64,000 bases of DNA, taken from the IMG/VR virus record IMGVR_UViG_3300045988_090087; one strand, 5' to 3'. This document shows positions 1 to 64,000 of the stretch, one piece after another. The notes below the pieces were generated by a model. The model did not search any database. It was given only the letters and a program-made list of their open reading frames with translations, and was not told where the DNA came from. Source of the stretch: a virus. The position numbers were made by a program, and so were the translations under genes. How positions within the stretch are numbered: position 1 is the stretch's first letter; each line of letters opens with the position of its first letter.

Positions 1-2
1 GT

Positions 3-356
3 TCTAGAAAAAGTCCTATATTAAATGCTATAGTAAATGGTAAATCAGTAAATAACAGACTAAATTTCTTAGCTAATAATAATAGAACTGATGAATATGG
101 TTCTATAGCTGGAGGAAGAATAATTATATAGGCGGGTAAAGAAGTTCGTTTAGTTTCCGGAAGTATAGATAATATTAGAGATGAGATAGAAGCTATGAAA
201 TCTAGAAACAATGTTAAAACAGTAGATTTATATACTTTAGATAATGGTACTTATCATTCAGGATTAAGAACTTTTGATAAAATATTTACTAGAGATGACT
301 TACTAAAATATGATGCTCAAAATACGGGCGGAGGAAATTTTTTATATATAAAATAA
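3..356 (+). CDS. 3' end of a gene starting upstream of the window (unknown function); open only if TAG at 129-131 is read through
   Basis: Frame 3 is open from the window edge to TAA 354-356 apart from one TAG. A hairpin terminator follows directly. Confidence 0.45.
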
Positions 357-367
357 TTAAAACCACA

Positions 368-409
368 ATAGCCGAAGTTTCTCAAATGAGAAGCCTCGGC
401 TATTTTTTT
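368..409. terminator. Hairpin terminator between convergent genes
   Basis: ATAGCCGA (368-375) pairs with TCGGCTAT (396-403), followed by T7. It lies between the + gene ending at 356 and the - gene ending at 441. Confidence 0.55.
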
Positions 410-440
410 AAATTAATAAATATCCATCCCCAAATATTTA

Positions 441-599
441 TTAATAAGTAACAGATAATTCATTTAACTTATCACAAAAATCAAGAGTTAATTGATTATC
501 TTGTAAATCATTATCTCCTATAGTATCAATAATCTACTGTACTTCATTAAGTACTTTGTTCATTTTAGACTTTAAGTCTTTTAATTCTTTGTTAGTCAT
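441..599 (-). CDS. Small hypothetical protein (52 codons) with in-frame TAG at 534-536
   Basis: ATG 597-599 overlaps the upstream stop (TAATG). MTNKELKDLKSKMNKVLNEVQ-[TAG]-IIDTIGDNDLQDNQLTLDFCDKLNELSVTY-TAA. Confidence 0.4.
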
Positions 600-880
600 T
601 AATCAATTTTTATATAACCATTAACATCTAGATTATCATATATAGAAGTTATTGTATATCCTGTAATTGGATTTCTATAATGATATTTTTTAATTTCTAT
701 ATCTTCTTCTGAATTAGAATTTATATTTTGGTTGTCTTTAATCCATTGGTCTAAATCAGCTTCTGTTCCATTCTCTAATTGAAATAGAATCTTAGGTTCT
801 GATTTTAATCGTTTTAATTTTTTAGTAAGATTAGTTGTTTTTAAAATCTTACCATTTAATTCATAAATTGCTGCTATCAT
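599..880 (-). CDS. Hypothetical protein
   Basis: ORF track 599..892. The first ATG is at 878-880 (MIAAIYELNG...), 1 nt after the tRNA 3' end. Confidence 0.5.
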   Translation of the reverse strand: MIAAIYELNGKILKTTNLTKKLKRLKSEPKILFQLENGTEADLDQWIKDNQNINSNSEEDIEIKKYHYRNPITGYTITSIYDNLDVNGYIKID

Positions 881-918
881 GTTCTCCCACAAGGATTCGA
901 ACCCTGGCTAAAAGATTT

Positions 919-1921
919 CATTTTAACACCTCTGTAGAGGATTAGACTATCACATCCAGTCCTAGGACCAGTCTCTTTATTTAGTCGTTCACGCTGTATT
1001 TAAACTTGCGCCCTGTCACTTTATACTAAGTATATACGCTTCCAAGTCGATTAAAAGAGATTCTACTTAAAGATTATGGATTATCCTTTAAGCATCCAAT
1101 ATTTCAAAGTAATAGTTTTTCCAAAGAATGCCAACATTTCTATTTAGAGTTGCTCTACAAGTTTTCATTAATTTAGTAGTTACTAAATTATTATCCATTA
1201 ACCATTGACAACATTCTGCTATACACCCAAATCTTCTTATTTCATTATGAGAAGAGTCATATTGTATAACATACTTTTGATTTTGTTTAGTTAATCCAGC
1301 TTCTGATAAAACTTGTTTTACTGCTTTAGGATTTAAATTATATCTATCAGCAACTTTCTTTTGATTTTTTAATTCTATATAAGAACTAATAATTAAATTC
1401 TTTAATTCATCAGAAAGTTCGTATTTAGATTCTACTTTTTGTTTATTTTTAGCACCATAAGTAGTGGTTTGACTATGACAATTAGGACACAAAAATCTTA
1501 GATTTTCTATTCTATTATCATTATTTACACCATTAATATGGTCTAATTCTAGAGATAAAGTCTTACCCTGCCATTCTGTAATTCCACATATTGCACATGT
1601 ATAAGGAAGTAATTTGTTTCTTAATATATAGCTTCTTAATATATTACGTGCGTGTTTTGAATTTTCACATAATAATTTAGAAGCATCTATTTCTTTCTTT
1701 TCATTACAGTCGACTATAGCTGATTTGCCTCTAAAATCTTTACCTGATAAATTTAAATCTTGCATTCTTTGTTTAACTTGTGAATATCCCCAACTGTTTC
1801 CAACAGTAGTATATCCAAGTTTAAATAAAACTTCTGAGATATTCAGACTTGACTTAACTAAGTCTGAAAACTCTTTATCCGTAAGTTTATAAATTTTATT
1901 TTCCATACTTTAAAATTTTTA
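919..1921 (-). mobile_element. Group I-type intron in the tRNA anticodon loop, carrying an HNH ORF
   Basis: The 5' exon ends in U and the intron ends in G (919). The 3' core has an R-like AAAGAGACTGG, an S-like GTGATAGTCTAA (AGACT/AGTCT can pair as P7) and a terminal CCTC-TACA-GAGG hairpin. Confidence 0.55.
1088..1906 (-). CDS. HNH homing endonuclease (intron-encoded), no in-frame TAG
   Basis: CAICG...LELDHINGVNNDNRIENLRFLCPNCH (HNH/zinc motif). It lies entirely inside the tRNA intron. Confidence 0.85.
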   Translation of the reverse strand: MENKIYKLTDKEFSDLVKSSLNISEVLFKLGYTTVGNSWGYSQVKQRMQDLNLSGKDFRGKSAIVDCNEKKEIDASKLLCENSKHARNILRSYILRNKLLPYTCAICGITEWQGKTLSLELDHINGVNNDNRIENLRFLCPNCHSQTTTYGAKNKQKVESKYELSDELKNLIISSYIELKNQKKVADRYNLNPKAVKQVLSEAGLTKQNQKYVIQYDSSHNEIRRFGCIAECCQWLMDNNLVTTKLMKTCRATLNRNVGILWKNYYFEILDA

Positions 1922-1965
1922 AGAGTCTTCTGTGCTAACCATTACACCATAGGAGAGTAATATCT

Positions 1966-2187
1966 TTACATATGACTACTAACACTAAAAGAATTTTCAG
2001 TAGAAGTAGTTTTATTATTATTAGTGTCTATTGAGATAAACCCATTATGTGGTATATCTTTTAAACCTTTTAAAACCATATTATCTATAGTTAATTTAGG
2101 TCCATTAATAATATTTACTAGTTCTATTAATTGAGATACTGTAAGATTAGGAACTATCTTATTAATTTTTTGTAATGTTTCTATCAT
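1966..2187 (-). CDS. Hypothetical protein
   Basis: ORF track; it ends 10 nt upstream of the tRNA 5' end and tiles with its minus-strand neighbours. Confidence 0.5.
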   Translation of the reverse strand: MIETLQKINKIVPNLTVSQLIELVNIINGPKLTIDNMVLKGLKDIPHNGFISIDTNNNKTTSTENSFSVSSHM

Positions 2188-2464
2188 TTAAAAAATCCAC
2201 TATGTGTTTAAATTCTTGTTTATATTTTTTATATTTAGAATTATCTAAATTAGAAGAAAAATCTTCTAAAGATATATCTGAGATAATTCCAAATATTAGA
2301 CAAGCATTGTTAAATGTTTCATCATCTAATTTACTACAATATTCTTCAAATTCATCTACCTTTTTAGTCATGGTTATATGAATTACATTATCAATAACCT
2401 ATAAATTTATATTATACTAATCAGGAAGGTCTTTAATACTTTGTATTAGTTGTTCTTTATTCAT
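2162..2464 (-). CDS. Hypothetical protein; possibly extended N-terminally through two in-frame TAGs (2399-2401, 2417-2419). The standard-code version is 2162..2371
   Basis: The frame stays open from ATG 2462-2464 (MNKEQLIQSIKDLPD-TAG-YNINL-TAG-VIDNVIHIT-MTKKVDEF...) with no TAA or TGA. Confidence 0.4.
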
Positions 2465-2581
2465 TTAATATTTCTTTTTGATTACACGAGTAATATAGTC
2501 GAGGAAGAGAATATTAAAAGTTAATTTTTGTAAAAGTTAATATTTTAAGAAATTAAAATTAAAATTTTAAAAATTCAATTA

Positions 2582-3061
2582 CTAAATAAACTTATACTCA
2601 ATTATATTTTTTATAATTTGAGTTCTATCAGATATTTTACCTTTAAAAAAGTATTCAGGATTTAAATAGTAAACAGCTTTATATCTAGAATCTTTTAATA
2701 ACATCTTTTTCTTTACTAAAGAAGTAATAGTATTACGTATAGTTCCAGCAGCTAAGTTAGTTTTAATTTTAATAGTATCTCTAAGTTCTTCATCTAAAGA
2801 AATCTTATTTCCTGGAAGTGCCCTATCTTTATCTTCATAATAATTAGAAGTATACCATAAAACAGCTAATACATTAGACTCTGCTTTAGATAACTTATAA
2901 AATTCTTCATTATCTCTTAAATATATCTGGCAGAATTGTTCAGCACTAACAGTTTTAATAGTTTTAACTTCAGCTGATAATATCTCTCCACCCACTCCAA
3001 CTTTAATTGACTCTATTTGTTTCATATTAACATTTGTTTTAATTAAAATTAATTTATTCAT
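2582..3061 (-). CDS. Putative winged-helix DNA-binding protein
   Basis: LAAGTIRNTITSLVKKKMLLKDSRYKAVYYLNP resembles a recognition helix plus wing. The stop is TAG (2582-2584), followed at once by in-frame TAA. Confidence 0.5.
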   Translation of the reverse strand: MNKLILIKTNVNMKQIESIKVGVGGEILSAEVKTIKTVSAEQFCQIYLRDNEEFYKLSKAESNVLAVLWYTSNYYEDKDRALPGNKISLDEELRDTIKIKTNLAAGTIRNTITSLVKKKMLLKDSRYKAVYYLNPEYFFKGKISDRTQIIKNIIEYKFI

Positions 3062-3466
3062 TTTTTATATGATTCAAAATAAATTCACAAAAATTATGTC
3101 ACAAAAATTATGAATAGAACAAATGTAGGAATGAATGAAGTGAATCCTCCAATGAATAAAATAAATCTGTGAGTGCATAAAAAATTTGTAAGTGTCTGAT
3201 AATCAAGGAGTTATGAAAATACTCTTCTTATCTTATACGTGAAAAATATTTTACATTTTTAAAATTTTAAAATTTTTAAGTTACTTTATATATTCCCCCC
3301 CCCGTTATTTTTTAGGAACTGTTACATTAATGGCTTTTATTGAAGTAGTTAATTTTTAAATTAAATTTAGTGATTTACACGGGTGTTCACTGCCCCTTAG
3401 AGCCCCCCACATATTTGGAGTAAAAACCAAATAAAAATTATTAACAAATTTAAAAAGTTAAAGATT

Positions 3467-3880
3467 ATGAGAATTACAGTAAAAGGTGGCGGAGCTTTGG
3501 CACTTCGCCAAGTATCAATGGGGGCTGCAGCCATTCAGGCTGCATTGAACGGCAAAGCCACAGGTATCAAATTTACATTCACTGATGACACTTCAGTGTC
3601 AGCTAGTGAACAACCAATGCCAGGTGATGTTATGAGAGGAATTGCTGCCTCAAAGGCAGTAGTTGCCACCATGGCTAACGTCACTATAGAGGGATTAGAT
3701 GGCGTTCGTACTATCAATTGTAACCGAGTGCTAGCTATGTTGGCACCTGGAGCGGCTGATGTTGATGACGCCGTTAAAATCATCAACGAGAAGGGTTTCA
3801 AAGGTTTCACAGCTGATATTGAAACTCTTGAAAACTATGGTGGAGCAAAACGTTTTAATAACGTAATTGGTACTAAGTAA
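3467..3880 (+). CDS. Hypothetical Ala/Gly-rich protein; clear GC-rich compositional outlier
   Basis: ORF track; first + gene after the divergent control region, with a strong terminator downstream. The antisense ORFs are artefacts of its GC content. Confidence 0.7.
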   Translation: MRITVKGGGALALRQVSMGAAAIQAALNGKATGIKFTFTDDTSVSASEQPMPGDVMRGIAASKAVVATMANVTIEGLDGVRTINCNRVLAMLAPGAADVDDAVKIINEKGFKGFTADIETLENYGGAKRFNNVIGTK

Positions 3881-3888
3881 AGAAAAGG

Positions 3889-3922
3889 GGAGAGAGTAAT
3901 CTCTCTCCTTTAAAATTTTTTT
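3889..3922 (+). terminator. Rho-independent terminator
   Basis: GGAGAGAG-TAAT-CTCTCTCC followed by a T-rich run. Confidence 0.6.
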
Positions 3923-4542
3923 ATAAATTTCTTTGTATTTTTTGTATATGTTCAAAACTATTAAGGGAGTTTATGGAAAAAATAAGCTTGTTGACTTAGA
4001 AACTTTGGAATTCTACAATGTTCAACTTCCTACACAAATTGTTGGAATTTTTATGTTACTCATTGAAAATGATAAAGTTATCGTGGTCAAGTATGCTGTT
4101 TGGAGAGATAGTTGGAATTGGTGGGGGATAAGTTGGGAATGGATAAGGAAGGTCAGTTATTTATATGGATTGGTATGAGTTTGTGTGCACACGAACTCCC
4201 ATCCACCAAACAAACCTTTCCCCAATTTCCCAATCTCTCTCACTAAAACCAACTTATATATCACATCCAAATCATCCTATCACATCAAATAAATTTTAAG
4301 GATATTATACAATAATATTTTTATTCTTTGTAAGATGTTTTACTAAAAATAACAAAACAAAACAAAACACAAACAAAAACAAAAGGTTTTTACCCAAAGG
4401 TTGAAATCCCTGTCTAAAGTTTACTTTAGACAAAATCCTATATCATAAAGCATACCTCAACGTGGTTTATAGGTCTTAAAACTAAAGTGCTTAATATTCA
4501 TTTAAAAACCTCGCGATAGTATAAGGTAAATCGTATAAAGTT

Positions 4543-4845
4543 ATGCAGTATTTTTATATTGTAGTATACACAATTGTTGGTGATGATTTGACAATGTGTA
4601 AAATAGGACTCAATCCTCATCAACTAACTAAATGGGGAAGAAGAGAGGCTACAAAATATCCTGAACGTAGTTATAAACTGTACAGACAGTCTATAACACA
4701 TACTGGTAAAATTACATTCTATAAACAACTTAAATCATATGCAACTGAAGTAGAGCATAGTTTAAAAGTTGCAAAAGAAGGTTTTGATTGGGGCGCGTTT
4801 GAAGCAAATCGAGGGGCTGATATGGATATTGATATTTGTAGATAA
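4543..4845 (+). CDS. Hypothetical protein (alternative start MCKIGL... at 4594)
   Basis: ORF track. Confidence 0.45.
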   Translation: MQYFYIVVYTIVGDDLTMCKIGLNPHQLTKWGRREATKYPERSYKLYRQSITHTGKITFYKQLKSYATEVEHSLKVAKEGFDWGAFEANRGADMDIDICR

Positions 4846-4912
4846 CTACAAACACCTGAGCATGTGTATAAACTGCTCTTAACTAGATTATTAACTCTTT
4901 AACATTAAAATT

Positions 4913-5134
4913 ATGGATAGAAATGTATTAAATGATATAGTAAATATCTTATGTGCAAATATTGAGAAAGTACATGGAGTTATTATCACTCATAACGGCG
5001 TTATAACTAATGCTTATGGAATGAATAAATATGAGTATCTTGATAGAATAGTATTTAGTAATGAATACATGAATAATATTATTCTTGAATATAAAGATAT
5101 TAAATCCATAACCATTGTTGGTAATGAACAATAA
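4913..5134 (+). CDS. Hypothetical protein
   Basis: ORF track; tiles with neighbours. Confidence 0.5.
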   Translation: MDRNVLNDIVNILCANIEKVHGVIITHNGVITNAYGMNKYEYLDRIVFSNEYMNNIILEYKDIKSITIVGNEQ

Positions 5135-5145
5135 TAACATTAAAT

Positions 5146-5328
5146 ATGAAAGCAATAATCGAAAAAGGAAAAGCAGATAATAATATTCAAAGCTGCTTTA
5201 TATCAGAATGTGGAATTGAAATAATATTTCATAATAATGACTTGGCAGATAAATTTGCTAAATCATTAGATCCATTTCATATCTCATATGTAAAGAATGG
5301 AAATAAAATAACTATATCACATAATTAA
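5146..5328 (+). CDS. Hypothetical protein
   Basis: ORF track; tiles with neighbours. Confidence 0.5.
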   Translation: MKAIIEKGKADNNIQSCFISECGIEIIFHNNDLADKFAKSLDPFHISYVKNGNKITISHN

Positions 5329-5346
5329 ATTTAACACATTAACAAT

Positions 5347-5856
5347 ATGGAAAAGAATATCGTAAAAAATGGAACTAAAGTAATCCTCTTTGCATTAGAT
5401 ACAGAGGATACAAGTGTGACTGGTGTTATTACTGGTCATTGGTCAACTATGTATGGCAAACTCATGTATAAGTGTCACTATAAAGAGCTTGATGGTATTG
5501 AAGGAGATCTTGATAACCTCATGAGAGAAAACTTTGAGGTTGTTCCTAATAAGTTCATTAACTTAACACCTCACACCATCACTCTCAATAATGGTACAGA
5601 ATACCATGCATCAGGTAAAGTTGCTCGTGTCACTAACAAGTTCAGCAATTTTTGCTGTGGTATTTCCACAGTGTTCTATGGTGAGATTGAGAATCTCCCA
5701 GAGCCTGAAGAAGGTACAATCTATATAGTATCAGCAATGGTACTAGCAGCTGCTAAAAACAAAGGCAGAACGGATGTAGTTGCTCCTGCAACAGGTCATC
5801 CAGATTGTATCCGAAAGGACGGATTTATCGTATCCGTTCCAGGATTCGTAAGATAA
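5347..5856 (+). CDS. Hypothetical protein (conserved-looking C-terminal half)
   Basis: ORF track; an AACACATTAAC motif lies 4 nt upstream; GC is above the local background. Confidence 0.65.
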   Translation: MEKNIVKNGTKVILFALDTEDTSVTGVITGHWSTMYGKLMYKCHYKELDGIEGDLDNLMRENFEVVPNKFINLTPHTITLNNGTEYHASGKVARVTNKFSNFCCGISTVFYGEIENLPEPEEGTIYIVSAMVLAAAKNKGRTDVVAPATGHPDCIRKDGFIVSVPGFVR

Positions 5857-5947
5857 TTATTCATTATAACTCCAGTAAATAAAAGCATTGTATCAGGGTT
5901 GTAACCTGACTGGAGTTCTATTGTTTAACACATTAACACATAAAAAA

Positions 5948-6322
5948 ATGATAAAAGTATTGTTTAAATCAGAGGAATTGCTCATAGCAGCAGACTCTGA
6001 GAGTGCGGTGGTTTACGGAAACACCACAAAAAATACCGTAATAGAGTACCTCAGCAATCTTACTCCAAAGAATGGTGAAGAAGCGATGAGCATTATTATG
6101 CTAATCATGTTACTCGCTACAAGTAAGTATGTGGTAGCTAAACACATTAAAGTTACCACTAAAACAGAAGTGGTTGTAAAAACAGCTAAATCTTCAGTAG
6201 TTAAAACTGCTGAGGATGCTATCCGCATTGCCTCTAAGTTCGGTCTTAAGGCAGAAGTGCAAAGAGAGCTTGATAATGGCGCTACACCACTAGAAGCTCT
6301 TAAAGAGTGGGATATCATTTGA
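5948..6322 (+). CDS. Hypothetical protein
   Basis: ORF track 5888..6322. The first ATG is at 5948 (MIKVLF...), preceded by AACACATTAAC. Confidence 0.6.
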   Translation: MIKVLFKSEELLIAADSESAVVYGNTTKNTVIEYLSNLTPKNGEEAMSIIMLIMLLATSKYVVAKHIKVTTKTEVVVKTAKSSVVKTAEDAIRIASKFGLKAEVQRELDNGATPLEALKEWDII

Positions 6323-6403
6323 TGATTGTTTTAGTCCGTTCGAGTCCTGAGCAAGACTTTAAACTGCTCACTTTTTATTAGTTAAAAATTTAAATAACAA
6401 TAA

Positions 6404-6510
6404 GGGATAGAGTTGTAAAATAAATATGGTTGCAGTATCACCCGATGTGGCAACTAGTAGTATTATGCAATGAAATACTAATTAAGGTAGTGGGTTATCA
6501 ACTCTATCCC
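6404..6510 (+). ncRNA. Candidate structured RNA or 5' leader (three-helix element)
   Basis: A 12-bp closing helix (GGGATAGAGTTG / CAACTCTATCCC) encloses GTTGC..GCAAC and TAGTATT..AATACTA hairpins. Confidence 0.3.
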
Positions 6511-6529
6511 AATTAAACACTTTACAGAA

Positions 6530-6781
6530 ATGAAAAAGAATATCTTTGTAATCTCTACTATTTTTTTAGGGATAGTAGTTGTAGCATTATTATTTACAAT
6601 AGCTACTCTTCAGTCAGAAAATTCTGACTTACGTAATGTAGTACGTAACCAAGCTAATCAAATTAGCGAAGCCGATAGATACTACAACAATGTTGTAGCT
6701 AGAGGTATGTATGCTGATGATTCTGTGTATAAAGCATTGGATAAAAGTAATACAAAAATCCAAGTAAATATGAATAAATAA
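6530..6781 (+). CDS. Small membrane-anchored protein
   Basis: The N-terminal hydrophobic segment IFVISTIFLGIVVVALLFTIATL. Confidence 0.6.
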   Translation: MKKNIFVISTIFLGIVVVALLFTIATLQSENSDLRNVVRNQANQISEADRYYNNVVARGMYADDSVYKALDKSNTKIQVNMNK

Positions 6782-6792
6782 TTCCATATAAT

Positions 6793-7092
6793 ATGTTAAC
6801 AGGTCGATCAAGTCTCTTGCAGGTACATCAATTGTATCTGCGAGAGATAAAAAGTAAAGAACACTTACATTGGCGTAAACAAGTCATTAAAACACATAAT
6901 ATGGCTGTAGCCAATCGTAAATCTCATAATTATGCAGTCCAACTCTTGGTAAAAGCTACTAATATTCCATATTCAGTAGAATTAGCTAAGTTGATGAATC
7001 TTATAATTAATGGGAAATTTACACAACGAAAAATGTATTATGTATCTATTGATACTGCAATATTTAAACTTATAAATAATTTAACTATTTAA
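6793..7092 (+). CDS. Hypothetical protein
   Basis: ORF track. Confidence 0.45.
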   Translation: MLTGRSSLLQVHQLYLREIKSKEHLHWRKQVIKTHNMAVANRKSHNYAVQLLVKATNIPYSVELAKLMNLIINGKFTQRKMYYVSIDTAIFKLINNLTI

Positions 7093-7097
7093 ATAAA

Positions 7098-7562
7098 ATG
7101 AAAAAATACAACATTTGGAATAAAATTTTCCATAAAAGGGAATTAAACAAGAATGTTGCGGATTATAAACTTCAACAAGGTCTTGTTAATAGCTATGAGT
7201 GTTGGCTTACTAAAATTGGTAATGCTAACACTCTAGCTGAGTGTATGATACTCCATAAAAGAATTTGGCGTAAAGGGTTTCGTAATGCTAATCTTGGTCC
7301 AGATAAATATGGAATGTTTAGAACTAAAGATATAAACCTTATGACAATAAATGAGGTTTATATTGGAGGAATCTATGGTCTTAATACTCGAACTATCGCA
7401 CAATGGGAAGATCGTAAAGAAGAACCATATGATTCTACACAGACATGCTATGACATTGTCTTATGTGCGTATAAAAGATTGTTAAAATCTAACATTATAG
7501 CACTTGCAGATAATGCTAAGTTATTAGTAGCAGAGTACCAACAAAATAATTATAAGTTATGA
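7098..7562 (+). CDS. Hypothetical protein
   Basis: ORF track; tiles with neighbours. Confidence 0.6.
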   Translation: MKKYNIWNKIFHKRELNKNVADYKLQQGLVNSYECWLTKIGNANTLAECMILHKRIWRKGFRNANLGPDKYGMFRTKDINLMTINEVYIGGIYGLNTRTIAQWEDRKEEPYDSTQTCYDIVLCAYKRLLKSNIIALADNAKLLVAEYQQNNYKL

Positions 7563-7644
7563 TATTCTTACAAAATATTATTTTAATTACTCTCCTTATA
7601 GGAATGGGTAAAATAGCATACGATGATTTTAAAGAAATGAATTT

Positions 7645-8106
7645 ATGATAAATGTATTTCAAAATGAGAAGGAATATACAATTTCTGTGACTATTCCTAT
7701 TAAAAAAGTAAATTTCTCTGAAACTCCATCAAAAAGAGATTTCAAAAAGTTTGCAGAAGAAGTATTTGAAGCTTATACTAATATTATAGTAGAAGCTTTG
7801 GAAGCTCGAATGAATGCTTGTGTTAATGGTCTTATTAAGCATTCAGATGATGTAAAGTATTGTGATAGTAAATATATTACATACACTAGAAAATCTGGTG
7901 GAGAACATACTTTCTCTTATAATGCTTATGATACTATGCAAAGATTAGTTAAAAAAATTCAGCAATATAAGTTGGGTGAATTAACTAAGTCTGAACTCAA
8001 ACAGATTGCTAAAGCTCTTTATTGGGTTGAAGATAAATCAGATATTGGAAAATATACATTCCAGGACTTAATTGATGTAATCGATGAATACCGAGAGTTT
8101 AAATAA
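7645..8106 (+). CDS. Hypothetical protein
   Basis: ORF track. Confidence 0.6.
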   Translation: MINVFQNEKEYTISVTIPIKKVNFSETPSKRDFKKFAEEVFEAYTNIIVEALEARMNACVNGLIKHSDDVKYCDSKYITYTRKSGGEHTFSYNAYDTMQRLVKKIQQYKLGELTKSELKQIAKALYWVEDKSDIGKYTFQDLIDVIDEYREFK

Positions 8107-8458
8107 AAAAATTGTATCAGGTTGTGAGAGTCTTGCCGGTAAAGCTCTCACAATAGATCATGATGCTAGAACTTATCACATTGGTGATAGAGTAATTCCA
8201 TTTTCTTCTTGTGTTATTAAAGAAGGTAAAATTTATTACTTGACACCAATGTGTAAAGTTCTTGTTGATATGGGTTTTAAAGGCGTAGCAGATTTTACCT
8301 CTAATACAGTTATTTGTACTAGTTTTGATAATTGTAATCGCAATATTAAAACTGTAGGACTTGTAACTATCGACGACAGAGTCTTTATTAAGATTACTCT
8401 TAATTCAGAATTTCCAATGTATGAAGGTTACGAATCTTTAAGAAGTGAAGTTTATTAA
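8084..8458 (+). CDS. Hypothetical protein
   Basis: ORF track; overlaps the upstream gene by 23 nt. Confidence 0.55.
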   Translation: MNTESLNKKIVSGCESLAGKALTIDHDARTYHIGDRVIPFSSCVIKEGKIYYLTPMCKVLVDMGFKGVADFTSNTVICTSFDNCNRNIKTVGLVTIDDRVFIKITLNSEFPMYEGYESLRSEVY

Positions 8459-8603
8459 GTAAAAGAATGAAGCTACACTCTAGTACTATAGAGTATAATG
8501 AATAGTTGACATCTTGGAAAGAAAATTGGTTAATCATAAGACAAGACTTATGTATTTTTAAAATAAAATAGTTATCAACAATATACAGTTTAGATCATTT
8601 TCG

Positions 8604-8632
8604 CTAGTTCGGTCTGTGATAGATAGGGCTAG
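8604..8632 (+). repeat. Conserved-loop hairpin, copy A
   Basis: Stem CTAGTT/GGCTAG (two G-U pairs); loop CGGTCTGTGATAGATAG. Confidence 0.5.
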
Positions 8633-8685
8633 TTACTTTAGTAATCTATTATGTCCATAAGCACAATAGATTACAAAGACAAATA

Positions 8686-8718
8686 TTAGAGTTCAGTCTG
8701 TGGTAGATAGAACTCTAA
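8686..8718 (+). repeat. Conserved-loop hairpin, copy B
   Basis: 9-bp stem TTAGAGTTC/GAACTCTAA; loop AGTCTGTGGTAGATA. Confidence 0.6.
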
Positions 8719-8807
8719 GTGTAAACCTACATCCTGCATATCCAAAGTAGCAGACTCTTAATGAGAAAGGTGATGGCACATTATTAATAATTAAATAGTT
8801 TAAAAAA

Positions 8808-8978
8808 ATGGAGACAAAAGACATTATTAAGATTACAGCATTAGTCTTTTCTAAAAAGAAAACTATTGCACAAGTAAGTAAGGAGTACAAAGCTATTCAT
8901 GGTAAAGAACTTCCAATCAAGAGTGACTTAGAAACATTACAAGCACAATTATCTTTGGGAGGAATTTATCAATGGTGA
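8808..8978 (+). CDS. Small hypothetical protein (56 aa)
   Basis: Hand-translated: METKDIIKITALVFSKKKTIAQVSKEYKAIHGKELPIK...GGIYQW. Its stop overlaps the next ATG. Confidence 0.4.
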   Translation: METKDIIKITALVFSKKKTIAQVSKEYKAIHGKELPIKSDLETLQAQLSLGGIYQW

Positions 8979-9331
8979 CAATGAATCACAATACTCTGGG
9001 AGAATTAGTAATAATGCTCTCAGCACAGATTGATGCAGAGTACAATATTTCTAAGACTACACATGCTAACTATGCTAATGCTTTCAATAAGAAGTATCAA
9101 TATCTTAATAATACATTAAGAATTATTTCTGGAGAAAGTATAAAGGGAGGAACATTTGCAGCATATATTAGAAATCCTTTGTTAGTATTATCAGGACTAA
9201 TTATGGATAAGTACAAGAAAATATTATTTACAGATATAAAAGGTAACACTTTTGTTGTAAATAATGTTAAATGGCTTTACCAATATATAAGTTCTAAAAA
9301 CATTAATACAGAACCAAGAATATATGGATAA
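8972..9331 (+). CDS. Hypothetical protein
   Basis: ORF track. Confidence 0.55.
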   Translation: MVTMNHNTLGELVIMLSAQIDAEYNISKTTHANYANAFNKKYQYLNNTLRIISGESIKGGTFAAYIRNPLLVLSGLIMDKYKKILFTDIKGNTFVVNNVKWLYQYISSKNINTEPRIYG

Positions 9332-9722
9332 AGGTTTGCTAGTAATTGTTATACTTGCTTTTATTCTATGTGTGATTTGGACTATTGCCAGTCATAATAA
9401 AGTAATAAAACAAGTAAAACTTAATCAGTTAAGAGATATAAGAAGCAACATAAACAATGCTTTAAGTCTCTACGATTGTTTGTATATACATATTAATATG
9501 TATAATAAAGGATTTACTAGGAGTAAATCTTTGACATCTGATGGAATAGTATTTCTATCAGATAACTTATCATCTAAAACTGTAATGTTCAAAGAGGGAA
9601 CTTTAGAATATATCGAAGGTCATTATGAAGCTGACTCTGAAACTTATAAAACAGCATTAGCTACATATAAATCTAGATTAATTTCTGAAGTTAATCTTGA
9701 ACTAGATAGATATAACTATTAA
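9324..9722 (+). CDS. Membrane-anchored hypothetical protein
   Basis: N-terminal TM segment LLVIVILAFILCVIWTIA. Confidence 0.6.
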   Translation: MDKGLLVIVILAFILCVIWTIASHNKVIKQVKLNQLRDIRSNINNALSLYDCLYIHINMYNKGFTRSKSLTSDGIVFLSDNLSSKTVMFKEGTLEYIEGHYEADSETYKTALATYKSRLISEVNLELDRYNY

Positions 9723-9733
9723 TTTTAAAAATT

Positions 9734-10129
9734 ATGGAATTATTATTTAATGTTAAACAGAAAAATGTTGTGGCTAAGATTGGTGAAGATTACTTCTTTC
9801 TTAGCAAGAAACCAAAGAAACTAGAGTTTGCTGATTCAGTGCATAAGACTTTAGTCTTAAAGCATTTTAAAGCTCTGAAACCAACTATTGAAGAACATTC
9901 AGTTATTGATGAGTCATTAACTGTAGATGAGTGGAAAGATTTTCCAGTATGGTTAGAGAATGAATCTAATGGCGCTGAAGGAAATCTTGAGATTACTAAA
10001 TTTACTTATGGTAATATTAAACTGTATGTAAATGGTGGATGCCTTTGTGGAAATGTTCCAGAATATGCTTTAAAAGGCATCATTAAATTGTTCAAACAAT
10101 TTAAAACGAAAGAAAATGCAGACAATTAA
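9734..10129 (+). CDS. Hypothetical protein
   Basis: ORF track. Confidence 0.6.
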   Translation: MELLFNVKQKNVVAKIGEDYFFLSKKPKKLEFADSVHKTLVLKHFKALKPTIEEHSVIDESLTVDEWKDFPVWLENESNGAEGNLEITKFTYGNIKLYVNGGCLCGNVPEYALKGIIKLFKQFKTKENADN

Positions 10130-10631
10130 GAAAGTAAAGTACAGCATTGAGAGAGTTGGTAACAGTACGTTTTGTACTATGTCTTGTGATTTAGAGTACA
10201 TAATGGATTACTTAGAAGGAGCTAATATAAAAGTTTCAAGTGCTGATACTTCTGTATTCCTTAAAATTGCGACTTCTAAAGAAAGAAAGATTTTCATTAA
10301 AAACCTTGCTTCTTGGGGACTTACTATTGATAATTCTACTGTAACAGTCGTTTCTAAAATTACTTTAAGTAAAAATGATAAGGACGACCAGGTAGTAGCT
10401 AATCGAATTGTAAGAGATAAAGCTATGCATACTATGTGTAAAGTTATTGCAAATGCTTTAAATCAGGCTTTGGATTCTACTTATAATAGATTAGCTAAAG
10501 TAAACAATATTATTAATAAGTTAGAGCACATTGCTTATCATTCAAAATATAATGAGGATGATACAACATGTGATATTGAAGATTATCCAGATCCAGGAGA
10601 TAATGATGTGGATATTGCAGACATACTATAA
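10116..10631 (+). CDS. Hypothetical protein with acidic C-terminus
   Basis: ORF track. Confidence 0.6.
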   Translation: MQTIKKVKYSIERVGNSTFCTMSCDLEYIMDYLEGANIKVSSADTSVFLKIATSKERKIFIKNLASWGLTIDNSTVTVVSKITLSKNDKDDQVVANRIVRDKAMHTMCKVIANALNQALDSTYNRLAKVNNIINKLEHIAYHSKYNEDDTTCDIEDYPDPGDNDVDIADIL

Positions 10632-10800
10632 AATTGTCTTTGTATTGTATTAAAGTTTAAAATTTGCAAAATATGATGATTTAAACTATAAAATTTGAAA
10701 TTAACAAATTTTTACTTTTACAATGGATATTTGAAACTATAGTAGAGTGTTGTTGAGAAACAATGCTCTATATGCTATTAACTTTATAAAAATTATAATT

Positions 10801-11010
10801 ATGAAAGTTTTAAGAAAGATATATAATGTTATTAACAATAGCATTCAGTCTCGTGTAGTCAATTCTAAAGAAGAGGCTAACAAATACATTATTTCGTTCA
10901 ATAGAACTTTAGAAAATAAAGTATCTCTTGAGACAGTAAACAATAAACAGGTAGAAGCCATTAAAATTAATGGTAAATGGTGTATATCTGAAACTGAAAT
11001 AATAGAGTAA
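10801..11010 (+). CDS. Hypothetical protein
   Basis: ORF track 10747..11010; the first ATG is at 10801. Confidence 0.45.
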   Translation: MKVLRKIYNVINNSIQSRVVNSKEEANKYIISFNRTLENKVSLETVNNKQVEAIKINGKWCISETEIIE

Positions 11011-11027
11011 TTCTGTAAAGTTCATAT

Positions 11028-11059
11028 ATATTGTTGGCAACTAGCAGATAATTAGTTGC
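11028..11059 (+). promoter_or_regulatory. 32-nt leader element (copy 1), 4 nt upstream of a tRNA
   Basis: ATATTGTTGGCAACTAGCAGATAATTAGTTGC is identical to 13643-13674. It contains the hairpin GCAACTA-N9-TAGTTGC. Confidence 0.4.
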
Positions 11060-11063
11060 ACTT

Positions 11064-11148
11064 GGAGGAATAGCACGTAATTGGAAGCGTCACAGTCTTC
11101 TAAACTGTTAGCATTATGCTCTTGAGGGTTCGAGTCCCTCTTCCTTCA
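11064..11148 (+). tRNA. tRNA, anticodon TCT (Arg by anticodon) on a long-variable-arm body
   Basis: Acceptor GGAGGAA/TTCCTTC; anticodon arm ACAGT-CTTCTAA-ACTGT; variable arm AGCA-TTA-TGCT; T arm GAGGG-TTCGAGT-CCCTC; discriminator A. Confidence 0.6.
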
Positions 11149-11155
11149 CGCATAT

Positions 11156-11236
11156 ACGGAGTTAGCTTAATGGCTAAAGCACCTCATTTTCACAATTCAT
11201 AGAGAGGTTATATTGGTTCGAATCCTTTACTCCGTA
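11156..11236 (+). tRNA. tRNA-like gene with about 7 extra nt next to the anticodon loop (TTTTCAC, Glu-type loop)
   Basis: Acceptor ACGGAGT/ACTCCGT; D arm GCTT-AATGGCTA-AAGC. The central region CCTCA-TTTTCAC-AATTCAT-AGAGG is too long, and the T stem has U-U mismatches. Confidence 0.45.
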
Positions 11237-11259
11237 CTAACATTAAAAGATTGAGTAAT

Positions 11260-11610
11260 ATGAAAAAGATTATTTTATTAATGAGTTTTATTGTATTAAC
11301 TACAATAGCTCATGCGTTTAATTATGGTTCTATCACTGTTTATCAAGATGGTGAATGGAGTGATCCATTTTACATTAAAACTTCAGTAGTATATAATGAA
11401 GCTAGAAAAACTATTACTTTTAGCAATAGTAAGTTTGGTAAAATGGTATTAAAAATATACTCTTCTGAAATGAAGGATGGAGTAGAAATCCATAACTGTG
11501 GAGAGGTTAATACAGGAAGACGCTTTGTTGTCTTTATTACAGTAAGAAATAAAATTCCTTACGTAACTCTTAGTACTTCCGCAGATACCATGTTTTCATT
11601 TGGCTTTTAA
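11260..11610 (+). CDS. Secreted small protein (signal peptide)
   Basis: MKKIILLMSFIVLTTIAHA-FNYG...; embedded in the tRNA cluster. Confidence 0.6.
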   Translation: MKKIILLMSFIVLTTIAHAFNYGSITVYQDGEWSDPFYIKTSVVYNEARKTITFSNSKFGKMVLKIYSSEMKDGVEIHNCGEVNTGRRFVVFITVRNKIPYVTLSTSADTMFSFGF

Positions 11611-11665
11611 GTTTCCATAATAATGTGTTAACGTTTTACTAGTTTTCCGATATAAACTAGTACTT

Positions 11666-11748
11666 ACGGTAGTAGCTCAGTGGCTAGAGCATCTCTTTTA
11701 TAATAGGTCATTTCGAGAAGGTCATTGGTTCGAATCCTTTCTACCGTA
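11666..11748 (+). tRNA. tRNA-like gene with about 10 extra nt next to the anticodon loop (TTTATAA, anticodon TAT / Ile-AUA type)
   Basis: Acceptor ACGGTAG/CTACCGT; D arm GCTC-AGTGGCTA-GAGC; then TCTCT-TTTATAA-TAGGTCATTT-CGAGA-AGGTC. Paralog of 11156..11236. A 7-bp leader hairpin sits at 11637-11661. Confidence 0.45.
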
Positions 11749-11856
11749 CAAATTTAATTTGATATATTGTTAGTGTGTTTGGATAAATCCTGACTAATAA
11801 ATTTATTAGTATAGGTAGGTGTTACCACTATTCTCCTTTATAGAAATGTGGGCTAT

Positions 11857-11926
11857 GGAGATATAGCTCAGAAGGTTAGAGCGCGGTGAAAATCCCGAGA
11901 TTGTGGTTCGATTCCACGTATCTCTA
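11857..11926 (+). tRNA. tRNA-like gene, 70 nt, shortened anticodon stem; loop contains GAA (Phe-type)
   Basis: Acceptor GGAGATA/TATCTCT; D arm GCTC-AGAAGGTTA-GAGC; T arm TGTGG-TTCGATT-CCACG. Only CGG/CCG pairs around TGAAAAT. Confidence 0.4.
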
Positions 11927-11971
11927 CTATATACAAGAATAAAATTCTATGCAAAATAAGATTATAAATTA

Positions 11972-12045
11972 GCTCTCTAAGCTTTAAGGTGAAGCACGAA
12001 ACTTTTAATTTCGGGAAGACAGGTCAGTACTGTCAGGGAGCACCA
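11972..12045 (+). tRNA. tRNA-Lys (TTT), CCA encoded, unusual T loop
   Basis: Acceptor GCTCTCT/AGGGAGC; CGAAA-CTTTTAA-TTTCG; T arm GACAG-GTCAGTA-CTGTC; 3' ACCA. Confidence 0.75.
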
Positions 12046-12086
12046 TTAATTTTTAATTTATTAAAAGTATTCATTTGTAATACACG

Positions 12087-12116
12087 AGATTCTCAGTCTG
12101 TGAAGATAGAGAATCT
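12087..12116 (+). repeat. Conserved-loop hairpin, copy C (4 nt upstream of a tRNA)
   Basis: Stem AGATTCTC/GAGAATCT; loop AGTCTGTGAAGATA. Confidence 0.6.
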
Positions 12117-12120
12117 ACTT

Positions 12121-12192
12121 GGCACTATCGTCTAGCTGGTTAGGACGTAACTTTTCAAAGTTAAAAGGCGATTTCGAGCATCGCTAGTGCTA
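12121..12192 (+). tRNA. tRNA-Glu-like (TTC) with irregular anticodon arm
   Basis: Glu-type D arm TCGTCTAGCTGGTTAGGAC. The anticodon arm is TAAC-TTTTCAAA-GTTA (4 bp with an 8-nt loop, or 5 bp with a 6-nt loop). T arm GCGAT-TTCGAGC-ATCGC. Confidence 0.6.
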
Positions 12193-12271
12193 CTCTTCCG
12201 TATTTAAAAAACTAATACGATTAATGTTTAAAATATAAAGTCAGCGGACTTTATAACGTTAAAGAGTTGTT

Positions 12272-12299
12272 AGCTTCTGGTCTGTGAAGATAGGGAGCT
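12272..12299 (+). repeat. Conserved-loop hairpin, copy D (5 nt upstream of a tRNA)
   Basis: Stem AGCTTC/GGAGCT (one G-U pair); loop TGGTCTGTGAAGATAG. Confidence 0.55.
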
Positions 12300-12304
12300 T
12301 TATT

Positions 12305-12392
12305 GGAGAAATGACTGAGTGGTCGAAAGTGGCACCCTGCTAAGGTGTTAGTCATATTACATGGCTCGAAGGTTCGAATCCTTCTTTCTCCG
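12305..12392 (+). tRNA. tRNA-Ser (GCT)
   Basis: Acceptor GGAGAAA/TTTCTCC; loop CTGCTAA; long variable arm; T arm GAAGG-TTCGAAT-CCTTC; discriminator G. Confidence 0.8.
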
Positions 12393-12446
12393 CTTTATTC
12401 ATACTTGTAATTATAAAATATGGTTCGTGAGAATAATATTTTATTC

Positions 12447-12519
12447 GGAGGATTAGTGTAACGGTTTCACACGAGGGACTTTGACTCCCTAATAGGCAGT
12501 TCAACTCTGTCATCCTCTA
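12447..12519 (+). tRNA. tRNA-Gln (TTG)
   Basis: D arm GTGT-AACGGTTTC-ACAC; AGGGA-CTTTGAC-TCCCT; T arm GGCAG-TTCAACT-CTGTC. The leader hairpin GAATAA-TATT-TTATTC abuts the 5' end. Confidence 0.75.
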
Positions 12520-12710
12520 CTAATTAATAAATAGGTACTAAACAACTCTCAGTGACTCTATTAAATAGCGTAATTACCTTAAAATTAATCATTTGGGTTA
12601 AAAAGAGAAAGAACGTTAGATAACTGAGGACAATGGAATAGTTTAAATATAACCAGTGAAAATCGCCTATTATTTAAATAGATTATTAACACATTAATTA
12701 TAGATAAATT

Positions 12711-13100
12711 ATGACAAGACAAGATTATTTTATTAGTAAAACCAATTTAATAGCACAAATAGAAAGTGCTAAGAAATTTGGTTGTAAACATGTACTCAAG
12801 TGTGCAAAGTTAAACTTAGCTGAACTTGAAAAGAAGTACAAAAAAGAACATCTTTCTAATCCCCTGTTCAGTTACATGGTAACTGATGAAGAAATGGACG
12901 AACTTATTAGAAATGATGAAAAACCTACATTTAAAATCAAAGTAACTTTTAAAAGTGGAGAAGCTTATGATTTGATGTTTTATCATGAACTTAAAAGTGG
13001 AGTTAAACATTCTGATGTTGTGAAATGGGCGATGATAGGATTAACTAAAACTATTCATCATCCTGAAAATATTGTAGATGCTCGTTTTATTATGGGTTAA
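12711..13100 (+). CDS. Hypothetical protein
   Basis: ORF track; AACACATTAAT motif upstream. Confidence 0.6.
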   Translation: MTRQDYFISKTNLIAQIESAKKFGCKHVLKCAKLNLAELEKKYKKEHLSNPLFSYMVTDEEMDELIRNDEKPTFKIKVTFKSGEAYDLMFYHELKSGVKHSDVVKWAMIGLTKTIHHPENIVDARFIMG

Positions 13101-13105
13101 AAGAT

Positions 13106-13465
13106 ATGGAAGTAAAAACAATACAGATTGACTCTGATACATTTTTAGTGTTTAAGGGACGAGAGTACAGACAGATAAACATAAATGACATTGTATGTAT
13201 AAAAACATCTGGTAAATATAGTACTATAATAGATGTTCATGGTAATAGTATTATTGTGTGTTGTTCATTAAAAAATATTTCACGTGTTTTATGTATTAAT
13301 TTTATTCTTGCAACACAAGGATTTTTAATAAATCATAAATACATATCTGAGATAACTAGAAAGAATGATGAAAACAATACATATATCTTAAAATTAAATG
13401 ATAATATTCATACAACTGTGGATATTTCATTATATGTAGCTACAAATATATTAAAACAACTGTAA
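13106..13465 (+). CDS. Stand-alone LytTR-type DNA-binding domain protein
   Basis: ININDIVCIKTSGKYSTIIDVHGNSIIVCCSLKNISRVL...FLINHKYISEI follows the LytTR pattern. Confidence 0.55.
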   Translation: MEVKTIQIDSDTFLVFKGREYRQININDIVCIKTSGKYSTIIDVHGNSIIVCCSLKNISRVLCINFILATQGFLINHKYISEITRKNDENNTYILKLNDNIHTTVDISLYVATNILKQL

Positions 13466-13466
13466 T

Positions 13467-13586
13467 ATGAAGAAAATAGTATTAAAAGTAACAGTAGAAG
13501 TTCCGGATGATTATATATTGGATGATCCATCTTGGTTATTAGAAAACATTGGTATTGGATATGATTATGATGTTGAACGTATTTAA
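13467..13586 (+). CDS. Small hypothetical protein (39 aa)
   Basis: Hand-translated; the ATG is 2 nt after the upstream stop, and a terminator hairpin lies at 13607-13637. Confidence 0.35.
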   Translation: MKKIVLKVTVEVPDDYILDDPSWLLENIGIGYDYDVERI

Positions 13587-13642
13587 TTTATTTGAAAAAT
13601 AAGAATACCAACCCCTATAAATTACATGTTGGTTTTTCCCAA

Positions 13643-13674
13643 ATATTGTTGGCAACTAGCAGATAATTAGTTGC
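13643..13674 (+). promoter_or_regulatory. 32-nt leader element (copy 2), 5 nt upstream of tRNA-Leu
   Basis: Identical to 11028-11059. Confidence 0.4.
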
Positions 13675-13679
13675 TTTAT

Positions 13680-14290
13680 CGCTTAGTGGTGAAACTGGGA
13701 TACACGAGGGACTTTTGGAACACCAGTAATGGTGAATTTGAGTGCTCTATTAGAAATAATAGAAGTAGAATCTCCCTAATTAAACAAGTTAATTACTAAT
13801 TGTAAAAAGGTTAGCATCTGTGTAAGAAGCAGAGTAATGATTATAGAAGCAGTATTCAGAAATCTAATTAACTTGCGACAGAAGCCTCACTTATGGTGAC
13901 ATAGGTTTTGGTGGTGACGAGCTAAATTGTGATAGAACGCTAATCTATCTTAAATGTAAATTGGAGTGTTACAGCATAAATGTGTAGAGACTATAGAGGA
14001 GATACCTAAGTTAATTAAAAGGAATGGTTTAGACTTCATCCTTAGTAATAAGGTTATAATAGTAATGCATTATGTAAAAAAGGAGACGCTCATTGAGAGA
14101 GGTAAAACCTAATTCCTTACTTCGAAGTTAATTGATAAGGTAATAAAATAGTCCAGACTACAATAACTTATAGAGGCAGAAATATTGGTGTAATTTAGCA
14201 TTGCTGTAAGTTAGCTTGTATAAAAGCAAGTGTGGTAGGAAAATCCCTTGACCAGGAATGGTCTTACGGGTTCGAATCCCGTCTAAGCGA
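13680..14290 (+). tRNA. tRNA-Leu (TAA) interrupted by a 525-nt intron
   Basis: Exon 1 (13680-13714) ends ...AGGGA-CTT. Exon 2 (14240-14290) is AAAA-TCCCT, a long variable arm, then ACGGG-TTCGAAT-CCCGT-CTAAGCG-A. Spliced length 86 nt with loop CT-TAA-AA. Confidence 0.7.
13715..14239 (+). mobile_element. ORF-less group I-type intron between anticodon positions 34 and 35 of tRNA-Leu(UAA)
   Basis: U precedes the 5' junction and the intron ends in G (14239). An R-like CAGACTACA lies at 14154-14162. The track shows no ORF of 60 aa or more. Confidence 0.55.
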
Positions 14291-14367
14291 CATATTAATG
14301 TATTAATTTGTGAAAATTGATGAATTTCTTGTAATTACCTATATTTAGTCGAGAGTGACTAAAAGCT

Positions 14368-14399
14368 AACTCACATTGCTTGTGAAAGTAGTATGAGTT
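14368..14399 (+). repeat. Conserved-loop hairpin, copy E (variant loop)
   Basis: Loop TTGCTTGTGAAAGTAG, identical to copy F; the stem sequence differs. Confidence 0.5.
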
Positions 14400-14434
14400 T
14401 TAAATAAAATTATATAACATACTAGTATAAATTG

Positions 14435-14506
14435 AAATGTGTAGCTCAATAGCTAGAGCGTCTATCGTAGAGTAGAAGGTTGGCAGTTCAAATCTGTCCG
14501 CATTTC
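14435..14506 (+). tRNA. tRNA-like gene, anticodon undetermined (irregular anticodon arm)
   Basis: Acceptor AAATGTG/CGCATTT; D arm GCTC-AATAGCTA-GAGC; T arm GGCAG-TTCAAAT-CTGTC. The central part folds only as TCTA-TCGTAGAG-TAGA. Confidence 0.5.
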
Positions 14507-14548
14507 CTTTTTCTATCATTATTTTAATTTTTAATTTATTAAAAATAA

Positions 14549-14578
14549 AAGAGCTTTGCTTGTGAAAGTAGAGCTCTT
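14549..14578 (+). repeat. Conserved-loop hairpin, copy F
   Basis: Stem AAGAGCT/AGCTCTT; loop TTGCTTGTGAAAGTAG. Confidence 0.55.
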
Positions 14579-14750
14579 ATCAAAATTATGCGAAAACTTT
14601 AATAAGTTAAGGCTTCTTAAAAAGCCTAAAGTACTTAGTGTCTTAGTGGCAAGTTGCACGTCCGGCTAGCAAGTAGGAAGGAGAGGAAGTAGCGACCCTC
14701 AGACACTTTTATAAATTGCTCAAGTATCCGCTCTGTCTTATACACTAATC

Positions 14751-14822
14751 CTTGAGGTCGGCTAATGGTTAGGCTCGATGTCTTATACACATCCAATCTG
14801 GGTTCAAGTCCCAGCCTCAAGA
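14751..14822 (+). tRNA. tRNA-Ile (TAT)
   Basis: Acceptor CTTGAGG/CCTCAAG; GATGT-CTTATAC-ACATC; T arm CTGGG-TTCAAGT-CCCAG. Confidence 0.7.
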
Positions 14823-14911
14823 CTACTTTTTATCATATTATTATTCTGAAGAGTCTAATTAGTTAATCTAGTTAGGCTCTTTTATTGTTTAATTAAATAA
14901 CACATTAACAT

Positions 14912-15208
14912 ATGAAGGATATAAATAAAATTATTGATTCACTAAGTCCAGTAGAACAAAACTTAATGTATAATGCATTACAAAAGAAGCTTAATAGAGG
15001 TCCAGAATACACTATTAGTTATGACAAAAGTGGATATTACGTTAAGTGCGATAGTCCTCAGTTAACTGCTTTTAGATTTGAAGAAGAGAAATATGCTGAA
15101 TTGGCTTATCATATTTATAATAGTGTTTATGGTACAGGCACTCCTCTTAGTGATATTATTAAATACACCTTTAGACTTCTTAATATTGATTCAGAATGGA
15201 CAAAGTAA
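14912..15208 (+). CDS. Hypothetical protein
   Basis: ORF track; AACACATTAAC motif 3 nt upstream. Confidence 0.6.
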   Translation: MKDINKIIDSLSPVEQNLMYNALQKKLNRGPEYTISYDKSGYYVKCDSPQLTAFRFEEEKYAELAYHIYNSVYGTGTPLSDIIKYTFRLLNIDSEWTK

Positions 15209-15414
15209 TGTTACAGGTAAATGACATCTTTTCCCAAGCGTGGAAAGGATGTCAGAAACCTATGTGGTTTAGAATTCTTAATATAGATAGAATTACTAAC
15301 AGCATAGAAGTGGAGTGTCATTCATTTGATGGTCTTAATGTATTTCCTGAAGTTTGGTCTTTAGATTCTACAGAAGCAGGATTTGAAATTGGTGATTATA
15401 AATTAGTTAAATAA
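15196..15414 (+). CDS. Hypothetical protein
   Basis: ORF track. Confidence 0.55.
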   Translation: MDKVMLQVNDIFSQAWKGCQKPMWFRILNIDRITNSIEVECHSFDGLNVFPEVWSLDSTEAGFEIGDYKLVK

Positions 15415-15416
15415 TT

Positions 15417-15860
15417 ATGTGTTGGATAGAAATTTTAAGAAATGTAAAATATCAAGTTGCAGATAAAGATATTGAAGTTTATAAAATAGTTACATTGGCT
15501 AATAAGCAATCGTGTGTATCTATCATTAAAAACTTTAATTATACTGCAAATATATTATATAAAATACCAACCCTTGAATGTAATGAGATAGCTAGAAGGT
15601 ATGGGACGCTTAAGATAGAAAAAGCTTATCATAGTTATACTGGAGTACAATTTGTATGTAATTCTGCTTTTCACAAAGTCAAGGGGATATATAGATGCAA
15701 ACGTATGATATTCGGAAATAGAAGAATGTTTATACCTTTTGAAAATGATAGTTATATAGCAACTTTTATAATTCCTAAAGGCGCTGTCTATACTATTAAT
15801 AGTTGTGGGGAAATTGTGTCTGATAAAATCATTTATACTGGTAAATATTTAAAATTATAA
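15417..15860 (+). CDS. 'MC' family paralog 1
   Basis: MCWIE...; shared motifs DI.VYK, YHSY, FIIPKG..Y..N..GE.VS..IIYTGKY. Confidence 0.7.
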   Translation: MCWIEILRNVKYQVADKDIEVYKIVTLANKQSCVSIIKNFNYTANILYKIPTLECNEIARRYGTLKIEKAYHSYTGVQFVCNSAFHKVKGIYRCKRMIFGNRRMFIPFENDSYIATFIIPKGAVYTINSCGEIVSDKIIYTGKYLKL

Positions 15861-15863
15861 ATT

Positions 15864-16301
15864 ATGTGTTGGATAGGTACAGGTCCTGCTAGAATAGCAG
15901 AAAGAGATATTATAGTATATAAACTTGGATATATAATTGAAACTACTAAAGAGTTTTTAAGTTTATACCAAAGTTATATGTATTGTCCAAAAGGATTAAA
16001 TAGAGTAACTACGTTAGTTCCTATAGTAGATGGGGTAAAATTACCCCAATTATTACCTTCTAATTTAGGAATAATTTACTCAGGTTATCATTCTTATAAA
16101 AGTATATCTTTACCTTTTAATGAGATAGGGATTGCTTCTAGGACAATTTTATTGGGTAATACTAAAGGATGTATAAATATGCGTAATAGGTATTACGTGG
16201 CAACTTTTATTATACCTAAAGGTTCTACATATTATGAAAATTGTGGTGAAGAATTAGTTTCTTCTAACATTATTTACACAGGTAAATATATAAAATTATG
16301 A
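15864..16301 (+). CDS. 'MC' family paralog 2
   Basis: MCWIG...DIIVYK...GYHSY...FIIPKGSTYYEN.GEELVSSNIIYTGKY. Confidence 0.7.
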   Translation: MCWIGTGPARIAERDIIVYKLGYIIETTKEFLSLYQSYMYCPKGLNRVTTLVPIVDGVKLPQLLPSNLGIIYSGYHSYKSISLPFNEIGIASRTILLGNTKGCINMRNRYYVATFIIPKGSTYYENCGEELVSSNIIYTGKYIKL

Positions 16302-16519
16302 AAAAAGCATTATTAATTATAGGATTATTATTAATTGTTACTTTAGTTAATAGTTATAACTATCCTGACACGTGGACAGGTAAGAGAAGCTGGGCTTATG
16401 AGAATAAAACATTAGAAATAATGTATGATTCTAAAAAAAGACCTCATAAAATAGTTATTTATTCTAAATTTAAAGAAGGAATGACAGCTATTGATTTGGA
16501 TGCCAATACATATAAATAA
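16298..16519 (+). CDS. Secreted small protein (signal peptide)
   Basis: MKKALLIIGLLLIVTLVNS-YNYP... Confidence 0.6.
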   Translation: MKKALLIIGLLLIVTLVNSYNYPDTWTGKRSWAYENKTLEIMYDSKKRPHKIVIYSKFKEGMTAIDLDANTYK

Positions 16520-16521
16520 TT

Positions 16522-16740
16522 ATGCCTTGGTTTATTCAATTAATAATGGCTATATTTATGATAATACTTTATATTGCTATATTTATGGAAATGTATACTA
16601 GTTCCAGTTATTCAGATAAACGAATATTGTATAGTTTTGGAATAGGAACGTATAGTACACTTTTATTGTTATTTTGGATATTACAATATAGTATTCATCA
16701 TACAATCATCTATTGGAGAATTATAGAATTATTTAAATAA
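16522..16740 (+). CDS. Small integral membrane protein
   Basis: Two hydrophobic segments. Confidence 0.55.
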   Translation: MPWFIQLIMAIFMIILYIAIFMEMYTSSSYSDKRILYSFGIGTYSTLLLLFWILQYSIHHTIIYWRIIELFK

Positions 16741-17054
16741 TGATTATACGTATATATGATTATAATGGTAAAGGTAAGTTAGTTAAAATACCAGATAACT
16801 GTGAATATATTGAATTTGATATACTTAATGGTGATATGGTATTGACTTATCCTATACAAGTTGATGCTTGTGATGAACCTCGCAAATGGATAGAGAATGA
16901 GGGTCACTATAAATTAACTAAAGATAAGTTTAATAAGTTATGGCATTTAAAAAGGGATGTTTTAACATTTCAAAGAGTCATCTGTTTAGCTAGAAACAGA
17001 ACTTTTAGAGAAGAAGATTATTCTCCTCTACTTAATTTATTTCTTAAATGGTAG
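16740..17054 (+). CDS. Hypothetical protein
   Basis: ORF track; the TAG stop has an in-frame TAA 3 codons later. Confidence 0.55.
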   Translation: MIIRIYDYNGKGKLVKIPDNCEYIEFDILNGDMVLTYPIQVDACDEPRKWIENEGHYKLTKDKFNKLWHLKRDVLTFQRVICLARNRTFREEDYSPLLNLFLKW

Positions 17055-17076
17055 AAAACAATTTAATAATTAAATT

Positions 17077-17472
17077 ATGTGTTGGTCAAATTATATGGCA
17101 ACTCCAATTGTATTGAAGAAGCCTTTAAGAGTTTATAAAGTAGGTAAATTAACAACTTTAGGTATCTTTATAAGTCAATATCAAAATTTTAGGTACTATA
17201 AATCTCAGATTATGCCTACAGTAAAGATAAGACCTAAATTTGAAAGGTATAGATCTGTTATGGGATGTGTGGGAGAACTTTGGAATTATGATCGTTTTTA
17301 TATACATGAAGGTTATCATTCATACTTAACTGAAGAAATGGCTAAGGGTAGAATGTGTTATGCTGAAATAGGAATATTTGAAATTCCAGTAGGTGCTACT
17401 GTATATATCAACTATGCATATAGAGAAGTAGTTAGTACTGATATTAAATATTTAGGATTATTAGAAGAATAA
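17077..17472 (+). CDS. 'MC' family paralog 3
   Basis: MCWSN...LRVYK...GYHSY...FEIPVGATVYIN...EVVSTDIKYLG. Confidence 0.7.
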   Translation: MCWSNYMATPIVLKKPLRVYKVGKLTTLGIFISQYQNFRYYKSQIMPTVKIRPKFERYRSVMGCVGELWNYDRFYIHEGYHSYLTEEMAKGRMCYAEIGIFEIPVGATVYINYAYREVVSTDIKYLGLLEE

Positions 17473-17479
17473 CCAATTT

Positions 17480-17615
17480 GGGGGATACCTATATAGTCGC
17501 GAATATTATAGGACAGATTGATAAGAAACGGAAACAATAAGCTGGGGTAATTCTAGTAACCCCCAGGAATTTGTAAACGAAAGTTTCAAAGTACGTTAGA
17601 TTCGTAAATCCCCCA
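17480..17615 (+). ncRNA. tRNA-like RNA element 1 (136 nt)
   Basis: A 7-bp terminal helix (GGGGGAT/ATCCCCC) abuts a T-arm-like TACG-TTAGATT-CGTA. Also a 6-bp hairpin CCTATA..TATAGG and the internal motif AGGACAGATTGATAAG..CGGAAAC. Confidence 0.4.
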
Positions 17616-17652
17616 CTGCGAAGTTTCAATCGTTGTACCTAATTAGGGAAAA

Positions 17653-17754
17653 GAGAAGTTACCTACATAATCCGGAGTATGTAGGACAGGTGATAAGGCG
17701 AAACATGATTATTATCTAAGTAGTCGAAGTACGTTCGATTCGTATTACTTCTCC
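17653..17754 (+). ncRNA. tRNA-like RNA element 2 (102 nt), paralog of element 1
   Basis: GAGAAGT/ACTTCTC terminal helix; GTACG-TTCGATT-CGTAT; hairpin CCTACA..TGTAGG; motif AGGACAGGTGATAAGGCGAAAC. Confidence 0.4.
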
Positions 17755-17788
17755 AAAGTCTTTGATGGACTGAAATGCCAGGTTTCAT

Positions 17789-17826
17789 AGGAGTATATTA
17801 GCTAATTAGTTAGTATACTCCTTTTT
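17789..17826 (+). terminator. Rho-independent terminator after the tRNA-like pair
   Basis: AGGAGTATA..TATACTCCT followed by TTTT. Confidence 0.6.
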
Positions 17827-17854
17827 ATGTTTAAGTATTTTAAAGATTAAGTTT

Positions 17855-18310
17855 ATGTGTTTTATTAAGACAAAAGAAAGTAAATTATTAATAGCAAAAA
17901 GAGATATTATAGTTTATAAAGTAGGAATATATGCAGATGTACAAATGTTTACACCATACTTTATGACTGATTATTGTTATAGAAGAAAAGCACTTGCTAA
18001 TCAAACTGTAACATTTAATAAAAACTATATTAACATAGGTTTACATAGTGTATTATCTTTAGAAGGTTGTTATGCATCATTAATTGGCTGTATACGTTTT
18101 TTCTCTAATGGAAGTCGTATTCCTTTTATTGTTGTAAATGTTTTATGTAATCATGTTTATATAGGAAAATTTATTATTCCAAGAGATAGTTTATATATGG
18201 TTAATTCTCATAATGAAGTAGTATCTAATAGGCTTATTTATACAGGTGAATTTAAATACATTAATAAGAATGAAAATTTTAATATTAAAGATTTATGGAA
18301 AGAAAAATAG
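17855..18310 (+). CDS. 'MC' family paralog 4
   Basis: MCFIK...DIIVYK...GLHSV...FIIPRDSLYMVNSHNEVVSNRLIYTGEF. Confidence 0.7.
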   Translation: MCFIKTKESKLLIAKRDIIVYKVGIYADVQMFTPYFMTDYCYRRKALANQTVTFNKNYINIGLHSVLSLEGCYASLIGCIRFFSNGSRIPFIVVNVLCNHVYIGKFIIPRDSLYMVNSHNEVVSNRLIYTGEFKYINKNENFNIKDLWKEK

Positions 18311-18906
18311 GTGAAATATTTACTTATAATGGTAAAATTTATCAGGTAGTAAAATCTGATATATGTGCGAATTGTGCATTTAGAGAGAACGATTGTAGTA
18401 TTCTTAGATCACGTATAGGTCTATGCGTCTCTAGTATAAGATTTGATAAAACTAATGTAGTATTTAAAGAAATAAAAATGGAAATAAAGAATAATCAATT
18501 AACTATTGATATTCCTGAAGGAATGGAGATAGATACAGAGAATAGTAGTTTAGCTGAAGGAATAATTAAGTTTAAATCTAAGTATATCACTTATAGTAAG
18601 ATAATTAATTCCTTTAATTCCATGACTAATACTAATGTTTATATACATAGTAGTGATACAAAGGCACTTAAAGCTATAGCACGATTAATGAATATTGCTA
18701 AATATTACAATGGAGATTGGAATCCAGACTGGAGTGATCCAAGTGAATATAAATATTTTATTGTGTATAACAGTAATATCTATAAAGTAGATTATAATTG
18801 GACATCTATTTATGATAGAATCTATTTTAAAAATAAAAAAGATGCTCAAGCAGTAATAGATAATCCTAATTTTAGAGATATTCTTGATGCCATTTATAAA
18901 AATTGA
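18295..18906 (+). CDS. Hypothetical protein
   Basis: ORF track. Confidence 0.6.
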   Translation: MERKIGEIFTYNGKIYQVVKSDICANCAFRENDCSILRSRIGLCVSSIRFDKTNVVFKEIKMEIKNNQLTIDIPEGMEIDTENSSLAEGIIKFKSKYITYSKIINSFNSMTNTNVYIHSSDTKALKAIARLMNIAKYYNGDWNPDWSDPSEYKYFIVYNSNIYKVDYNWTSIYDRIYFKNKKDAQAVIDNPNFRDILDAIYKN

Positions 18907-18908
18907 TT

Positions 18909-19301
18909 ATGGAAACATTAGAAGAACTAAAAAATACATATAAGAAATTACAAGAAGAAAGTAATAATCTTTATAGTAAAATTAAAGCACTAGAAAAGAG
19001 AAATGCAATTTCTAAGTTTACTGTTGGTGATTGTTACTTAAATACAAAATGGGATGATTTAATAAAAATTGTTTCGATAAAAGATAATTACATATATTAT
19101 ATATGTTTAGATAAGGATTGTATCACTAGAGACTATTCTTATATATATGATATTGAAGATTGGGAAAAGATTACTCCTCACCAATTTAAAGATGCTTATC
19201 TTGCTGTAATGAAGGATTTTCAAGATCCAGATTTTGAAGAAAGACCAGAATCTAATTGGAATACAGTTTATAACTCTATTGTAACTAGTGTTAATAGCTA
19301 A
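18909..19301 (+). CDS. Hypothetical protein
   Basis: ORF track 18903..19301; the first ATG is at 18909. Confidence 0.6.
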   Translation: METLEELKNTYKKLQEESNNLYSKIKALEKRNAISKFTVGDCYLNTKWDDLIKIVSIKDNYIYYICLDKDCITRDYSYIYDIEDWEKITPHQFKDAYLAVMKDFQDPDFEERPESNWNTVYNSIVTSVNS

Positions 19302-19303
19302 TT

Positions 19304-19447
19304 ATGAATACTAGATTATCAGATTTAGAGCAACTAGTTTCTGAGATAAAAAAATTTAGACCTGATTGTAAAGTGGCTATCGATTACTTGAATAAAGTAA
19401 TAGATAAACTTAAATATGAAGATATAATATACAATATGTTTTATTAA
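19304..19447 (+). CDS. Small hypothetical protein (47 aa)
   Basis: Hand-translated; the ATG is 2 nt after the upstream stop. Confidence 0.35.
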   Translation: MNTRLSDLEQLVSEIKKFRPDCKVAIDYLNKVIDKLKYEDIIYNMFY

Positions 19448-19460
19448 AATTAAGTAGATT

Positions 19461-20447
19461 ATGGAACAGAAACTTAATATAGCAGAAATCTTGAAGAATA
19501 AACCAAGGGGTACTAAATTGTATTCTATGATTCATGGTAAATGTAGTTCTGAAGCAGTAACAGATGAAATTTTTAAAATAAACTTCTGTACTTCAAAATT
19601 TGGTTTAACACAATCTGGAGAATGTACCTTAATTAAATTTGGTAATATGTATGATGGCGGAGAATGTATTATCTTCCCATCTAAGGAAATGCGTGATTGG
19701 TCTAAGTTCCAATGGGAAAAAGGTGATGTACTGATAAGTAATGATGGTGGCACAGAGGTTATCTTTGACGAATGGTACGATGATACTTATACAAGTTTTT
19801 ATTGTAAGCATTACCTTAACAGTGAAGATAAGAATAAAATCGTATATTACGAAGAATTCTTATGCACAACTGAAAGATATTCCCTTGAAGATAAGGATAT
19901 TGCTCAGACCTACATTAACACCATAGAGAAGCGTTTGGATGGCAAGCTCAATCTTGAAACTTTGGAGATTGAAAAGCAACCAAAGTTCAAGGATGGAGAT
20001 ATACTTAGTTGTGATGAAAACTCATTTACAAAACATACAACTTTAATACTTCATAAGGATGAAAATATAACAGAATCAATAGTTTCTTTGATTAGACATA
20101 AGAAACTTGTTGAAACTAATGTACCTATAGATAATTTTCTTCTTTCAAGACTTTATCCTGCTAGAGAAGATGAAAAGAAAGAACTTTTTGATGCCCTTGC
20201 AAAGGAAGGAAAAGCTTGGGATGCTGAGAAGAAAATAATTGTTAACTTGAAGCATAAGTGCGAGTTTAAGCCATTCGATAAAGTATTGGGACGAAATGAG
20301 AAAGATGATGTATGGGAAGCTGACCTCTTTTCTCATTATAGAGAAGAATCACAATATCCTTTTCGGTGTATCGGATGTAGTCGTAAGTATTGTATTCCTT
20401 ACGAAGGTAATGAACATCTTCTAGGCATAAGAAATAATCCTGAATAG
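19461..20447 (+). CDS. Hypothetical protein (328 aa)
   Basis: ORF track; TAG stop. Confidence 0.65.
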   Translation: MEQKLNIAEILKNKPRGTKLYSMIHGKCSSEAVTDEIFKINFCTSKFGLTQSGECTLIKFGNMYDGGECIIFPSKEMRDWSKFQWEKGDVLISNDGGTEVIFDEWYDDTYTSFYCKHYLNSEDKNKIVYYEEFLCTTERYSLEDKDIAQTYINTIEKRLDGKLNLETLEIEKQPKFKDGDILSCDENSFTKHTTLILHKDENITESIVSLIRHKKLVETNVPIDNFLLSRLYPAREDEKKELFDALAKEGKAWDAEKKIIVNLKHKCEFKPFDKVLGRNEKDDVWEADLFSHYREESQYPFRCIGCSRKYCIPYEGNEHLLGIRNNPE

Positions 20448-20451
20448 TACA

Positions 20452-20539
20452 ACCTCCACGACACAGAATGAGCGAAAGTAAGTTAAGGCTTTATGCCCAT
20501 ATACCTTCTTAGCTCCCGCACAATACTGGTCGTGGAGGT
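20452..20539 (+). ncRNA. Candidate structured intergenic element
   Basis: An 11-bp perfect closing helix (ACCTCCACGAC / GTCGTGGAGGT) encloses a 66-nt GC-richer core. Confidence 0.3.
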
Positions 20540-20559
20540 CATTATAAAACTTAAAAAAT

Positions 20560-20922
20560 ATGATAGATAAGAAAATAGAAGAAGCTGCACGACGCAATGC
20601 TGATAAATACAGAAATTATCCAACTCTGTCCGATGAAGATAGAGATAAAGTTAGCATAGGCTCTTTTATGGATTGCGCTAAGTGGATGCGAGAAGAGTTC
20701 TTGAAGGACTTGTGGCATCATGCTAGCGAAAAGCCAAACATTAAGCAAGGAGAATGTTGTGTTACATGTTTGGTTAAGTTTAAAAATGAAAGTACGGAAT
20801 TATGTGTATATTTCCGTAATCCAGAAGGATGGGTATGTGATGATATGAGTCCTAAAGATTTTAAAAGAAATTTTAAGGGATGGCTTTATATTGATGATTT
20901 ACTTCCAAAGAAAGGAGATTAA
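20560..20922 (+). CDS. Hypothetical protein
   Basis: ORF track. Confidence 0.6.
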   Translation: MIDKKIEEAARRNADKYRNYPTLSDEDRDKVSIGSFMDCAKWMREEFLKDLWHHASEKPNIKQGECCVTCLVKFKNESTELCVYFRNPEGWVCDDMSPKDFKRNFKGWLYIDDLLPKKGD

Positions 20923-20923
20923 T

Positions 20924-21154
20924 ATGAGTGGATTATTATCAATGATTGGCATGCAAACTGAATTGAACTATCTGATAGGCGATTTCCCTGCATGCTTTGG
21001 AAGTACACCATTAGCTATTCCGAAAGGCAACATTCCCTCTGACAATCAGAAGTGTCAGTCAAAGGCACAGCATGAGTTCACCATCAAGGGGATAAAAGTT
21101 ATGGCTGCTTCTAAGAAGAATGCTATAAAGAAGTATAATCATCATAAAAAGTAA
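20924..21154 (+). CDS. Hypothetical protein
   Basis: ORF track 20891..21154; ATG at 20924 right after the upstream stop. Confidence 0.5.
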   Translation: MSGLLSMIGMQTELNYLIGDFPACFGSTPLAIPKGNIPSDNQKCQSKAQHEFTIKGIKVMAASKKNAIKKYNHHKK

Positions 21155-21159
21155 AGCAT

Positions 21160-21348
21160 ATGAAACATAAATTGAGAATGATATGGCGAATCCTCCGTGA
21201 CAGACAGGTTGTAGTAATAACTGAAAGTTACGGAAAGATGTACTATGCTTGGGACACAAGAAGTCTTGAAGATGTTTGTCAAATGTGCCACAAAGTACAC
21301 GATCTGGCTTATATGATGTATAAAAAAAGTATAATGTACATATGCTAA
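21160..21348 (+). CDS. Hypothetical protein
   Basis: ORF track. Confidence 0.5.
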   Translation: MKHKLRMIWRILRDRQVVVITESYGKMYYAWDTRSLEDVCQMCHKVHDLAYMMYKKSIMYIC

Positions 21349-21515
21349 GAGAAGATGTTAGAGGAATCTGTCACAGACCATGTATCTATAATGATAAAGG
21401 TAGGTGTGATATGTGGGATGAATTATCTGTTCCTGATGAATCAGAAAAGTGTGATAATCAAATAGATGTTTAACTCCTTCGGTCTAGGAATTAATCACTA
21501 AATGAAGATGTAGAT

Positions 21516-21848
21516 ATGAATATAATTACATTTGGCAAATATAAAGGTATGCCAGTTACAAGAGTTCTTAGAATTGACCCAAGTTACTTTGGATGGTGCA
21601 AGAACAATGTACGTTGGTTCAAATTTTCTAAAAGAGACTACGAAATATACTTGGAATGGTTATCTTTACAACAAAATCATTTGCAATTCACAGGATATTC
21701 TGATGATATGGGTAATATTAGATTCCTTTTTAGAAAAGTGGAAGAAGGCAAGTTTAATGCTTACTCTGATATGGAATATCTTACTAAAGAGACGTGTGGT
21801 GAATATCTAAAAAGTACAAAAGAACATTATTTTAGCAAACATGTTTAA
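21516..21848 (+). CDS. DUF3820-like small protein
   Basis: FGKYKGMPVTRVLRIDPSYFGWC matches the FGKYKG...DP.Y..W signature as I recall it. Confidence 0.5.
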   Translation: MNIITFGKYKGMPVTRVLRIDPSYFGWCKNNVRWFKFSKRDYEIYLEWLSLQQNHLQFTGYSDDMGNIRFLFRKVEEGKFNAYSDMEYLTKETCGEYLKSTKEHYFSKHV

Positions 21849-21875
21849 CCGTTATTTGGCATAAATAGAAGTAAT

Positions 21876-22121
21876 ATGAATAAAAAAGTAATTGAGATTG
21901 TACGTAAGTATGTTGAGGAGTACTTAGATAAGAGTGATCCCAAACAAGAGTATGATGTGTATGTAGTATGGCAGTGCTACATTCTTGGTAATGCAAAGTG
22001 GTTGCTCTCAACAACACTACCTGATGGTATGTACTACGAGGTGACATACAATAAGATTAAGGATGAGTTCTACCTAGATGCTTACAAGAAGTTTGAGAAT
22101 CGTTGTATTCCAAACAAGTAA
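21876..22121 (+). CDS. Hypothetical protein
   Basis: ORF track. Confidence 0.55.
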   Translation: MNKKVIEIVRKYVEEYLDKSDPKQEYDVYVVWQCYILGNAKWLLSTTLPDGMYYEVTYNKIKDEFYLDAYKKFENRCIPNK

Positions 22122-22143
22122 TTAATAATAATTTAATAATAGT

Positions 22144-22440
22144 GTGATTAAGAAATTTAGAAAAAAGCCAGTTACTATTGAAGCTATTAGATTATTAAAT
22201 AACGATGATTCAATAGAAGAATGTATCGAGTGGGTTTTTAAAATAGGAATGGAAACATCTTTAATTGGAAAATCAGCAACCATTGATGATGTTAAAGATA
22301 AAGGTGGGTTTTATATTCCAACATTAGAAGGTAATATGAAAGCTAATATTGGTGATTACATCATCAAAGGTATAAACGGAGAGTTCTATCCTTGTAAGCC
22401 TGATATTTTTGATAAGACTTATGAGAAAGTAACAGAGTAA
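22144..22440 (+). CDS. Hypothetical protein (GTG start)
   Basis: ORF track. Confidence 0.55.
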   Translation: MIKKFRKKPVTIEAIRLLNNDDSIEECIEWVFKIGMETSLIGKSATIDDVKDKGGFYIPTLEGNMKANIGDYIIKGINGEFYPCKPDIFDKTYEKVTE

Positions 22441-22452
22441 TATATAAATAAT

Positions 22453-22716
22453 ATGAAAATACAAGAAATGATTGAAGCCATTAAAAATGGCAAAAAAGTA
22501 AGACGTGAATGTTGGAGTGGAGATAAATTTCTTTATTATGTTCCATCGGCAAGCTATCCAGCTAGGACAGGTATAGAAACCTCTATTGCTGATAAAGATG
22601 GAAAAGTTCTGTATAAGGAATACATTGCTATTCGCTGCAAAGATGGTGATGTTGGATTCTATACTCCAACTCAGTGTGATATCTTAGCAGAAGATTGGAA
22701 AGTTATAGTTGAGTAA
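22453..22716 (+). CDS. DUF2829 / Tad2-like protein (candidate anti-Thoeris sponge)
   Basis: MIEAIKNGKKVRRECW...YIAIRCKDGDVGFYTPTQCDILAEDWKVI matches the DUF2829 N- and C-terminal signatures. Confidence 0.6.
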   Translation: MKIQEMIEAIKNGKKVRRECWSGDKFLYYVPSASYPARTGIETSIADKDGKVLYKEYIAIRCKDGDVGFYTPTQCDILAEDWKVIVE

Positions 22717-22761
22717 TTAACTACTCTTTCCTATAAAAGGAAAAAGATAAAATAAAAGAAT

Positions 22762-23016
22762 ATGGTAATTTGGTTAATATTAGGAATTCTTCTTGTGATT
22801 CTTGCTATCTGTTTAGAAATAGCAATCATACATGAATCTGATGAAAAAATAGGTATTATAATATCTTATGTCGGATTTATAACTGGTTTATTACTTATTA
22901 TTGGATACATAAATAGTAGACCACGAGCAATCGATGTATATAAAGGTAAAACTGAATTACGTATCACATATGAAGGGAATATACCAGTAGATTCTGCGGT
23001 AGTTTTTAAAAAATAA
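22762..23016 (+). CDS. Small membrane protein
   Basis: Two hydrophobic segments. Confidence 0.55.
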   Translation: MVIWLILGILLVILAICLEIAIIHESDEKIGIIISYVGFITGLLLIIGYINSRPRAIDVYKGKTELRITYEGNIPVDSAVVFKK

Positions 23017-23022
23017 AATAAT

Positions 23023-23181
23023 ATGGCACAAGAAGGATGGATATGTCCTAGGTGTGGTAAGGTAAATGCACCTTGGGTAATGCAATGTTCCTGTAATAGG
23101 AACACTCAGATATTACCTAAAGTCGGTGCTCCTTACTATGAAGGAGACCAAGCAACATGTAATACAAAGGAGAGAAAGTAA
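23023..23181 (+). CDS. Small zinc-ribbon-like protein (52 aa)
   Basis: Hand-translated: WICPRCGKVNAPWVMQCSC. Its stop overlaps the next ATG (TAATG). Confidence 0.45.
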   Translation: MAQEGWICPRCGKVNAPWVMQCSCNRNTQILPKVGAPYYEGDQATCNTKERK

Positions 23182-23321
23182 TGAGCAAAATTAAGGAATT
23201 ATTAAGTCAAGCATTCAGTCAGCTTGGTGAATACAATAAAGGCGGTGCTACTCAGCATAATCTCCTTTGGAAGGCTATGGGCAATATTGAGGATGCACTT
23301 AAAGAGTTGGAGGATGAATAA
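23181..23321 (+). CDS. Small hypothetical protein (46 aa)
   Basis: Hand-translated; TAATG overlaps at both ends. Confidence 0.4.
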   Translation: MSKIKELLSQAFSQLGEYNKGGATQHNLLWKAMGNIEDALKELEDE

Positions 23322-23659
23322 TGGGTAAAATAAATGTTAAAAAGTCAATTCTAGAAATTGTCGAAAAGAATAATCTAGAAATACTCAAAATAGACCTATA
23401 TAATGATGAAGAATCTTTTGCTAGGTCTTATAACAGAGAAAGAGACGAGTATTGTAAAACTTATACTACTCTAAAGGACTTAGATTTTGAGGTAGAATTT
23501 ATCTTTGTGTATGATGTGGTTCGTGGTATGGTTTATTGTCAAGATAAAGATACTAAAGAACCTGTATGGATAGTGTCTTGTGGTGATGAAGGAGGTTCTT
23601 GGTGGGAAGTAAATAGAGTTCCAGAGTTTTACAAAAATCAATCTAAAACTAAAGAATGA
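23321..23659 (+). CDS. Hypothetical protein
   Basis: ORF track. Confidence 0.6.
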   Translation: MGKINVKKSILEIVEKNNLEILKIDLYNDEESFARSYNRERDEYCKTYTTLKDLDFEVEFIFVYDVVRGMVYCQDKDTKEPVWIVSCGDEGGSWWEVNRVPEFYKNQSKTKE

Positions 23660-23769
23660 AGCACTCCTACGAAATTAAAACTGTCTATGTTGGTCATAGA
23701 GTGTATAAAATAGGTAATGGATTCTCAATCCGTGTTAATATTACTATAAAAGAAATAAATAGAATATGA
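23656..23769 (+). CDS. Small hypothetical protein (37 aa)
   Basis: Hand-translated; ATGA overlaps at both ends. Confidence 0.35.
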   Translation: MKHSYEIKTVYVGHRVYKIGNGFSIRVNITIKEINRI

Positions 23770-24110
23770 CTAAAGAAGAAGTAGAAAGGAATGCAGAAAG
23801 ATGGCTAGAAATTATTAGATCTTTTATAGATAAAAGGGACAAATTAAATGTAAGACGCGATGAGCTACTTCAAGAAATGAAACAATTTCAAGAAGACTAT
23901 ATTAAAGCCTTGCCTGTTAAAATTGGAGATAAGATTATGGATGAGGATGGACGTGTAGGTCAGCTTTCCAGAATAGTTCCATATCGTTCACCATCGGAAA
24001 GGTTTATGTGTGCGACATTGAGTTTGACCCTTTTCTTCCATATGGAGAAAAAAGATGGTACTTATGACAATCGTGAAGTTTATGTTCATGGTTTTCCAAT
24101 CAAATTATAA
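23766..24110 (+). CDS. Hypothetical protein
   Basis: ORF track. Confidence 0.6.
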   Translation: MTKEEVERNAERWLEIIRSFIDKRDKLNVRRDELLQEMKQFQEDYIKALPVKIGDKIMDEDGRVGQLSRIVPYRSPSERFMCATLSLTLFFHMEKKDGTYDNREVYVHGFPIKL

Positions 24111-24115
24111 TTAAT

Positions 24116-24496
24116 ATGAACAGAAATCAAGCTAAAAAATTTTATCCTATTCTGCAAGCTTTTGCAGAAGGAGAGGCAATTGAGTGTAGAACCAAACCAA
24201 GTGCATTAAGCAAAAGTTGGCAAGATATGAATGATTGGACGGAAATGAAAGAGATTGAGTTTTGGAATAATACAGAATATCGCATCAAGCCAGAACCAAA
24301 GTATCGTCCATTCAAGAATGCAGAAGAGTGTTGGGCAGAAATGCAAAAGCATCAACCATTTGGATGGACTAAACTAATAGGAGAAATCGAGTATAGTCTT
24401 ATAACAGATGTTGATGATACTATTAATTATTCAGATGCTATTAAAGAATATACATTTGCAGATGGAACTCCATTTGGTGTAAAAGAAGAGGAATAG
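24116..24496 (+). CDS. Hypothetical protein
   Basis: ORF track; TAG stop. Confidence 0.6.
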   Translation: MNRNQAKKFYPILQAFAEGEAIECRTKPSALSKSWQDMNDWTEMKEIEFWNNTEYRIKPEPKYRPFKNAEECWAEMQKHQPFGWTKLIGEIEYSLITDVDDTINYSDAIKEYTFADGTPFGVKEEE

Positions 24497-24498
24497 CT

Positions 24499-24765
24499 AT
24501 GGCAACATATAGAATAGTAGATATGTATCGTAAAAGCAAGGCTGTTAAAGGCATACATTACGATTCTTGGGATGAACCTATTCTTGCTTATCGGGTAGAT
24601 AAAAGACATTCATTACTCTTTGGACTTATTCATTATTGGGAATATGGTGCAAATAATCTTTTCCCAGTGTGCTCGTTTTATTCGGTTAATGAAGCTGAGG
24701 AAGCTATCTTAAAAGCAGAGAATTTTCCAATAAAGAGTAAAAAAGTAACAATTTTATATAAATAA
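24499..24765 (+). CDS. Hypothetical protein
   Basis: ORF track. Confidence 0.55.
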   Translation: MATYRIVDMYRKSKAVKGIHYDSWDEPILAYRVDKRHSLLFGLIHYWEYGANNLFPVCSFYSVNEAEEAILKAENFPIKSKKVTILYK

Positions 24766-24768
24766 TTC

Positions 24769-25119
24769 ATGAATAAAACAGATTTACATTCATCATTGCT
24801 TTTTCTAATGATTAAATTGGAAGAGGCTAAAAACAATTCAATGTCTGATAAAAACTTTGTCGCTGCATTGACCGATGTTCTCAGATATTTTCGTGATAAT
24901 GGAGAATTAAAGAAAGCTTATGAAATCCAAAAGGATTCATTAACAAATATGGCTAATAGTCCTTGGGCGAAATTAGTAATTGGTATGTTCACTTCAAAAG
25001 TACAAGAAGATAAAGTTGATGTAGAGTTGCCTGACATTGATGCTCTAATAAAAGAAAATACTTCTGATGAGTTCATTGAAAAGAAAATCAACGATATTCT
25101 AGGTATTAAAGAAAAATGA
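24769..25119 (+). CDS. Hypothetical protein
   Basis: ORF track. Confidence 0.6.
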   Translation: MNKTDLHSSLLFLMIKLEEAKNNSMSDKNFVAALTDVLRYFRDNGELKKAYEIQKDSLTNMANSPWAKLVIGMFTSKVQEDKVDVELPDIDALIKENTSDEFIEKKINDILGIKEK

Positions 25120-25250
25120 ACATGAATAATAACGATAATAACTTAGAAATCTTAGAAGAATTTACATACTCCATTCTCAAAGACCTAAAAAGTTTAGAAC
25201 CAGATATATCTCAACTAGTAGATGGATATTTTTGGCATTTAGTAGTATAG
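25116..25250 (+). CDS. Small hypothetical protein (44 aa), TAG stop
   Basis: Hand-translated; ATGA overlap with the upstream gene. Confidence 0.3.
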   Translation: MNMNNNDNNLEILEEFTYSILKDLKSLEPDISQLVDGYFWHLVV

Positions 25251-25265
25251 AACTTAAAAAAATAA

Positions 25266-25565
25266 ATGATATTCTATAGATTTGGTGAAATTCCAGAAGA
25301 TGAATATTCATCCATATGGAACAATAATAATGAAGTAATAGGTAAAGAAAAGGGTGTGTCTGTTTATGAAGCTCATAAAAATATAAATGGAACATACTCT
25401 CCCGTTCTTCCATTTCCAACAAATGAGATGACATTTAATGATTTTATATATAATGTAAAATACTTTACTGGCAATAAATATTTAGTAACCGGTGATTTGT
25501 TAGATGAAACTGGTACTGATGGCGAACCATTAATTAAGAATGTAAAAATATTAAAGAAATTATAG
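25266..25565 (+). CDS. Hypothetical protein
   Basis: ORF track; TAG stop. Confidence 0.55.
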   Translation: MIFYRFGEIPEDEYSSIWNNNNEVIGKEKGVSVYEAHKNINGTYSPVLPFPTNEMTFNDFIYNVKYFTGNKYLVTGDLLDETGTDGEPLIKNVKILKKL

Positions 25566-25567
25566 TT

Positions 25568-25972
25568 ATGGAAACAGAAAATATAAATAACTATTCGGAA
25601 ATGTCTATTGAGGACTTGGAAAAACTTAAAATAAAGTTTCTAAGTCAAAGAGATAATATAGAGAATATTATAGGAGAAATAATAAATAATATAAGAGCTA
25701 AAAAACTGCAAGTTAGTAATCACGCTCTTAGAGAACATCCTTACTATAAAGATAACACATCTTATCTAAAAGTAGTTATCAATGATGGTACTGGATATAC
25801 TGTAACTAAAATCACTCCTGGTGGTAAATGTATAGGTATATACCAATTTAATGCAGATAATACTAACTTTTTAAAATATTATAAAATCTGCTCTCAATCT
25901 GAATGGGAAAGTGCCATAGATAGACTTAATATATGGTTTAAAGATGCTAGTTTAAAAATTAAAAAGTTATGA
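25568..25972 (+). CDS. Hypothetical protein
   Basis: ORF track. Confidence 0.6.
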   Translation: METENINNYSEMSIEDLEKLKIKFLSQRDNIENIIGEIINNIRAKKLQVSNHALREHPYYKDNTSYLKVVINDGTGYTVTKITPGGKCIGIYQFNADNTNFLKYYKICSQSEWESAIDRLNIWFKDASLKIKKL

Positions 25973-26208
25973 TTAAAGCAACAGAAGCAAAGACTATATC
26001 TAGATCTGCTGTATTAGACCCGCATATATTAGATCAAATAAACTTTGCTATAATTAAAGAAGCTAGTAAAGGTAATTATGCAGCTTGGATTGGTTCTATA
26101 CTTCCGCCAACTAATGTTGACAAATATTATAATTACCTTAAAGAGTTAGGATTTGAGATTAGTCTTCGTTATAAGGGTGAACATGGAGTTTATGTAATTT
26201 GGGGTTAA
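25969..26208 (+). CDS. Hypothetical protein
   Basis: ORF track; ATGA overlap. Confidence 0.6.
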   Translation: MIKATEAKTISRSAVLDPHILDQINFAIIKEASKGNYAAWIGSILPPTNVDKYYNYLKELGFEISLRYKGEHGVYVIWG

Positions 26209-26230
26209 AAATAAAAAAAAATAAAAAAAT

Positions 26231-26440
26231 ATGAATAAACTTTGGATATTACCAACAATTTGTTTTATAATTGTTTTAGCTTGGTCAGTTCCTAGCTACT
26301 ATTATCAGAAAGCAAAAATTCTGGAATTGCAAATAATTGTAGATAGACAGTCAAATGCTATTCAGCAACTTGAAAAAGAGAAGAATAATACTGAAGTAAC
26401 TATTCCACAGTATTTAGATAGCCTGCCTGGAGGTGATTAA
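26231..26440 (+). CDS. Membrane-anchored small protein
   Basis: N-terminal TM segment LWILPTICFIIVLAWSV. Confidence 0.55.
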   Translation: MNKLWILPTICFIIVLAWSVPSYYYQKAKILELQIIVDRQSNAIQQLEKEKNNTEVTIPQYLDSLPGGD

Positions 26441-26451
26441 GTATTTATAAT

Positions 26452-26544
26452 ATGAATACAGATATTCAATTTGTAATTCTATTCTTTATTATGATAGGAA
26501 TATTAATTGTTTCTATGACTTTTTTATTGTATTATATAAGTTAA
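26452..26544 (+). CDS. Tiny hydrophobic peptide (30 aa)
   Basis: Hand-translated: MNTDIQFVILFFIMIGILIVSMTFLLYYIS. Confidence 0.3.
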   Translation: MNTDIQFVILFFIMIGILIVSMTFLLYYIS

Positions 26545-26549
26545 TTGCT

Positions 26550-27176
26550 ATGTATTTAGAAGGAGATAAATGGAAAAATTGGCACACTAGATGTTCTGAT
26601 ACTGCCATTAAAGAGAACAAAAGTGAAGAAGATACTAAACTAAGTACTATATCAGTGTCTAAATTACTTGAGTATGCACATACTGCATTGCATCATTGTG
26701 AGATTAATAATTTAGACCCTTATAAAGTTCCAGTATTTCTTACATTAGAGCGTGATAATAATTTGTATTCTAATATTGGTTTAGGTATATGTTGTAGTAG
26801 TCAGTTAGGTACTTATGTAACTTTAGGGTCTTCAGACTATTATAAAATGTCCTATGTTGCTCCGGATTCTAAACCTGAAGTTGGTGAATATTGGAGAAGT
26901 AGAGGTGTAGGTTATGATTTATCTGGTTTTGTAGTATCTAAACTAGCTGGAGAACGTTTAACTAGGCTAGTTAAATATGTACTAAATACAGATGAACCTC
27001 GGTCTCATCTAGATTACAGAGAATTTGAACCTAATTGGATTCAATTCAAGTTTCAAAAAGAAGAATTTAATCTAGAATTACTAGATAAACTCTCAAGAGC
27101 AAATGATAATATAGTTAATGAAGCTATATTAAGACAATGTATGATTAATGATTCCGAAAAAGAAACAGATTTATAA
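26550..27176 (+). CDS. Hypothetical protein
   Basis: ORF track. Confidence 0.65.
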   Translation: MYLEGDKWKNWHTRCSDTAIKENKSEEDTKLSTISVSKLLEYAHTALHHCEINNLDPYKVPVFLTLERDNNLYSNIGLGICCSSQLGTYVTLGSSDYYKMSYVAPDSKPEVGEYWRSRGVGYDLSGFVVSKLAGERLTRLVKYVLNTDEPRSHLDYREFEPNWIQFKFQKEEFNLELLDKLSRANDNIVNEAILRQCMINDSEKETDL

Positions 27177-27477
27177 TTTCTTTGATGACGGTAAATGTTC
27201 ACCAGGTAGATTATATAAAGCTTATGTAAAAAAAGTAATTCCTTTTAATAAGGCTGATATACATCTAAAGATACATTTAGTTAATAGTGCTCTTGATTGT
27301 AGTTGGATATGGAATGGAAATACTGACTATTTTATAGGCTGTTACATTCCTAAGTACGACAATCATCTTGTTTGGTTTGCTAGAACTAAATATGGTACAT
27401 GGTTTAGTATGGATATTCAATCTAATTGGCAAGGAGGATTGTTAGATGTAAATAGAGATATTCAATTTAGTTTTTAA
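27148..27477 (+). CDS. Hypothetical protein
   Basis: ORF track. Confidence 0.55.
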   Translation: MIPKKKQIYNFFDDGKCSPGRLYKAYVKKVIPFNKADIHLKIHLVNSALDCSWIWNGNTDYFIGCYIPKYDNHLVWFARTKYGTWFSMDIQSNWQGGLLDVNRDIQFSF

Positions 27478-27497
27478 CATTAATTAAGTTTTAAATT

Positions 27498-27578
27498 ATG
27501 GGTAATGAAGATAGAATAGATCCAGATGATTGGTACGATATGGGTTTTCCATATAGCCGAAGAATCAGAAGATATTAA
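27498..27578 (+). CDS. Tiny ORF (26 aa)
   Basis: Hand-translated; followed by the terminator hairpin at 27579-27602. Confidence 0.25.
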   Translation: MGNEDRIDPDDWYDMGFPYSRRIRRY

Positions 27579-27602
27579 AGAGTTCTAAATTAGAACTCTT
27601 TT
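27579..27602 (+). terminator. Hairpin terminator
   Basis: AGAGTTCTA-AAT-TAGAACTCT followed by TTT. Confidence 0.5.
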
Positions 27603-27608
27603 AAGTAT

Positions 27609-27940
27609 GGGGCTAAACTAGTATTTGATTGTCTAGGAGATAAAAAACACAGCAAGACAGTTGGAGAGACAACAAAACAATAATCGCTAGAGTTATCAAT
27701 ATGACTTCTGTTTCTTACGCTATTGCAGCCTAAGAAACCGAGCAGCACTTGCTTAGGAACAGAAAGGTGCACTATTTTCCATTTCTTATAAGTTCTCTGT
27801 ATACTTTAGGAACAGAGTGGTGGAAGTTGGCAATGTTAATCTTGTCAACCCTAACAGACAAGGATAGTCTTTAAAACCTATGCTGTAAGAACGTTTTGAT
27901 GCAAATAGGCAAGACGACGGGGCAGTACCGTCTAGCTCCA
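27609..27940 (+). ncRNA. ssrA: tmRNA-like gene (ssrA-type), tag reading frame ...SVSYAIAA-TAA
   Basis: 5' GGGGCTA pairs with 3' TAGCTCC, giving G3-U70 and discriminator A. A T arm GACGG-GGCAGTA-CCGTC is directly adjacent. An internal start-less frame GCT..GCAGCC-TAA (27686-27733) begins about 78 nt from the 5' end, and its stop lies in the CCTAAG..CTTAGG helix. Confidence 0.6.
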
Positions 27941-27977
27941 CTAGTTCATAGAACTGTTTTTATTATTATTTGTTTTT

Positions 27978-28013
27978 AATCCCTGGGCTATTATTATAGT
28001 TCAGGGATTTTTG
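27978..28013 (+). terminator. Rho-independent terminator after the tmRNA-like gene
   Basis: AATCCCTG..CAGGGATT followed by TTTT. Confidence 0.6.
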
Positions 28014-28033
28014 TTTAATTTTAACTGTTAATT

Positions 28034-28117
28034 ATGGAAGAATATATTAATAACTCTATTAAAATAATTGATGATATGTTATACAACATAGACATTCTTA
28101 TAAATTTATTAAAGTAA
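28034..28117 (+). CDS. Tiny ORF (27 aa)
   Basis: Hand-translated. Confidence 0.25.
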   Translation: MEEYINNSIKIIDDMLYNIDILINLLK

Positions 28118-28136
28118 TTATTAAACATTTATCAAA

Positions 28137-28403
28137 ATGGGTAAACAAATTTGGTTGCAAGATGGCAACGTTTTTAGCCAGGGTAGTGCGACAACAGTAT
28201 CTCATCCTGAAGGATTACCGAAAGGTATTTATGAAGTAAAAGTCTCAATGACTGGATTTTACTTAAGTAAAATCGCTGAGTCTTTTACGTTTGATTACAA
28301 ACTGTATGGTCTAAACCAAAAATTTATTGATTATGTCTTAAAGACATATGAGAACACTACAGGAAATTTAGGTGTTCTGCTAGATGGAATCAAAGGAACT
28401 GGT
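28137..28403 (+). CDS. AAA+ ATPase, exon 1 (ends inside Walker A: ...GIKGTG)
   Basis: The ORF stops 3 codons after GTGK. The Walker A continuation (KTVTAKEL...), Walker B and sensor motifs are in-frame at 29715. Confidence 0.7.
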
Positions 28404-29714
28404 AAAATTTAAGCAAATTCAGTAAGCTTAAATTTTTAAAAATTTTATATTTATTTGGATTTAATAAAATTTCATATATATTATAGTAATATTAATTTTA
28501 ACTATATGAATATGAAATTTGTAATTAATGAAGAATTAGGAGAAAAAATTAAGACTTTGTACTTAATAGATGGATTAAGTTGTACTAAGATTGGTAAAGA
28601 GGTTGGAATTTCTACTTCTACTATAAGTTCATTTCTAAAAAGAAATGGAATTGAAGTAGTTAATAAACAAAACAAATTATTATTTGATCTAGATAAAGAT
28701 ATTATTCCTAAATATAAGCAAGGGATAAGTTTATCTAAATTAGCTAAAGAGTATCATACTTCTATCCAAACTTTGTCTAGAAAATTAAAAGCTAAAGGGA
28801 TTGAAATAATCAATCATCAAAATGAAACTAAATTTAATGAGCATATCTTCGATGTTATAGATACTGAAGAAAAAGCTTATTGGTTAGGGTTTATATTTGC
28901 TGATGGTTATATTTCATCAAGAGATAACGGTTTTGAACTATCTTTAAAAGGCTCTGATATTGAACACTTACATAAATTTAATAAGTTTATGGAGCATAAT
29001 AAAGATAATGTCAAATTAGGGGAAGTTAAAAATAAAGATAAAACTTTTTTAAGGTGTCGCTGGGGAATAGTCAATAAGCACTTATGGAATACTCTAAATA
29101 ATTTAGGATGTACTCCAAGAAAAAGTTTAACTCTTCAATTTCCTAATATTTCTGAAGAATTAGAAATTCCTTTTATTAGAGGATACTTTGACGGTGATGG
29201 TTGTTTAAGTTACTATTAGAAGACAAAAATTTTACCAAAAGCTTCATTTTTAGGAACTAGACAATTTTTAGTAAAGATACAAGCAATATTAAATAATTTT
29301 AATATAAAAAGTTCTTTAGTAAAAGATACACGAATGGAAAATACTCTAGTATTAAATGTATCTTCAACAAATTCTTCAGATTTTTTAGACTTAGTATATA
29401 ATAATAGTTCCATTTATTTAGACAGAAAATATAAAAGATATAAAATTTTTAAAACTTGCCGTTCTAAACAGGAATGTTTAGAATTATTAGCGGGTGAAAA
29501 CGGGGAAGGCTGTGATGCTAATCCCGTGGTAAATGAAGATAGTAACGAATCTTCATCACTGTAACGCGTAGAAGTTGAAACTCTTATAAGAGAATATAAT
29601 ACTTCCAAGAGCGCCCGCTCTCCCAATCATTTGAATGGAGAAAAAGGTACGCTGAGCTATAACAAATAAGAAGTTATAGAAATATAGATAAAAAGCTATA
29701 TGATAACAATACTG
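28404..29714 (+). mobile_element. Group I-type intron (1311 nt) with a LAGLIDADG ORF, inserted in the Walker A codons
   Basis: The exon ends GGT (U) and the intron ends CTG (G). Joining restores GGT-AAA-ACA-GTT (G-K-T-V). The 3' ~120 nt is homologous to the helicase intron. Confidence 0.65.
28506..29564 (+). CDS. LAGLIDADG homing endonuclease with two N-terminal HTH modules; one in-frame TAG (29217-29219)
   Basis: YWLGFIFADGYI and IRGYFDGDGCL motifs. ORFs 28455..29219 and 29334..29564 share a frame that is open across the TAG, and the C-terminal part continues the LAGLIDADG fold pattern. Confidence 0.7.
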
Positions 29715-30602
29715 AAAACAGTTACCGCAAAGGAACTTTGTAATCGTTTACAGCTTCCTGTAATCTTAGTGCAATCAATGGGTGTTGATACTAATAGTAA
29801 ATTAATAAAATATTTATCTACATCTATTGATTTTGACTGTATCTTCTTCTTTGATGAATATGAGAAAGAATTTAAAAATTCTTCTGATGTTCTTTCTTTC
29901 ATGGATGGTACTTATAACTCTATTTATCGTAAGGTATTTTTACTTACTACTAATGAGTTAAATGTAGACCCAAATCTTCTTGGTAGACCTTCTAGAATAA
30001 GATATAAAAAGTCTTTCAGTAATCTTTCTGAGGAAGTTACTAGAGAGATTCTTAACGATATCTTGGAAGATAAAACTGCTATAGAAAAGGTTATAGAGTT
30101 AACTCATTCTATGAATATTATTACTATAGACTTAATTAAAGCTATAGCAACTGAAATTAATATTCATGGAGTAGAAGCTCTTCCTAATATTAAAGAAACC
30201 TTTAATATTGAATTCTCTAGATTTACTTATTTGTATAGAGAAGTACAAATCAGACATTGTGACTTGAAATTTACTCCTGAAAATATAAAGAATATATTAA
30301 AAGCTTTTTATAAGTTTAAAGAAATTAAAAAGAAAGATTGGGAGAAATATACTCAGGAAGAAATAAAATTCTATAACGAATGGTCTACTAAGTTCAATGA
30401 GGATTATGGTTCCACTACTGAGGATAAAGAGTTAAAATATCTGGAACCTGGAGATTATTTTGAGGATGATCGTATATTGATGGTAAGTATTAAAGAAAAA
30501 TATGTAGTAACTATGACTGATTATGGGAATATTAGAATATATATAATTAATAGTTGCTATTCTACAAGTAAAGCTACAGGTCTTGTAAATTACGAATTAT
30601 AA
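29715..30602 (+). CDS. AAA+ ATPase, exon 2
   Basis: KTVTAKELCNRL...; Walker B CIFFFDEYE; LLTTN; GRPSRI arginine. Confidence 0.7.
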   Translation, partial: KTVTAKELCNRLQLPVILVQSMGVDTNSKLIKYLSTSIDFDCIFFFDEYEKEFKNSSDVLSFMDGTYNSIYRKVFLLTTNELNVDPNLLGRPSRIRYKKSFSNLSEEVTREILNDILEDKTAIEKVIELTHSMNIITIDLIKAIATEINIHGVEALPNIKETFNIEFSRFTYLYREVQIRHCDLKFTPENIKNILKAFYKFKEIKKKDWEKYTQEEIKFYNEWSTKFNEDYGSTTEDKELKYLEPGDYFEDDRILMVSIKEKYVVTMTDYGNIRIYIINSCYSTSKATGLVNYEL

Positions 30603-30680
30603 AAAATAAATGCCCCCTTGGAATTAACATCAGTTAGTTCTTAGATATTTAATTTTTATTATTTAAACATTTACAAATTT

Positions 30681-32234
30681 ATGGAACATTTAGTTCTTAT
30701 TGGTGTTATCGCAGTCGTTATTATTGTACTGCTTGTTATTATTGCTACAATGTATGTTAAAGCTCCTCCTTCGATGGCGTACATTCTTTCAGGTTTTCGT
30801 AAGGAGCCACGAGTACTTATCGGTGGTGGTGGAGTAAAAATTCCTGTACTTGAACGATTAGATAAAGTATATCTTGGTCAAGTAACAGTTGATGTTAAGA
30901 CTTCACAACCAGTTCCTACTCATGATTTCTTGGATGTAATGGTAGATGCCGTATGTAAAGTTAGGGTAAAACCTGATACAGAAGGCACTAGACTTGCAGC
31001 TAAGAACTTCTTGAATATGAATTCTGTGCAGATTGCTGCTCAGGTGAAAGATTCTTTGGAGGGTAATATGCGTGAAGTAGTAGGTTCTCTTGACTTAATT
31101 AAGATTAACACTGATAGAGATGCATTCTCTGATGAAATTCAGAAGAAAGCAGCTCCTGATATGGCTAAGTTAGGTCTTGAGATTTTGTCTTGCAATATTC
31201 AGAATATTACTGATGAGAAAGGCTTGATCCGTGATTTGGGAGCTGATAATACAGCAGCTATTCAGAAAAATGCTAAGATTACTCGTGCTAATGCTGATAG
31301 AGACGTAGCTAAGGCTCAAGCTGAGGCTGACAATGAAGCTAATGAAGCACGAGTAAAGGCTGACACCATTATTGCTGAACGTAATAATGAATTAGCTATT
31401 AAGAAAGCTGAACTGAAGAGATTATCTGATATTAAGAAGGCTGAATCTGATGCTGCGTATAAGATTCAGCAGCAGGAGCAGCAGAAAACTATTAATATCA
31501 AGACTGTAGATGCTGATATTGAGAAGACTCGTAAAGAACAGACCTTGTCTGAGGAGAAGATTAAAATTAAGCAGAATGAGTATCTTGCAGATGTAAATGC
31601 TAAGGCTGATGCTGATAAGTATCAGACAGAGATTGATGCTCAGGCTGCTCTGGAGAAGCAGAAGCGTGAGGCTGAGGCTGAAGCTTATAAGGCAGAGCAA
31701 ACTGCTAAGGCTATAAAAGCTAAGGCTGAAGCTAGTCGTTATTCTCAAGAGCAGGAAGCAGCAGGTATTCGTGCTAAGGGTGAAGCTGAAGCATATGCTA
31801 CTCAGCAGACTTTGACTGCTGAAGCTGAAGGTACTAAGGCTAAACTTTTGGCAGAAGCTGAAGGTGTGAAGGCTAAGGGTCTTGCAGAAGCTGAGGCTAT
31901 GCAGAAGAAGGCTGAAGCATACAGTAAATATGGCTCTATTGCTGTAATTGACATGCTTTCTAAACTTAATGAGAAAGTTCTTCCTGATATGGCTAAGTAT
32001 ATTGCTGAGCCTATGAGTAAGATTGGCAATATGACAGTTTATGGAACTAATGGTTCTGAGGCTTCTGGTATTTCTGGTAATGTGCCTGCTATTATTAAGC
32101 AAACCCGTGACATTGTAAAAGATGCCACAGGTGTAGATATGGCAGACATTATGAAGGCTAACACCATTGATGCTAAGGTTAACAAGAATGTTAACGTTAA
32201 TGGCGACGTAGAAAACACCAATGTAAATGTATAA
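30681..32234 (+). CDS. SPFH/flotillin-like membrane protein
   Basis: An N-terminal TM segment, an SPFH core (GGGVKIPVLERLDKVYLGQVTVDV...), then a long A/E/K-rich coiled coil. Confidence 0.75.
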   Translation: MEHLVLIGVIAVVIIVLLVIIATMYVKAPPSMAYILSGFRKEPRVLIGGGGVKIPVLERLDKVYLGQVTVDVKTSQPVPTHDFLDVMVDAVCKVRVKPDTEGTRLAAKNFLNMNSVQIAAQVKDSLEGNMREVVGSLDLIKINTDRDAFSDEIQKKAAPDMAKLGLEILSCNIQNITDEKGLIRDLGADNTAAIQKNAKITRANADRDVAKAQAEADNEANEARVKADTIIAERNNELAIKKAELKRLSDIKKAESDAAYKIQQQEQQKTINIKTVDADIEKTRKEQTLSEEKIKIKQNEYLADVNAKADADKYQTEIDAQAALEKQKREAEAEAYKAEQTAKAIKAKAEASRYSQEQEAAGIRAKGEAEAYATQQTLTAEAEGTKAKLLAEAEGVKAKGLAEAEAMQKKAEAYSKYGSIAVIDMLSKLNEKVLPDMAKYIAEPMSKIGNMTVYGTNGSEASGISGNVPAIIKQTRDIVKDATGVDMADIMKANTIDAKVNKNVNVNGDVENTNVNV

Positions 32235-32248
32235 ACATTAAGTATCAC

Positions 32249-32278
32249 AGAGGAAGAGTTATTCTCTTCCTCTTTTTC
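32249..32278 (+). terminator. Rho-independent terminator
   Basis: AGAGGAAGAG-TTATT-CTCTTCCTCT followed by TTTTT. Confidence 0.65.
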
Positions 32279-32295
32279 TAACTTTTAAAAATTTT

Positions 32296-34329
32296 ATGGA
32301 ATACTTAGATTTTAGAAATCTTGTTACAAAAGCATGTAATAAGATGATTAAAGAGAATAAACATCTCTTTATTCTTGACACTCAAAAAGAGTTTTTATGG
32401 ATGGCTTATATGGAATCTTTCCCTGAAGGAGCCGTACGTCAAGAATTTAACTGTGTAAATTGTAAACATTTCATTACTCGCTATGGAGCATTAGTCTCTG
32501 TAGATGAGAATTATAAAATACATTCTTACTGGGAGGATGTTCACGCTGAAGGAATGTTTGCTAAAGTTGTAGACAATATGTTACAAGTGCTTAAAAATAC
32601 TAAAATTAGAAATGCATTTGTTACAGAAGAGACTACAATGGGTTGTAAATGTAATCAGCAGATACTACCTTCTAAAGAAATAATTACTTGGAACCATTTT
32701 TATGCTACTCCTACAAGTAATTTAATTATGGATAAGTCTCAGACTCCAACATTCCGTGCAGGTGCTAAATCTTCACATGATGTATGGATAAGAACTTTAT
32801 CTGAAATTAACTATAATTCTGTACAAACAGTATTAGACTTAATTGCAGATGATAACCTCTATAGAGGTGACACTTATCTACGTCAAGTGAATGCTTTAAA
32901 GACTGCTCTTGATACAATAGAGAATAAGCACTTGGAAGGTTTTGAGTTAGATAATTATGCTTGGATATCTTCTTGTGTACTTCCTGATGCTGTAACACAT
33001 ATACTTAATAGTGCTATAGGTCAGCTTCTTAAAGACATAACTGATACTAACAATGTTGAAAGTTCAGTTAAGAAGTTTGAAGCTATGGTTGCTCCTTATA
33101 ATTATAAGAGACCTAAAGGTATTATCACTAAAACTCAGGTAGAAAATGCTTATAAAACTGTAGTAGAACTTGGCTATGAAGATTCTTTAGAGCGTCGTCA
33201 TGCTAAAGTAGAAGATATATCTATTGAAGATGTTATCTTTGTAAATAGAGAAACTCGTAAGAGAATGTTAGGAGGATTTGATTCTCTTATGAATGAAACT
33301 TCTAATACTAGCAAAACTGCTACAGACTTTGAGAAGACTGCGATTCCAACAACTATGGAAGAGTTCCTTAATAATATTGTTTCTAAGGCTAGTAAGCTTG
33401 AATTATTCTTTGACAATAAGTTAAATAATAATTTAGTAACTCTTACTGCCCCAGTTAATAAAGAAGCTCCTTCTATGTTTAAATGGAATAATGGGTTTGC
33501 TTGGGCATATAATGGTAATATCTCTGATGCTATTAAACAACGTGTTAAAGAAGTAGGAGGTAAGGTAGATGGCTATATGAGAATCTCTCTTCATTGGTAT
33601 AATTACGATGATTTGGATTTACATATGAATAGTCCTTATGGACACATTTATTATGGTAATAAAGTAGACCTTCTCGATGTAGATATGAATGCCTGTGGAG
33701 GTAGTGCTTTTGAAGAACGTAATAATCCTAAGAAATTCTCTCGCAATGCTGTAGAAAATATCATTTTCTCAGGAATTCCTAAAGCAGGTACTTATAAAGT
33801 ATTTGTTAACAACTTTGCTAAAGTTGAAAATATTGATTTAGGATTTGAAGTAGAAGTAGAACTTAATGGAGTTGTTCATACTTATGTGTATGATAAAGAC
33901 GTCCCTCATGAGAGCGATGTTCCAGTATTAGACTTTACTTCTAATGGATGTGAAGTTATCTTTACTAAAGAACATTTAAGTAGTACTACAGCATCTAAAG
34001 AAATTTGGGGAGTAAAGACTCAGAACTTCATTGAAGTATCTGCTATATGCTTATCTCCAAATTACTGGGGAAATAATAAGGTAGGTGCTAAGCACTATTT
34101 CTTTATGCTGAAGGATTGTAAGAATCCAGATGCTGTTCGTGGATATTTTAATGAGTATCTTAAAGACGAACTCACTAAAAATCATAAGAGAGTATTTGAA
34201 GTATTAGCATCTAAAGCTTTGACTCCTTATGATGATAATCAGATGAGTGGTTTAGGATTTATAGCTACTTCTCGTAATTCACTTATGGTTAGAGTAGATT
34301 CAGGTAAAATTTATAAAGTAAACATTTAA
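32296..34329 (+). CDS. Large hypothetical protein (677 aa)
   Basis: ORF track; N-terminal CxxC (NCVNCKHF). I do not recognise any domain with confidence. Confidence 0.7.
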   Translation: MEYLDFRNLVTKACNKMIKENKHLFILDTQKEFLWMAYMESFPEGAVRQEFNCVNCKHFITRYGALVSVDENYKIHSYWEDVHAEGMFAKVVDNMLQVLKNTKIRNAFVTEETTMGCKCNQQILPSKEIITWNHFYATPTSNLIMDKSQTPTFRAGAKSSHDVWIRTLSEINYNSVQTVLDLIADDNLYRGDTYLRQVNALKTALDTIENKHLEGFELDNYAWISSCVLPDAVTHILNSAIGQLLKDITDTNNVESSVKKFEAMVAPYNYKRPKGIITKTQVENAYKTVVELGYEDSLERRHAKVEDISIEDVIFVNRETRKRMLGGFDSLMNETSNTSKTATDFEKTAIPTTMEEFLNNIVSKASKLELFFDNKLNNNLVTLTAPVNKEAPSMFKWNNGFAWAYNGNISDAIKQRVKEVGGKVDGYMRISLHWYNYDDLDLHMNSPYGHIYYGNKVDLLDVDMNACGGSAFEERNNPKKFSRNAVENIIFSGIPKAGTYKVFVNNFAKVENIDLGFEVEVELNGVVHTYVYDKDVPHESDVPVLDFTSNGCEVIFTKEHLSSTTASKEIWGVKTQNFIEVSAICLSPNYWGNNKVGAKHYFFMLKDCKNPDAVRGYFNEYLKDELTKNHKRVFEVLASKALTPYDDNQMSGLGFIATSRNSLMVRVDSGKIYKVNI

Positions 34330-34341
34330 TAATTAACAACA

Positions 34342-34710
34342 ATGTACAAAGAAGCATTACAAAAGAAATTACGTTTTAAGACAAACAAGGGTATGATTAC
34401 TACAGAAGATTTGTTCGACTTATCTCTGCAGAATCTTAACACTTTAGCTATTATGCTGGATAAGAAAATTAGTGAGGCTCCTAAGAAGTCTTTCATTGAA
34501 GAGCTTCCAGCTGAAGAAAATGATGATGAACTTCGTTTCAGCATCGTAAAAGATGTAATTAATATTAAATTAAAGGCTCGTAAAGACAATATTAATAGAG
34601 CACAGATTGATGCTCGTAACAAACGTATTGCTGAGCTTATCGCAAAGAAAGAGGACGAAGCTCTTGAGAATAAATCTATTGAAGAGCTTCGTGCTATGAT
34701 TCAGAATTAA
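34342..34710 (+). CDS. Hypothetical charged/helical protein
   Basis: ORF track; directly follows the 677-aa gene. Confidence 0.6.
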   Translation: MYKEALQKKLRFKTNKGMITTEDLFDLSLQNLNTLAIMLDKKISEAPKKSFIEELPAEENDDELRFSIVKDVINIKLKARKDNINRAQIDARNKRIAELIAKKEDEALENKSIEELRAMIQN

Positions 34711-34875
34711 AATTTTTAAGATTTTATTTTTAGAAAAAAAATTCACAACTATAATAGCATCAGTAATAAGGAATACTTATTGAACGTTGTGAAACGTGAA
34801 TTATAGTCGTGATAATTAAAAGGAAACTCAATCTTTTGAGGGGACTCTATTTAGAGTTCCCTCTTTTGGTTTATT

Positions 34876-35097
34876 ATGACTAGCAAATTTAAATTGTATG
34901 AAAGTATTGTTTTAGACAATATCAAATTTACAGTTATTAATATTAGTGTAATTCCACAATGTGCTCAATATATAGATAATAAATTTGTCTATTTATTTGA
35001 TTTTAATTATTCTTTAAGTTATGGGGATTACAAGATAGAACTCACAGAGACAGAAATAAATAATTTAATTAAAAATAATAAAGTAAACAAAAATTAA
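34876..35097 (+). CDS. Hypothetical protein
   Basis: ORF track. Confidence 0.45.
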   Translation: MTSKFKLYESIVLDNIKFTVINISVIPQCAQYIDNKFVYLFDFNYSLSYGDYKIELTETEINNLIKNNKVNKN

Positions 35098-35268
35098 CTT
35101 TTATAATTTTTATAGTTAAATTATATTTATATCACAAACGGGTTAGGACTGTTATAGTTACGAATTTCACGATTAACCTGATTCCCAGATGTATATATCT
35201 ATAAATATACTGACTTTTTTGAAGATTTCAACATGAAATTGGAAGGGTCGTACTTACCTTAGTACACA

Positions 35269-35302
35269 GAACCGAGAATTGGGAAGTTCTCGGTTCATTT
35301 TT
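35269..35302 (+). terminator. Rho-independent terminator
   Basis: GAACCGAGAA..TTCTCGGTTC followed by ATTTTT. Confidence 0.55.
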
Positions 35303-35377
35303 AAATTTTATTAAAATTATATTTTGAATAATAAAATTTAGATTTATAATAGTCAATACGATAAAAAAGAATAAAAA

Positions 35378-35533
35378 ATGAAGAAATTACTTGTATTTAG
35401 TGTGTTATTTACACTCTTGAGTTGTTCTACTGGTTCAAATAATTCAGTAAATTCAACTTCAAATGATTCTATTAATGTTGATACTACAGTAGTTGATACT
35501 ACTGCTATTGATTCAACTGTATGTCCTGATTAA
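35378..35533 (+). CDS. Small lipoprotein (51 aa)
   Basis: MKKLLVFSVLFTLLS-C (lipobox), then a Ser/Asn/Thr-rich tail; hairpin GTCCTGA-TTAA-TCAGGAC at its end. Confidence 0.5.
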   Translation: MKKLLVFSVLFTLLSCSTGSNNSVNSTSNDSINVDTTVVDTTAIDSTVCPD

Positions 35534-35544
35534 TCAGGACTTTC

Positions 35545-35625
35545 GTCTAGATAGCCAAGTGGTCAACGGCAGCAAGCTGTTAACTTGCCCCGAAAGGTTC
35601 CTAGGTTCGAATCCTAGTCTAGGCG
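35545..35625 (+). tRNA. tRNA, anticodon GTT (Asn by anticodon) on an extended-variable-arm body
   Basis: Acceptor GTCTAGA/TCTAGGC; D GCC-AAGTGGTCAAC-GGC; GCAAG-CTGTTAA-CTTGC; 12-nt variable region; T arm CTAGG-TTCGAAT-CCTAG; discriminator G. Confidence 0.6.
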
Positions 35626-35636
35626 CAAAGACACAT

Positions 35637-35713
35637 GGAGTATTAAGCCCTGTTGGTAAGGGAACTAGACTGTCACTCTAGTAAAACTAAGGGTTCGAGT
35701 CCCTTATATTCCG
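35637..35713 (+). tRNA. tRNA-Asp (GTC)
   Basis: Acceptor GGAGTAT/ATATTCC; CTAGA-CTGTCAC-TCTAG; T arm AAGGG-TTCGAGT-CCCTT. Confidence 0.7.
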
Positions 35714-35858
35714 CAAATAATGGAGAGGACCTAGCATTTAACTAGGCGGTTGTTAGAGGTAGCGGTGGCGATCCACGAGTATGCCTGATAGCTCAATGTA
35801 TTATTAGAATATGGTCACGATAGTTCGCCCGTCTAATGCCATATTCGCCTTTATTTAA

Positions 35859-35931
35859 GCTTCAATAGCACAATTGATAGTGCAGCACTCTTGTAAAGTG
35901 CAGGTTATTGGTTTGAGTCCAATTAGAAGCT
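35859..35931 (+). tRNA. tRNA-Thr (TGT)
   Basis: D GCAC-AATTGATA-GTGC; GCACT-CTTGTAA-AGTGC; T arm ATTGG-TTTGAGT-CCAAT. Confidence 0.75.
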
Positions 35932-35943
35932 CTTTATTTATAT

Positions 35944-36016
35944 TTGAGGTGAGTGAAACGGCTTACACGTCTGTCTCATAAGCAGAAAACAGTGGGTTCA
36001 ACTCCCACACCTCGAA
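35944..36016 (+). tRNA. tRNA with CAT anticodon (Met or Ile2)
   Basis: TCTGT-CTCATAA-GCAGA; T arm GTGGG-TTCAACT-CCCAC; acceptor TTGAGGT/ACCTCGA. Confidence 0.65.
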
Positions 36017-36020
36017 CTAA

Positions 36021-36053
36021 ACGGTTATTGGTCTGAGTCCAATACCTACAACT
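36021..36053 (+). pseudogene. tRNA 3'-half fragment (duplicate of the tRNA-Thr T arm)
   Basis: ACGGTTATTGGTCTGAGTCCAATACC resembles AGGTTATTGGTTTGAGTCCAATTAG of 35859..35931. There is no 5' half. Confidence 0.45.
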
Positions 36054-36072
36054 AATTAATAAAATAAATAAT

Positions 36073-36549
36073 ATGAAAAAAACTTTTAATTATCAATCTG
36101 ACGCAAACTTTTATGATAAAAAGGATTTTATTATAGCTGTTTTAAAAAGCAAAATAAATAGGTTTAAAGAGTATGATGCTGAAAGAAAAAAGCATTATGC
36201 TGGATTAGAACAAAAAATCGGAGAATTAGAATCCTATATAGATGAATTAGAAAATGGACTTGGTATAGAATCTTTAAATAATAAGATTCAGTCTTTAGAA
36301 AATGAGATTGAGAAACAGAATCTTAAAATTAGAGAGTTAAGAGCTAAAGTTAATATATCTTTATTTGATAATACTAAGTCTTTTAGAGAATTAGAATCTA
36401 TGGCAAATAATTTGAAAGACTTTAATAGCATGAAATTAGCTATTAAAGGTCTCAAAAAACAGCTTAGAGATAATAAAAAAACTATATCTGATTTAGTATA
36501 TGAATTAACACAAGCTAAACTTAAAATAAAACAATTAACTGGAGAGTAA
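36073..36549 (+). CDS. Coiled-coil protein
   Basis: Heptad-like E/L/K-rich sequence throughout. Confidence 0.6.
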   Translation: MKKTFNYQSDANFYDKKDFIIAVLKSKINRFKEYDAERKKHYAGLEQKIGELESYIDELENGLGIESLNNKIQSLENEIEKQNLKIRELRAKVNISLFDNTKSFRELESMANNLKDFNSMKLAIKGLKKQLRDNKKTISDLVYELTQAKLKIKQLTGE

Positions 36550-36559
36550 TCTCCAATTT

Positions 36560-36633
36560 GGGGCGTCGGCTCAAGTGGTCAGCACCTGCTTTGCACGCAG
36601 ACATTCTTAGGAGTTCGAATCTCCTACGCTCCA
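36560..36633 (+). tRNA. tRNA-Ala (TGC)
   Basis: GGGGCGT/ACGCTCC with G3-U70; loop TTTGCAC; T arm AGGAG-TTCGAAT-CTCCT. Confidence 0.75.
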
Positions 36634-36648
36634 CTAAAAAATATAAGT

Positions 36649-37392
36649 ATGAACATTAAAGAACTTACAAATAAAGAATTAATAAAATTATATAAGGAGC
36701 ATAAATGTTCTTTATAGGCTATAGAAAAAGATTTAGGATTAACTAAAAATTAGGCAGGAAGATTATTCAGAGCAAGAAATATTGATTATAAAAGTTTGAA
36801 AAATCAATATTTAATAGATTTAGAAATGGATTATTATAACCATCCAAATGTTTGTAAATATTGTGGAAATCCTTTACCTTACAAATATAAGGGAAGTTTT
36901 TGTAATCAATCTTGTGCGGCTTCCTATAATAACATTTAGAGAAGGACTTCAGAACATAAAAATAAAGGACCCCAAAAAAATTATCATTGTTTAAACTGTG
37001 GTAAAGAACTCAAATATGTTTCTGGAAATTATATGAAATATTGTTCTGCAAAATGTCAGACTGAATATCAACATAAAGAGTATATTAAACGATGGAAAAA
37101 TGGTGAAGAGACAGGTGTTACTGGTAAAACTGATATATCTACCCATATACGTAAATATTTAAAAGAAAAATTTAATAATTCTTGCCAAAAATGTGGGTGG
37201 AATTAGATAAATTATTTCACAGGTTTAGTACCATTACAAATCCATCATATTGATGGAGATTGTTTAAATAATAAAGAAAAAAATCTTTAGTTACTATGTC
37301 CTAATTGTCACGCTTTAACCGAGAATTATGGCAGTAGAAACAAAAATTCAAAGAGAACTTCTAGAAGAATACATTATGAAAATAACTATTGA
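36649..37392 (+). CDS. Free-standing HNH homing endonuclease with five in-frame TAG codons
   Basis: A 247-codon frame whose only interruptions are TAGs at 36715, 36751, 36937, 37204 and 37288. Paralog of 1088..1906: CQKCGW..LQIHHIDGDCLNNKEKNL-TAG-LLCPNCHA. Confidence 0.65.
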
Positions 37393-37714
37393 TACAGACA
37401 ATTTAGAAACATTAAAGTATAAAACTGAAGATGTTCCTATTTTAATGAAGACTTTCCAACAATTAATAAATAAATTAATGTATGAAGTAATAGGGAATTA
37501 TTATTCTGTAGACAATGTTCCTGAAGATACTCCAAAATGGGTAAAAGAAGAACTACTTAATGTAGGAAAAATCTGTTATATGGATGGGCATATGAATAAA
37601 GAATATGTCTTTAAAGGTATTCAAGAAACATTTGAGGATTATTATTATATATTAGAAGATAATAATAAAAAAATTTCTTATTCTTCATGCGTTGGAAAGA
37701 TATCTTATAAATAA
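37376..37714 (+). CDS. Hypothetical protein
   Basis: ORF track 37328..37714. The internal ATG at 37376 avoids a long overlap with the HNH gene. Confidence 0.55.
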   Translation: MKITIDTDNLETLKYKTEDVPILMKTFQQLINKLMYEVIGNYYSVDNVPEDTPKWVKEELLNVGKICYMDGHMNKEYVFKGIQETFEDYYYILEDNNKKISYSSCVGKISYK

Positions 37715-37716
37715 AT

Positions 37717-37794
37717 GCAAGATTAGTGTAGCTGAAGGCGCATATCTGGCTTCCAACCAGAAGGCTTGCGTGGGTTTGATTCCCACATCTTGCA
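37717..37794 (+). tRNA. tRNA-Gly (TCC)
   Basis: Acceptor GCAAGAT/ATCTTGC; TCTGG-CTTCCAA-CCAGA; T arm GTGGG-TTTGATT-CCCAC. Confidence 0.7.
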
Positions 37795-38049
37795 CTATGA
37801 TAAAGCTCTAGAATACTAGTTACAGGAGCAACGTAACTTATAGGGTGCCTCTCAACGATGCATACTCGCCTATTAGGTGTCGTAGAACCTACGAACTGGA
37901 ATGATTCGATGGTTTTTTGCATTCCTATAGAATCCTAAATAATAAAAATAGAGACCATGTCTCTAACAGGGGTGATTTACCTGGGATTCTTAATTTTTTA
38001 AACTCTCCTCCTAGATATTTTATAAGTTAAACTTTAAATTTGATTTATT

Positions 38050-38148
38050 ATGATGAAAATTTTAAAAAGAACTTTAAAAGCATTTAAGAAGGGTTGGACT
38101 TGGTATGCTAATCAGTATTGTAGATTATACATGCCTCCAATTATTTAA
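38050..38148 (+). CDS. Tiny basic ORF (32 aa)
   Basis: Hand-translated; terminator hairpins follow (38196-38222). Confidence 0.25.
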   Translation: MMKILKRTLKAFKKGWTWYANQYCRLYMPPII

Positions 38149-38253
38149 TCTTATTATTTAATTTGTAAGTACCAAAGGGGTACTTACTGATGTTGAGTCG
38201 GGCAATAAGCTCGACTTTTTTTGTTTGTATACATTTTAAAAATTTTATATATT

Positions 38254-38622
38254 ATGGGAATAATTAACACAATTAAAACAACATTAAATGGTATTAATGG
38301 TGCTACTTGGATTAACAATGTTAAAATAGAAGGAGCACAATCTATTAGTATTAATAATGGCAAAGTTTATGTAAATGGAAATTTAAGAGAAGATCTTAAA
38401 AGTCCATCTATAGAAGTGAAAATAGAGGGTAATGTAACTAGTGTACGTACTGATAGTGGGAATGTCTCAATTACAGGGGATGTTTCAACTGTTAATACAG
38501 CTAGTGGTGATGTATCCTGTAAAGACGTTAAAGGTGGGGTATTAACAATGAGTGGCGATGTTACTTGTGGTAATGTTGGCGGAAATGTTAGTACTATGAG
38601 TGGTGATATATGCCATAACTAA
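38254..38622 (+). CDS. Beta-helix-like repeat protein (SGDV/GNV repeats)
   Basis: Repeats: SGNVSITGDVSTVNTASGDVSCKDVKGGVLTMSGDVTCGNVGGNVSTMSGDI. Confidence 0.55.
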   Translation: MGIINTIKTTLNGINGATWINNVKIEGAQSISINNGKVYVNGNLREDLKSPSIEVKIEGNVTSVRTDSGNVSITGDVSTVNTASGDVSCKDVKGGVLTMSGDVTCGNVGGNVSTMSGDICHN

Positions 38623-38636
38623 AAAGATTATTTATA

Positions 38637-39020
38637 ATGAGAAGATTTAAATTTATATTAATATTATTATGTTTCTTATGCGCTAAAAGTGTTGCTCAAA
38701 CTGTAACTCATGTAACTCTTACTTGTTATCAACCAGTAAAGAGTCAGTGTGATAATAAACCATTAGTTACAGCTGATGGTTCTAAAATTAATTTACATCA
38801 TTTAAAACATAATAAAATCAAGTGGTGTGCTATATCTCGTGATTTACTTTATTTATTTCCAAAGAATAAACCTAAAAAAGTGTTTATAGAAGGATTTGGA
38901 ATATATGAAGTTAGGGATGTCATGAATAAAAGACATAAACATCGTATTGATATATTAATACACCCCAAAAATTCTAAACGAATCAGTATCAAACATGTAA
39001 AAGTTAAAATTCTTAAATAA
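38637..39020 (+). CDS. Secreted 3D-domain (RlpA/MltA-like) protein
   Basis: A signal peptide, then LTCYQPVKSQCDNKPLVTADGSKI...WCAISRDL...GFGIYEVRDVM...RIDILI. Confidence 0.55.
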   Translation: MRRFKFILILLCFLCAKSVAQTVTHVTLTCYQPVKSQCDNKPLVTADGSKINLHHLKHNKIKWCAISRDLLYLFPKNKPKKVFIEGFGIYEVRDVMNKRHKHRIDILIHPKNSKRISIKHVKVKILK

Positions 39021-39448
39021 TGTGTTTATATTTGCGATATAAAGAAGAATGTGTAGCTACTTCTAACATATATGTATGGAAAGCTCTAATAAATTATGGT
39101 AGGTTAGGTTATTATTCACCAATATTTAATTATAGATATAATATAGGAGAAACTTATACATCATACTTAGACAGAAATAAGAATAGTGTATCTGTAGATA
39201 TAGGACTACATTCTTTTGGATATAATATAAAGATAGTAAGTCCTTATGCTGGAAGATATGAATGTCGTGGAGATACACATAATAGTTTTGATATTGATGA
39301 ATCTATTGATACTATAGGTTTATTTATAATTCCTGAAGGAAGTCACTATTATACTGATGGATATTTCTACGCAAGTGATACTTTAAAATTATTAAGAACT
39401 CTTCCAAAAAATAAATTTTTTAATTATATGATGAACAGACGACATTAA
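39020..39448 (+). CDS. 'MC' family paralog 5 (distant locus)
   Basis: MCLYL...IYVWK...GLHSF...FIIPEGSHYY. Confidence 0.6.
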   Translation: MCLYLRYKEECVATSNIYVWKALINYGRLGYYSPIFNYRYNIGETYTSYLDRNKNSVSVDIGLHSFGYNIKIVSPYAGRYECRGDTHNSFDIDESIDTIGLFIIPEGSHYYTDGYFYASDTLKLLRTLPKNKFFNYMMNRRH

Positions 39449-39550
39449 AAGAAATTGTAGAAGCCTTTGATGGCAAAAAGAAAGGGACTAGTAAGTTTAT
39501 CTTATTAGTCCCTATTTTTGTATTAGCATTACTAATATTTATTAATTTAA

Positions 39551-39751
39551 ATGGTTAAGTATAAAAAGTGTGGGGCATTACGAATTAGAATAGATGGTAA
39601 TAAATGTATTGTAGTAAATCTTAGATTACCTTCTATTACTAGTCGTAGTACTTCATATTTAGGGTTTTTAAGAGAAACTATTTTAGATAGTAATAAGCAA
39701 GAGTTTAATAATGCTGTAGAAACGATCTGTACTAGGATTAAATCTTTATAG
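39551..39751 (+). CDS. Hypothetical protein
   Basis: ORF track; TAG stop. Confidence 0.5.
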   Translation: MVKYKKCGALRIRIDGNKCIVVNLRLPSITSRSTSYLGFLRETILDSNKQEFNNAVETICTRIKSL

Positions 39752-39817
39752 TATTATATTATTTTACTTATCATAACGCAGATGATTATTAGTAGAAAAT
39801 TATTAATATGATTAAAT

Positions 39818-40000
39818 GTGTTTATTGATTTAACATTAGACAGCAATAGTATTAATAGAAGATATTTAATAGCCGTAGATGATATTTCCGTAGTAGAAGA
39901 AGCTGGAGAAAGCTCTTATGTAATGTTAAAGAGTGGTGACTATCTTTCTGTGAAGGAATCTATTGATTATATAAAGTCTTTATTAAATGTTGTCAAATGA
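39818..40000 (+). CDS. Hypothetical protein (GTG start)
   Basis: ORF track. Confidence 0.45.
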   Translation: MFIDLTLDSNSINRRYLIAVDDISVVEEAGESSYVMLKSGDYLSVKESIDYIKSLLNVVK

Positions 40001-40214
40001 AAAAGTAAATGTAAATTTAGGATGTGGAGGATGGGTTATTCCAGTAACTTTTATTATTTTATTAGTTGCTAAAGTTATTCTACATTCAGATATTTCATGG
40101 TTAGTTGTTTTTAGCCCATTCTTAATAGGAATAGGACTCATAATTATACTCTGTATCATATTGCTAATTTTATATTGTATACCTGATGGAAGATCTAACA
40201 GACATTATAGATGA
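39987..40214 (+). CDS. Small membrane protein
   Basis: Two TM segments. Confidence 0.55.
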   Translation: MLSNEKVNVNLGCGGWVIPVTFIILLVAKVILHSDISWLVVFSPFLIGIGLIIILCIILLILYCIPDGRSNRHYR

Positions 40215-40281
40215 CCTAGATGATTATTGGAATGATCTAGAAGCAGACTATTGGAATTCCTTAGAAAAAGAAGGATTATGA
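40186..40281 (+). CDS. Tiny acidic ORF (31 aa)
   Basis: Hand-translated: MEDLTDIIDDLDDYWNDLEADYWNSLEKEGL. Its stop overlaps the next ATG (ATGA). Confidence 0.3.
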   Translation: MEDLTDIIDDLDDYWNDLEADYWNSLEKEGL

Positions 40282-40436
40282 ATTCAGATACTCTTGTAAT
40301 AAAAGTAAATAAAGCTTGGAAAACATTAATTGCAGAGTCTCCTATATATCTATTAATGTTTAATAGAGAGTTAGGAAAGTGTAAAGACTTTTTTATTCTA
40401 GGATATTATACAGCAATTAGGGATTCTCACTTATGA
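40278..40436 (+). CDS. Hypothetical protein
   Basis: ORF track 40251..40436; the first ATG is at 40278. Confidence 0.45.
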   Translation: MNSDTLVIKVNKAWKTLIAESPIYLLMFNRELGKCKDFFILGYYTAIRDSHL

Positions 40437-40660
40437 ATTATCAAAAAGCTAGTCAAGTATCTCTATTAGTAGAATTAATTAAATCTTCTGAAATAATGTC
40501 TAAAGAATATTCTGAAGCACATATACCAGAAGATTTAATTTCTAATATAAAGATATTGTGTATGAAAGATAATAGTTTTAGAAGAAGTTTCTATAGTATA
40601 ATGCAGAAACTTGGAAAGAAATATTCAGATATTTATATAAATAAATTATCAGCATTATGA
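40433..40660 (+). CDS. Hypothetical protein
   Basis: ORF track; ATGA overlap. Confidence 0.55.
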   Translation: MNYQKASQVSLLVELIKSSEIMSKEYSEAHIPEDLISNIKILCMKDNSFRRSFYSIMQKLGKKYSDIYINKLSAL

Positions 40661-41160
40661 ACTTAGTTTGGTTAAAGTTAATAAAACGAATTTTAACTCA
40701 TAAGTATTATGTTGCTAAATATTGCTTTCAAATAGGATTATATTGGCAAGGTATTACTCATGATTTATCTAAATTTAGTTTTATAGAATTTTCAAGAGCT
40801 ATTAAGTATTGGGATGATAAAATGAGCTCTTTAGCGAATGAGTGCAGAATATTAGGATATAGTCAAACATTCCTTCACCATAGAGGAAGAAATCCTCATC
40901 ATTATGAATATTGGATACATTCCTTAGATAATGGAGGAATTCCTGCTAAAATGCCTAAAAAATATGTTCTAGAACTTATATGTGATTATTTAGCAGCAGC
41001 TAAAACATATGGAGCTGACCCTAGAAGAGAATATACATGGTGGCTTAAACAACAACCTCATATGAAAATCCACAAAAAAACTAAGAGTTATATAACTGAA
41101 GTGTTTTATAAATATAGTATAGGTTTAACATTAAAAGAATCAATTAATGGAAATTATTAA
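40657..41160 (+). CDS. Hypothetical His-rich protein (HHRGRNPHHYEYW motif)
   Basis: ORF track; immediately upstream of the NAD cluster. Confidence 0.6.
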   Translation: MNLVWLKLIKRILTHKYYVAKYCFQIGLYWQGITHDLSKFSFIEFSRAIKYWDDKMSSLANECRILGYSQTFLHHRGRNPHHYEYWIHSLDNGGIPAKMPKKYVLELICDYLAAAKTYGADPRREYTWWLKQQPHMKIHKKTKSYITEVFYKYSIGLTLKESINGNY

Positions 41161-42700
41161 TGCAACTGATGGCTATAAGCTTGGTCATCATCGTATGTAC
41201 CCAGAGGGTACACAAATGGTCTATAGTAACTGGACTCCTAGAAGTAATCGTTACTTCCCAGAAGCTACAGAAGGTTCTGTAGTATTTGGTATTCAGTACT
41301 TTGTAAAGAAGTATTTGATAGAGGAATTTAACAAATGGTTTGCTCTTCCTAAGGAAGAAGCTATTAAGCAATTTGCTTATCGTGTAGGTAACTTTGTAGA
41401 CCTTAATCAGGTTGGGACAAAGCATATTGAAGAACTTTATGATTTAGGATATCTTCCTATTGAAATTAAAGCTCTTCCTGAAGGTTCTATCTGTCCTATA
41501 AGAGTACCTATGATGACTATTAAGAACACTCTTCCTGATTTCTTCTGGTTGACTAATTACTTGGAAACTTTAATTAGTTGTACTCTATGGCTTCCTTGTA
41601 CTTCTGCAACAAGTGCTCGTCTCTATAAAAAGAGACTTATGGAACATGCTAGAAAGACTGGATTCCCAGAAGATGTAAATCTAGGTTTCTCTTGTCACGA
41701 TTTCTCAATGAGAGGTATGGCAGGACTTGATGCTGCTATTATTTCAGGTATGGCTCATATGACTTCATTCTGTGGTAGTGAAACAATTCCTGCTATTGAA
41801 GCAGTAGAGCATTATTACGATGCAGATGTTACTGAAGAACTTGTAGCTGCAACTGTCCCGGCTTCGGAACATTCAGTAATGTGCGCAGGAGGTGAGGATG
41901 GTGAGATTGAAACATACCGCCGTCTTATTAATGACTTATATCCAACAGGTATTATCTCAATAGTATCTGATACTTGGGATTTTTGGCAGGTAGTTGAGAA
42001 ATTCTTGCCTAAGCTTAAGGCAGATATTATGAAACGTGTTGGTCGAGTAGTAATTCGTCCTGATAGTGGTGACCCAGTGGATATTATTTGTGGTCTTCGT
42101 ACAAATCCTCACTATCATACTGCTATGAAAGAGGGTAAGTACTACTGTGATTTCAATCCATTTATGGATGATGATGAGAGTCATTATGTAGAAGTATCTG
42201 AAGGTCAGTATTATGGAGCATATTATATGCTAGGTAAAATCTTTGGATGGAATACTACTGTAAATGATTATCGTTATCCAAGTACTAAAGTAGGTTTGCT
42301 CTATGGAGATTCTATCACTCTGGAGCGTCAGCGTGATATCTATGCTAGATTGGAAAACGCTCATATGGCAGCTTGTAATCTTGTTCTAGGTATTGGATCT
42401 TATACTTATCAGTTTAAGAGTAGAGATTCTTTGGGTTTCGCAGTTAAAGCGACCGCATGCACCATTAATGGTAAACTTATAGAAATCTATAAGCACCCAA
42501 AGACTGATGATGGAACAAAGAACTCTCTTAAAGGTCTTATAAGAGTTGAAAAAGAGGATGGTAAGTATGTTGCTTATGACCAGCAGACTAAGGATGCAGA
42601 ACTACAAGGTTGTCTTAAAACAGTCTTTGTAGATGGAGAATTAGTAAGAGAATATTCTCTTTCTGAAATTCGTGAACGTGTAAATTCAACATTAGTATGA
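41147..42700 (+). CDS. Nicotinamide phosphoribosyltransferase-family enzyme (NAMPT/NadV, or Namat of NARP1)
   Basis: N-terminal NATDGYKLGHHRMYP...VVFGIQYFVKKYL is the NAMPT signature; length is about 517 aa. Confidence 0.8.
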   Translation: MEIINATDGYKLGHHRMYPEGTQMVYSNWTPRSNRYFPEATEGSVVFGIQYFVKKYLIEEFNKWFALPKEEAIKQFAYRVGNFVDLNQVGTKHIEELYDLGYLPIEIKALPEGSICPIRVPMMTIKNTLPDFFWLTNYLETLISCTLWLPCTSATSARLYKKRLMEHARKTGFPEDVNLGFSCHDFSMRGMAGLDAAIISGMAHMTSFCGSETIPAIEAVEHYYDADVTEELVAATVPASEHSVMCAGGEDGEIETYRRLINDLYPTGIISIVSDTWDFWQVVEKFLPKLKADIMKRVGRVVIRPDSGDPVDIICGLRTNPHYHTAMKEGKYYCDFNPFMDDDESHYVEVSEGQYYGAYYMLGKIFGWNTTVNDYRYPSTKVGLLYGDSITLERQRDIYARLENAHMAACNLVLGIGSYTYQFKSRDSLGFAVKATACTINGKLIEIYKHPKTDDGTKNSLKGLIRVEKEDGKYVAYDQQTKDAELQGCLKTVFVDGELVREYSLSEIRERVNSTLV

Positions 42701-43191
42701 TAAAAATTGTTAGTGGAGATTTACTCCAATCAAATTTACCTCTTATAGCCCATCAAACTAATTGTTTAGGAGTAATGGGGGCTGGTATAGCTAAAGCTAT
42801 TAAAAATAAATGGAATAGCGTATATACACAATATGCTAATTATTGTAAAAATTTTGAATACTCTAAAAATTTATTAGGGAAATGTCAAATATGTGTAACT
42901 GGAGAATTTCCTATTAAATTTGTAGCTAATTTATTTGGAGAATATTCTTTTACTGAATCAGTAGCTCCTTTTGAAAATAGACATACTGATTATAATGCTC
43001 TTAAAAAAGCTTTGTTAAATTTAAAAGCTTTTTGTGAAGACGAAGAAGTAACAGAAGTAGGTATTCCTTATAAATTAGGATGTGGATTAGCAGGAGGAGA
43101 TTGGGATGGAGTAGTTTATCCTATGCTTCAAGAACTTTTTGCTAATGATTCAACAATAACTCTTTATATTTATAAATTATGCAACAATTAA
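42697..43191 (+). CDS. Macro-domain protein (ADP-ribose binding or hydrolase)
   Basis: SGDLL...IAHQTNCLGVMGAGIAKAI...GIPYKLGCGLAGGDW. Confidence 0.7.
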   Translation: MIKIVSGDLLQSNLPLIAHQTNCLGVMGAGIAKAIKNKWNSVYTQYANYCKNFEYSKNLLGKCQICVTGEFPIKFVANLFGEYSFTESVAPFENRHTDYNALKKALLNLKAFCEDEEVTEVGIPYKLGCGLAGGDWDGVVYPMLQELFANDSTITLYIYKLCNN

Positions 43192-43988
43192 ATTTAGTAT
43201 ATCTAGAAGATAGTGATATTAAATATTCTATCTCTAGATTTCCTGATGGGGAAGTCCAAATTTCATTAGAAGAATTTAGTCATAAGGAACAAGTATTAGT
43301 AAAATGTAGAATTACTAATGCTGAAGACTTATTTATACTTATGCAAGTTTTAGATATCCTTGATAGACATGAAGTTCTATATAAAATAAATATCTATTAC
43401 TTAATGAGTATGAGAATGGATCGAGTAATGGTTTTCAATAGACCATTTACTTTAAAAATAGTCTTAAATGTATTAAAAAATTGTAATGCAGAGACTATTG
43501 AAATTTTAGAACCTCATTCTGATGTTTATTATGATCCTAGATTCGGAGTTAAATTCATGCCTCTTTACGCTGAAAAGAATCCATCTAATAATACTTGGAA
43601 AGAATTTCAATTAGTTTTCCCAGATGCTGGAGCTGAGAAGAGAAATGAATTCAGATATAATCGTAAAGCAATTACTTGTAGTAAAGTTCGAGATTTAACT
43701 ACTGGAAGAATCTTAGAGATTAAAATAGACAATCCTGAAATAATTAGTGATAAACCATTATTAATTCTTGATGATTTATGTGATGGTGGAGGCACTTTTT
43801 GTGGTATTGCTAAAGCATTTAATATTTTAGGTGTTCCTAAGGAACGTTTGAATATCGCAGTTACTCATATGGTAAATCCTAAGGGTATAAAGAATCTATC
43901 AGAAAACTTTAATCACGTATGGTTTACTAATTCTTATAAAGACTGGGACAATCTTCCTGAGAATGTTACAATGTTTAAGGTTATCTAA
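43179..43988 (+). CDS. Ribose-phosphate pyrophosphokinase-like enzyme (Prs, or Adps of NARP1)
   Basis: FPDGEVQISLEE...DLFILMQVLDIL...LILDDLCDGGGT (PRTase loop). Confidence 0.7.
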   Translation: MQQLNLVYLEDSDIKYSISRFPDGEVQISLEEFSHKEQVLVKCRITNAEDLFILMQVLDILDRHEVLYKINIYYLMSMRMDRVMVFNRPFTLKIVLNVLKNCNAETIEILEPHSDVYYDPRFGVKFMPLYAEKNPSNNTWKEFQLVFPDAGAEKRNEFRYNRKAITCSKVRDLTTGRILEIKIDNPEIISDKPLLILDDLCDGGGTFCGIAKAFNILGVPKERLNIAVTHMVNPKGIKNLSENFNHVWFTNSYKDWDNLPENVTMFKVI

Positions 43989-44146
43989 TGTATATTTTGG
44001 GACTTATTATAACTATTATTTTGGTAATAATTATAATTGATCCAAGATTAGATATTACAGATAACCAATGTATATTGTGGTATTCAAATTTAGAAGGAGA
44101 ACGTTGTTATTTAATACTTTGGAATAAAAATGATCATTATAAATAA
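43988..44146 (+). CDS. Small membrane protein (52 aa)
   Basis: Hand-translated; TAATG overlap; N-terminal TM segment. Confidence 0.35.
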   Translation: MYILGLIITIILVIIIIDPRLDITDNQCILWYSNLEGERCYLILWNKNDHYK

Positions 44147-44456
44147 AAATGAATTAGACCCTGACTTAATTCATGACATTAATTTAGAGTTAGAAGCATT
44201 ATTTACAAATAATAGAACTTGGGAAATTAGTTCTAGTACTGGAGATTTAGATGATGCTTCAGATATACGAATTGTTATTAAAGGTGAGGGACATTGCTAT
44301 ATTTCCACAATAAGTGATACTGAAGAATACGTCAGAGATTTATTAAATGGTTATAGAAAAGCTCATAGTTTTGATACTTTTTGTATGTCTACAACGTATT
44401 TTGATCCTGAAAAGAACGGAATAGTATTTGAATATGCAGATTACATATCTTTATAA
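44130..44456 (+). CDS. Hypothetical protein
   Basis: ORF track. Confidence 0.55.
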   Translation: MIIINKNELDPDLIHDINLELEALFTNNRTWEISSSTGDLDDASDIRIVIKGEGHCYISTISDTEEYVRDLLNGYRKAHSFDTFCMSTTYFDPEKNGIVFEYADYISL

Positions 44457-44458
44457 CT

Positions 44459-44872
44459 ATGTTACAGATTTATACTGATGGTGCTTATAAATCTTCTATT
44501 GACCAGGGAGGTATTGGAATAGTATGGATGAAGGATGATGAAGTATTTAAAAAATACTCTAAAGGCTTTAAACATACTACTAATAATAAAATGGAATTAA
44601 TTGCTATGCTATGTGCTTTTAAGTCCATTAAAACTCCAATAGATGAAGTAGAATTTATAAGTGACAGTCAATATGTATTAGGATGTCTTACTAAAGGATG
44701 GAAGAAAAAAAAGAATGTAGAGCTCTGGAATATTTTAGATAAAGAATATGAAAGAGTTAAATCTTTAATAAAAAATATTAAATTTACCCATGTTAGGGGA
44801 CATCAAGATTGTTTTGGTAATAATCTAGCGGATGAATTAGCTAGTAATGCTAGTTTAGAATTATTAGAATAA
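44459..44872 (+). CDS. rnhA: Ribonuclease HI
   Basis: YTDGA...NNKMELIA...DSQYV...HVRGHQD..GNNLADELA. Confidence 0.8.
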   Translation: MLQIYTDGAYKSSIDQGGIGIVWMKDDEVFKKYSKGFKHTTNNKMELIAMLCAFKSIKTPIDEVEFISDSQYVLGCLTKGWKKKKNVELWNILDKEYERVKSLIKNIKFTHVRGHQDCFGNNLADELASNASLELLE

Positions 44873-45087
44873 TGTATTTAGTTATATTAATAATAATTGT
44901 TGCAGGTATAACTATTTATATTGGATCTGCATTTGCTGTTATAGACAGATGGACTGAAATTAATGTTCCTACTAATATAATAACAATATTAATATTAGTA
45001 TGTCCAATTATAAATACGTTATTAGCACTGTATTACCTGTATCCTGAATTAACAGAAACTTTAAGTAAAATTTTTAAAAATAATTAA
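44872..45087 (+). CDS. Small membrane protein
   Basis: Two TM segments. Confidence 0.55.
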   Translation: MYLVILIIIVAGITIYIGSAFAVIDRWTEINVPTNIITILILVCPIINTLLALYYLYPELTETLSKIFKNN

Positions 45088-45089
45088 TT

Positions 45090-45269
45090 ATGGCTAAAGA
45101 AATTGTAAAAGCAACAGTGGACACTATTACTATTTATCGTACTACTGGTGGTAAAATTGCGGTAAAACGTAGTGACCGATTAAAACCAAGTAGATATTTC
45201 GATGATATCAAAGATGCTCGTAAGTATGCTGATGAGCACTTTGAAGGTAATGTCTCAGAGTCTCTCTAA
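45090..45269 (+). CDS. Small hypothetical protein (59 aa)
   Basis: Hand-translated; the ATG is 2 nt after the upstream stop. Confidence 0.45.
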   Translation: MAKEIVKATVDTITIYRTTGGKIAVKRSDRLKPSRYFDDIKDARKYADEHFEGNVSESL

Positions 45270-45429
45270 GACATTTTCATTTCTAGAGTGATAAATTGTT
45301 CATGATTCTAAATTTAGAAGTTTGTAGGCTATTCTAGATGTGTCTATGACTAAATTATGGTATTTTACCTAGATAATTTTAATATTACACAGATGATTAA
45401 TTTTCTTTTAATTTTCAATTCTAGTTAAA

Positions 45430-45543
45430 ATGAAGTATAAGGCAAAGCTTGAAAGACTTCGTCAGAAGCAGGTATGGTGGGATAAGCTCCCTCAAACAGT
45501 AAAGAATGCAACAACAAGACCTGGTGGTATTGGATCAAAATAA
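45430..45543 (+). CDS. Small basic protein (37 aa)
   Basis: Hand-translated. Confidence 0.35.
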   Translation: MKYKAKLERLRQKQVWWDKLPQTVKNATTRPGGIGSK

Positions 45544-45546
45544 TCT

Positions 45547-45864
45547 ATGATAATTAAAGAGTCTGATTTTGAATTAAGATCTTCAACAAATGATGAAAGT
45601 TGTCCTCATTGGGATTTATATATTATGAAGACCATTAATGCCAAATCTAAAACTAGAGAGGCTAGAGAGGAACTTACTTTAGCAGGATATGGATTAACCT
45701 TATCTGGAGCTATGGCATCAATTGCTAGATATAGAGTAGCTAAAGCTAATTCTGAAAAGGCTTTTACTATGCAACAATATTTAGATTCCTATACAAAAGA
45801 ACTTCATAGATTATATGATATTGTGGGAGAAACTCCTAACAATACTACTTTGATGGAGGAATGA
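45547..45864 (+). CDS. Hypothetical protein
   Basis: ORF track. Confidence 0.6.
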   Translation: MIIKESDFELRSSTNDESCPHWDLYIMKTINAKSKTREAREELTLAGYGLTLSGAMASIARYRVAKANSEKAFTMQQYLDSYTKELHRLYDIVGETPNNTTLMEE

Positions 45865-46130
45865 TTAAGTCCATTCCTATAACTACTTGGAGAGACGAAC
45901 ATCATAGAGACATTACAGTTTCTAAGATGTTCGTCTATGAACTTACAGCATATGCTCATTATAAAGATAGAGAGGAATTGCTAGGTAGCAAGTTTATATC
46001 TTCAAGTAAACCTCTTAAAGAGAGGGTACAAGTTACTAAAAAAATTGGATACAGAATTATAAAATCCATTGACTTAGTATCAGCTCCTCTAGATTATATT
46101 ATTAATAATTCCAAATTTAAAAAATTATGA
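45861..46130 (+). CDS. Hypothetical protein
   Basis: ORF track; ATGA overlap. Confidence 0.6.
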   Translation: MIKSIPITTWRDEHHRDITVSKMFVYELTAYAHYKDREELLGSKFISSSKPLKERVQVTKKIGYRIIKSIDLVSAPLDYIINNSKFKKL

Positions 46131-46561
46131 CAAACACTAAGCAGAAACTCGTAGATTACAGAGAAGGTAGTTTTGTAGACTTCGAAGGTAAAGATCATTA
46201 TTTTGTAGTATGTGCTGTTCTTAGAGAAAGTACTATATCTGAAAATCCTACTAGAATTCTTAGTTTTGGAGTATCTTTCTGTAATCCGGTAGATAAACAC
46301 AACAATGAACTTGGTAAGAAAATTGCTTATGGTAAAAGTATTAGTGATAGAAATATCAACGTACTATTAGGTAGAGCAGGACTTCTTAATATTGAGACTG
46401 TAAAATATATACTTGATAATGAAGTTAATCACGTAAAACAATATCCTGAGCAGTATAGTGTGGCATATGCTAAAGCTAAAGATAAATATGAAAAAGCTAA
46501 AGAAAAAACTAAAGCTTTAGCTCAAAAAGCAGCTTTATATAATAAGGCAGTAGCAGATTAA
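46127..46561 (+). CDS. Hypothetical protein
   Basis: ORF track. Confidence 0.6.
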   Translation: MTNTKQKLVDYREGSFVDFEGKDHYFVVCAVLRESTISENPTRILSFGVSFCNPVDKHNNELGKKIAYGKSISDRNINVLLGRAGLLNIETVKYILDNEVNHVKQYPEQYSVAYAKAKDKYEKAKEKTKALAQKAALYNKAVAD

Positions 46562-46893
46562 TGAAACTTTTAGATAGATTAATTTTAATATTAATTTTTA
46601 TTACTATTATAGGAGCTACTATCTTTTTATATAAAGGGTTTAAATCTACTACTGTAATGCCTACAGATACCTTAGAAAGAAAAATAGACTCATTAAATAG
46701 TAAGAAAAATTCTATTAAAGTTGATATCAATAAGTGTGATACTGCTATCTACTATAATAAAACTATCTATGTTAAAGAGAAGGACAATATTATTAAGCAG
46801 TCTCCTGATAGCGACATGCAGTTTTTCACAAACTACATTCAAGAAGTCGGGAGAAAACTTCTTATTGACACCGTATCAATTAAAAATAACTAA
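46561..46893 (+). CDS. N-terminally membrane-anchored protein (i-spanin-like topology)
   Basis: TM segment LILILIFITIIGATIFL followed by a soluble domain. Confidence 0.55.
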   Translation: MKLLDRLILILIFITIIGATIFLYKGFKSTTVMPTDTLERKIDSLNSKKNSIKVDINKCDTAIYYNKTIYVKEKDNIIKQSPDSDMQFFTNYIQEVGRKLLIDTVSIKNN

Positions 46894-47134
46894 TCTTATT
46901 TTTAATGAGCATAAATATTTACTAGTAAATGATAGTCTACAAAAAATTCAAATAAATAACTACAAATCTTTAGTAAATACGCTGGATAGTACGCTAACAT
47001 ATAAAAATTATCAAATAAAGATTCAATCTGATAAAAATAATGAATTGTATATACAAAATAAAAAATTATCAAAATTGAATTATTTATTTGGAGGTATAAG
47101 TATATTATCTATAATATGTGCTCTAATACATTAG
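46769..47134 (+). CDS. Lipoprotein encoded in an overlapping frame (o-spanin-like arrangement)
   Basis: MLKRRTILLSSLLIAT-C lipobox; it starts inside 46561..46893 in another frame; C-terminal hydrophobic segment; TAG stop. Confidence 0.45.
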   Translation: MLKRRTILLSSLLIATCSFSQTTFKKSGENFLLTPYQLKITNLIFNEHKYLLVNDSLQKIQINNYKSLVNTLDSTLTYKNYQIKIQSDKNNELYIQNKKLSKLNYLFGGISILSIICALIH

Positions 47135-47283
47135 ATACTTACATAAAGGATACTGACGGTAAGAAATTTAAATTTCCAGATAGAGATTGTAAGAATTGTA
47201 AAAGATATAAATGCTTAGTAAATATGGACATGCTTAAATGTAATTTTGCTAAGTATGGATGCAGAAATTATAATCCTAGATAA
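47116..47283 (+). CDS. Small Cys-rich protein (55 aa)
   Basis: Hand-translated: CKNCKRYKC...CNFAKYGC. Confidence 0.35.
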   Translation: MCSNTLDTYIKDTDGKKFKFPDRDCKNCKRYKCLVNMDMLKCNFAKYGCRNYNPR

Positions 47284-47342
47284 CTAAAATTACTAAAAAT
47301 TGATAAATAATATTTACGCCTTGAAAAAGGATTACCATATTA

Positions 47343-47681
47343 TTGCGGAAATTTATTTATCAATTAATGGTTGTTTATAGTAAATTACTTGAGAAATTTA
47401 ATGATAGCTTAGGCTATGTGATATATGTATTCGAATTGTTAGATAATGAGGATAAGCTTAGAGAAAAGACTAAATACCTTATGTGTACCCAACCTCCTAA
47501 TTGGAGTGCTGCTACTATAAATTATGGTGATATTGGTTATCTCGAAGTGAAGCCTGTAATAGCAGGGATAGATGAATGGTACGATGGAGACACACAACAG
47601 AAATACAGATATAATAATGTCTGGTTTATTAAGTTTGTCCCTCAGAGACCTAAAAACGTAGATGATATAATAATACAATAA
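47343..47681 (+). CDS. Hypothetical protein (non-ATG start; first ATG at 47367)
   Basis: ORF track. Confidence 0.5.
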   Translation: MRKFIYQLMVVYSKLLEKFNDSLGYVIYVFELLDNEDKLREKTKYLMCTQPPNWSAATINYGDIGYLEVKPVIAGIDEWYDGDTQQKYRYNNVWFIKFVPQRPKNVDDIIIQ

Positions 47682-47697
47682 ATAATCTTTAAGATTT

Positions 47698-48684
47698 ATG
47701 ACAACAGTTTTAGGTGATAAACTCAATCAAGCTTTTGAAGCTAAGAATAATGATGTAGAAACATTTCTCTGGAAAGGTTCCAGAAAAATTGTAGATGGTG
47801 AACGCATTCAGTCTTCCATGAAAATGGTAGATATGACTGAAGAAGAATTACGTAAAGCATATAAACATTGTGAATCAATGCTTTATAGTGACAACTATGA
47901 AAATCCTGGACGACGAGTTTTGTTGGAACAGATTGAAGATCAAAGAACTCGCTGTAATGCTGAGTTGTTCTTAATTTGGCTATTGTACCCAGGTGAAGGT
48001 AGTACTAGACAAGGTATTGTAAGAACTAGTTTCTTTAATATGCTCAATCAGCAGATTACTGCTCAGGCAGAACAGTTTGCTAAAGAGAATGCAGAAAGTG
48101 GTGAGGGCGAGACAAATGTTAGTGCTATTGCAGAGACTCTCTTTAAAGAGTGGACTCTTAATGATATTATGAATAGTGATGAAGATTCATTTACCATGTT
48201 TGCTTCATTACCATTGTATATCGTTAGAGAAGCTTGTTTATCTGCTTTAGGTAAATGTGTCCGTAAACACATTACTCTTACATTTATTACTGAGCTTGGA
48301 TTGTGGTTTACACGTTCTGAGTTATTAGAATTAAATAAAAAAGACGAGAATGGTCGTTTAGTAGATAGAATTAAGCAAGTTGCTGAACTTCTAAATATTA
48401 AATTGAGAGACCCTAAGAATCCTGAAGACAGAAAAGGTCTTGTTTTAAAAATTGATGATAGAAAAGGCTTAACTCTAAAAGAGTTTAGCGCAATGCTTAC
48501 CTTCCGTAAGGATAAATATGATAAGCGTTATAATGATCTGACTAAAGTACAATTGGAAACCTTAAGAGATAAAGTTTTACTGCATCTCGAAAATAAGGTT
48601 AGATGGCAAGCTTCAGAGTGGGAGAAGCGTATTAAACAAATCAAAGCAGTAGCTGATTATAATGGCTACAAACTCTCTGATTGA
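47698..48684 (+). CDS. Hypothetical protein (328 aa), upstream of the helicase
   Basis: ORF track. Confidence 0.65.
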   Translation: MTTVLGDKLNQAFEAKNNDVETFLWKGSRKIVDGERIQSSMKMVDMTEEELRKAYKHCESMLYSDNYENPGRRVLLEQIEDQRTRCNAELFLIWLLYPGEGSTRQGIVRTSFFNMLNQQITAQAEQFAKENAESGEGETNVSAIAETLFKEWTLNDIMNSDEDSFTMFASLPLYIVREACLSALGKCVRKHITLTFITELGLWFTRSELLELNKKDENGRLVDRIKQVAELLNIKLRDPKNPEDRKGLVLKIDDRKGLTLKEFSAMLTFRKDKYDKRYNDLTKVQLETLRDKVLLHLENKVRWQASEWEKRIKQIKAVADYNGYKLSD

Positions 48685-48793
48685 AGGAGAACTATTTCAT
48701 AAAATCACTAGAGATGAACGACAAGAAGAGTGTCGTAAAAAATGGATAAAAAATCGTTGTGTGGGGACAATAGTTGCGTCTACTGGCTTTGGT
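48662..48793 (+). CDS. SF2 (DEAH) helicase, exon 1 (ends ...ASTGFG, inside motif I)
   Basis: Motif I is broken after GFG. The rest of the ORF (to 48967) does not resemble a helicase. Confidence 0.6.
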
Positions 48794-49142
48794 ACTGTAA
48801 AAGCGGGTCATATACCTGTTAATTACGATGCCGTTCCGATAGAGGAATCTTCGGAATTATCATCGAGCAAAATCGGTAGAAGCCCTATAGAGGGTAATAC
48901 CGAGGTAATAGAAGAAATTAAAGAATCTTCTACACCGTACAGCATAGAGAATGAAACTAATAAATAGTCTAGTTAATAGCTAGACTATTTTTATTAGAAT
49001 ATAATTTCTCCACGAGTGTTCGATACCCCAACTGAAATAAGTGGGTAAAAATTTATGCGGGACTTACTAGTAATAGTAAGAAGTATAGATAAAAAACTAT
49101 ACGATAACAAAATCGAAATCCAGAATAGGACTAAACTGTATT
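48794..49142 (+). mobile_element. ORF-less intron-like insertion (~349 nt) in the Walker A codons of the helicase; boundaries approximate
   Basis: Removing it restores GGT-AAA-ACA-GTG (GFGKTVLKHF...LIIVPT). Blocks 48996-49005 and 49084-49110 match the AAA+ intron. No G precedes the inferred 3' junction. Confidence 0.5.
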
Positions 49143-50273
49143 AAAACAGTGTTAAAACACTTTCCACAATATCGAGTACTAATAATTGTGCCAACAGAAA
49201 CTTTACAAAAACAATGGTGTGGTCATATAGATTCTAATGGGCTAGGATTAAGTTGTGATGTACAAATAATAAACACTGTAATAAAACATCCTGCCAAATA
49301 TGATCTTTTAGTACTGGATGAAGCGCATAGATATGCAGCTGAGACTTTTGTAAGATTATTTGAAGTAGTAAAATACCAATTTATCTTAGGTCTTACAGCT
49401 ACTTTCGAGCGTCTTGATGGTAGGGATAAAATATTAGCAAAATACTGCCCAGTAATTGATACTATTGATATTAATACTTGTCTTGCAAATGGTTGGGTTA
49501 GTCCATATAAAGAATATCTAGTCTTAGTAAATGTTGATGATTTAGAAGAATATGAAAAAATAAATAAAGAATTCATTTCTCATTTTGAATTCTTCGGATT
49601 CTCTTGGGAGTTAGTTAATAAATTAGCTGGTCCTATGGGTTGGCGAAATAAGCTACTCCTAAGAGATTCTATGTGTAGTGATCCTAATAAAAAGTCTGAA
49701 GTATTACAAAGTATAAATTATCATGCTATCAGATTTTGGTCTACTATGCATGAGAAAAAAGCTTTCATAAATAATCATCCAAAGAAAATTGAAATAGTAA
49801 AGAAAATTATAGAAGCTAGAAAGGATAAAAAAATAATAACTTTTGCTAATAATATTAAAATGGCAGAAAAAATTCCTAATGCTACTGTATATTCTAGTAG
49901 AACTTCTAAGAAAAGAAGTGCTACAGCTATTGAAGATTTTAACTCTGGAAAGGTAACTCTATTATCTACAGTAAAAAAAGCTGATGAAGGACTTGATGTA
50001 AAAGGTCTTTCTGTAGCTATTATATTTGGATTAGATAGTTCAACTACTAGAGCTTGTCAACGGAGAGGAAGATCAATCCGCTTTGAAAAAGGTAAGACAG
50101 CAGAAATATTCAATATAGTATTAAATAGAACTCAAGAAACTAAGTGGTTTTATGATTCTCATAAGGGAGATTCTTTTATAACTATAGACGAATCAGAATT
50201 GGATAAAGTATTACAAGGTAAAGACTTTACCCCAGGTGAAAAGATAGTTCCTAAATTTGATTTTAGATTCTGA
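49143..50273 (+). CDS. SF2 (DEAH) helicase, exon 2
   Basis: LIIVPT (Ia), LVLDEAHRY (II), GLTATFER (III), QRRGRSIR (VI). Confidence 0.75.
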   Translation, partial: KTVLKHFPQYRVLIIVPTETLQKQWCGHIDSNGLGLSCDVQIINTVIKHPAKYDLLVLDEAHRYAAETFVRLFEVVKYQFILGLTATFERLDGRDKILAKYCPVIDTIDINTCLANGWVSPYKEYLVLVNVDDLEEYEKINKEFISHFEFFGFSWELVNKLAGPMGWRNKLLLRDSMCSDPNKKSEVLQSINYHAIRFWSTMHEKKAFINNHPKKIEIVKKIIEARKDKKIITFANNIKMAEKIPNATVYSSRTSKKRSATAIEDFNSGKVTLLSTVKKADEGLDVKGLSVAIIFGLDSSTTRACQRRGRSIRFEKGKTAEIFNIVLNRTQETKWFYDSHKGDSFITIDESELDKVLQGKDFTPGEKIVPKFDFRF

Positions 50274-50351
50274 ATCTATGTATTAATATCGCTCTGAGAA
50301 GAGATTAACTTAATTACAGTATGGAAGACTTTTAATTATCCGAATTACTGT

Positions 50352-50963
50352 ATGTTTGATTTAAACATTGATGAAGAAATAACAATTTTAGAAAAATATA
50401 ATATTACTCCTACTGAATTATTTGTTATTAAAGCTATTAATGCTTATATAGAAGATTATTCAGAAGATTATCTTCGTAGGTATTTGGCTATTGATAAAAA
50501 GTATGTAGGAAGTTTTATAGATATACTTAAATCTTTACAAGATAAAAGTCTTATCCTTAAAAGTTATAAAATTATTCCAGGAATGAAATTAGTTCCTGAA
50601 GAGATACCATTTAATAAAAACTTCCTAAAATGTTTAGCTAAGAGTTCCTTTGAAATGGGAAAAGAACTTAGAGAACATTATCCTAGATTTAGAAATATTA
50701 ATGGATGCTTAACTAGTATGCTAGGTGTTTCTAAAAAGTTTAATAGTCTTGAAGATGCTTATAGAACTTATGGAAAGAAAATCCATTGGAATGAAGAACT
50801 TCATAAAAAGATTATTGATTTACTAGATTGGGAAGCTAATACTGATAATGGTATTATTAATTATAGCTTAGCTACATTTATTGTAGATGAAAAATGGGAA
50901 GACCTTGAAGCTTTAAAGAATGGAGATTCAGGTATGAATTATAATTCAATCACCACTCTGTGA
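50352..50963 (+). CDS. Hypothetical protein (replication module)
   Basis: ORF track. Confidence 0.6.
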   Translation: MFDLNIDEEITILEKYNITPTELFVIKAINAYIEDYSEDYLRRYLAIDKKYVGSFIDILKSLQDKSLILKSYKIIPGMKLVPEEIPFNKNFLKCLAKSSFEMGKELREHYPRFRNINGCLTSMLGVSKKFNSLEDAYRTYGKKIHWNEELHKKIIDLLDWEANTDNGIINYSLATFIVDEKWEDLEALKNGDSGMNYNSITTL

Positions 50964-52042
50964 GTTTAGAAAGTTTTAAACGTTCGATAGAGCTTGGTAG
51001 ACAAGGATTTAATCAAGGATTTAGTATGGGTCTTCCTAAATTGGAAGAATTAATAGGAGGTATTACTAAAAGTACCATGACTCTTTTATTTGCGAGTTCA
51101 GGACAAGGTAAAAGTTCATGTGTATTATATTCTTACATATATGCTCCTTTAAAAGAACATTTAGAAGATAATAAATTAAAAATTATTTTCTTTGCTCTTG
51201 AAATGAAAGAAGACTTTATTATAGCTAAATTATTAAGTACCTATTTATATGATACCTATCATATTGTTGTAACTGCTAAACAAATATTATCTATAGGTAA
51301 AGATTATATTTTACCTGATGATTTATATGAGTATGTACAACTAGGATATGATTGGCTAGAAAAAGTATATAAAGTACTAACTATATACGAAGGCTCTTTT
51401 AATTCTGATAAGCTCATAAAAGTTACAATGGAAGAGCTTAAAAAAGAAGGAGAATTTACAGAGAATAAATATATTCCGAAAGACCCTGAAAAAGTAATAC
51501 TTTCAGTAACTGACCATGTTGGATTGATCCAACCATCCAATGGAAGGAACAGAAAAGGAGAAATTGATGATTATACTAATAAATTAGTTATCATTAGAAA
51601 TAAAACAGGATTATCTCCAATTATTGTTATGCAATCCAATAGAGCAGTGGCTAACATGGAAAGAAAAAAGAATGAAGCTTTCATGGAGCCAATGGTGGAG
51701 GATATTAAGGAAACATCCACTGTTTCAGAGAATTCTGAAATTATTTTAGCTGTATATAATCCTCAAGTTGATAAAAGAACAACTTATAGAGGTTACCAAG
51801 TTAAAGAAATGGGTTATAGATTTCGAAGTATTCTTGTACTAAAGTCAAGATATGGAGAAAACCAAGTAGCTGATTGCTGTTTCTTTGACGGAGCAGTAAA
51901 TAAGTGGATGGAAATGCCTAAGCCAGAAGAAATCTTTGATTATTCTAGATATCGAGCTACAAATAACAGTTCAACAGATAATACAATAAAGAATGAAGAT
52001 AAAGATGAAAAAGTGAAAAGTAAATTAGACTATAGTTTATGA
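50960..52042 (+). CDS. DnaB-like replicative helicase (RecA-fold domain)
   Basis: Walker A LLFASSGQGKSS; Walker B-like ILSVTDHVGLI; typical length. Confidence 0.65.
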   Translation: MSLESFKRSIELGRQGFNQGFSMGLPKLEELIGGITKSTMTLLFASSGQGKSSCVLYSYIYAPLKEHLEDNKLKIIFFALEMKEDFIIAKLLSTYLYDTYHIVVTAKQILSIGKDYILPDDLYEYVQLGYDWLEKVYKVLTIYEGSFNSDKLIKVTMEELKKEGEFTENKYIPKDPEKVILSVTDHVGLIQPSNGRNRKGEIDDYTNKLVIIRNKTGLSPIIVMQSNRAVANMERKKNEAFMEPMVEDIKETSTVSENSEIILAVYNPQVDKRTTYRGYQVKEMGYRFRSILVLKSRYGENQVADCCFFDGAVNKWMEMPKPEEIFDYSRYRATNNSSTDNTIKNEDKDEKVKSKLDYSL

Positions 52043-52794
52043 TTATTGGTTTAGCAGGTTTGAGTGGTACCGGAAAAAGCACTTCTTTGCGTTATTTAGA
52101 TTATAAATCAACATTTATCATTAGTTGTACTAACAAGCAACTTCAAATTCCTGGATTTAGACGTAAGTACAAGAAAGCTGAAGTTGTAAATAAGAAGCCA
52201 GTTGGAAATTGGCTTGTGTCTAATGATTATACTACTATTGGTAAGTGGTTAAAGATTATTGATAAATTACGTTCTGATATTAAGACAGTAGTCGTAGATG
52301 ATGCTAACTATTGTCTTTCAAATAATATAATGGATTCTGCCCTTGAAAAAGGTTGGGATAAGCACGTTGTGTTTGCTAAAAATTACTATGATTTAATCAT
52401 GGAAGCTAGTGAACTGCGTGAAGATCTTAATGTAGTATTCATTAGTCATATTATTAATGCTGGTACTGACCTCGATGAACATTGGCAGTTATATTCTAGT
52501 GGTAAAATGTTGGATAGAACTGTAAATATTGATGGTTTATTTTCTTATATTTTATATACTGAACGTCAGGTTGATGATGAGGGCAATATTAGTTATTTCT
52601 TTAGAACCAAAACCAATGGTAACGATACTTGTCGTAGTGTTGATGGATGTTTTAAAGATAAACTGATTGAACCTAATATGCAGAAGGTTTTAGATACTAT
52701 CCATAATTTTGAATATGGTGAGGAAGAAGAAGAAATCGCAGATGACCATAATGAAACCAATAATGATGACAATATTTTAAATGAAGCTAATTAA
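52039..52794 (+). CDS. P-loop NTPase (RecA/Sak4-like)
   Basis: MIIGLAGLSGTGKST...VVVDDANY...VFISH. Confidence 0.55.
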   Translation: MIIGLAGLSGTGKSTSLRYLDYKSTFIISCTNKQLQIPGFRRKYKKAEVVNKKPVGNWLVSNDYTTIGKWLKIIDKLRSDIKTVVVDDANYCLSNNIMDSALEKGWDKHVVFAKNYYDLIMEASELREDLNVVFISHIINAGTDLDEHWQLYSSGKMLDRTVNIDGLFSYILYTERQVDDEGNISYFFRTKTNGNDTCRSVDGCFKDKLIEPNMQKVLDTIHNFEYGEEEEEIADDHNETNNDDNILNEAN

Positions 52795-53386
52795 AATGAC
52801 AATTAAGTCCGAGTGGCTTAATGAAGAAACTGGAGAAATTTTTACTGATACACGTGAATTGAAGGATGATTCTGTAAAGAAGCCATCTACTCGTAAGTCT
52901 TCTTCTAAAAAGAAAGATTCAGAAGTAGATGATACAAATCCTAATCCACTATTAATTCTTGAGGAGAATAAGTATATTCTTAATAAGGCTGCTGTTGAGG
53001 CTCTTGGTGTAGAACCAGGAGATAAGGTAGATATTAAACAGCAGAAACTTAATAAGAAGGAGTGCTTAGTTATCGGAGCTGCTGAAACATTTGGTACGCA
53101 GTCAGGTAATAAATTAACTCAGAAGAATGCAGTCTCATATAGAGGAAAGAATAACCAGAACCTTGCTGAGCATGGTAATGAGTTTACTTTCACTCCACAT
53201 CCTAAAATTGATGGATTGTTTATATTAACAGGTAATCGAGAGCCTGAGATTAAAGAAGATGTAGTTCCTGAAGCAGAGGATATTGCATCAGAAGATGAAT
53301 TAGATGACGAAATGGCTAGTCTTATTGACGGCAACGCAGATGATACAGAAATCTCAGATAATGATTTTAATTTCGATAATCTTTAA
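52781..53386 (+). CDS. Hypothetical acidic protein (alternative ATG at 52796)
   Basis: ORF track. Confidence 0.55.
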   Translation: MKLIKMTIKSEWLNEETGEIFTDTRELKDDSVKKPSTRKSSSKKKDSEVDDTNPNPLLILEENKYILNKAAVEALGVEPGDKVDIKQQKLNKKECLVIGAAETFGTQSGNKLTQKNAVSYRGKNNQNLAEHGNEFTFTPHPKIDGLFILTGNREPEIKEDVVPEAEDIASEDELDDEMASLIDGNADDTEISDNDFNFDNL

Positions 53387-53398
53387 TAATATAGCAAT

Positions 53399-54169
53399 AT
53401 GAATTTAAATTTTGGTGGTCTTGGTGATATTAATCCTACAAGTAAGAAAGGTCTTCGTCCTTATGGAATTTATCTCGTTCAGTTAAAAAGTGTAGAAACT
53501 AAGGAAGGTCAAGGTAAACAAGACCCTAGTACAACTTGGAAATCTCTGGTACTTCATTTTGAAGGAGAACAAGGAACTTATCAAGAATCATTGTTTTATC
53601 CTAATGAAAGTTCTGCTAAAAGATATGAGGGTAAGAGAAAGGATTCTAAGGGTGTAGAATTCCCATATGTACTTCCTTCAGCATTTGAACAGCTTAAAGG
53701 TTTTATGCTGCATATTATAACAGTAGTAGGTGGTGATAAAGCTAAAGAATTGTTTGTAACTAAAGCTCCTACTTGTAAGAGTACTGACCAATTCATGCAG
53801 CTTTTCCAGGCAGTATTGACTAAGTATTGTATGAATAAAAACTTTTATTTAAAGCTTAGCGGTCGTAAGGAAAAGAAAAAGGATGAAAAGGGAATCTCAA
53901 AGGAAACTGGCAATGTATTTGCTAAGATTCCTGATATTGGAGCTATTAATAGTGATGGACAGTTCTATATCCGTGATAATTTTGCTAGCTTAGAGGAAGA
54001 TAAATTGTCATTCTCTAGTTATGAGATTAAGCAGAAAGAGGATATGGAGAAGCGTAAGCCTACTGCTCCCATGCCAGCAGCTGATTCAGAAGAGGCTAAA
54101 TCTATCGACTCTACTGAAGGCAAGGAGGCTCAAGATGAAGACTTCGATGCTATGCTGGCAGATATGTAG
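53399..54169 (+). CDS. Putative single-stranded DNA-binding protein
   Basis: Position in the replication module and an acidic C-terminal tail (EAQDEDFDAMLADM). Stop is TAG-TAA in tandem. Confidence 0.45.
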   Translation: MNLNFGGLGDINPTSKKGLRPYGIYLVQLKSVETKEGQGKQDPSTTWKSLVLHFEGEQGTYQESLFYPNESSAKRYEGKRKDSKGVEFPYVLPSAFEQLKGFMLHIITVVGGDKAKELFVTKAPTCKSTDQFMQLFQAVLTKYCMNKNFYLKLSGRKEKKKDEKGISKETGNVFAKIPDIGAINSDGQFYIRDNFASLEEDKLSFSSYEIKQKEDMEKRKPTAPMPAADSEEAKSIDSTEGKEAQDEDFDAMLADM

Positions 54170-54192
54170 TAATTATAAAGTAAGTAGTTTTT

Positions 54193-55203
54193 ATGGAATT
54201 AGATTTTTCTTATAAACCAGATATTACTAAGGACTGCTTACTTAAATATAACACAGAGGAAGCCTATATGGAGTATTATCTTGGCGTAAAAGTTTCAAAA
54301 AAATTAATTTGTAATCCTTTACGTAAAGATAAAAATCCTACGGCTTCCTTTTTTCGTAACTCTAAAGGAGAACTTATATTCCATGATTTTAATGGGAGCT
54401 TTTATGGAAACTTTATATCAGTAGTTATGACTAAATATGCTTGTAAATACCATCAAGCATTAGACATTATAGCTAAAGATTTTGGCTTATTAAAAGGACA
54501 AAATAATTATCATTCTGTAATACAATCAAGCACTTCTTTTGTTAAAACAAATGAGCCAGCAGATATACGAGTAGAAATAAAAGATTTCTCAGAAGATGAA
54601 TTAAAATGGTGGGGTAAACAAGGAGTTTCTTTAGAATTACTAAATAAATATAAAGTATATTCTTGTCGTACTGTATTTTTAAATGGTAATATTCAAACTA
54701 TAAAGACCAAAGATAACTTTATCTTCGGATATTATGGAGGAACAATGCAAGGTAAAGAATTGTGGAGAATTTATTATCCTAAACGTAAGGAATATAGATT
54801 TCTAACAAATTGGCCCTCTAAAAAGGTTCAAGGTTATAGTCAGTTACCTAAAAAAGGTACTTTATTAGTTATAACTAAAAGTATGAAGGATACTATGTGT
54901 TTAAGAGGTTTAGGTGTAACAGCCTGTGCTCCAAATAGTGAAACACAATGGTTATCTGAAAATATGTTAAATGATCTAAAAGAAAGATTTACTTATATAG
55001 TAACTTTTTATGATAATGATAGACCTGGAATGTTTAATATGGCTAAGATAAGAAGGAATCATCCAGAATTACTTTATTTCTTTATACCTCATAAATTCAA
55101 AGTAAAAGATATAAGTGATTTTTATAAAAAATATGGTCGACAGAATACTTTAAAATTTATAAAGTATTATATAAAAAAAATAAGTAACTATGTCAAAAAG
55201 TAA
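54193..55203 (+). CDS. DNA primase (Toprim type)
   Basis: LLVITKSMKDTMCL...TFYDNDRPG (Toprim DxD motif). Confidence 0.6.
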   Translation: MELDFSYKPDITKDCLLKYNTEEAYMEYYLGVKVSKKLICNPLRKDKNPTASFFRNSKGELIFHDFNGSFYGNFISVVMTKYACKYHQALDIIAKDFGLLKGQNNYHSVIQSSTSFVKTNEPADIRVEIKDFSEDELKWWGKQGVSLELLNKYKVYSCRTVFLNGNIQTIKTKDNFIFGYYGGTMQGKELWRIYYPKRKEYRFLTNWPSKKVQGYSQLPKKGTLLVITKSMKDTMCLRGLGVTACAPNSETQWLSENMLNDLKERFTYIVTFYDNDRPGMFNMAKIRRNHPELLYFFIPHKFKVKDISDFYKKYGRQNTLKFIKYYIKKISNYVKK

Positions 55204-55759
55204 TTAGAATCTGAATACTGCTATTAGAATAACATATAAAAACGGCGATGTGCACGATTATACATCTATAGAGGAATGCTCTGAGAAAACTAAAATAAGT
55301 CAAGCAGCTCTTAAAATTAGATGTAATAAATCTGGAAAAATGGCTGATGGCACTTTATATGAATGGATAGATAGCCATACTAAGAAGAGTTATCAAGCTA
55401 AAAAATCTAGAAATAAAGGAAGTGCATGGGAAGCAGATATAATTCATCATCTTAGAGATATGGGGTATACTGAGTGTGTAAGTGCTAGAGGAGAGAGTAA
55501 GTTTACAGATAATAATAAAGTTGATATAATTGATAGGTCTGGAAAATTACCTATAAATATTCAAGCAAAACATACTGCTAATACTCCAGCATATTTTAAG
55601 ATAGAAAATTCTTGCCCTTATAAGGACAAGTCATTCGTACTATGCTGGAAGAAGGCTCCAACAGAAGGTAGTGTTAGTCCAGGAGCAATAGCAATGATTC
55701 CTATGGATTTCTTTTATACTTTATTAGAATGTTATTCTAAAAGTAATAATTTAATATGA
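55190..55759 (+). CDS. PD-(D/E)XK-type nuclease with N-terminal HTH-like module; in-frame TAG at 55205-55207
   Basis: ATG 55190 (MSKSN-TAG-NLNTAIRITYKNGDVHDY...) is in frame with ORF 55250..55759, which otherwise starts at GTG. VDIIDRSGKLPINIQAKH is a nuclease-core-like motif. Confidence 0.5.
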
Positions 55760-55944
55760 GAGAACTATTAGCCTTAGGAGTAATAGATTTTATAATAAGT
55801 ACAATATTAATTTTACTTAAGATTTTTGGAATATTGTTATGGAGTTGGATAACATTAGCAGTGGTAATATTTTTATCACTCCCAATTACCATAATGATAT
55901 TATTTATTTTTATAATGATAATTATATATAACAATACCAAATGA
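55756..55944 (+). CDS. Small membrane protein
   Basis: Strongly hydrophobic; ATGA overlap. Confidence 0.5.
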   Translation: MRELLALGVIDFIISTILILLKIFGILLWSWITLAVVIFLSLPITIMILFIFIMIIIYNNTK

Positions 55945-56186
55945 ATAATTATATTTTTGCAATTTGTCAGAGTAATAAAAATAAACTTCATAAGTTAACA
56001 GCATCTTCATATGAGGAAGCTGTTGAAAAGGCTAAAGAAGAAGTTGATAAGTACTTAAATTTAGACGATGATACATATGCTATTCTTGATAACAATGATA
56101 GCTGGATAAATATCAGAGCTGAATTGGCTAAGAAAGGTATTGGGGTAACATATATAAGAGATATTGAGGAATTATTTAATCTATGA
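55941..56186 (+). CDS. Hypothetical protein
   Basis: ORF track. Confidence 0.55.
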   Translation: MNNYIFAICQSNKNKLHKLTASSYEEAVEKAKEEVDKYLNLDDDTYAILDNNDSWINIRAELAKKGIGVTYIRDIEELFNL

Positions 56187-56719
56187 AATTAAGAATTGGT
56201 TTAGATTTAGATGATACATTAAATGAGTTTATGAATCCATATTTAAAAAGATTTGGATATCCTAAGTCTGATGGAGAAATAACAAAAAATGTACAACAAG
56301 TTTTAATAAAAGACAGAGAATGGTGGATAAATCTTCCAATAAAAAATAAAATAAACTTTATACCTGAATTATATTGTACTAAAAGAGTATGCAATAAAGA
56401 CTATAGTAAAACATGGCTAAAGAATAATGGTTATCCTAGTAAACCTGTTTATCAAGTCTTGTGCCAGCGTGCTAATAAAGCTCGGTATATAAAAGGTAGA
56501 GTTGATATTTTCATTGATGATTCTATTAGTAATTTTATTCAGATGAATCTAGCAGGATTGCCTTGCTTATTAATAGCTTCTGAATCTAATGAAAAATGGG
56601 GTCCTTATGGTAAGATTTATAGTTTAGATAAAGAAGAGATAGAATATGGGTATGAATGTATAAAAGAGTCGGAAGACTTTAACAATTACTTACGTGAAAT
56701 TAAGTCAAATTTCTATTAA
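56183..56719 (+). CDS. HAD-family 5'(3')-deoxyribonucleotidase-like protein
   Basis: GLDLDDTLNEF (DxDxT motif I)...FIDDS. Confidence 0.6.
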   Translation: MKLRIGLDLDDTLNEFMNPYLKRFGYPKSDGEITKNVQQVLIKDREWWINLPIKNKINFIPELYCTKRVCNKDYSKTWLKNNGYPSKPVYQVLCQRANKARYIKGRVDIFIDDSISNFIQMNLAGLPCLLIASESNEKWGPYGKIYSLDKEEIEYGYECIKESEDFNNYLREIKSNFY

Positions 56720-57740
56720 ACCTCTGATAGAGACTTTAAGAGTTGAAGATATTGATGATAATACTTATTTCTCAGAAAAGTATAATAATTATATCTCAAA
56801 CTCTAGATTATCTAAGATAAATCCAGATCAAGATGGTTCTCCAACAGAGTTCTTTGATAATTGGGGTAAGACTAAGTTAAATACAACTAGCTTGGAATTT
56901 GGTAGTTGGTTGCATACTTTAGTTTTACAACCTGATGACTTCTTTCTAACAGATGTTAACAGACCTACTGCTAAAATGGGAGCAATGGCAGATTATATTT
57001 ATAAGAAAACACAAGGTATCAATGTTACTAATGATATTATATTAGAAGCATCTGATAAGTGTGATTATTATAAAGATAAAATGTCAGATAAAAAAATAGA
57101 AAAAGTGTTAACAGACTGTGCTCAATACTGGTGTGATAGAAAAGCTTTTGAAAAAGAAAATAATGATGCTAGAACACCAATATTTACAGACCCTAAAAAT
57201 CATGCTAAACTGAAAGTCTGTCTAGAGTCTCTAGATAGTGATACACAAATTCAATCTTTACTAAACCCTGAAGGATTACTAGAACAACCAATTATTGGTA
57301 ATGAGATAGCTTTCCTTATAGATGTTTTAGTAGAGGCTCCAGAGCATAAACCTTTTATACTAAAAATTAAGTCTAAACTTGATAATTATAGTATAGATAA
57401 AGAAGAAGGAATAATCACTGTAAATGATTTAAAAACCACAGGAGATTTAATAAATAACTTTGCTAAAGGAGCTCTTATTAAATATCACTATTATAGAGAG
57501 ATGGCTTTATATAGTTGGTTATTAACTATGACTGCTAAGAAGAATTATAACATTGAGAATCCTAAAATTAGAAGTAATTTCTTAGTAGTAGAAACTATTC
57601 CAAATTTTAATACTAAAGTAGTTCCTATGACTAGAGAACTTTTTAATAAAGGATTTAAAGAGTTTACTCACCTTCTTAAATTAGTAGCATTCTATTGTAT
57701 GCATGGTTATGAGGGATTCGGAATTACTCAAGAGACCTGA
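56694..57740 (+). CDS. PD-(D/E)XK exonuclease (RecB/YqaJ-like)
   Basis: VNDLKTTGD...YHYYREMALYSW. Confidence 0.55.
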   Translation: MKLSQISIKPLIETLRVEDIDDNTYFSEKYNNYISNSRLSKINPDQDGSPTEFFDNWGKTKLNTTSLEFGSWLHTLVLQPDDFFLTDVNRPTAKMGAMADYIYKKTQGINVTNDIILEASDKCDYYKDKMSDKKIEKVLTDCAQYWCDRKAFEKENNDARTPIFTDPKNHAKLKVCLESLDSDTQIQSLLNPEGLLEQPIIGNEIAFLIDVLVEAPEHKPFILKIKSKLDNYSIDKEEGIITVNDLKTTGDLINNFAKGALIKYHYYREMALYSWLLTMTAKKNYNIENPKIRSNFLVVETIPNFNTKVVPMTRELFNKGFKEFTHLLKLVAFYCMHGYEGFGITQET

Positions 57741-58062
57741 TTATACTAAACTTTCCGATTTATATCGTAAATACTTTAGTTTAGGGTCTTTAGGGGAAAG
57801 TATAAATTTAAAATTTGCACTTATATCGTTACTTGGATATATGGTAAATTCTATGAAGAAGAAAAAACCTGGAGTTACTTATTATGAAGTAACTGCTAAA
57901 TTAGCAGAAAAAACAGGTCTTGATGAAGATACAATACAAGCTATTGCTATCATCACTGAGGATTTTTCATATGGATGTACCGATTTTCCAACATTTGGCG
58001 TGCAACCAAAAGATATGCCAACAAAAATAAGAGAATTAATGGGAAAATTTCTTCCATTCTAA
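57703..58062 (+). CDS. Hypothetical protein
   Basis: ORF track. Confidence 0.5.
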   Translation: MVMRDSELLKRPDYTKLSDLYRKYFSLGSLGESINLKFALISLLGYMVNSMKKKKPGVTYYEVTAKLAEKTGLDEDTIQAIAIITEDFSYGCTDFPTFGVQPKDMPTKIRELMGKFLPF

Positions 58063-58190
58063 AAAAATTAATTTTTTTATAATTTTCTTTTTGGAGGCAA
58101 AAAATATAGATTATATTAGCATTACAAAGATAAAGAAAAAACATCGCAGATGATTTGATAATAAGAATTAATGTTAATATATTTTTGAAA

Positions 58191-58835
58191 ATGAGTGAAA
58201 TTTTTAATTTTAAGAGTTTTGAAGTAAGTGCAGAAACAAAGGAAGCAGCAGTAGCACAGGTAGAGAAAGAGAATTTTCATATTAATGGTGATGCAACACA
58301 GGCATGGAAGAAGTTCCATGAGAAGAATGCTAAAGTAACTTCTAATGATGAGAAGGAATTTAAGCTGGAGTATTTGAAGAAAAAGACTAAGAATGCTCCT
58401 GGTAGTGGTTTCATTGTAACTCTTTCTAGTGCTGTTGTAAGTACACGTGAGCGTCCTTGGAAGGTTGTTGATATTAAGACTGAGGGTAAGCGTGATACTC
58501 AGAAGAAGTTTGATTTGGTAGACCACGATACAAAGGAAGTGCTGAAGACTTTGAAGTCTGAGCGTGTAAAGAACGAGAAGGCTGGCGAGCCAATTCTTGA
58601 TAAGGATGGTAACGATACTGGTCGTGTTGAACCAGATACAAAGGTTATTCGTCCTACTAAGACCGCAGCTAAGGAAATGGCTAAGGAACTTATTAAGAAG
58701 GGCTTTAAGGGTCAGATCGATATCGTTCAGGGTAAGGAGTCTATTGGCTCTGACCCAGTAGTAGCTACTGTAACTTATACTCCATCTAAGAGTACTAAGA
58801 ATGGTCGCTATATGTTCTTTGGTTTGGAATTTTAA
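58191..58835 (+). CDS. Hypothetical Lys/Glu-rich protein with a GC-richer codon profile
   Basis: ORF track 58155..58835; ATG at 58191; a strong terminator follows. Confidence 0.65.
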   Translation: MSEIFNFKSFEVSAETKEAAVAQVEKENFHINGDATQAWKKFHEKNAKVTSNDEKEFKLEYLKKKTKNAPGSGFIVTLSSAVVSTRERPWKVVDIKTEGKRDTQKKFDLVDHDTKEVLKTLKSERVKNEKAGEPILDKDGNDTGRVEPDTKVIRPTKTAAKEMAKELIKKGFKGQIDIVQGKESIGSDPVVATVTYTPSKSTKNGRYMFFGLEF

Positions 58836-58857
58836 TTTTATTCATAATTTTTAAAGT

Positions 58858-58891
58858 AAGGCAGGTGCTCGCGAGAGTATCTGCCTTTTTT
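58858..58891 (+). terminator. Rho-independent terminator
   Basis: AAGGCAG..CTGCCTT followed by TTTT. Confidence 0.65.
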
Positions 58892-58965
58892 AATTTAGAT
58901 ACCTTTTATTTTACTAGATACTTTTATTTATAAAGGCGTAACAGCTATCTAATTTTTAAAAAAGT

Positions 58966-60492
58966 ATGAAACAAGCAACAAAATCTTCTTATATTAAGTT
59001 CTTTAATGATGCAATTAATAATAATCGTTCTTTAAAAGCTCAGTGTACTATATCAGGAAAAAATATAAATACTGTATATATTACAATGAGAAATCTTAGA
59101 AAGAAAGAAAATAAAGATGAAGATGATAAGAAGATATTGGAATTATATGATAGACTAAAGAATACTAAGAAAAAAGAAGTAAAGAAAGATACGGATGATG
59201 CTTCTAATACTTGGGAAATAAGAGACGAGGAGACTGGTAAAATTACTGGATATAAGTTTGAGATTTTCAGAAGAAATAAGCCCGCAATCACAGGAGTCTT
59301 TACTAGAAACGAAATGAATAGTGTATATAGAATGTATACTTATTACGGTTCTGGTTTAACCCAGCAGATTGTCAGCAGATATTTCCCAGATTATTCTCTT
59401 ATTGACTTTAAAAGAATTTTACGAGCTTTTAATATTACTAAAGCATCCTCTCCATTTGCCCCTCATATGTATGAAGAATATACTGAGGATGAATTAAAAG
59501 AAATGCATCTTAGGGAAAAAGAGAATGATTTCTTAAAAAGAATAGAGAAAGATGAGGTAAAGGATTTAAGAGCTTTAGTTACTAAGTTAACTAAGGAAAC
59601 CTCTAAGTCTTTAAATAGGGAACTTATAGAAGATACTATTAAAAATACAGTAAAGGATTATAAAGAACTTCCAGTAAATATTAATAATAAAGAAGCAAAA
59701 TATCCTGATTTAATTATATGGTTATCTGATTTACATATCGGAGCTTATAATGCTAAATATAGTAGTTTTGTACAGTTACCTTCTTATGATGTTCCAGAAA
59801 TTAAATCTAGATTATCTAGAATTGTGGAATCTTTTGTGGGACAAGAATATCATTCTGTATATGTAGTTAATCTTGGAGATTCTATTGATGGGTTCAATAA
59901 AGAAACTACTAGAGGGGGTCATGAGCTTCCTGAGATTCTTGATAATAAAGAAATTAGTGAAGCATTTATAGAGTGTATGATGGAGTTCTTTGCTACTCTT
60001 ACAGTAAAAGTAAAAAGTAAAGATTTTAATTATCTCTCTATAGGAGAATCTAATCATGGTGGTGATTTTGAATGGTTAAATCAGAAACTTTTAGCTGCAT
60101 ATTTAACTAAATATAATATTAAGAGTTATATTAGTAACTATCCTATTGATAACTTTATCATTGGAGATCATCAGTTCCTATATGCTCATGGTAAAGATAA
60201 TAATTCTCAGACTAGACAATTTCCTCTTACTTTAAATCCTCAGACTGAATTATTCTTTGCTAATTATATAGCAGAAAAAGGTATATGTAGTCCTCATATT
60301 TATGTAGTAAAAGGTGATTTACATAATTATGCTTATACTACTGGTAAACGATTTGATTATATATCAGTAGGTAGTATGTATGGTAGTAGTAATTATATTA
60401 CAGCTAATTTTGGACATACTAAATGGAGTATTAATTATACTATTGTAAAAGATAAAGATATTTTGATGGGAACTATTAAAGGAAATAATTAA
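58966..60492 (+). CDS. Calcineurin-like metallophosphoesterase (Mre11/SbcD-like nuclease)
   Basis: LSDLHIG, NLGDSIDG, GESNHGG, YAHGKD motifs in the canonical order. Confidence 0.65.
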   Translation: MKQATKSSYIKFFNDAINNNRSLKAQCTISGKNINTVYITMRNLRKKENKDEDDKKILELYDRLKNTKKKEVKKDTDDASNTWEIRDEETGKITGYKFEIFRRNKPAITGVFTRNEMNSVYRMYTYYGSGLTQQIVSRYFPDYSLIDFKRILRAFNITKASSPFAPHMYEEYTEDELKEMHLREKENDFLKRIEKDEVKDLRALVTKLTKETSKSLNRELIEDTIKNTVKDYKELPVNINNKEAKYPDLIIWLSDLHIGAYNAKYSSFVQLPSYDVPEIKSRLSRIVESFVGQEYHSVYVVNLGDSIDGFNKETTRGGHELPEILDNKEISEAFIECMMEFFATLTVKVKSKDFNYLSIGESNHGGDFEWLNQKLLAAYLTKYNIKSYISNYPIDNFIIGDHQFLYAHGKDNNSQTRQFPLTLNPQTELFFANYIAEKGICSPHIYVVKGDLHNYAYTTGKRFDYISVGSMYGSSNYITANFGHTKWSINYTIVKDKDILMGTIKGNN

Positions 60493-60758
60493 TGAAGGAC
60501 ATAAGACTTCCAGAAATATCCGATAAATTTATAGATATTTCTGATATAAATGAGAATACTTCGGGTATTATTTTAGCATACAAATGTAATAAACCAGTTG
60601 GATTCATTGGCTATAACAATGAAGATATTACATGGGAATATTTCGATGATATTACTATAGATTGTAGTTTTAAACGTAATGAAAATTTGCTAGCATTACT
60701 AAAAGCTATAATGTCAAATAATTACGCCGATAGTTTTAAATTAATTGATTTTAAATAA
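60492..60758 (+). CDS. Small protein, paralog family member 1
   Basis: GIILAYKCNKPVGFIGY...SFKLIDF resembles 60758..61042. Confidence 0.55.
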   Translation: MKDIRLPEISDKFIDISDINENTSGIILAYKCNKPVGFIGYNNEDITWEYFDDITIDCSFKRNENLLALLKAIMSNNYADSFKLIDFK

Positions 60759-61042
60759 TGAAATATATTACTATTCCTAAAAGTAGTGATACTACTATAG
60801 ATTTAGCAGCTATTACTAATAATTATAAAGGTATAATTATCGCTTATAAAGAAGGTATGGCTGTAGGAAGCATTTCATATTGTTCAGATACCGATCTGTG
60901 GTATTTTTGTGACAATATAGATAATGGTCAATTTGATACATGTAAAGGTACATTATTAGAATTAGTCAATGACTTAATAGATACTAAACATATAGCAGAT
61001 AATTTTAGATTATTAGAATTTTATACTAACAACGATGATTAG
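60758..61042 (+). CDS. Small protein, paralog family member 2
   Basis: GIIIAYKEGMAVGSISY...NFRLLEF. Confidence 0.55.
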   Translation: MKYITIPKSSDTTIDLAAITNNYKGIIIAYKEGMAVGSISYCSDTDLWYFCDNIDNGQFDTCKGTLLELVNDLIDTKHIADNFRLLEFYTNNDD

Positions 61043-61655
61043 CAGAGAAGACATTTTACAGGAAGCTTTACATAAGTGTTTTGTAGAAATGTATAGATGG
61101 GCTCAGCCTTCTATAGATTTGGATGAGCTTATTAAGAATGGATTTAAAGATAGTGAAAAAGATCCTTTATATGCTAGACATTATTTATCTCAAGATAATT
61201 TTAATTATATAAGAGATACTTATATGTATGCATATGGTATTAAGGATACTTGGGATGATACTTTTGAAATATTAATTAAACAACTCTTAGAAGGAGGTAT
61301 AGAAGATGATTATAAAGAAGCTACTCCTGATAAACCTGCTTATAGAGATTATAAAAAAGTTCTCCCACTAAAAGAAGTTATTACTTGCCCAGAAGAAGTT
61401 AATACTATTATTGACTATATAAAGAAATGTCAAAACTTTTATAAAGGACATTGCTATGAAACTAATAAATTTTCTTGTAGTATTGCATTAGGTCCTAGTC
61501 CCAATTGTAATGCAAAACATGTTACAGAATATTGGCATAGTCATGGCAAACCAGAGTTTAAAATAGTAGAATATAATATCTCAGATGTTATTTACGGAGA
61601 TGGAGATTTTGAAGAAGTATCTGATGAAGAATTCCTCGCTACATTAAAATGGTAA
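61035..61655 (+). CDS. Hypothetical protein
   Basis: ORF track. Confidence 0.6.
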   Translation: MISREDILQEALHKCFVEMYRWAQPSIDLDELIKNGFKDSEKDPLYARHYLSQDNFNYIRDTYMYAYGIKDTWDDTFEILIKQLLEGGIEDDYKEATPDKPAYRDYKKVLPLKEVITCPEEVNTIIDYIKKCQNFYKGHCYETNKFSCSIALGPSPNCNAKHVTEYWHSHGKPEFKIVEYNISDVIYGDGDFEEVSDEEFLATLKW

Positions 61656-61885
61656 CTAATGAAATTACTAAAGATAACAAGACACTACTTATCTGCTATA
61701 AAAATTCATATCCCTATGGGCAAATATTATACAACGGGAGTAAGTGGATATATATTACTAGTGTAGATATAAATAAAGTTAATTATGCGGAAGATACTCC
61801 TCATAATTTAGTACAAAAATTATTAGATAAAGAAATTATTGATAACATAATGTTTTTCACATATAATGGAGAGAATGCCAACTGA
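61649..61885 (+). CDS. Small protein, probable third paralog
   Basis: LLICYKNSYPYGQILY... Confidence 0.5.
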   Translation: MVTNEITKDNKTLLICYKNSYPYGQILYNGSKWIYITSVDINKVNYAEDTPHNLVQKLLDKEIIDNIMFFTYNGENAN

Positions 61886-62660
61886 ATTTACTTTAGAAGA
61901 AGTATTAAAAGGAAAAGCTACTAGTATTAAGGGTAAAGATTATCTTCCTACTAGAGGATATATTGAGCCTTTTCTGGAAAGAGTTCAAAAATTAACTTCT
62001 GATATTAGAGTACATGTAAAATTACCTGATCAAATCACTTATAATAAAAATGGTGATATAGATACTGCTGATTTAACTTTTAATAGAGTATGGTTAGAAG
62101 CAGTATTACCAAATGAATATCAATATGCTAATCATCAGCAGGTAATTGGTATGGTATATGGTCTAGACACTAGAAAAGCTGTTGTAAAAATGTATTCAGG
62201 TGCTCTGAATTCTGCATGTACGAATCTTTGTGTATTTAATCCAGATAGTTTAGTAGTTAATGAAATAGAACCAGAGACTCCAATTAATTTTAAACCAATT
62301 ACAAGACTTGTAGAGCAAACTACAGAGATAGGAGTTACTCTCAGACGTTTTGCAGATACAGATTTTGACTATACTAATAAAAGTTTTGTAAATGAACATT
62401 TGGGTAGATGGATTCGTAACTGTATGTCTGAATCTGTTGATAATGGTTTTGGTAAAGTAAAATTAGCTACATCAACTCCTATTGATGCTTATAAATTATT
62501 ATTTGATAAAAAAGATAGTCCATATCTTATATCAGATGATAACGCAAATATGTTTACTGTATATAATGCATTCACTCAAATTATAACTGATTCTATGAAA
62601 AAGGATATTATGAATCAGGTTGAGAAAACTTTACTAGTAAACAGCATTTTAACTTTGTAA
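61866..62660 (+). CDS. Hypothetical protein (possibly DUF932-like)
   Basis: ORF track; the SGALNSACTNLCVFN motif is only weakly reminiscent of that family. Confidence 0.55.
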   Translation: MERMPTEFTLEEVLKGKATSIKGKDYLPTRGYIEPFLERVQKLTSDIRVHVKLPDQITYNKNGDIDTADLTFNRVWLEAVLPNEYQYANHQQVIGMVYGLDTRKAVVKMYSGALNSACTNLCVFNPDSLVVNEIEPETPINFKPITRLVEQTTEIGVTLRRFADTDFDYTNKSFVNEHLGRWIRNCMSESVDNGFGKVKLATSTPIDAYKLLFDKKDSPYLISDDNANMFTVYNAFTQIITDSMKKDIMNQVEKTLLVNSILTL

Positions 62661-62681
62661 ATAATATTTTGAAATAACTAT

Positions 62682-62728
62682 ATAAGCACTATATTATTAG
62701 TTCAGTACTAGTATTATAGTGCTTATTT
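62682..62728 (+). terminator. Rho-independent terminator
   Basis: A 12-bp stem (ATAAGCACTATA / TATAGTGCTTAT) followed by TT. Confidence 0.6.
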
Positions 62729-62766
62729 CGTAGATGATTTAAAATGTTAATTTATAAATGTTATTT

Positions 62767-64000
62767 ATGGTAATAAAGAGAGACGGAATTAAAGAAGAGT
62801 TTAACAGAAACAAAATTAGAGATGCTGTACTAAAGGCTTTTGGAATTACCCAAAATTCTAGTAAGACAATGGACGAAGATATTTACAGAGCAGTTACTGA
62901 GATAACTAATTCTGTAGTAGAAACTGAAGATCAATCCATTGAGGATATTCAAGACCAAATTGAAGAACTCTTAATGGATTTAGGATATTACAACGTAGCT
63001 AAAAAATATATTCTATATCGTAAAGAACGTGAAGATATTAGAAATCATGCTACTAGGGATATTAAATTTATTCATAATTTTGTAAAGTCTGATAATACTG
63101 CTAATGCTACTATTGATGATAATAGTAATGTTGGAACTAAAGGTATTGGAGTATTAAACGCTGAAATACATAAAGTCGATAATAAACTTACTAATACAGA
63201 ATGGTGGGAAAGTTTTGTAAAGAAGAGAGACCCTAACTTTAATATAAAAGTTATGAGGAATGACTTTAAAACTATTTTGTATCCTCATGACTCATCTTCT
63301 CAAGTAGGAGAACCATATTGTATGGCAGCTTCTATGTATCCTTTCTTGTTGTTTGGATTAGAGAAATTAGGAGGTAAATCAGCTGTTCCAAAGAACCTTG
63401 ATTCATTCTGTGGTATTTATGTAAATTTAAACTTTGCATTAGCCTCTGAAATTAAAGGAGCAGTAGCTACTCCTGAGTTTCTGATGTATATGGATTATTT
63501 CTGTAGAAAAGAATGGGGAAATAATTATTATCTCAAACCAAGTGTAAAAATAACTACAGATTATTGTATAAAACAGAAAACTATTGGCAGTCAAATTGAT
63601 CAATATTTCCAACAGGTAACTTATTCCATTAATCAAATAGCAGGAGCTAGAGGAATGCAGTCCCCATTTACAAATTTTTCATTCTTCGATAAATATTTCT
63701 TTGAAGGTATGTTTGGAGAATTTGTATTTCCAGATGGAACAAAGCCAGAATGGAATTCTACTAATTGGTTACAAAGACGTTATTTACATTGGTTAAATCA
63801 AGAAAGATTAAAATGTATCTTAACATTTCCTGTGTGTAGTTATGCTTGCTTAACAGATAAGGAAGGTAATTTTAAAGATTTAGATACTTTCCATTTTATA
63901 TGCAATGAATATGCTCAAGGAAATTCTTTCTTTACTTATTTGTCTCGTAGTGTAGATAGTTTAAGTTCATGTTGCTTTTCTAAAGATACTAAGTTTTTAT
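62767..64000 (+). CDS. nrdD: Anaerobic ribonucleoside-triphosphate reductase (NrdD), 5' part, runs off the window
   Basis: Hand-translated open frame from ATG 62767 to the window end. ATP-cone start MVIKRDGIKEEFNRNKIRDAV; ...GARGMQSPFTNFSFFD...SLSSCC. It is absent from the ORF track, presumably because it has no stop in the window. Confidence 0.75.
   Translation, partial: MVIKRDGIKEEFNRNKIRDAVLKAFGITQNSSKTMDEDIYRAVTEITNSVVETEDQSIEDIQDQIEELLMDLGYYNVAKKYILYRKEREDIRNHATRDIKFIHNFVKSDNTANATIDDNSNVGTKGIGVLNAEIHKVDNKLTNTEWWESFVKKRDPNFNIKVMRNDFKTILYPHDSSSQVGEPYCMAASMYPFLLFGLEKLGGKSAVPKNLDSFCGIYVNLNFALASEIKGAVATPEFLMYMDYFCRKEWGNNYYLKPSVKITTDYCIKQKTIGSQIDQYFQQVTYSINQIAGARGMQSPFTNFSFFDKYFFEGMFGEFVFPDGTKPEWNSTNWLQRRYLHWLNQERLKCILTFPVCSYACLTDKEGNFKDLDTFHFICNEYAQGNSFFTYLSRSVDSLSSCCFSKDTKFL

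Follow-up and report, generated by a model that had tools for sequence, protein, structure and literature searches.

Huge phages carry genes for tmRNA and SmpB (Al-Shayeb et al. 2020, PMC7162821), and mycobacteriophage tmRNAs have entries in the tmRNA database (PMC11915505). A tmRNA gene interrupted by a group I intron at position 3 of the T loop has been reported so far from the class Bacteroidia only (PMC11915505). Trans-translation is also connected with the reading of stop codons: suppressor read-through loads tmRNA, according to the passage of PMC3985003 that cites Ueda 2002, and an unassigned UAG has the same effect (PMC6207430). Finally, non-canonical elbows are known from tRNA-Pyl and from many mitochondrial tRNAs (review PMC7609411). 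In the literature we found no report of a tmRNA from a Lak-type phage or of a tmRNA with a non-T-psi-C loop, and no description in phage tRNAs of the odd class of T loops that we present below.

The window, as we call the whole stretch of 64,000 nucleotides analyzed here, comes from a virus (IMG/VR record IMGVR_UViG_3300045988_090087) described as gut megaphage-like. A preliminary description, made from the letters alone, had identified a one-piece tmRNA gene at positions 27609-27940 of the plus strand, and this identification, together with the ends, resume codon, tag and odd T loop predicted in it, is supported by our analysis. We put at roughly 80% the probability of the fuller reading, in which this one-piece tmRNA (ssrA) is functional and belongs to a gut phage that recodes TAG and is related to Lak, its function being predicted from sequence comparison. 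The element has a GC content of 40%, against 30% for the window; it recurs, conserved and covarying, in 35 further viral contigs. No promoter was identified for the gene. Its predicted parts, its flanks and two other genes of the window that bear on the argument are the following:

11972-12045, plus strand: tRNA-Lys(UUU) whose gene includes the CCA, with the non-canonical T arm GACAG-GUCAGUA-CUGUC and a variable loop of 4 nt
27577-27601, plus strand: hairpin AAAGAGTTCTAAATTAGAACTCTTT, separated by 7 nt from the mature 5' end downstream and conserved in relatives, with changes that G-U pairing tolerates
27609-27615, plus strand: acceptor 5' strand GGGGCUA, holding the G3 of the G3:U70 alanine identity pair
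27616-27628, plus strand: D-loop analogue AACUAGUAUUUGA, with 'AG' where canonical copies have 'GG'
27629-27635, plus strand: 5' strand of helix P2a, UUGUCUA (from RNAalifold)
27644-27658, plus strand: 5' strands of helices P2b (AAAAC), P2c (ACAGCA) and P2d (AGAC)
27660-27673, plus strand: small hairpin G-UUG GAGAGA CAA-C, at the position of pseudoknot PK1
27674-27685, plus strand: A-rich single-stranded region AAAACAAUAAUC, upstream of the resume codon
27686-27730, plus strand: tag reading frame GCT AGA ... GCA GCC, with resume codon GCU, encoding ARVINMTSVSYAIAA
27731-27733, plus strand: tag stop codon TAA
27729-27757, plus strand: P5-like stop-codon helix, either CCUAAG/CUUAGG or CCGAGCA/UGCUU-GG, with a common 3' strand
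27753-27817, plus strand: body region with both UUAGGAACAGA(A/G) copies and a long imperfect hairpin between them
27826-27849, plus strand: hairpin GUUGGCA...UGUCAAC of 7 bp
27867-27912, plus strand: 3' strands of P2d (GUCU), P2c (UGCUGU), P2b (GUUUU) and P2a (UAGGCAA)
27916-27932, plus strand: T arm, with 5 bp in the stem GACGG/CCGUC and GGCAGUA as its non-canonical loop of 7 nt
27933-27943, plus strand: acceptor 3' strand UAGCUCC (27933-27939), discriminator A (27940) and trailer CUA
27978-28016, plus strand: intrinsic-terminator-like hairpin of 14 pairs followed by the T run TTTTGTTT, conserved in relatives
28455-29564, plus strand: HTH and LAGLIDADG-like ORF that contains TAG in frame (29217-29219)

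The sequence features that the preliminary description had read in the letters are all there, where it had placed them: a 7-bp acceptor GGGGCTA/TAGCTCC with G3:U70 and discriminator A, the arm GACGG-GGCAGTA-CCGTC placed directly against it, CCTAAG (27729-27734) and CTTAGG (27752-27757) around the stop codon, and a tRNA-Lys(UUU) whose loop, GTCAGTA, resembles that of the element. It was also right that no CCA is encoded, the discriminator being followed by CTA, and CCA must therefore come after 3' processing; in relatives the trailer is CCA, CCG, CTA, CTT or CTG. Two statements stood in part. The 12-mer TTAGGAACAGA(A/G) occurs twice (27753-27764 and 27806-27817), but the covariation scan gave no support to its being typical of pseudoknot regions; the region corresponds to the pseudoknot-rich part of tmRNA, and its variable loop, at about 27775-27790, tolerates an expansion of some 130 nt in one relative (L104). 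The element had also been called bounded by terminators. The downstream one is strong, but the upstream hairpin is flagged by the terminator scan on the minus strand only, the plus strand offering four T after the stem, and it may be either the terminator of an upstream small ORF or part of a pre-tmRNA leader.

Standard tools recognize canonical-loop copies of this gene and miss odd-loop ones such as the window copy, ARAGORN calling 11/11 of the former and 0/8 of the latter. For the window copy it returns nothing at default or at thresholds down to 80% of default, and at 70% it wrongly calls a permuted gene. Rfam, at gathering and at permissive thresholds alike, gives no RF00023 match for this copy, which fails every Rfam tmRNA model; sub-threshold fragments are all that appears, with 20.7 bits as the best tmRNA-family score where the gathering score is 47. 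Sister copies reach 48.9-65.1 bits with RF00023, above that gathering score (48.9 for L001 and L002, 63.1 for L094 and 65.1 for L104). In these copies ARAGORN reports a tmRNA with the tag ARVINMTPVSYAIAA starting at nt 77-78, that is ARVINMT[S/P]VSYAIAA, and so recovers the start-less frame from element nt 78, the resume codon and the tag that had been predicted for the window. The preliminary description had itself named a sub-threshold score under the tmRNA covariance models as evidence against its reading and, taken literally, this is what the window copy yields; the two tools fail on it because its T loop is non-canonical. The only GenBank record that holds the gene, MT835492.1, leaves the tmRNA unannotated.

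Support for the structure comes from the relatives. The body of the window copy is 95.6-95.9% identical to those of L001 and L002 over 292-294 nt (element nt 16-307), and 15 or more related viral contigs join a body about 96% identical over 292 nt to a canonical tRNA-like domain. The 36 loci provide 25 unique copies, all of which (25/25) pair in the acceptor, helix P2 and T arm and keep G3:U70. There are three acceptor versions, each paired 7/7, with covariation at acceptor pairs 5-7 (2, 2 and 3 pair types). Compensated changes affect 5/7 pairs of P2a among the 25 sequences and 4/5 pairs of the T stem across versions of the tRNA-like domain, no pair being broken in either helix; P2b has one compensated pair (A-U to G-C), and P2c and P2d show no change or one-sided changes only. 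Each of the 7/7 combinations of tRNA-like domain and P2a retains a full acceptor (7/7), P2a (7/7) and T stem (5/5). Compensation is seen at 10 pairs in total, with a covariation score of 0.279 versus 0.113. Pairing holds in 900/900 cells; shuffles give 90.8% (0/500) and slid controls 35-43%. RNAalifold, unaided, recovers P2a, P2b, P2c and the T arm, and the MFE and centroid folds both contain the acceptor and T arm (z = -1.9). Two alternative pairings, that of the P2a 5' strand with AGACAG or AGACAA inside the element and that of CCUAU with AUAGG, were dropped because covariation was seen for the P2a pairing only.

Body diversity is low, with a mean column identity of 87%, and the covariation stems in large part from a small number of recombining haplotypes, not from many independent events. 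The hairpin at 27826-27849 pairs in 25/25 copies, two positions varying on one side (G-U to A-U and U-A to U-G), and the stop-codon helix shows one-sided changes only (A to G, giving G-U). An unbiased covariation scan for helices in the low-variation body detected no supported pseudoknot and nothing above noise. In the Rfam alignment PK1 takes up 6 nt against 26 in the model, the remainder aligning poorly: PK1 is strongly reduced relative to host tmRNA, to a small hairpin, and two single-nt insertions in type-C copies add pairs to its stem (A-C-UUG...CAA-G-U). A blastn comparison with Lak-A, -B and -C gave no detectable homologue of the tmRNA gene.

What distinguishes the window allele is its elbow. 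Nearly every tmRNA has U54, U55 and A58 in its T loop, and TrmA and TruB make use of these nucleotides. All three are absent from the window T loop, which reads GGCAGUA instead of UUCRANY, and the D-loop analogue co-varies, the allele lacking both the consensus T-psi-C loop and the GG of the D-loop analogue. Sibling T loops are UUCGACU, UUCAACU or UUCGAAU, each accompanied by GG. The odd-loop domain is invariant in 14/36 loci, on 8-9 different bodies and with all tag types, and its two halves, 300 nt apart, have changed coordinately, including one compensated P2a pair.

The same elbow is found in at least 29 phage tRNAs, for Lys, His, Glu, Thr and Gln and including one CUA suppressor. The class is defined by a T loop G-K-C-R-G-U-A on a 5-bp stem, in which position 55 (U/G) tracks D-loop position 18 (G/A). 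Covariation between D loop and T loop amounts to 16/0 vs 1/12 in 29 unique cloverleaf tRNAs, and scrambled-loop controls gave 0 in each of six. The tmRNA fits this rule, having GGCAGUA together with CUAGUA, and its T-arm 17-mer is identical to that found in tRNAs of unrelated phages. Matches to the T-arm pattern are mostly tRNAs, some of them otherwise perfect cloverleaves within tRNA clusters; one match, in a Campylobacter phage, is not a tRNA. Gene finders largely overlook these molecules: ARAGORN finds 2/21 of the odd-elbow tRNAs tested (at least 29 are known), one lies unannotated in a cultured cyanophage genome, and the tRNA-Lys of the window is missed by ARAGORN and by Rfam tRNA at E<0.01. 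Direct gene conversion from this tRNA-Lys is an unlikely source of the tmRNA elbow, the two T arms differing at 3/17 positions. Because at least 29 phage tRNAs share the alternative elbow, sequence comparison makes a working design, rather than decay, the most likely explanation.

In two sibling loci, L115 and L098, the T loop is interrupted between nt 2 and 3 (UU|CGACU) by a group I intron (RF00028, 85.9 and 87.3 bits). The sequence of L115 includes the 3' exon, and excising its 867-nt intron restores a canonical tmRNA. The ORF of the intron is encoded on the other strand and belongs to no clear family. No intron interrupts the window gene. A tie between the odd domain and the downstream LAGLIDADG gene was considered and rejected, since the canonical copies of L001 and L002 precede the same gene.

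It is unlikely that decay or loss of activity has made the window allele a relic, into which recombination or gene conversion brought an incompatible domain while the canonical siblings work. Such an origin would agree with a T loop off the tmRNA and tRNA consensus, with the failure of both detectors and with a recombination hotspot at this locus, where tRNA-like domain, P2a and tag are combined as a mosaic; the T-loop introns of L098 and L115 and the adjacent LAGLIDADG gene speak in the same direction. Decay, however, is hard to reconcile with an odd domain that stays identical on so many bodies with its helices intact and G3:U70 kept, that accompanies tag frames as intact as those on the canonical domain, that changed in both halves together, and whose elbow obeys the D-loop/T-loop rule of the odd-elbow tRNAs.

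A further proposal concerns what a working elbow would be for. The GKCRGUA loop might be a distinct phage-borne elbow, invisible to gene finders, that makes translation RNAs independent of, or invisible to, an elbow-reading host factor; we advance this tentatively, as a possibility with the odds against it. Candidate factors are a tRNA-directed defence nuclease, T-loop modification enzymes, and T-loop-homing group I introns with their endonucleases. The elbow would then serve the tRNAs most attacked or most dependent on modification, namely those for Lys, Glu, Gln and His, along with Thr and the amber suppressor, and phages of the window's lineage would have grafted it onto tmRNA. If this were true, phage tRNA and tmRNA repertoires would be systematically under-counted, and the tRNA elbow would be a new axis of phage-host conflict.

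The tag region behaves as a reading frame. Indels within it are of 3 nt, those of 1-2 nt lying elsewhere in the relatives, and the five tag variants are all in frame, end in ...AIAA or ...AAA and stop at TAA or TGA, never at TAG. Its ancestry appears to be bacterial. In type-C copies, 18 nt of the resume region and the A-rich region AAAAAAUUAAUU match the Segatella copri tmRNA letter for letter, and the tag, GEVNNTS(A/V)SYAIAA, resembles the host GENNYALAA; there is also local similarity to Prevotella/Segatella tmRNA (E = 8e-5). On account of the 18 identical nucleotides, the family looks as if it had been captured from a Bacteroidota host.

A tmRNA-derived RNA could also be directed against the host, displacing the host tmRNA to spare phage proteins stalled at UAG, or adding a tag with a different fate. 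Precedents exist: host tmRNA tagging blocks phage propagation in E. coli with unassigned UAG (PMC6207430), and a tmRNA-like RNA of phage DS6A, once expressed in E. coli, inhibits the endogenous tmRNA, according to PMC11915505. Moreover, the phage tags are 5-7 residues longer than GENNYALAA and differ in their middle part. We consider this role quite unlikely, as the tag frame, its stop and its C-terminal ...Y-A-I-A-A or ...A-A-A are conserved. This end resembles the host degron YALAA and therefore points to ordinary proteolysis tagging. No sequence feature separates a competitor from a helper.

The preliminary description had placed the gene next to a stop-codon recoding system, and its neighbour does read TAG as sense. 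In the ORF at 28455-29564 the match to LAGLIDADG_3 rises from 25.4 to 42.8 bits and spans the in-frame TAG, which must be a sense codon, and this shows that the phage recodes TAG. A link between the tmRNA and recoding in this phage is plausible in the light of the read-through work cited above. There is next to no chance that the element is itself a TAG-recoded protein gene running from the ATG at 27607 to a TAA at about 27882 (some 92 codons, five TAG among them): such a frame is open in the window when TAG is an amino acid, as it indeed is in this phage, but comparative data refute it, the other 24 unique copies stopping after 5-76 codons (15 of them after 5), relatives having 1- and 2-nt indels outside the tag, and substitutions preserving RNA helices, not codons.

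SmpB was found neither in the window nor in 1.5 Mb of related loci, which are fragmentary contigs; of the viral SmpB loci, which number at least 455, the best 80 include none on a tmRNA-bearing contig. SmpB is encoded by 15/15 Lak records and by other huge phages; in the 40 kb around the SmpB gene of Lak-B5 ARAGORN finds no tmRNA. Host SmpB is presumably available. The tmRNA could act as follows. RNase P would cut the 5' end out of a longer transcript, the 3' end would be trimmed and CCA then added. The host AlaRS would charge the tmRNA with alanine through G3:U70, and the tmRNA would enter stalled ribosomes with EF-Tu and SmpB, the latter host-encoded or phage-encoded elsewhere in the genome. 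Translation would restart at the GCU at 27686, appending (A)ARVINMTSVSYAIAA, until UAA ended it, releasing the ribosome and leaving a product marked for proteolysis. In the window allele, the canonical T-psi-C/GG elbow would have been swapped for the G-G-C-A-G-U-A loop and A-G D-analogue. The phage probably gains from a tmRNA of its own because infection and TAG suppression raise the numbers of non-stop and stalled ribosomes.

What is new here is the odd T loop of the window allele with its co-varying D-loop analogue, common to a set of largely undetected phage tRNAs. Since programs that search for tmRNA and tRNA genes rely on the T-psi-C loop, inventories of phage translation RNAs are under-counted. 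The locus also offers a natural experiment, the same tmRNA body existing with a canonical or a non-canonical elbow, and the allele pair can serve to ask which features of the tRNA-like domain are needed by SmpB, EF-Tu, AlaRS, RNase P, TruB and TrmA. A ribosome-rescue RNA in a phage that reads TAG as sense makes the interplay of recoding, read-through and trans-translation testable in a natural system.

Among known systems, Bacteroidota ssrA shares with the phage gene a 7-bp acceptor, G3:U70, A73, an abutting T arm, the P2 helix, an A-rich stretch and a start-less tag frame with the end Y-A-(L/I)-A-A. The phage gene is shorter (about 332 nt, against about 397 nt in Segatella copri and Prevotella), its similarity outside the resume region is local only, and its tag has 14-15 residues where the host tag GENNYALAA has 9; in addition, the window allele has the T loop GGCAGUA, no GG in the D-analogue and no encoded CCA. 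As with the tmRNAs of huge phages, the gene sits in a large genome rich in tRNAs and translation genes, but those tmRNAs, like the mycobacteriophage ones, are found by ARAGORN, which is blind to the window allele. The intron-form tmRNA genes of Bacteroidia have their intron at the same site as the siblings L115 and L098, whereas the window T loop, GG|CAGUA, does not have at position -1 the U that such introns use. Compared with the elbows of tRNA-Pyl and mitochondrial tRNAs, finally, the odd-elbow class keeps C56, purine 57 and G19 and has G/G, not U/A, at 54/58; its position 55 (U or G) tracks 18 (G or A), its variable loop is always of 4 nt, a feature with no counterpart in the tmRNA, and its carriers are phage tRNAs and a tmRNA.

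The interval 27609-27940 is a real tmRNA gene, as the preliminary description had held, and is of a known kind, since phage tmRNAs, introns in the T loop and mosaic tmRNAs have all been described. The novelty lies in an allele of the tmRNA in which the near-universal T-psi-C/GG elbow is swapped for an alternative one. Inspection of the sequence bore out the Ala-type acceptor with its G3-U70 pair and discriminator A, the T stem directly adjacent to it, the start-less frame about 78 nt in, the helix-forming segments proposed around the stop codon and the lack of an encoded CCA. The duplicated segments are also there, but the pseudoknot role suggested for them gains nothing convincing from a covariation scan; of the two bounding terminators claimed, the 3' one is strong, while the 5' side is a hairpin.

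Features in the window
Ends of 27609-27940, plus strand: acceptor, 7 bp, GGGGCUA/UAGCUCC, with G3:U70
27940-27943, plus strand: discriminator A, then CUA (not CCA)
Abutting the acceptor, plus strand: T arm GACGG-GGCAGUA-CCGUC
From element nucleotide 78 (counted from 27609), plus strand: tag frame without start codon, encoding ARVINMTSVSYAIAA-UAA
Either side of the tag stop codon, plus strand: CCUAAG (CCTAAG) and CUUAGG (CTTAGG)
Twice within the element, plus strand: UUAGGAACAGA(A/G)
27577-27601: hairpin 5' of the element
27978-28016, plus strand: strong terminator 3' of the element
28455-29219, read-through to TAA 29562-29564, plus strand: HTH and LAGLIDADG-like ORF (Pfam), 515 nt downstream of the tmRNA
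11972-12045, plus strand: tRNA-Lys(UUU), T arm GACAG-GUCAGUA-CUGUC, with the same odd elbow

The element has a GC content of 40%, against 30% for the window, and its acceptor and T arm form in both the MFE and the centroid fold (z = -1.9). A-CTA stands in place of A-CCA after several tRNA genes and the tmRNA (11926-11929, 11236-11239, 27940-27943), where some relatives have CCA or CCG; such ends suggest a common 3' processing context and reliance on CCA addition.

The preliminary description proposed ARAGORN and the Infernal tmRNA models as checks, and these standard tools miss the window copy. ARAGORN called 12 tRNAs in the window and no tmRNA, and Rfam at gathering thresholds gave no match to this copy. 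With thresholds cut to 70%, ARAGORN reported a mis-bounded 'permuted' tmRNA with the same tag, and a permissive Rfam search of a 650-nt interval produced two matches only, tmRNA_permuted at 20.7 bits over the tag region (gathering score 47) and beta_tmRNA at 12.9 bits. The preliminary description had said that covariance scores below threshold would speak against a tmRNA, and on the window copy alone, with both tools failing, that is where the matter would stand.

It is the relatives, whose near-identical bodies are called tmRNA by ARAGORN and RF00023, that establish the identity of the gene. The nearest record to the window is the unannotated MT835492.1 (97.9% identical); Lak-A, -B and -C give short matches at 78-87%, and by sequence the window phage is related to the Lak megaphages of Prevotella. 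Probing IMG/VR with the exact 24-nt 3' end (13 contigs) and a 25-nt body segment (34 contigs) gave 25 unique full-length copies, among which indels are of 1 or 2 nt outside the tag and of 3 nt only within it. Two viral contigs, L001 and L002, share 95.6-95.9% with the window over element nucleotides 16-307, and differ in the tRNA-like domain: acceptor GGGGCAU/AUGCUCC, D-loop counterpart UCGUGGUUUUGA, T arm UGGAG-UUCGACU-CUCCA, and, in the P2a segment of helix P2, a C-G pair replaced by A-U through compensation. Here ARAGORN calls a tmRNA whose tag, ARVINMTPVSYAIAA*, spans nt 77-124, and L001 scores 48.9 bits on RF00023 (E = 2.7e-18). Another canonical version of the domain (GGGGAUG/CAUCUCC with AGGGG-UUCGACU-CCCCU) reaches 63.1 bits. 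A fourth canonical T arm, GAGGG-UUCGAAU-CCCUC, occurs in contig L104 (tmRNA 6897-7359, minus strand; 65.1 bits), where the body's most variable loop has given way to a ~130-nt expansion. Over the unique copies, ARAGORN called 11/11 with a canonical loop and 0/8 with GGCAGUA, so that the failure of the detectors is due to the T loop and not to a different gene identity.

The structure itself is conserved through compensatory change. The tRNA-like domain and P2a occur in seven combinations, and in each of them the acceptor (7/7), P2a (7/7) and the T stem (5/5) are paired; G3:U70 is present in 25/25 unique copies, and acceptor pairs 5, 6 and 7 show 2, 2 and 3 pair types. Unguided RNAalifold predicted P2a (both sides changed in 5/7 pairs), P2b (one A-U to G-C), P2c, a ring-closing helix AGAC/GUCU and the T arm (both sides changed in 4/5 pairs), with no broken pairs in these helices. 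For 36 pairs in 7 helices, 900/900 cells were paired, against 90.8% in shuffles (0/500 reach the observed value) and 35-43% in slid controls; the covariation score was 0.279 (shuffles, 0.113; slid controls, no more than 0.075). When every pair of columns was scanned without bias, P2a and the T arm came out at the top and nothing convincing emerged in the pseudoknot region, where the Rfam alignment is poor and PK1 is down from 26 to 6 nt. In copies with the type-C tag (GEVNNTS-series), two single-nucleotide insertions add base pairs to a small hairpin 5' of the tag.

Lak phages recode TAG. If TAG counts as a sense codon, a frame of ~92 codons that starts with ATG and contains five TAG spans the element in the window, as a protein gene in a recoded code would have it. 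This opening is unique to the window, the other copies stopping after 5-76 codons (after 5 in 15 of the 25 copies), so the frame is open by chance.

The odd elbow of this tmRNA is not confined to it. As the preliminary description noted, the T loop resembles that of the phage's own tRNA-Lys, which is called by neither ARAGORN nor Rfam. A degenerate 17-mer spanning both T arms matched 74 IMG/VR stretches, nearly all tRNAs, from many unrelated environments, with T loop G-K-C-R-G-U-A (G54/G58). Strict re-parsing left 29 unique cloverleaves (Lys UUU 13, His GUG 5, Thr 5, Glu 4, Gln 1, CUA suppressor 1), all 29 with a 4-nt variable loop; Gly GCC and more His tRNAs with G-1/C73 were added by eye. 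GUCAGUA goes with GG in the D loop in 16/16, and GGCAGUA with A/C-G instead in 12/13 (position 55 against D loop, Fisher p = 2.5e-7, a statistic that ignores relatedness); by eye, His tRNAs of L156 and L169 (the latter misread by the strict parse) are exceptions, combining GUCAGUA with AAAG. A search of 1.54 Mb of viral DNA allowing any 5-bp stem found 19 odd-loop cloverleaves, some with other stems, and none in each of six scrambled-loop controls. ARAGORN called 2/21 odd-elbow tRNAs.

Odd-elbow tRNAs in viral sequences
Window 11972-12045 (plus strand), and contigs L119, L121-L126, L129-L135, L139, L141, L143-L147, L151-L153, L156-L162, L164-L170, L173, L175, L176: carriers
L388 ~1498-1570, PP438436.1 ~123229-123300: tRNA-Lys(UUU) of Leptolyngbya phage Lbo-JY46, missed by ARAGORN

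The Lbo-JY46 gene, unannotated in this cultured cyanophage, has T loop GUCGGUA and lies beside an annotated tRNA cluster, immediately 5' of annotated tRNA-Cys genes. An apparent amber-suppressor tRNA in L125 (IMGVR_UViG_3300035517_000267, minus strand, T-arm match 11530-11546) has the anticodon CUA in a CUCUAAA loop; its T arm is GACGG-GUCAGUA-CCGUC, and its CCA is encoded. Two further window tRNAs (12121-12193 and 14435-14507, plus strand; Rfam tRNA scores of 43.7 and 48 bits) have anticodon stem-loops allowing 6-nt or 8-nt loops only (UUUCAA, CGUAGA) and two-base 'anticodons' in ARAGORN; they may be suppressor, quadruplet or defective.

The window tmRNA fits the same D/T rule, pairing GGCAGUA with CUAGUA where canonical siblings pair UUCGACU with GG, and the odd tRNA-like domain is unvarying over 14/36 loci and 8-9 distinct bodies. 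As read from these sequences, the odd elbow is most likely design and not decay; that it is an adaptive, phage-specific architecture we consider possible but rather unlikely. We found no description of this tRNA class in the literature. The alternative tmRNA elbow is invisible to standard tools and common to a hidden class of phage tRNAs.

The proposed stop-codon recoding nearby was confirmed in the downstream ORF. TAG 29217-29219 is the exact truncation point of its Pfam match, and with read-through the LAGLIDADG_3 score goes up from 25.4 to 42.8 bits, the match then crossing the TAG; the window phage therefore reads TAG as sense. Further downstream lie an AAA ATPase-like gene (29700-30602) and an SPFH/Band 7 and flotillin-domain gene (30681-32234), unusual phage cargo; both are on the plus strand. 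In published work, tmRNA deals with the non-stop complexes that arise when suppressor tRNAs cause read-through (Ueda 2002, cited in PMC3985003), and with unassigned UAG, tmRNA rescue and tagging limits phage propagation (PMC6207430).

The mechanism is most likely ordinary trans-translation. The precursor would be processed by RNase P and at its 3' end, receive CCA, be alanylated by way of G3:U70 and enter the ribosome with SmpB and EF-Tu; translation would restart at GCU 27686, a 15-residue degron-like tag following the charged alanine, and terminate at UAA. The phage gene would add rescue capacity during infection and recoding. Both tmRNA and SmpB are known in huge phages (PMC7162821), and we found SmpB encoded in 15/15 Lak records, all of them unannotated, as well as in several phages of 630-735 kb; the Lak homologues have 34-38% identity to E. 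coli SmpB.

Lak SmpB genes
L297 19968-20444 (Lak-B5, MK250024.1 112422-112898)
Lak-A1, MK250015.1 ~507067-507498

The SmpB gene of Lak-B5 is followed, 6-16 kb downstream, by a cluster of 18 tRNAs. ARAGORN finds no tmRNA in the surrounding 40 kb; any tmRNA of Lak would therefore be elsewhere or non-canonical too. SmpB was not found in the window or in 1.5 Mb of related loci, nor, among the best 80 of at least 455 viral SmpB loci, on the tmRNA-bearing contigs, which are fragments.

The tmRNA locus is a hotspot for mobile elements. From contig to contig, the versions of the tRNA-like domain, P2a, tag and flanks appear in shuffled combinations, and in two copies a group I intron interrupts the T loop, between nucleotides 2 and 3 (UU|CGACU).

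T-loop group I introns (RF00028)
L115 9877-10743: 867 nt, 85.9 bits; excision gives back a canonical tmRNA
L098, Rfam match 397-648, minus strand: 87.3 bits

On the strand opposite to the L115 intron, an ORF (10044-10673, 209 aa) matches no clear family and has a weak zinc-finger match only. Five tags occur across the 25 copies, ARVINMT(S/P)VSYAIAA, ARVINMTPAYQAAA and GEVNNTS(A/V)SYAIAA, with a sixth, ARVINMTPATAVAIAA, in the interrupted L098; every type is seen with odd as well as canonical T loops, and the stops are TAA or TGA, never TAG.

Reported tmRNA T-loop introns use four subsites, of which position 3, where the phage introns also sit, is described only from class Bacteroidia (PMC11915505, a 2025 tmRNA database paper). 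A back-translated GE[N/T]NYALAA* pattern has matches in at least 120 Bacteroidota genomes, and the tmRNAs of Prevotella, Segatella and Bacteroides, of ~397 nt, carry GENNYALAA or GETNYALAA. Similarity of the phage RNA to these tmRNAs is local only. Since Segatella copri and the type-C phage copies are identical over 18 nt at the resume codon (AAAAAAUUAAUU|GGCGAA), and the tag of the phage RNA can be read as GE..NN..YA(I/L)AA in expanded form, the phage family looks like a Bacteroidota tmRNA that was captured, shortened and diversified with its host-type resume context kept.

Follow-up and report, generated by a model that had tools for sequence, protein, structure and literature searches.

A LAGLIDADG nuclease gene in a phage genome fragment is interrupted by a single in-frame TAG codon, which raises the question of whether this codon ends the protein or is read as an amino acid. 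The gene lies in a stretch of 64,000 nucleotides (IMG/VR record IMGVR_UViG_3300045988_090087; hereafter, the window), which has a G+C content of approximately 30% and carries every gene on the + strand. A previous reading of the sequence alone (the sequence-only reading) had placed ORFs 28455..29219 and 29334..29564 in one common frame with the TAG as the only break between them. The ORF listing and the translation of the window gave the same result: the frame comprises 352 codons, and the TAG at codon 238 is its sole internal stop (Table 1). By summarizing the results described below, we propose that the TAG is probably a sense codon, most likely for Gln, in the nuclease of a mobile group-I-like intron residing in an early AAA ATPase gene.

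Table 1 Features of the ATPase–intron locus and of the second nuclease gene in the window.
Feature	Coordinates	Strand	Remarks
ATPase exon 1, AAA family	28137..28403	+	Ends GGA ACT GGT (GIKGTG); junction from three intron-bearing loci
Group-I-like intron, 1311 nt	28404..29714	+	U before the 5' splice site; last base G (...AACAATACTG)
LAGLIDADG homing endonuclease gene	28506..29564	+	352 codons; two N-terminal helix-turn-helix domains, then two LAGLIDADG domains
LAGLIDADG motif 1 WLGFIFADG, residues 126-134	28881..28907	+	Includes catalytic Asp133; helix 121-133 in the model
LAGLIDADG motif 2 FIRGYFDGDG, residues 223-232	29172..29201	+	Includes Asp231; helix 217-231 in the model
In-frame TAG, codon 238	29217..29219	+	Common to seven assemblies; most likely Gln
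Post-TAG part: remaining domain-2 beta-strands and helices, C-terminal tail	29220..29564	+	Homology; no stop or indel in seven alleles
Structured RNA core of the intron	29490..29714	+	RNAalifold, eight family members; last 25 nuclease codons inside
ATPase exon 2	29715..30602	+	Starts AAA ACA GTT ACC (KTVTAKE...)
HNH homing endonuclease gene	36649..37392	+	Five in-frame TAG codons; Pfam HNH match

The reading frame and the predicted nuclease

The start codon of the nuclease gene is the ATG at 28506; in allele L017, this position is occupied by ATA, and an ATG is present at 28512 instead. The TAG is the sixth codon past the final G of the second LAGLIDADG motif (FIRGYFDGDG-CLSYY-TAG), and not the ninth as had been counted before. 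Its alignment column is variable among the relatives, which possess V, I, T, or Q at this position. The open stretch after the TAG is 114 codons long with a G+C content of 27%, and we estimated the probability of such a run from the base composition as roughly 1e-5. Because of this low value, together with the homology to the C-terminal part of full-length relatives, chance cannot explain the open stretch. Usual gene callers break the nuclease into pieces of 237/254 aa and 76 aa.

A database search with the read-through protein yielded more than 5000 homologues. Full-length relatives of approximately 350 aa covered 99% of the protein and showed identities up to 68-69%. The part after the TAG was 61-62% identical to those of P0002, P0003, and P0005, which is equal to the identity among these relatives themselves, indicating no decay of the C-terminal part in comparison with these three proteins. 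The nearest database entries (97-99% identity) are only 237 or 254 aa long because the gene callers halted at the same TAG. Both LAGLIDADG motifs corresponded to columns that are invariant or nearly so across 58 homologues, each with an acidic residue, and both catalytic Asp residues stand upstream of the TAG.

The Pfam profile LAGLIDADG_3 matched two stretches of the read-through protein. The match at residues 222-280 (profile positions 5-60 of 82, E = 6.5e-11) crossed the TAG, whereas the match to the truncated protein ended at residue 235 (E = 1.4e-5). The profile thus extended past residue 238 in the read-through version, with homology continuing downstream. Together with the alignments to full-length relatives, this match supported the previous proposal that the downstream segment is the rest of the second LAGLIDADG domain.

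The structure of the full-length form was judged by proxy, using the AlphaFold model of P0003, a 68%-identical relative. This model (pLDDT 86.9) showed a pair of helix-turn-helix domains ahead of two LAGLIDADG alpha/beta domains. Its best matches in the PDB, as found by Foldseek, were all double-motif LAGLIDADG enzymes or maturases: I-Tsp061I (2dch), I-AniI (1p8k/3eh8), bI3 maturase (2ab5), I-SceI, I-DmoI, and I-OnuI. E-values ranged from 1e-8 to 1e-6 over 200-290 aligned columns, and the sequence identities were 11-21%. The two-domain fold of the model is the same as that of I-Tsp061I, I-AniI, bI3 maturase, I-SceI, and I-OnuI; unlike those enzymes, the family described here has two added helix-turn-helix domains at the N-terminus, and the ribozyme core encodes its C-terminal tail. 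When the PDB was searched by sequence with a profile, only the helix-turn-helix region was matched, and the nuclease part gave no match.

When mapped on the P0003 model, the TAG came at the close of the first domain-2 beta-strand or in the turn that follows it. A model of the exact truncated window protein (pLDDT about 87) contained the two helix-turn-helix domains and LAGLIDADG domain 1, and closed in the second LAGLIDADG helix without any domain-2 beta-strand. Half of the DNA-binding saddle would therefore be lost in the truncated form, as had been expected for a truncation at the TAG. Judging from the conserved motifs and the modelled fold, the gene product is clearly a double-motif monomeric LAGLIDADG homing endonuclease, for which cleavage activity is predicted.

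The intron in the P-loop of an ATPase gene

The endonuclease had been regarded as intron-encoded, and reconstruction of the flanking gene agreed with this view. The junctions were placed by comparing the window, L009, and cr6_1 loci: with a slash marking the splice site, the 5' junction is GGT/AAAATTT, and the 3' junction is ACTG/AAAACAGTT, which begins AAAAC. Excision of 28404..29714 joins GGT/AAA ACA and rebuilds the Walker A motif GIKGTGKT (GIKGTGKTVTAKE). The Pfam AAA match of the spliced protein spans the exon junction, and the spliced protein aligned in a single piece with uninterrupted ATPase genes, with a query coverage of at least 80% in 181 phage records. The predicted intron-less ATPase target of the nuclease is GGAACTGGT/AAAACAGTTACC. 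In crAss phage cr6_1, the corresponding gene is annotated as an intron-encoded endonuclease. Members of this intron family are repeatedly found in various ATPase and helicase genes, inserted at the G/K junction encoded in the P-loop (Walker A motif).

The same splice-site bases, with U preceding the 5' splice site and G closing the intron, were also found in L009, cr6_1, L038, L039, and an ORF-less copy at 48794..49115. Between the window and L007/L008, the 252 non-coding bases of the intron showed no differences, and approximately 5% of the coding bases within the intron differed. RNAalifold analysis of the 3' 215-250 nt of eight divergent members from different host genes revealed compensatory two-sided changes in 34 of the 53 predicted pairs, which supports a structured core well. 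Sequence homologous to this core starts at a TGCCGT motif (29457), and the ORF-less copy shares this motif. The nuclease tail (CRS..ELL..GE.CD.N) is strongly conserved because the gene overlaps the RNA core of the intron.

The Rfam model RF00028 (Intron_gpI) gave no match in the whole window at the gathering score, and no match at E ≤ 10 in 28300-29800 or in 48500-49250, the latter including the 322-nt ORF-less copy. A by-eye search of the intron for a P1 with a U-G pair gave no convincing candidate. Owing to the lack of an Rfam match, we describe the intron as group-I-like, a class assignment that is based on the splice-site bases, the type of endonuclease, and the literature.

Decoding of TAG in the phage lineage and the nuclease families

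The code used by the lineage was investigated in MT835492, a 121.6-kb human faecal phage scaffold that is 91-98% identical to the window over 24-64 kb and 96.3% identical over the locus. On the minus strand of this scaffold, ORFs of at least 150 aa covered 6.6 kb under the standard code versus 57.9 kb when TAG was read through. In 21 large late ORFs, 583 in-frame TAGs were present among 18,306 codons. TAG accounted for 60% of the Gln-type codons in these late ORFs, and one of the TAG-containing late genes has a PHROG match to a major head protein; TAG is abundant in the late structural genes of this lineage. Since the window contains no late genes, its own recoding is judged from the HNH gene and from this 96% relative.

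A second selfish nuclease with amber codons had been noticed in the window, and it was identified as the HNH gene listed in Table 1. Its five TAGs correspond to Gln at all five positions in P0121 (98% homologue) and at four of the five in P0122 (80% homologue), and for the fifth TAG (NL-Q-LLCPNCH), 118 of 120 homologues have Gln at this site. A comparison of the DNA showed the identical five TAGs in the 98% allele and nine in the 80% allele, with TAG exchanged for CAA or CAG at Gln positions between alleles. The alignment to Gln and this exchange indicate that the window uses TAG for Gln. The identity of the encoded residue was taken from the HNH and LAGLIDADG families because the late proteins of the standard-code crAss phage cr6_1 were too distant from those of MT835492 to read TAG (best match, 24% identity). 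A tblastn search with a 1344-aa late protein of MT835492 retrieved only itself and one weak match.

Relatives of the LAGLIDADG nuclease pointed in the same direction. The DNA of P0007, P0012, P0013, P0014, and P0017 contains 1-6 in-frame TAGs, and these proteins are full length in the databases only because their sources translated TAG as Q. In the four closest TAG-bearing relatives, two conserved Gln positions are consistently encoded by TAG, one of them being the invariant Gln of the sequence INHQN; TAG at an invariant Gln was observed in P0007 and P0012-14. L018-20 have two TAGs at other positions, one of which aligns with Gln in P0009 and P0031. In the TGA-recoded phages L022-28 and L032, TGA is found at the invariant Trp126 and Trp194. 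The LAGLIDADG nuclease family uses the code of its host phage.

In the window, reading TAG through fused only the two nuclease genes and produced one doubtful extension; as any stop codon ended the calls of the other 66 large + strand ORFs, these are TAG-free by construction. Eight of the ten ORFs ending in TAG have a TAA or TGA 0-13 codons further on. Such back-up stops behind TAG-ending early ORFs are a pattern already described for crAss-like phages. At the level of sequence, the early genes of the lineage were shown to avoid in-frame TAG.

A tRNA with a CUA anticodon was found neither in the window nor in MT835492 by ARAGORN run at default and at relaxed settings, by Rfam, or by pattern scanning; the search covered MT835492 and the window, the latter being part of a genome of probably 137-169 kb, as judged from IMG/VR contigs of this length that carry alleles with 96-97% identity. 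The 'Pyl(cta)' calls of relaxed ARAGORN in MT835492 were dropped, as they lay inside coding sequence. In crAss-like phages whose recoding is clear, suppressor tRNAs sometimes escape detection (PMC7886860). Yutin et al. 2021 (PMC7886860) described crAss-like phages that read TAG as Gln or TGA as Trp, mainly in late genes, and mass spectrometry by Peters et al. 2022 confirmed the reading of TAG as Gln in crAss-like phages.

The window is thus assigned to a crAss-like gut phage lineage decoding TAG as Gln. Given this decoding, the TAG of the nuclease is an expected trait of a known recoding system and calls for no new mechanism. The read-through suggested by the sequence-only reading stands insofar as the TAG is decoded as sense; it is not specific to this gene, being part of a lineage-wide reassignment of TAG to Gln. 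Under genetic code 15, the peptide that would mark decoding of the nuclease TAG is GYFDGDGCLSYYQK.

Selection after the TAG and the timing of nuclease production

The identical TAG was present in seven independent assemblies, namely the window, MT835492, L007/L008, L015, L016, L017, and L038. An assembly or sequencing error in an intact gene was considered, inasmuch as only that TAG, one base triplet, would have to be wrong. The occurrence of the same TAG in seven assemblies from different samples and pipelines led us to reject this explanation, whose probability is negligible; the protein clusters of the truncated form, which hold 10 and 363 member sequences, also argue against it. No further stop or indel followed the TAG in the seven alleles. 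Under neutrality, stop-free post-TAG alleles would be obtained with P of about 0.14, and the missing stops are therefore weak evidence for constraint. In L038, the TAG-bearing core is shared, but the N-terminal region and the ATPase exon are different, which suggests that the element went on moving by homing after it had gained the TAG.

The TAG alleles showed a ratio of synonymous to nonsynonymous changes (S:N) of 55:19 upstream of the TAG versus 9:18 over the 61 codons that follow it (p = 3e-4, Fisher test), and the changes after the TAG were even across the three codon positions. For calibration of this test, the clades L018-20, L022-32, and L009-14 had too few changes, and clade L034-37 was usable. 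In L034-37, N/S was 1.7-fold higher in the post-TAG segment; the drop in constraint persisted after correction for this factor (p = 0.002). The ratio of post-TAG to upstream amino-acid divergence had a median of 4.6 in the TAG clade versus 1.8 in clades called full-length. As estimated from these comparisons, the C-terminal half in the TAG clade is clearly under weaker amino-acid constraint. This relaxation after the TAG is consistent with a C-terminal part that is weakly translated or untranslated; decoding of the TAG may be partial or late. Alternatively, the strands that touch the target on its exon-2 side may be adapting, and the onset of decay is possible.

If decay were the whole explanation, the TAG would be a true nonsense mutation that spread after fixation of the intron; the 114 C-terminal codons would be untranslated and drifting, and the N-terminal 237 residues would serve another role or would not yet have decayed. 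We consider this unlikely. It is favoured by the leap of N:S from 19:55 to 18:9 exactly at the TAG, by the even distribution of later changes over codon positions, and by the divergence medians given above. MT835492 has additional damage, namely deletions of 38 nt and 134 nt that would break the gene start and the 3' splice site; as this record is marked unverified, at least one nuclease copy may be decaying, or the record may be misassembled. Moreover, the life cycle of homing endonuclease genes is expected to include loss of the nuclease function once the gene is fixed. However, in a lineage that decodes TAG as Gln, the TAG is not a null mutation. Sister endonucleases have several TAGs at conserved Gln positions, with constraint unchanged thereafter: in the clade of P0007 and other TAG-bearing relatives, S:N was 13:7 before the first TAG and 80:50 after it, which is the same ratio. 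The C-terminal part of the window protein is no more diverged from the full-length relatives than these are from one another, and the reading frame after the TAG is intact in all seven alleles. Many of the replacements after the TAG are conservative (V/I, K/R, A/V, and A/S) or match residues of full-length relatives. The TAG-bearing core in the second phage background of L038, suggesting homing after the TAG arose, likewise argues against decay.

The drop in constraint can also be explained by selection on the short product. In a developmental switch, the early 237-aa fragment would have its own selected function, and the full nuclease would be made only late; binding of the fragment to either the intron RNA or its DNA target in the P-loop is conceivable. 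In that case, the abrupt change of selection at the TAG would stem from separate regimes acting on two products rather than from decay. We regard such a switch as very unlikely. Slightly less credible still is a general two-product explanation, in which the 237-aa form acts in DNA or RNA binding, in splicing, or as a homodimer formed via the LAGLIDADG helices, and the full nuclease appears only when the TAG is decoded. Strong purifying selection on the first 237 codons with a drop at the TAG, the confident and well-folded truncated model, and the LAGLIDADG maturases bI3 and I-AniI among the structural neighbours are in line with two products. Nevertheless, any activity of the fragment is putative, and the truncated form ends in an unpaired LAGLIDADG helix. 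The selection pattern equally fits simple relaxation or a faster evolution of the strands contacting the target, and the TAG sites differ widely among family members, so there is no conserved switch site.

Returning to the TAG as a Gln codon of a recoded lineage, we propose the following course of events. Early in infection, when TAG is still a stop, translation would end after residue 237. The early product would comprise the helix-turn-helix pair, the first LAGLIDADG domain in full, and no more of the second than its LAGLIDADG helix, and it would be unable to form the two-domain DNA-binding saddle. Late in infection, when TAG would be decoded, the full 352-aa enzyme would be produced. It would cut intron-less ATPase alleles of co-infecting phages, and the intron would be copied into them. 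The TAG would thereby couple nuclease production to the recoded late state. In phage T4, intron endonucleases such as I-TevI are encoded in introns of early genes, and their synthesis is delayed to later infection. The delay in T4 is caused by late promoters and by RNA structure hiding the ribosome-binding site, not by a recoded stop.

A group I intron endonuclease with recoded in-frame stops has been found in an early gene of Agate phages by Borges et al. (bioRxiv 10.1101/2021.08.26.457843). The locus described here resembles that case in that a homing endonuclease is encoded in an intron, self-splicing in the Agate phages and group-I-like here, within an early gene of a stop-recoding phage. 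In the Agate phages, the in-frame recoded stops are expected to delay the nuclease until late infection, and the same idea is applied here. The two cases differ in several respects: the Agate phages belong to another phage group, read TGA as Trp, and have a gene statistically enriched in recoded codons, whereas the present nuclease, in a crAss-like phage, has a single TAG (Gln) at a variable loop position. Intron ORFs with stops that need suppression were also reported in Zeta-group crAss-like phages (Yutin et al. 2021, PMC7886860, Fig. 7c). These phages have many group I introns and inteins, and suppressed stops occur in the host gene as well as in the intron ORF. The Zeta example is PolB with TGA; here, the ATPase is free of in-frame TAG and the intron ORF alone has one. 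Recoded stops in phage intron endonucleases are therefore already published (Yutin 2021; Borges 2021), and the present case is a further, TAG/Gln example from crAss-like phages.

For annotation, the finding is of value since gene callers split this nuclease, and public clusters of hundreds of sequences hold the truncated form. The drop in constraint at a recoded codon provides a natural test of how far conditional decoding shields downstream sequence from selection. For the phages themselves, the nuclease would add a TAG/Gln case of the crAss-like lineage to the published idea that recoded stops silence intron endonucleases until late infection.

Recoded stop codons and unusual tRNA genes

We compared the encoding DNA with the protein entries for seven homologues from loci L034-L037, L039, L040 and L041: P0007, P0012-14 and P0017, which are relatives of the LAGLIDADG nuclease, and P0121 and P0122, the nearest homologues of the HNH protein of the window. 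These proteins are uninterrupted in the databases only because their sources rendered in-frame TAG as Q. In nuclease-family members of other phages (IMG/VR contigs L022-L028 and L032), TGA was found at the invariant positions Trp126 and Trp194, so these phages read TGA as Trp.

The early ORFs of the window that terminate with TAG carry a TAA or TGA 0-13 codons further on at the eight ends in the table. Such back-up stop codons are what occasional read-through of TAG would predict. ORF 24116..24496 was the exception; its read-through extension of 71 codons overlaps the next gene and looks like junk.

The tRNA cluster at 11064..14823 contains several members of abnormal form, each of which scored 43-52 bits with the Rfam tRNA model. 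None of these abnormal tRNAs has a CUA anticodon.

Coordinates of the tRNA, HNH, ORF-end and intron features in the window
Feature	Position	Remarks
tRNA with long variable arm	11064-11148	anticodon UCU
tRNAs with 11-12 additional bases in the anticodon loop	11156-11236 and 11666-11748	
tRNA with shortened anticodon stem	11857-11926	
tRNAs with 6-base anticodon loops	12121-12192 and 14435-14506	
Ends of TAG-terminated early ORFs with a later TAA/TGA	17054, 18310, 20447, 25565, 47134, 48967, 54169, 61042	
HNH homing endonuclease gene	36649..37392	five in-frame TAGs, each Gln in homologues
SF2 helicase exons around the second intron	48662..48793 and 49116..50273	
Second intron, same family as 28404..29714	48794..49115	322 nt, without ORF

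Differences from the faecal phage scaffold MT835492

The segment 36562-37769, which holds the HNH gene and has tRNA genes on its flanks, is missing entirely from MT835492, a closely related human faecal phage scaffold. This absence marks the segment as a recent insertion or deletion. Segment 40752..42605 is also missing from MT835492; it holds a nicotinamide/nicotinate phosphoribosyltransferase gene (ORF 41135..42700, Pfam NAPRTase and NAMPT_N matches).

The LAGLIDADG nuclease region of MT835492 (L001/L004) contains two deletions. One of 38 nt, equivalent to window 28518-28555, frameshifts the start of the nuclease, and the other of 134 nt, equivalent to 29602-29735 and flanked by an ACTT repeat, takes out the 3' end of the intron and extends into ATPase exon 2, of which 21 nt are lost at the 5' end. 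Either this copy is defective, or the record, which is marked unverified, is misassembled.

The intron family and its insertion site

The second intron interrupts the Walker A motif of the SF2 helicase (ASTGFG-KS, with the hyphen at the insertion point), and it gave no match to the group I model of Rfam. At this site MT835492 is longer by approximately 950 nt, and the extra DNA has LAGLIDADG-like sequence. A related intron and nuclease with 66% DNA identity were also present in the 540-kb megaphage Prevotella phage Lak-A1 (L003, MK250015); this intron has the same conserved 3' core as the family in the window, its gene context is unrelated, and its nuclease frame appears to be interrupted.

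Insertion sites were compared at 28403/28404 and 48793/48794 of the window and in L009, L002 (cr6_1), L038 and L039. In every examined ATPase/helicase copy, the insertion point was the Gly/Lys codon boundary of the P-loop (GxGKT/S), and these copies were found in differing host genes of differing phages. From these sequences, the Walker A coding sequence appears to be the homing target of the intron family.

Follow-up and report, generated by a model that had tools for sequence, protein, structure and literature searches.

Group I introns are assumed to transpose to new genes, but documented instances are rare, and the best cases so far come from rDNA (PMC3984707), where related introns are found at different positions with only a short guide match in common and ectopic spread has been attributed to reverse splicing (reviewed in PMC3984707). 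According to the available parts of two accounts, crAss-like (Delta/Zeta) and Jug phages of the gut carry group I introns at high density, the interrupted genes being those for MCP, PolB, primase, ATP_43b, TerL and nrdD (PMC7886860; PMC12880540). The introns described below share with these the gut habitat, the interruption of core replication and packaging genes and, in the same genomes, LAGLIDADG and HNH endonucleases, late-gene TAG recoding and inteins; the available parts of these accounts, however, contain no description of a single intron lineage that recurs between the Gly and Lys codons of Walker A in different ATPases, or of a guide sequence matching GGU^AA (the caret marks the insertion site). 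At the protein level, many unrelated ATPases, among them DnaB, MCM, RFC, RecA and UvrD, have inteins in their P-loop (Novikova et al. 2016, PMC4760082). The T4 td intron (group IA2, with the endonuclease I-TevI) is a self-splicing phage intron in a protein-coding gene, with the homing endonuclease gene (HEG) looped out of its core.

The window (the whole stretch of viral DNA analyzed, 64,000 nucleotides of IMG/VR record IMGVR_UViG_3300045988_090087) contains two ATPase genes, one for an AAA+ protein and one for an SF2 helicase, that are both interrupted in phase 0 directly after the GGT Gly codon preceding the Walker A Lys (GTG^KT and GFG^KS, respectively). The main features, with the inserts named according to the interpretation we favor, are as follows.

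28137..28403, + strand: AAA+ ATPase exon 1, ORF ending in ...GIKGTG (GGA ACT GGT)
28404..29714, + strand: putative AAA+ group I intron, 1311 nt, with the LAGLIDADG gene in the P1 loop and omega-G at 29714
28506..29564, + strand: LAGLIDADG homing endonuclease ORF, 352 codons, with two HTH and two LAGLIDADG motifs
29455..29714, + strand: predicted ribozyme core of the AAA+ intron (helix coordinates, covariation and P1 pairing below)
29715..30602, + strand: AAA+ ATPase exon 2, starting AAA ACA GTT (KTV)
48662..48793, + strand: SF2 helicase exon 1, ending in ...ASTGFG (GGC TTT GGT)
48794..49115, + strand: putative helicase group I intron, 322 nt, ORF-less, with omega-G at 49115
48829-48960, + strand: remnant of the 3' end of an endonuclease gene within the helicase intron
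49116..50273, + strand: SF2 helicase exon 2 (spliced protein of 429 aa)
49116..49142, + strand: start of helicase exon 2 (27 nt, KSRIGLNCI), present without a break in 11 alleles that lack the intron

The AAA+ reading frame is broken directly 3' of the GGT at 28401-28403 and meets a TAA two codons inside the insert. Exon 2 starts with AAAACAGTT at 29715, and the predicted ligated junction, GGT^AAAACAGTT, gives a product of 384 aa with a Pfam AAA match at residues 80-185 (6e-11). A preliminary description of this DNA had placed the gene start at 28137, the break between the Gly and Lys codons and the insert at 28404..29714, all of which agree with our results. An ATG at 29700 is a possible start for a second AAA+ polypeptide. 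For the helicase, the start at 48662 and the break after TTTGGT at 48793 were likewise correct, but the intron had been extended to 49142, and this 3' junction had to be moved to 49115. Exon 2 begins with AAATCCAGAATAGGACTAAACTGTATT at 49116, coding for KSRIGLNCI (predicted ligated junction GGT^AAATCCAGA), and the intron ends at the G of AAAATCG, which lies 6 to 7 nt past GATAAC, the constant register of omega-G in all of the ca. 80 family members. The junction proposed before, GGT^AAAACAGTG, was rejected: the intron would end in U and lose the family register, and the 27 nt in question are present in intron-less alleles. Across 49116..49142, L019 and L099 show a synonymous substitution pattern. 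Because this segment is exon and the helicase Walker A is GFGKS, the two insertion sites have only 7 nt in common, TGGT^AAA, instead of the 12 nt first claimed. Splicing restores the Walker A pattern [AG]x4GK[ST] in both genes (GIKGTGKT and STGFGKS), and the spliced helicase of 429 aa matches Pfam ResIII (1e-18) and Helicase_C (2e-15) and corresponds over its full length to intron-less loci that measure exactly 1287 nt.

The survey of related phages recovered intron-less alleles of both genes with exact boundaries. Sister contigs (89 to 100% amino acid identity) carry neither, either or both introns, so that all four combinations are seen, and HEG-plus as well as HEG-minus intron forms occur among them, with lengths of 314 to 386, 1212 and 1311 nt; HEG-less forms of the AAA+ intron (331 to 332 nt) are present in L035, L068, L115 and L116. 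Removal of 28404..29714 and 48794..49115 yields the exact sequence of the intron-less sister alleles, and the predicted ligation products are thus identical to these alleles, to the nucleotide, in both genes. The intron-less loci measure 1149 to 1152 nt for the AAA+ gene (89 to 100% amino acid identity), where GGAACTGGT^AAAACAGTTAC is uninterrupted, and 11 helicase alleles (98 to 100%) read ...TTTGGT^AAGAGCAGAATAGGACTAAACTGT without interruption. Alleles with and without the intron show systematic differences in the exon codons beside the site. In the helicase, the flank is AAATCC or AAATCT in intron-plus alleles versus AAGAGC in 10 of the 11 close intron-minus ones (the exception, L089, has AAGACG), while AAA+ alleles lacking the intron have either the cognate AAAACAGTTAC or a variant, AAGACGGTCGTT, at the following sites.

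Cognate AAA+ site: GGAACTGGTAAAACAGTTACC
Variant AAA+ site: ...GGTAAGACGGTCGTT

Exon sequences are under purifying selection in the intron-bearing phages. Such a presence/absence polymorphism, with exact boundaries and flank differences, is that of a mobile (homing) intron.

Pairwise alignment showed the two inserts to be homologous and about 70 to 76% identical (76% pairwise column identity) over about 290 nt, while homology had been claimed only for their 3' ends. There, AGAATATAAT was confirmed at 29591 and 48996 and a 27-nt motif at 29683 and 49084, for which 0 chance matches are expected. With a profile of the whole family, nhmmer recovered both inserts (E values of 7e-56 and 9e-52) and no further copies in the 64-kb window. 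In a rough neighbor-joining (NJ) tree, they are not each other's nearest relatives. The Rfam group I model RF00028 gave no match at gathering score or at an E value of ≤10 on either intron, nor at ≤1 on 20 related loci, while it found the T4 td intron used as a control (40.3 bits, E value of 2.6e-8); a scan of the whole window against Rfam at an E value of ≤0.05 returned tRNAs only. Since the two introns go unmatched by a model that scores td at 40 bits, the family departs from the curated group I consensus, notably in the P7 sequence. Given that RF00028 is silent on this family though sound for td, we drew the secondary structure by hand from one sequence and then tested it by covariation. 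The predicted helices (+ strand throughout) are listed below.

Guide sequence: UUGCCG at 29456-29461 (AAA+); UGCCG at 48829-48833 (helicase)
P2: 29462-29483 (AAA+); 48834-48856 (helicase)
P3: 29489-29495 / 29613-29619 (AAA+); 48862-48868 / 49018-49024 (helicase)
P4: 29500-29504 / 29523-29527 (AAA+); 48873-48877 / 48899-48903 (helicase)
P5: 29509-29519 (AAA+); 48882-48895 (helicase)
P6/P6a: 29528-29560 (AAA+); 48904-48936 (helicase)
P7: 29566-29570 / 29648-29652 (AAA+); 48942-48946 / 49054-49058 (helicase)
P7.1: 29571-29575 / 29601-29605 (AAA+); 48947-48951 / 49006-49010 (helicase)
P8: 29620-29640 (AAA+); 49025-49046 (helicase)
P9: 29657-29679 (AAA+); 49063-49080 (helicase)
P9.1: 29683-29700 (AAA+); 49084-49101 (helicase)

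The model comprises 58 pairs in 11 helices, arranged in the group I topology as P1 (whose splice-site pair is U.G), P2, P3/P7 pseudoknot, P4-P6, P7.1, P8, P9, P9.1 and a terminal G. Standard pairs fill 91.5% of 1237 pair cells compared to 34 to 47% in slid controls, a measure that drawing from a single sequence favors; compensatory counts are not favored in this way, and 38 of the 58 pairs show changes on both sides. None of 500 shuffles reached any of the measures. Compensatory changes affect six of seven pairs in P3 and include G-C to A-U in P7, and P7.1, a covarying helix between P7 and P3', has them in four of five pairs, with no second helix (P7.2) found. All 10 resolved junctions (both window introns and 8 others) have a 5' exon ending in GGU^ and a P1 of 5 to 9 bp with U.G at the splice site, in which the (U)UGCC guide pairs with GGU plus one or two A's at the start of the intron; P10 is weak (0 to 4 bp). 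An alternative P1 from the loop of a 5' hairpin at 28404-28445 (ACUGG with UCAGU) was discarded, since the U at the splice site would then lack a partner and neither L064 nor other members show anything equivalent, whereas UUGCC fits all.

Taken together, it is very probable that both inserts belong to one family of self-splicing introns of group I, subgroup IA-like and T4 td-like, that is widespread in human-gut phages and recurs at the G^K boundary of the P-loop; the AAA+ and helicase pre-mRNAs would self-splice by the normal two-step guanosine-initiated pathway. Like td, these are phage introns in protein-coding genes, with self-splicing predicted here, and their HEG ORF is looped out of the core. 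The td P4-P5-P6 segment, AAACGGGGAAC..TCTAG..AGACAATCCCGTGCTAA, is nearly the same as that of family member L016, AAAACGGGAAACATCTAGAACAGACAATTCCGTGCTAA, and both possess an additional helix, P7.1, and terminate at the 3' side in the pattern ..AAC A(U/A)AAU(U)G. They differ in the endonuclease (GIY-YIG in td, LAGLIDADG in the family), in the position of the ORF (P6 in td, the P1 loop here), in P7 (GACUA/UAGUC in td versus GCGUA/UACGC), in the response to RF00028 (40 bits versus nothing) and in that no second P7.2 helix is evident in the family.

The endonuclease ORF of the AAA+ intron matches Pfam LAGLIDADG_3 (6.5e-11) and HTH_23, has the motifs YWLGFIFADGY and FIRGYFDGDG and overlaps the ribozyme core with its last ca. 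36 codons. The observation that only the AAA+ copy carries a LAGLIDADG gene holds within the window but not beyond it, since the helicase introns of L075, L079, L091 and L095 measure 1212 nt and contain one that is 49% identical to that of the AAA+ intron. The helicase intron of the window has lost an endonuclease gene that is kept in other phages. The endonucleases of the introns form one family (37 to 54% identity).

Members of the intron family were found in ca. 80 viral contigs from gut phages, and the search for other P-loop genes with a related insert placed them precisely between the Walker A G and K codons in at least eight P-loop NTPase genes that are not orthologous. Pfam assigned AAA, ResIII/Helicase_C, DnaB_C and UvrD-helicase domains to the window and related host genes. 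The sites are listed below; KTVGTEVW (L027/L041) and VGKT (L057) were not counted because exon 1 was not located.

GIKGTG^KTV: AAA
GTPGTG^KTS: second AAA gene
STGFG^KSR: ResIII/SF2
GISGSG^KSS and SDSGSG^KSS: DnaB_C-like
TAGSG^KTT: UvrD
GMAGVG^KTS
GESGRG^KTT
ASSGIG^KSS
AISGVG^KST

In L064, an ORF-less intron with a core 95% identical to that of the window AAA+ intron is inserted in an AAA+ gene only 27% identical in protein sequence, while the ortholog of the window AAA+ gene in the same phage is intron-less. The L064 site, GGAACAGGTAAGACGAGC, shares 14 of 17 nt with that of the window (GGAACWGGT^AARACR), and the 95% identical core in so divergent a gene marks a recent transfer. Such an ORF-less ectopic copy fits reverse splicing as well as endonuclease-driven transfer. 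Other ORF-less members are L024, L029 and L048. The spliced window has 52 in-frame GGT^AAR Gly-Lys sites, of which three are Walker A motifs, and the introns occupy two of these three (Fisher P = 0.0023). The third (SSGQG^KSS), unoccupied here, is occupied in a sister genome, as the DnaB-like ortholog of MT835492 (72% amino acid identity) has a 381-nt family intron exactly there.

51107..51112, + strand: Walker A site GGT^AAA (SSGQG^KSS) without an intron, within the gene for a DnaB-like helicase at 50960..52042

About half of the ca. 21 distinct insertion sites of the family are not P-loops, but they also follow a GGT codon.

QG^GDSGP
LG^SR
KG^NN
LG^VKFGY, capsid-like
crAss-type TerL, where the family intron adjoins an intein

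In the rough NJ tree, P-loop introns do not form a clean clade but are interspersed with the non-P-loop GGT-site members, and therefore the use of P-loops may have several origins or may have been lost. A scan of 185,579 genomes retrieved only three contigs, all from metagenome-assembled genomes (bins of Clostridiales, Aeriscardovia and Ca. Coprovivens), which leaves the host uncertain.

The parallel with P-loop inteins is close: in both cases, an endonuclease-bearing selfish element occupies the most conserved ATP-binding motif of non-orthologous NTPases, and the host families overlap (DnaB-like, UvrD and AAA+) (PMC4760082). Inteins, however, are spliced out of the protein and require a Cys, Ser or Thr downstream (PMC4760082), while the introns would splice at the RNA level and their RNA guide must also match the site (GGU). 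As in rDNA, related introns lie at different positions with only a short guide match in common (PMC3984707), but their targets are different protein-coding genes and a coding motif instead of an rRNA context, and the introns are accompanied by endonuclease genes from a single family.

The idea that the inserts remain unspliced, leaving the genes split, dead, expressed as two polypeptides or repaired by an intein or translational bypassing, could appeal to the silence of Rfam and to the ATG at 29700, which might begin a second polypeptide. It is nonetheless extremely improbable: the TAA two codons into the AAA+ insert rules out an intein, two chains cannot reconstitute a Walker A loop that is severed between its G and K, and neither the strong covariation of the RNA fold, the nucleotide-exact boundaries relative to intron-less alleles nor the purifying selection on the exons of intron-bearing phages would be expected. 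The original proposal, one intron/endonuclease family re-using the P-loop sequence in non-homologous genes, is supported by the homologous introns, the single endonuclease family and the eight or more genes with a G^K insertion, and the P-loop appears to be a landing site that a selfish RNA element can use repeatedly. A direct jump between the AAA+ and helicase genes of the window is not implied, their introns being about 70 to 76% identical and having other nearest relatives. The endonuclease would cut intron-less alleles, driving homing, and occasional cleavage or repair at a look-alike P-loop (GGN NNN GGT AAR [AT]CN) would carry the intron into another ATPase gene. Any copy landing at a GGU^AA(R) site would find its P1/P10 partners ready and be splicing-competent at once, non-lethal even in an essential motif, which would explain the re-use of P-loops. 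It is about as likely as not, in our view, that the guide UUGCC (GGU^AA) and the LAGLIDADG endonuclease are together adapted to the Walker A Gly-Lys codons, making this a "motif-homing" lineage whose introns hop from one ATPase gene to another, non-orthologous one, in the same or a different phage genome.

Spread could instead be RNA based, with the excised intron reverse-splicing into an mRNA with GGU plus AA, followed by reverse transcription and recombination, and the endonuclease acting only in cognate homing. This is what textbooks propose for the ectopic spread of group I introns (PMC3984707) and would suit the ORF-less state of the most recent ectopic copy (L064) and of L024, L029 and L048, the location of non-P-loop members likewise 3' of a GGT codon, and the fact that GGU (+AA) alone, exactly what the conserved guide pairs with, is common to all targets. 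Yet among the 52 in-frame GGT^AAR sites of the window, Walker A alone is occupied, so that a 5-nt guide would have to be backed by a strong further filter; an unsystematic look through the window ORFs revealed no reverse transcriptase; the flank differences resemble co-conversion or the target immunity of DNA-level homing; and the 14 of 17 nt shared by the L064 and window sites amount to a similarity of endonuclease size. We consider this route unlikely. A rather doubtful possibility is that there is no P-loop targeting at all, introns persisting only after GGT in widely conserved sequences, of which the P-loop is the commonest in phage replication genes. The non-P-loop half of the sites and the lack of monophyly of the P-loop members in the NJ tree speak for it, and homing endonucleases (PMC3984707), likewise inteins (PMC4760082), generally end up in conserved motifs. 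However, it leaves unexplained both the identical codon boundary in 8 to 10 different genes and the 95% identical intron in two AAA+ genes sharing GTGKT, and it describes a filter rather than a transfer, as some step must still deliver the intron to a new P-loop.

If motif homing is correct, any P-loop NTPase gene of an AT-rich phage would be a ready, splicing-competent target, and the family would be to RNA what the P-loop inteins are to protein. The family offers natural snapshots of the process, i.e., cognate sites that are empty, variant sites that are immune, intron copies that have or lack the endonuclease gene, a recent transfer between two AAA+ genes and the same codon boundary in AAA+, SF2, SF1/UvrD and DnaB-like genes, which allow one to test how endonuclease specificity and guide pairing together set where an intron can move. 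The endonucleases are also a natural panel of related LAGLIDADG enzymes with specificities shifted around one motif. In practical terms, gut-phage annotation will miscall these ATPase genes as fragments, as the Rfam group I model is silent on the family.

The endonuclease ORF has one in-frame TAG, at 29217-29219, 3' of the second LAGLIDADG motif, and this codon is common to three diverged copies. The phage lineage reads TAG as sense, probably as Gln, so that translation of the endonuclease would not end there. Ratios of synonymous to nonsynonymous changes range from 12:2 to 16:1 upstream of the TAG and from 2:9 to 10:12 downstream, which suggests relaxed constraint on the C-terminal half. No suppressor tRNA (anticodon CUA) was found in the window or in MT835492, and for this reason the endonuclease of the window may be inactive. 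The same search returned two tRNAs with odd 6-nt anticodon loops.

The two inserts interrupt their genes between the Gly (GGT) and Lys codons of Walker A. The AAA+ ATPase gene (from 28137) reads ...GGA ACT GGT and reaches a TAA two codons on, and its frame picks up again at 29715 (AAA ACA GTT ACC), giving GTG^KTVTAKEL, where ^ marks the insertion point, while the SF2 helicase ORF (from 48662) runs ...GGC TTT GGT up to 48793. About 80 loci of this intron family were retrieved from IMG/VR viral contigs with a 24-nt pattern taken from its conserved 3' part, and two sub-pattern scans added no further loci, so the list is near-complete for that motif. In every locus the conserved block closes with ...GATAAC, followed by 6 to 7 nt ending in G and then by unrelated coding exons, a register that places the end of the helicase intron at 49115; exon 2 begins with AAATCCAGAATAGGACTAAACTGTATT (KSRIGLNCI). 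When the spliced 429-aa protein was compared to viral contigs, 11 intron-less loci (98 to 100% identity) matched exactly 1287 nt and read TTTGGT^AAGAGCAGAATAGGACTAAACTGT without interruption. The preliminary description, although largely right, had set this junction 27 nt farther downstream, a position ruled out by the family register and by the intron-less alleles, which contain those 27 nt as exon. The 12-nt shared target proposed there likewise shrinks to TGGT^AAA, but the location between the Walker A Gly and Lys codons holds after correction for both genes (GFGKS in the helicase).

The two short motifs reported as shared by the inserts are correctly positioned, and the 27-nt one had no matches in 100 shuffles. 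Homology had been claimed for the 3' ends; pairwise alignment confirmed it and extended it well beyond the tip, with 76% column identity across ~290 nt. The aligned stretch takes in the 3'-terminal part of what is the LAGLIDADG ORF in the AAA+ copy; the helicase insert thus derives from the same element and has no ORF.

Neither intron matched an Rfam group I model at gathering score or E ≤ 10, nor did any of 20 related loci (E ≤ 1). The T4 td intron, to whose sequence the P4-P6 region of the family is almost identical, scored 40 bits (E = 2.6e-8) in the same search, indicating real divergence from the curated model and not a blind tool. A group I fold was drawn by hand on the helicase intron (P2, the P3/P7 pseudoknot, P4, P5, P6, P6a, P7.1, P8, P9, and P9.1) and its pairs were counted in 22 non-redundant family members (A2). 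Among these, 91.5% of 1237 cells were paired, compared to 34 to 47% with slid partners, both sides changed in 38 of 58 pairs, and none of 500 shuffles attained any fold measure. Six of the seven P3 pairs are compensatory, and P7 switches from G-C to A-U. P1 is formed by exon (N)GGU and the first intron A's paired with a conserved guide, (U)UGCC, with U.G at the splice site in all 10 resolved junctions; P10 is short (0 to 4 bp). One covarying extra helix between P7 and P3' is suggestive of subgroup IA. Apart from the Rfam score, both introns display every group I hallmark that can be read from sequence.

Two hairpins were also observed. A perfect 11-bp hairpin (AAAATTTAAGC / GCTTAAATTTT) at 28404..28445 starts at the first nucleotide of the AAA+ intron, is retained in alleles lacking the homing endonuclease gene (L035), and would compete with the pairing of the first two A's of the intron in P1. 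Another, of 10 to 11 bp with a T-run, lies in the P7.1 loop of the helicase intron (48962..48990); its counterpart in endonuclease-containing relatives is immediately 3' of the endonuclease stop codon and could terminate or stabilize that message. In a scan it scored as terminator-like on the minus strand only.

Intron-less alleles, which the preliminary description had suggested looking for in related phages, exist for both genes. Searching with the spliced AAA+ protein revealed three kinds of allele, namely, intron-less (1149 to 1152 nt; close relatives L104-L112, L117, and L119, more distant homologs L120-L142), with the 1311-nt intron, and with a 331- to 332-nt intron devoid of the endonuclease gene. 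Helicase introns are either ORF-less (314 to 386 nt) or 1212 nt long and endowed with a LAGLIDADG gene that shares 49% identity with its AAA+ counterpart, so that the claim that only the AAA+ copy carries such a gene is true of the window, where the helicase insert is ORF-less, but not of the helicase intron in general. Sister contigs present all four combinations (neither, AAA+ only, helicase only, both). Intron-bearing helicase alleles are flanked by AAA TCC (or TCT), and close intron-less ones have AAG AGC in 10 of 11 cases, with amino acids unchanged, the eleventh (L089) having AAG ACG (Lys-Thr). Intron-less AAA+ alleles carry the cognate (AAAACAGTTAC) or a variant (AAGACGGTCGTT). Such a pattern of alleles and flanks is what intron homing accompanied by co-conversion or target immunity would be expected to produce.

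In many family members, exon 2 opens with K[ST] in phase 0 and, wherever exon 1 could be located, its last residue is the Walker A glycine.

Walker A sites occupied by family introns (host-gene families assigned by Pfam)
GIKGTG^KTV, window AAA+
GTPGTG^KTS, another AAA gene (L064)
STGFG^KSR, SF2
GISGSG^KSS, DnaB-like
SDSGSG^KSS, DnaB-like
ASSGIG^KSS, DnaB-like
AISGVG^KST, DnaB-like
TAGSG^KTT, UvrD
GMAGVG^KTS
GESGRG^KTT

L064 represents a recent cross-gene transfer. Whereas its intron core and that of the window AAA+ intron are 95% identical, identity between the two host proteins over the ATPase core is no more than 27%; the ortholog of the window AAA+ gene on that contig (L108) lacks an intron, and both targets have GGAACWGGT^AARACR in common. 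The window contains 52 in-frame GGT^AAR Gly-Lys sites, three of them Walker A, and introns occupy two of those three (Fisher P = 0.0023). The third (51107, in a DnaB-like gene at 50960..52042) is uninterrupted, and the orthologous gene of the sister genome MT835492 (72% amino acid identity) is interrupted at ASSGIG^KSS by a family intron of 381 nt that has no ORF (record positions 26219-26599). About half of the ~21 distinct family sites are not P-loops, nearly all following a GGT Gly codon, and P-loop and non-P-loop members are interspersed in a rough neighbor-joining tree, in which each of the two window introns has a closer relative than the other. The idea that one intron/endonuclease family re-uses the P-loop of non-homologous genes is supported at the family level by the recurrence at Gly-Lys and by L064.

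We propose that the introns self-splice, that the endonuclease drives homing, and that the intron now and then moves to look-alike P-loop sequences. A copy arriving at GGU^AA would be splicing-competent immediately, which would allow its survival in an essential motif. Covariation and exact allelic boundaries contradict the view that the inserts stay unspliced. Reverse splicing directed by the 5-nt guide match is consistent with ORF-less ectopic copies but leaves the restriction to Walker A unaccounted for, while survivorship alone at conserved GGT codons explains only the filter and says nothing of the transfer.

Two near-identical family introns in MT835492 (about 5826-5976 and 61951-62110), one in the AAA+ gene and the other in the L064-type AAA gene, stop after core position ~141 (..AATATAATACT) and lead directly into exon 2, the exon sequence lacking 24 or 2 nucleotides; either parallel deletion or an assembly artifact is involved, the record being marked UNVERIFIED. 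In crAss-type TerL genes (L016, L017, L032, L034, and similar loci), an intein C terminus (..ISTHN^C) lies four codons 5' of a family intron (GGCDPY^DHDES); the sister contigs L004 and L012 have the intron and no intein.

The AAA+ intron endonuclease ORF (28506..29564) has two HTH and two LAGLIDADG motifs and occupies the P1 loop, downstream of the 5' splice site and upstream of the guide, its final ~36 codons overlapping P2-P6. An in-frame TAG at 29217 is common to three diverged copies. Over the 60- to 120-kb part of the MT835492 record, whose AAA+ locus shares 96.6% identity with that of the window, long-ORF coverage rises from 11 to 33% with the standard code to 90 to 100% with TAG as sense, pointing to putative late-gene recoding. 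Another endonuclease in the window also has in-frame TAGs:

36649..37392, plus strand, free-standing HNH endonuclease ORF between tRNA clusters

Five TAGs stand in frame in this ORF (36715, 36751, 36937, 37204, and 37288), one within ...EKNL*LLCPNCH (* being the TAG), i.e., the NL(Q)LLCPNCH motif, where Gln is usual in HNH enzymes, which suggests that the phage may read TAG as Gln. As the lineage recodes TAG and related endonuclease genes align it with a conserved Gln, the earlier Gln reading of the LAGLIDADG gene is reasonable. Synonymous-to-nonsynonymous counts in this gene were 12:2 to 16:1 before the TAG versus 2:9 to 10:12 after it, and ARAGORN found no suppressor tRNA (CUA anticodon) in the window or MT835492, making the activity of the window enzyme uncertain.

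A group I intron with a LAGLIDADG gene is an ordinary element; its targeting pattern is unusual and well documented here. Published work already describes gut crAss-like and Jug phages as dense in introns and inteins and as recoding TAG (PMC7886860 and PMC12880540). For inteins, the P-loop is a well-described hot spot (PMC4760082), and ectopic group I transposition has been discussed mainly for rDNA (PMC3984707). A full-text literature search, of incomplete coverage and hence weak evidence, yielded no report of group I introns of one lineage recurring at the Walker A Gly-Lys boundary.

Other features of the window include two tRNA-like genes (12121..12193 and 14435..14507; 44 and 48 bits in Rfam) with 6-nt anticodon loops and ARAGORN anticodon calls of "tc" and "ta," as well as another weak tRNA match at 36560..36633. 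NAD salvage genes (nicotinamide phosphoribosyltransferase and ribose-phosphate pyrophosphokinase) are located at 41147..43988, and an SPFH/flotillin-like protein is encoded at 30681..32234.
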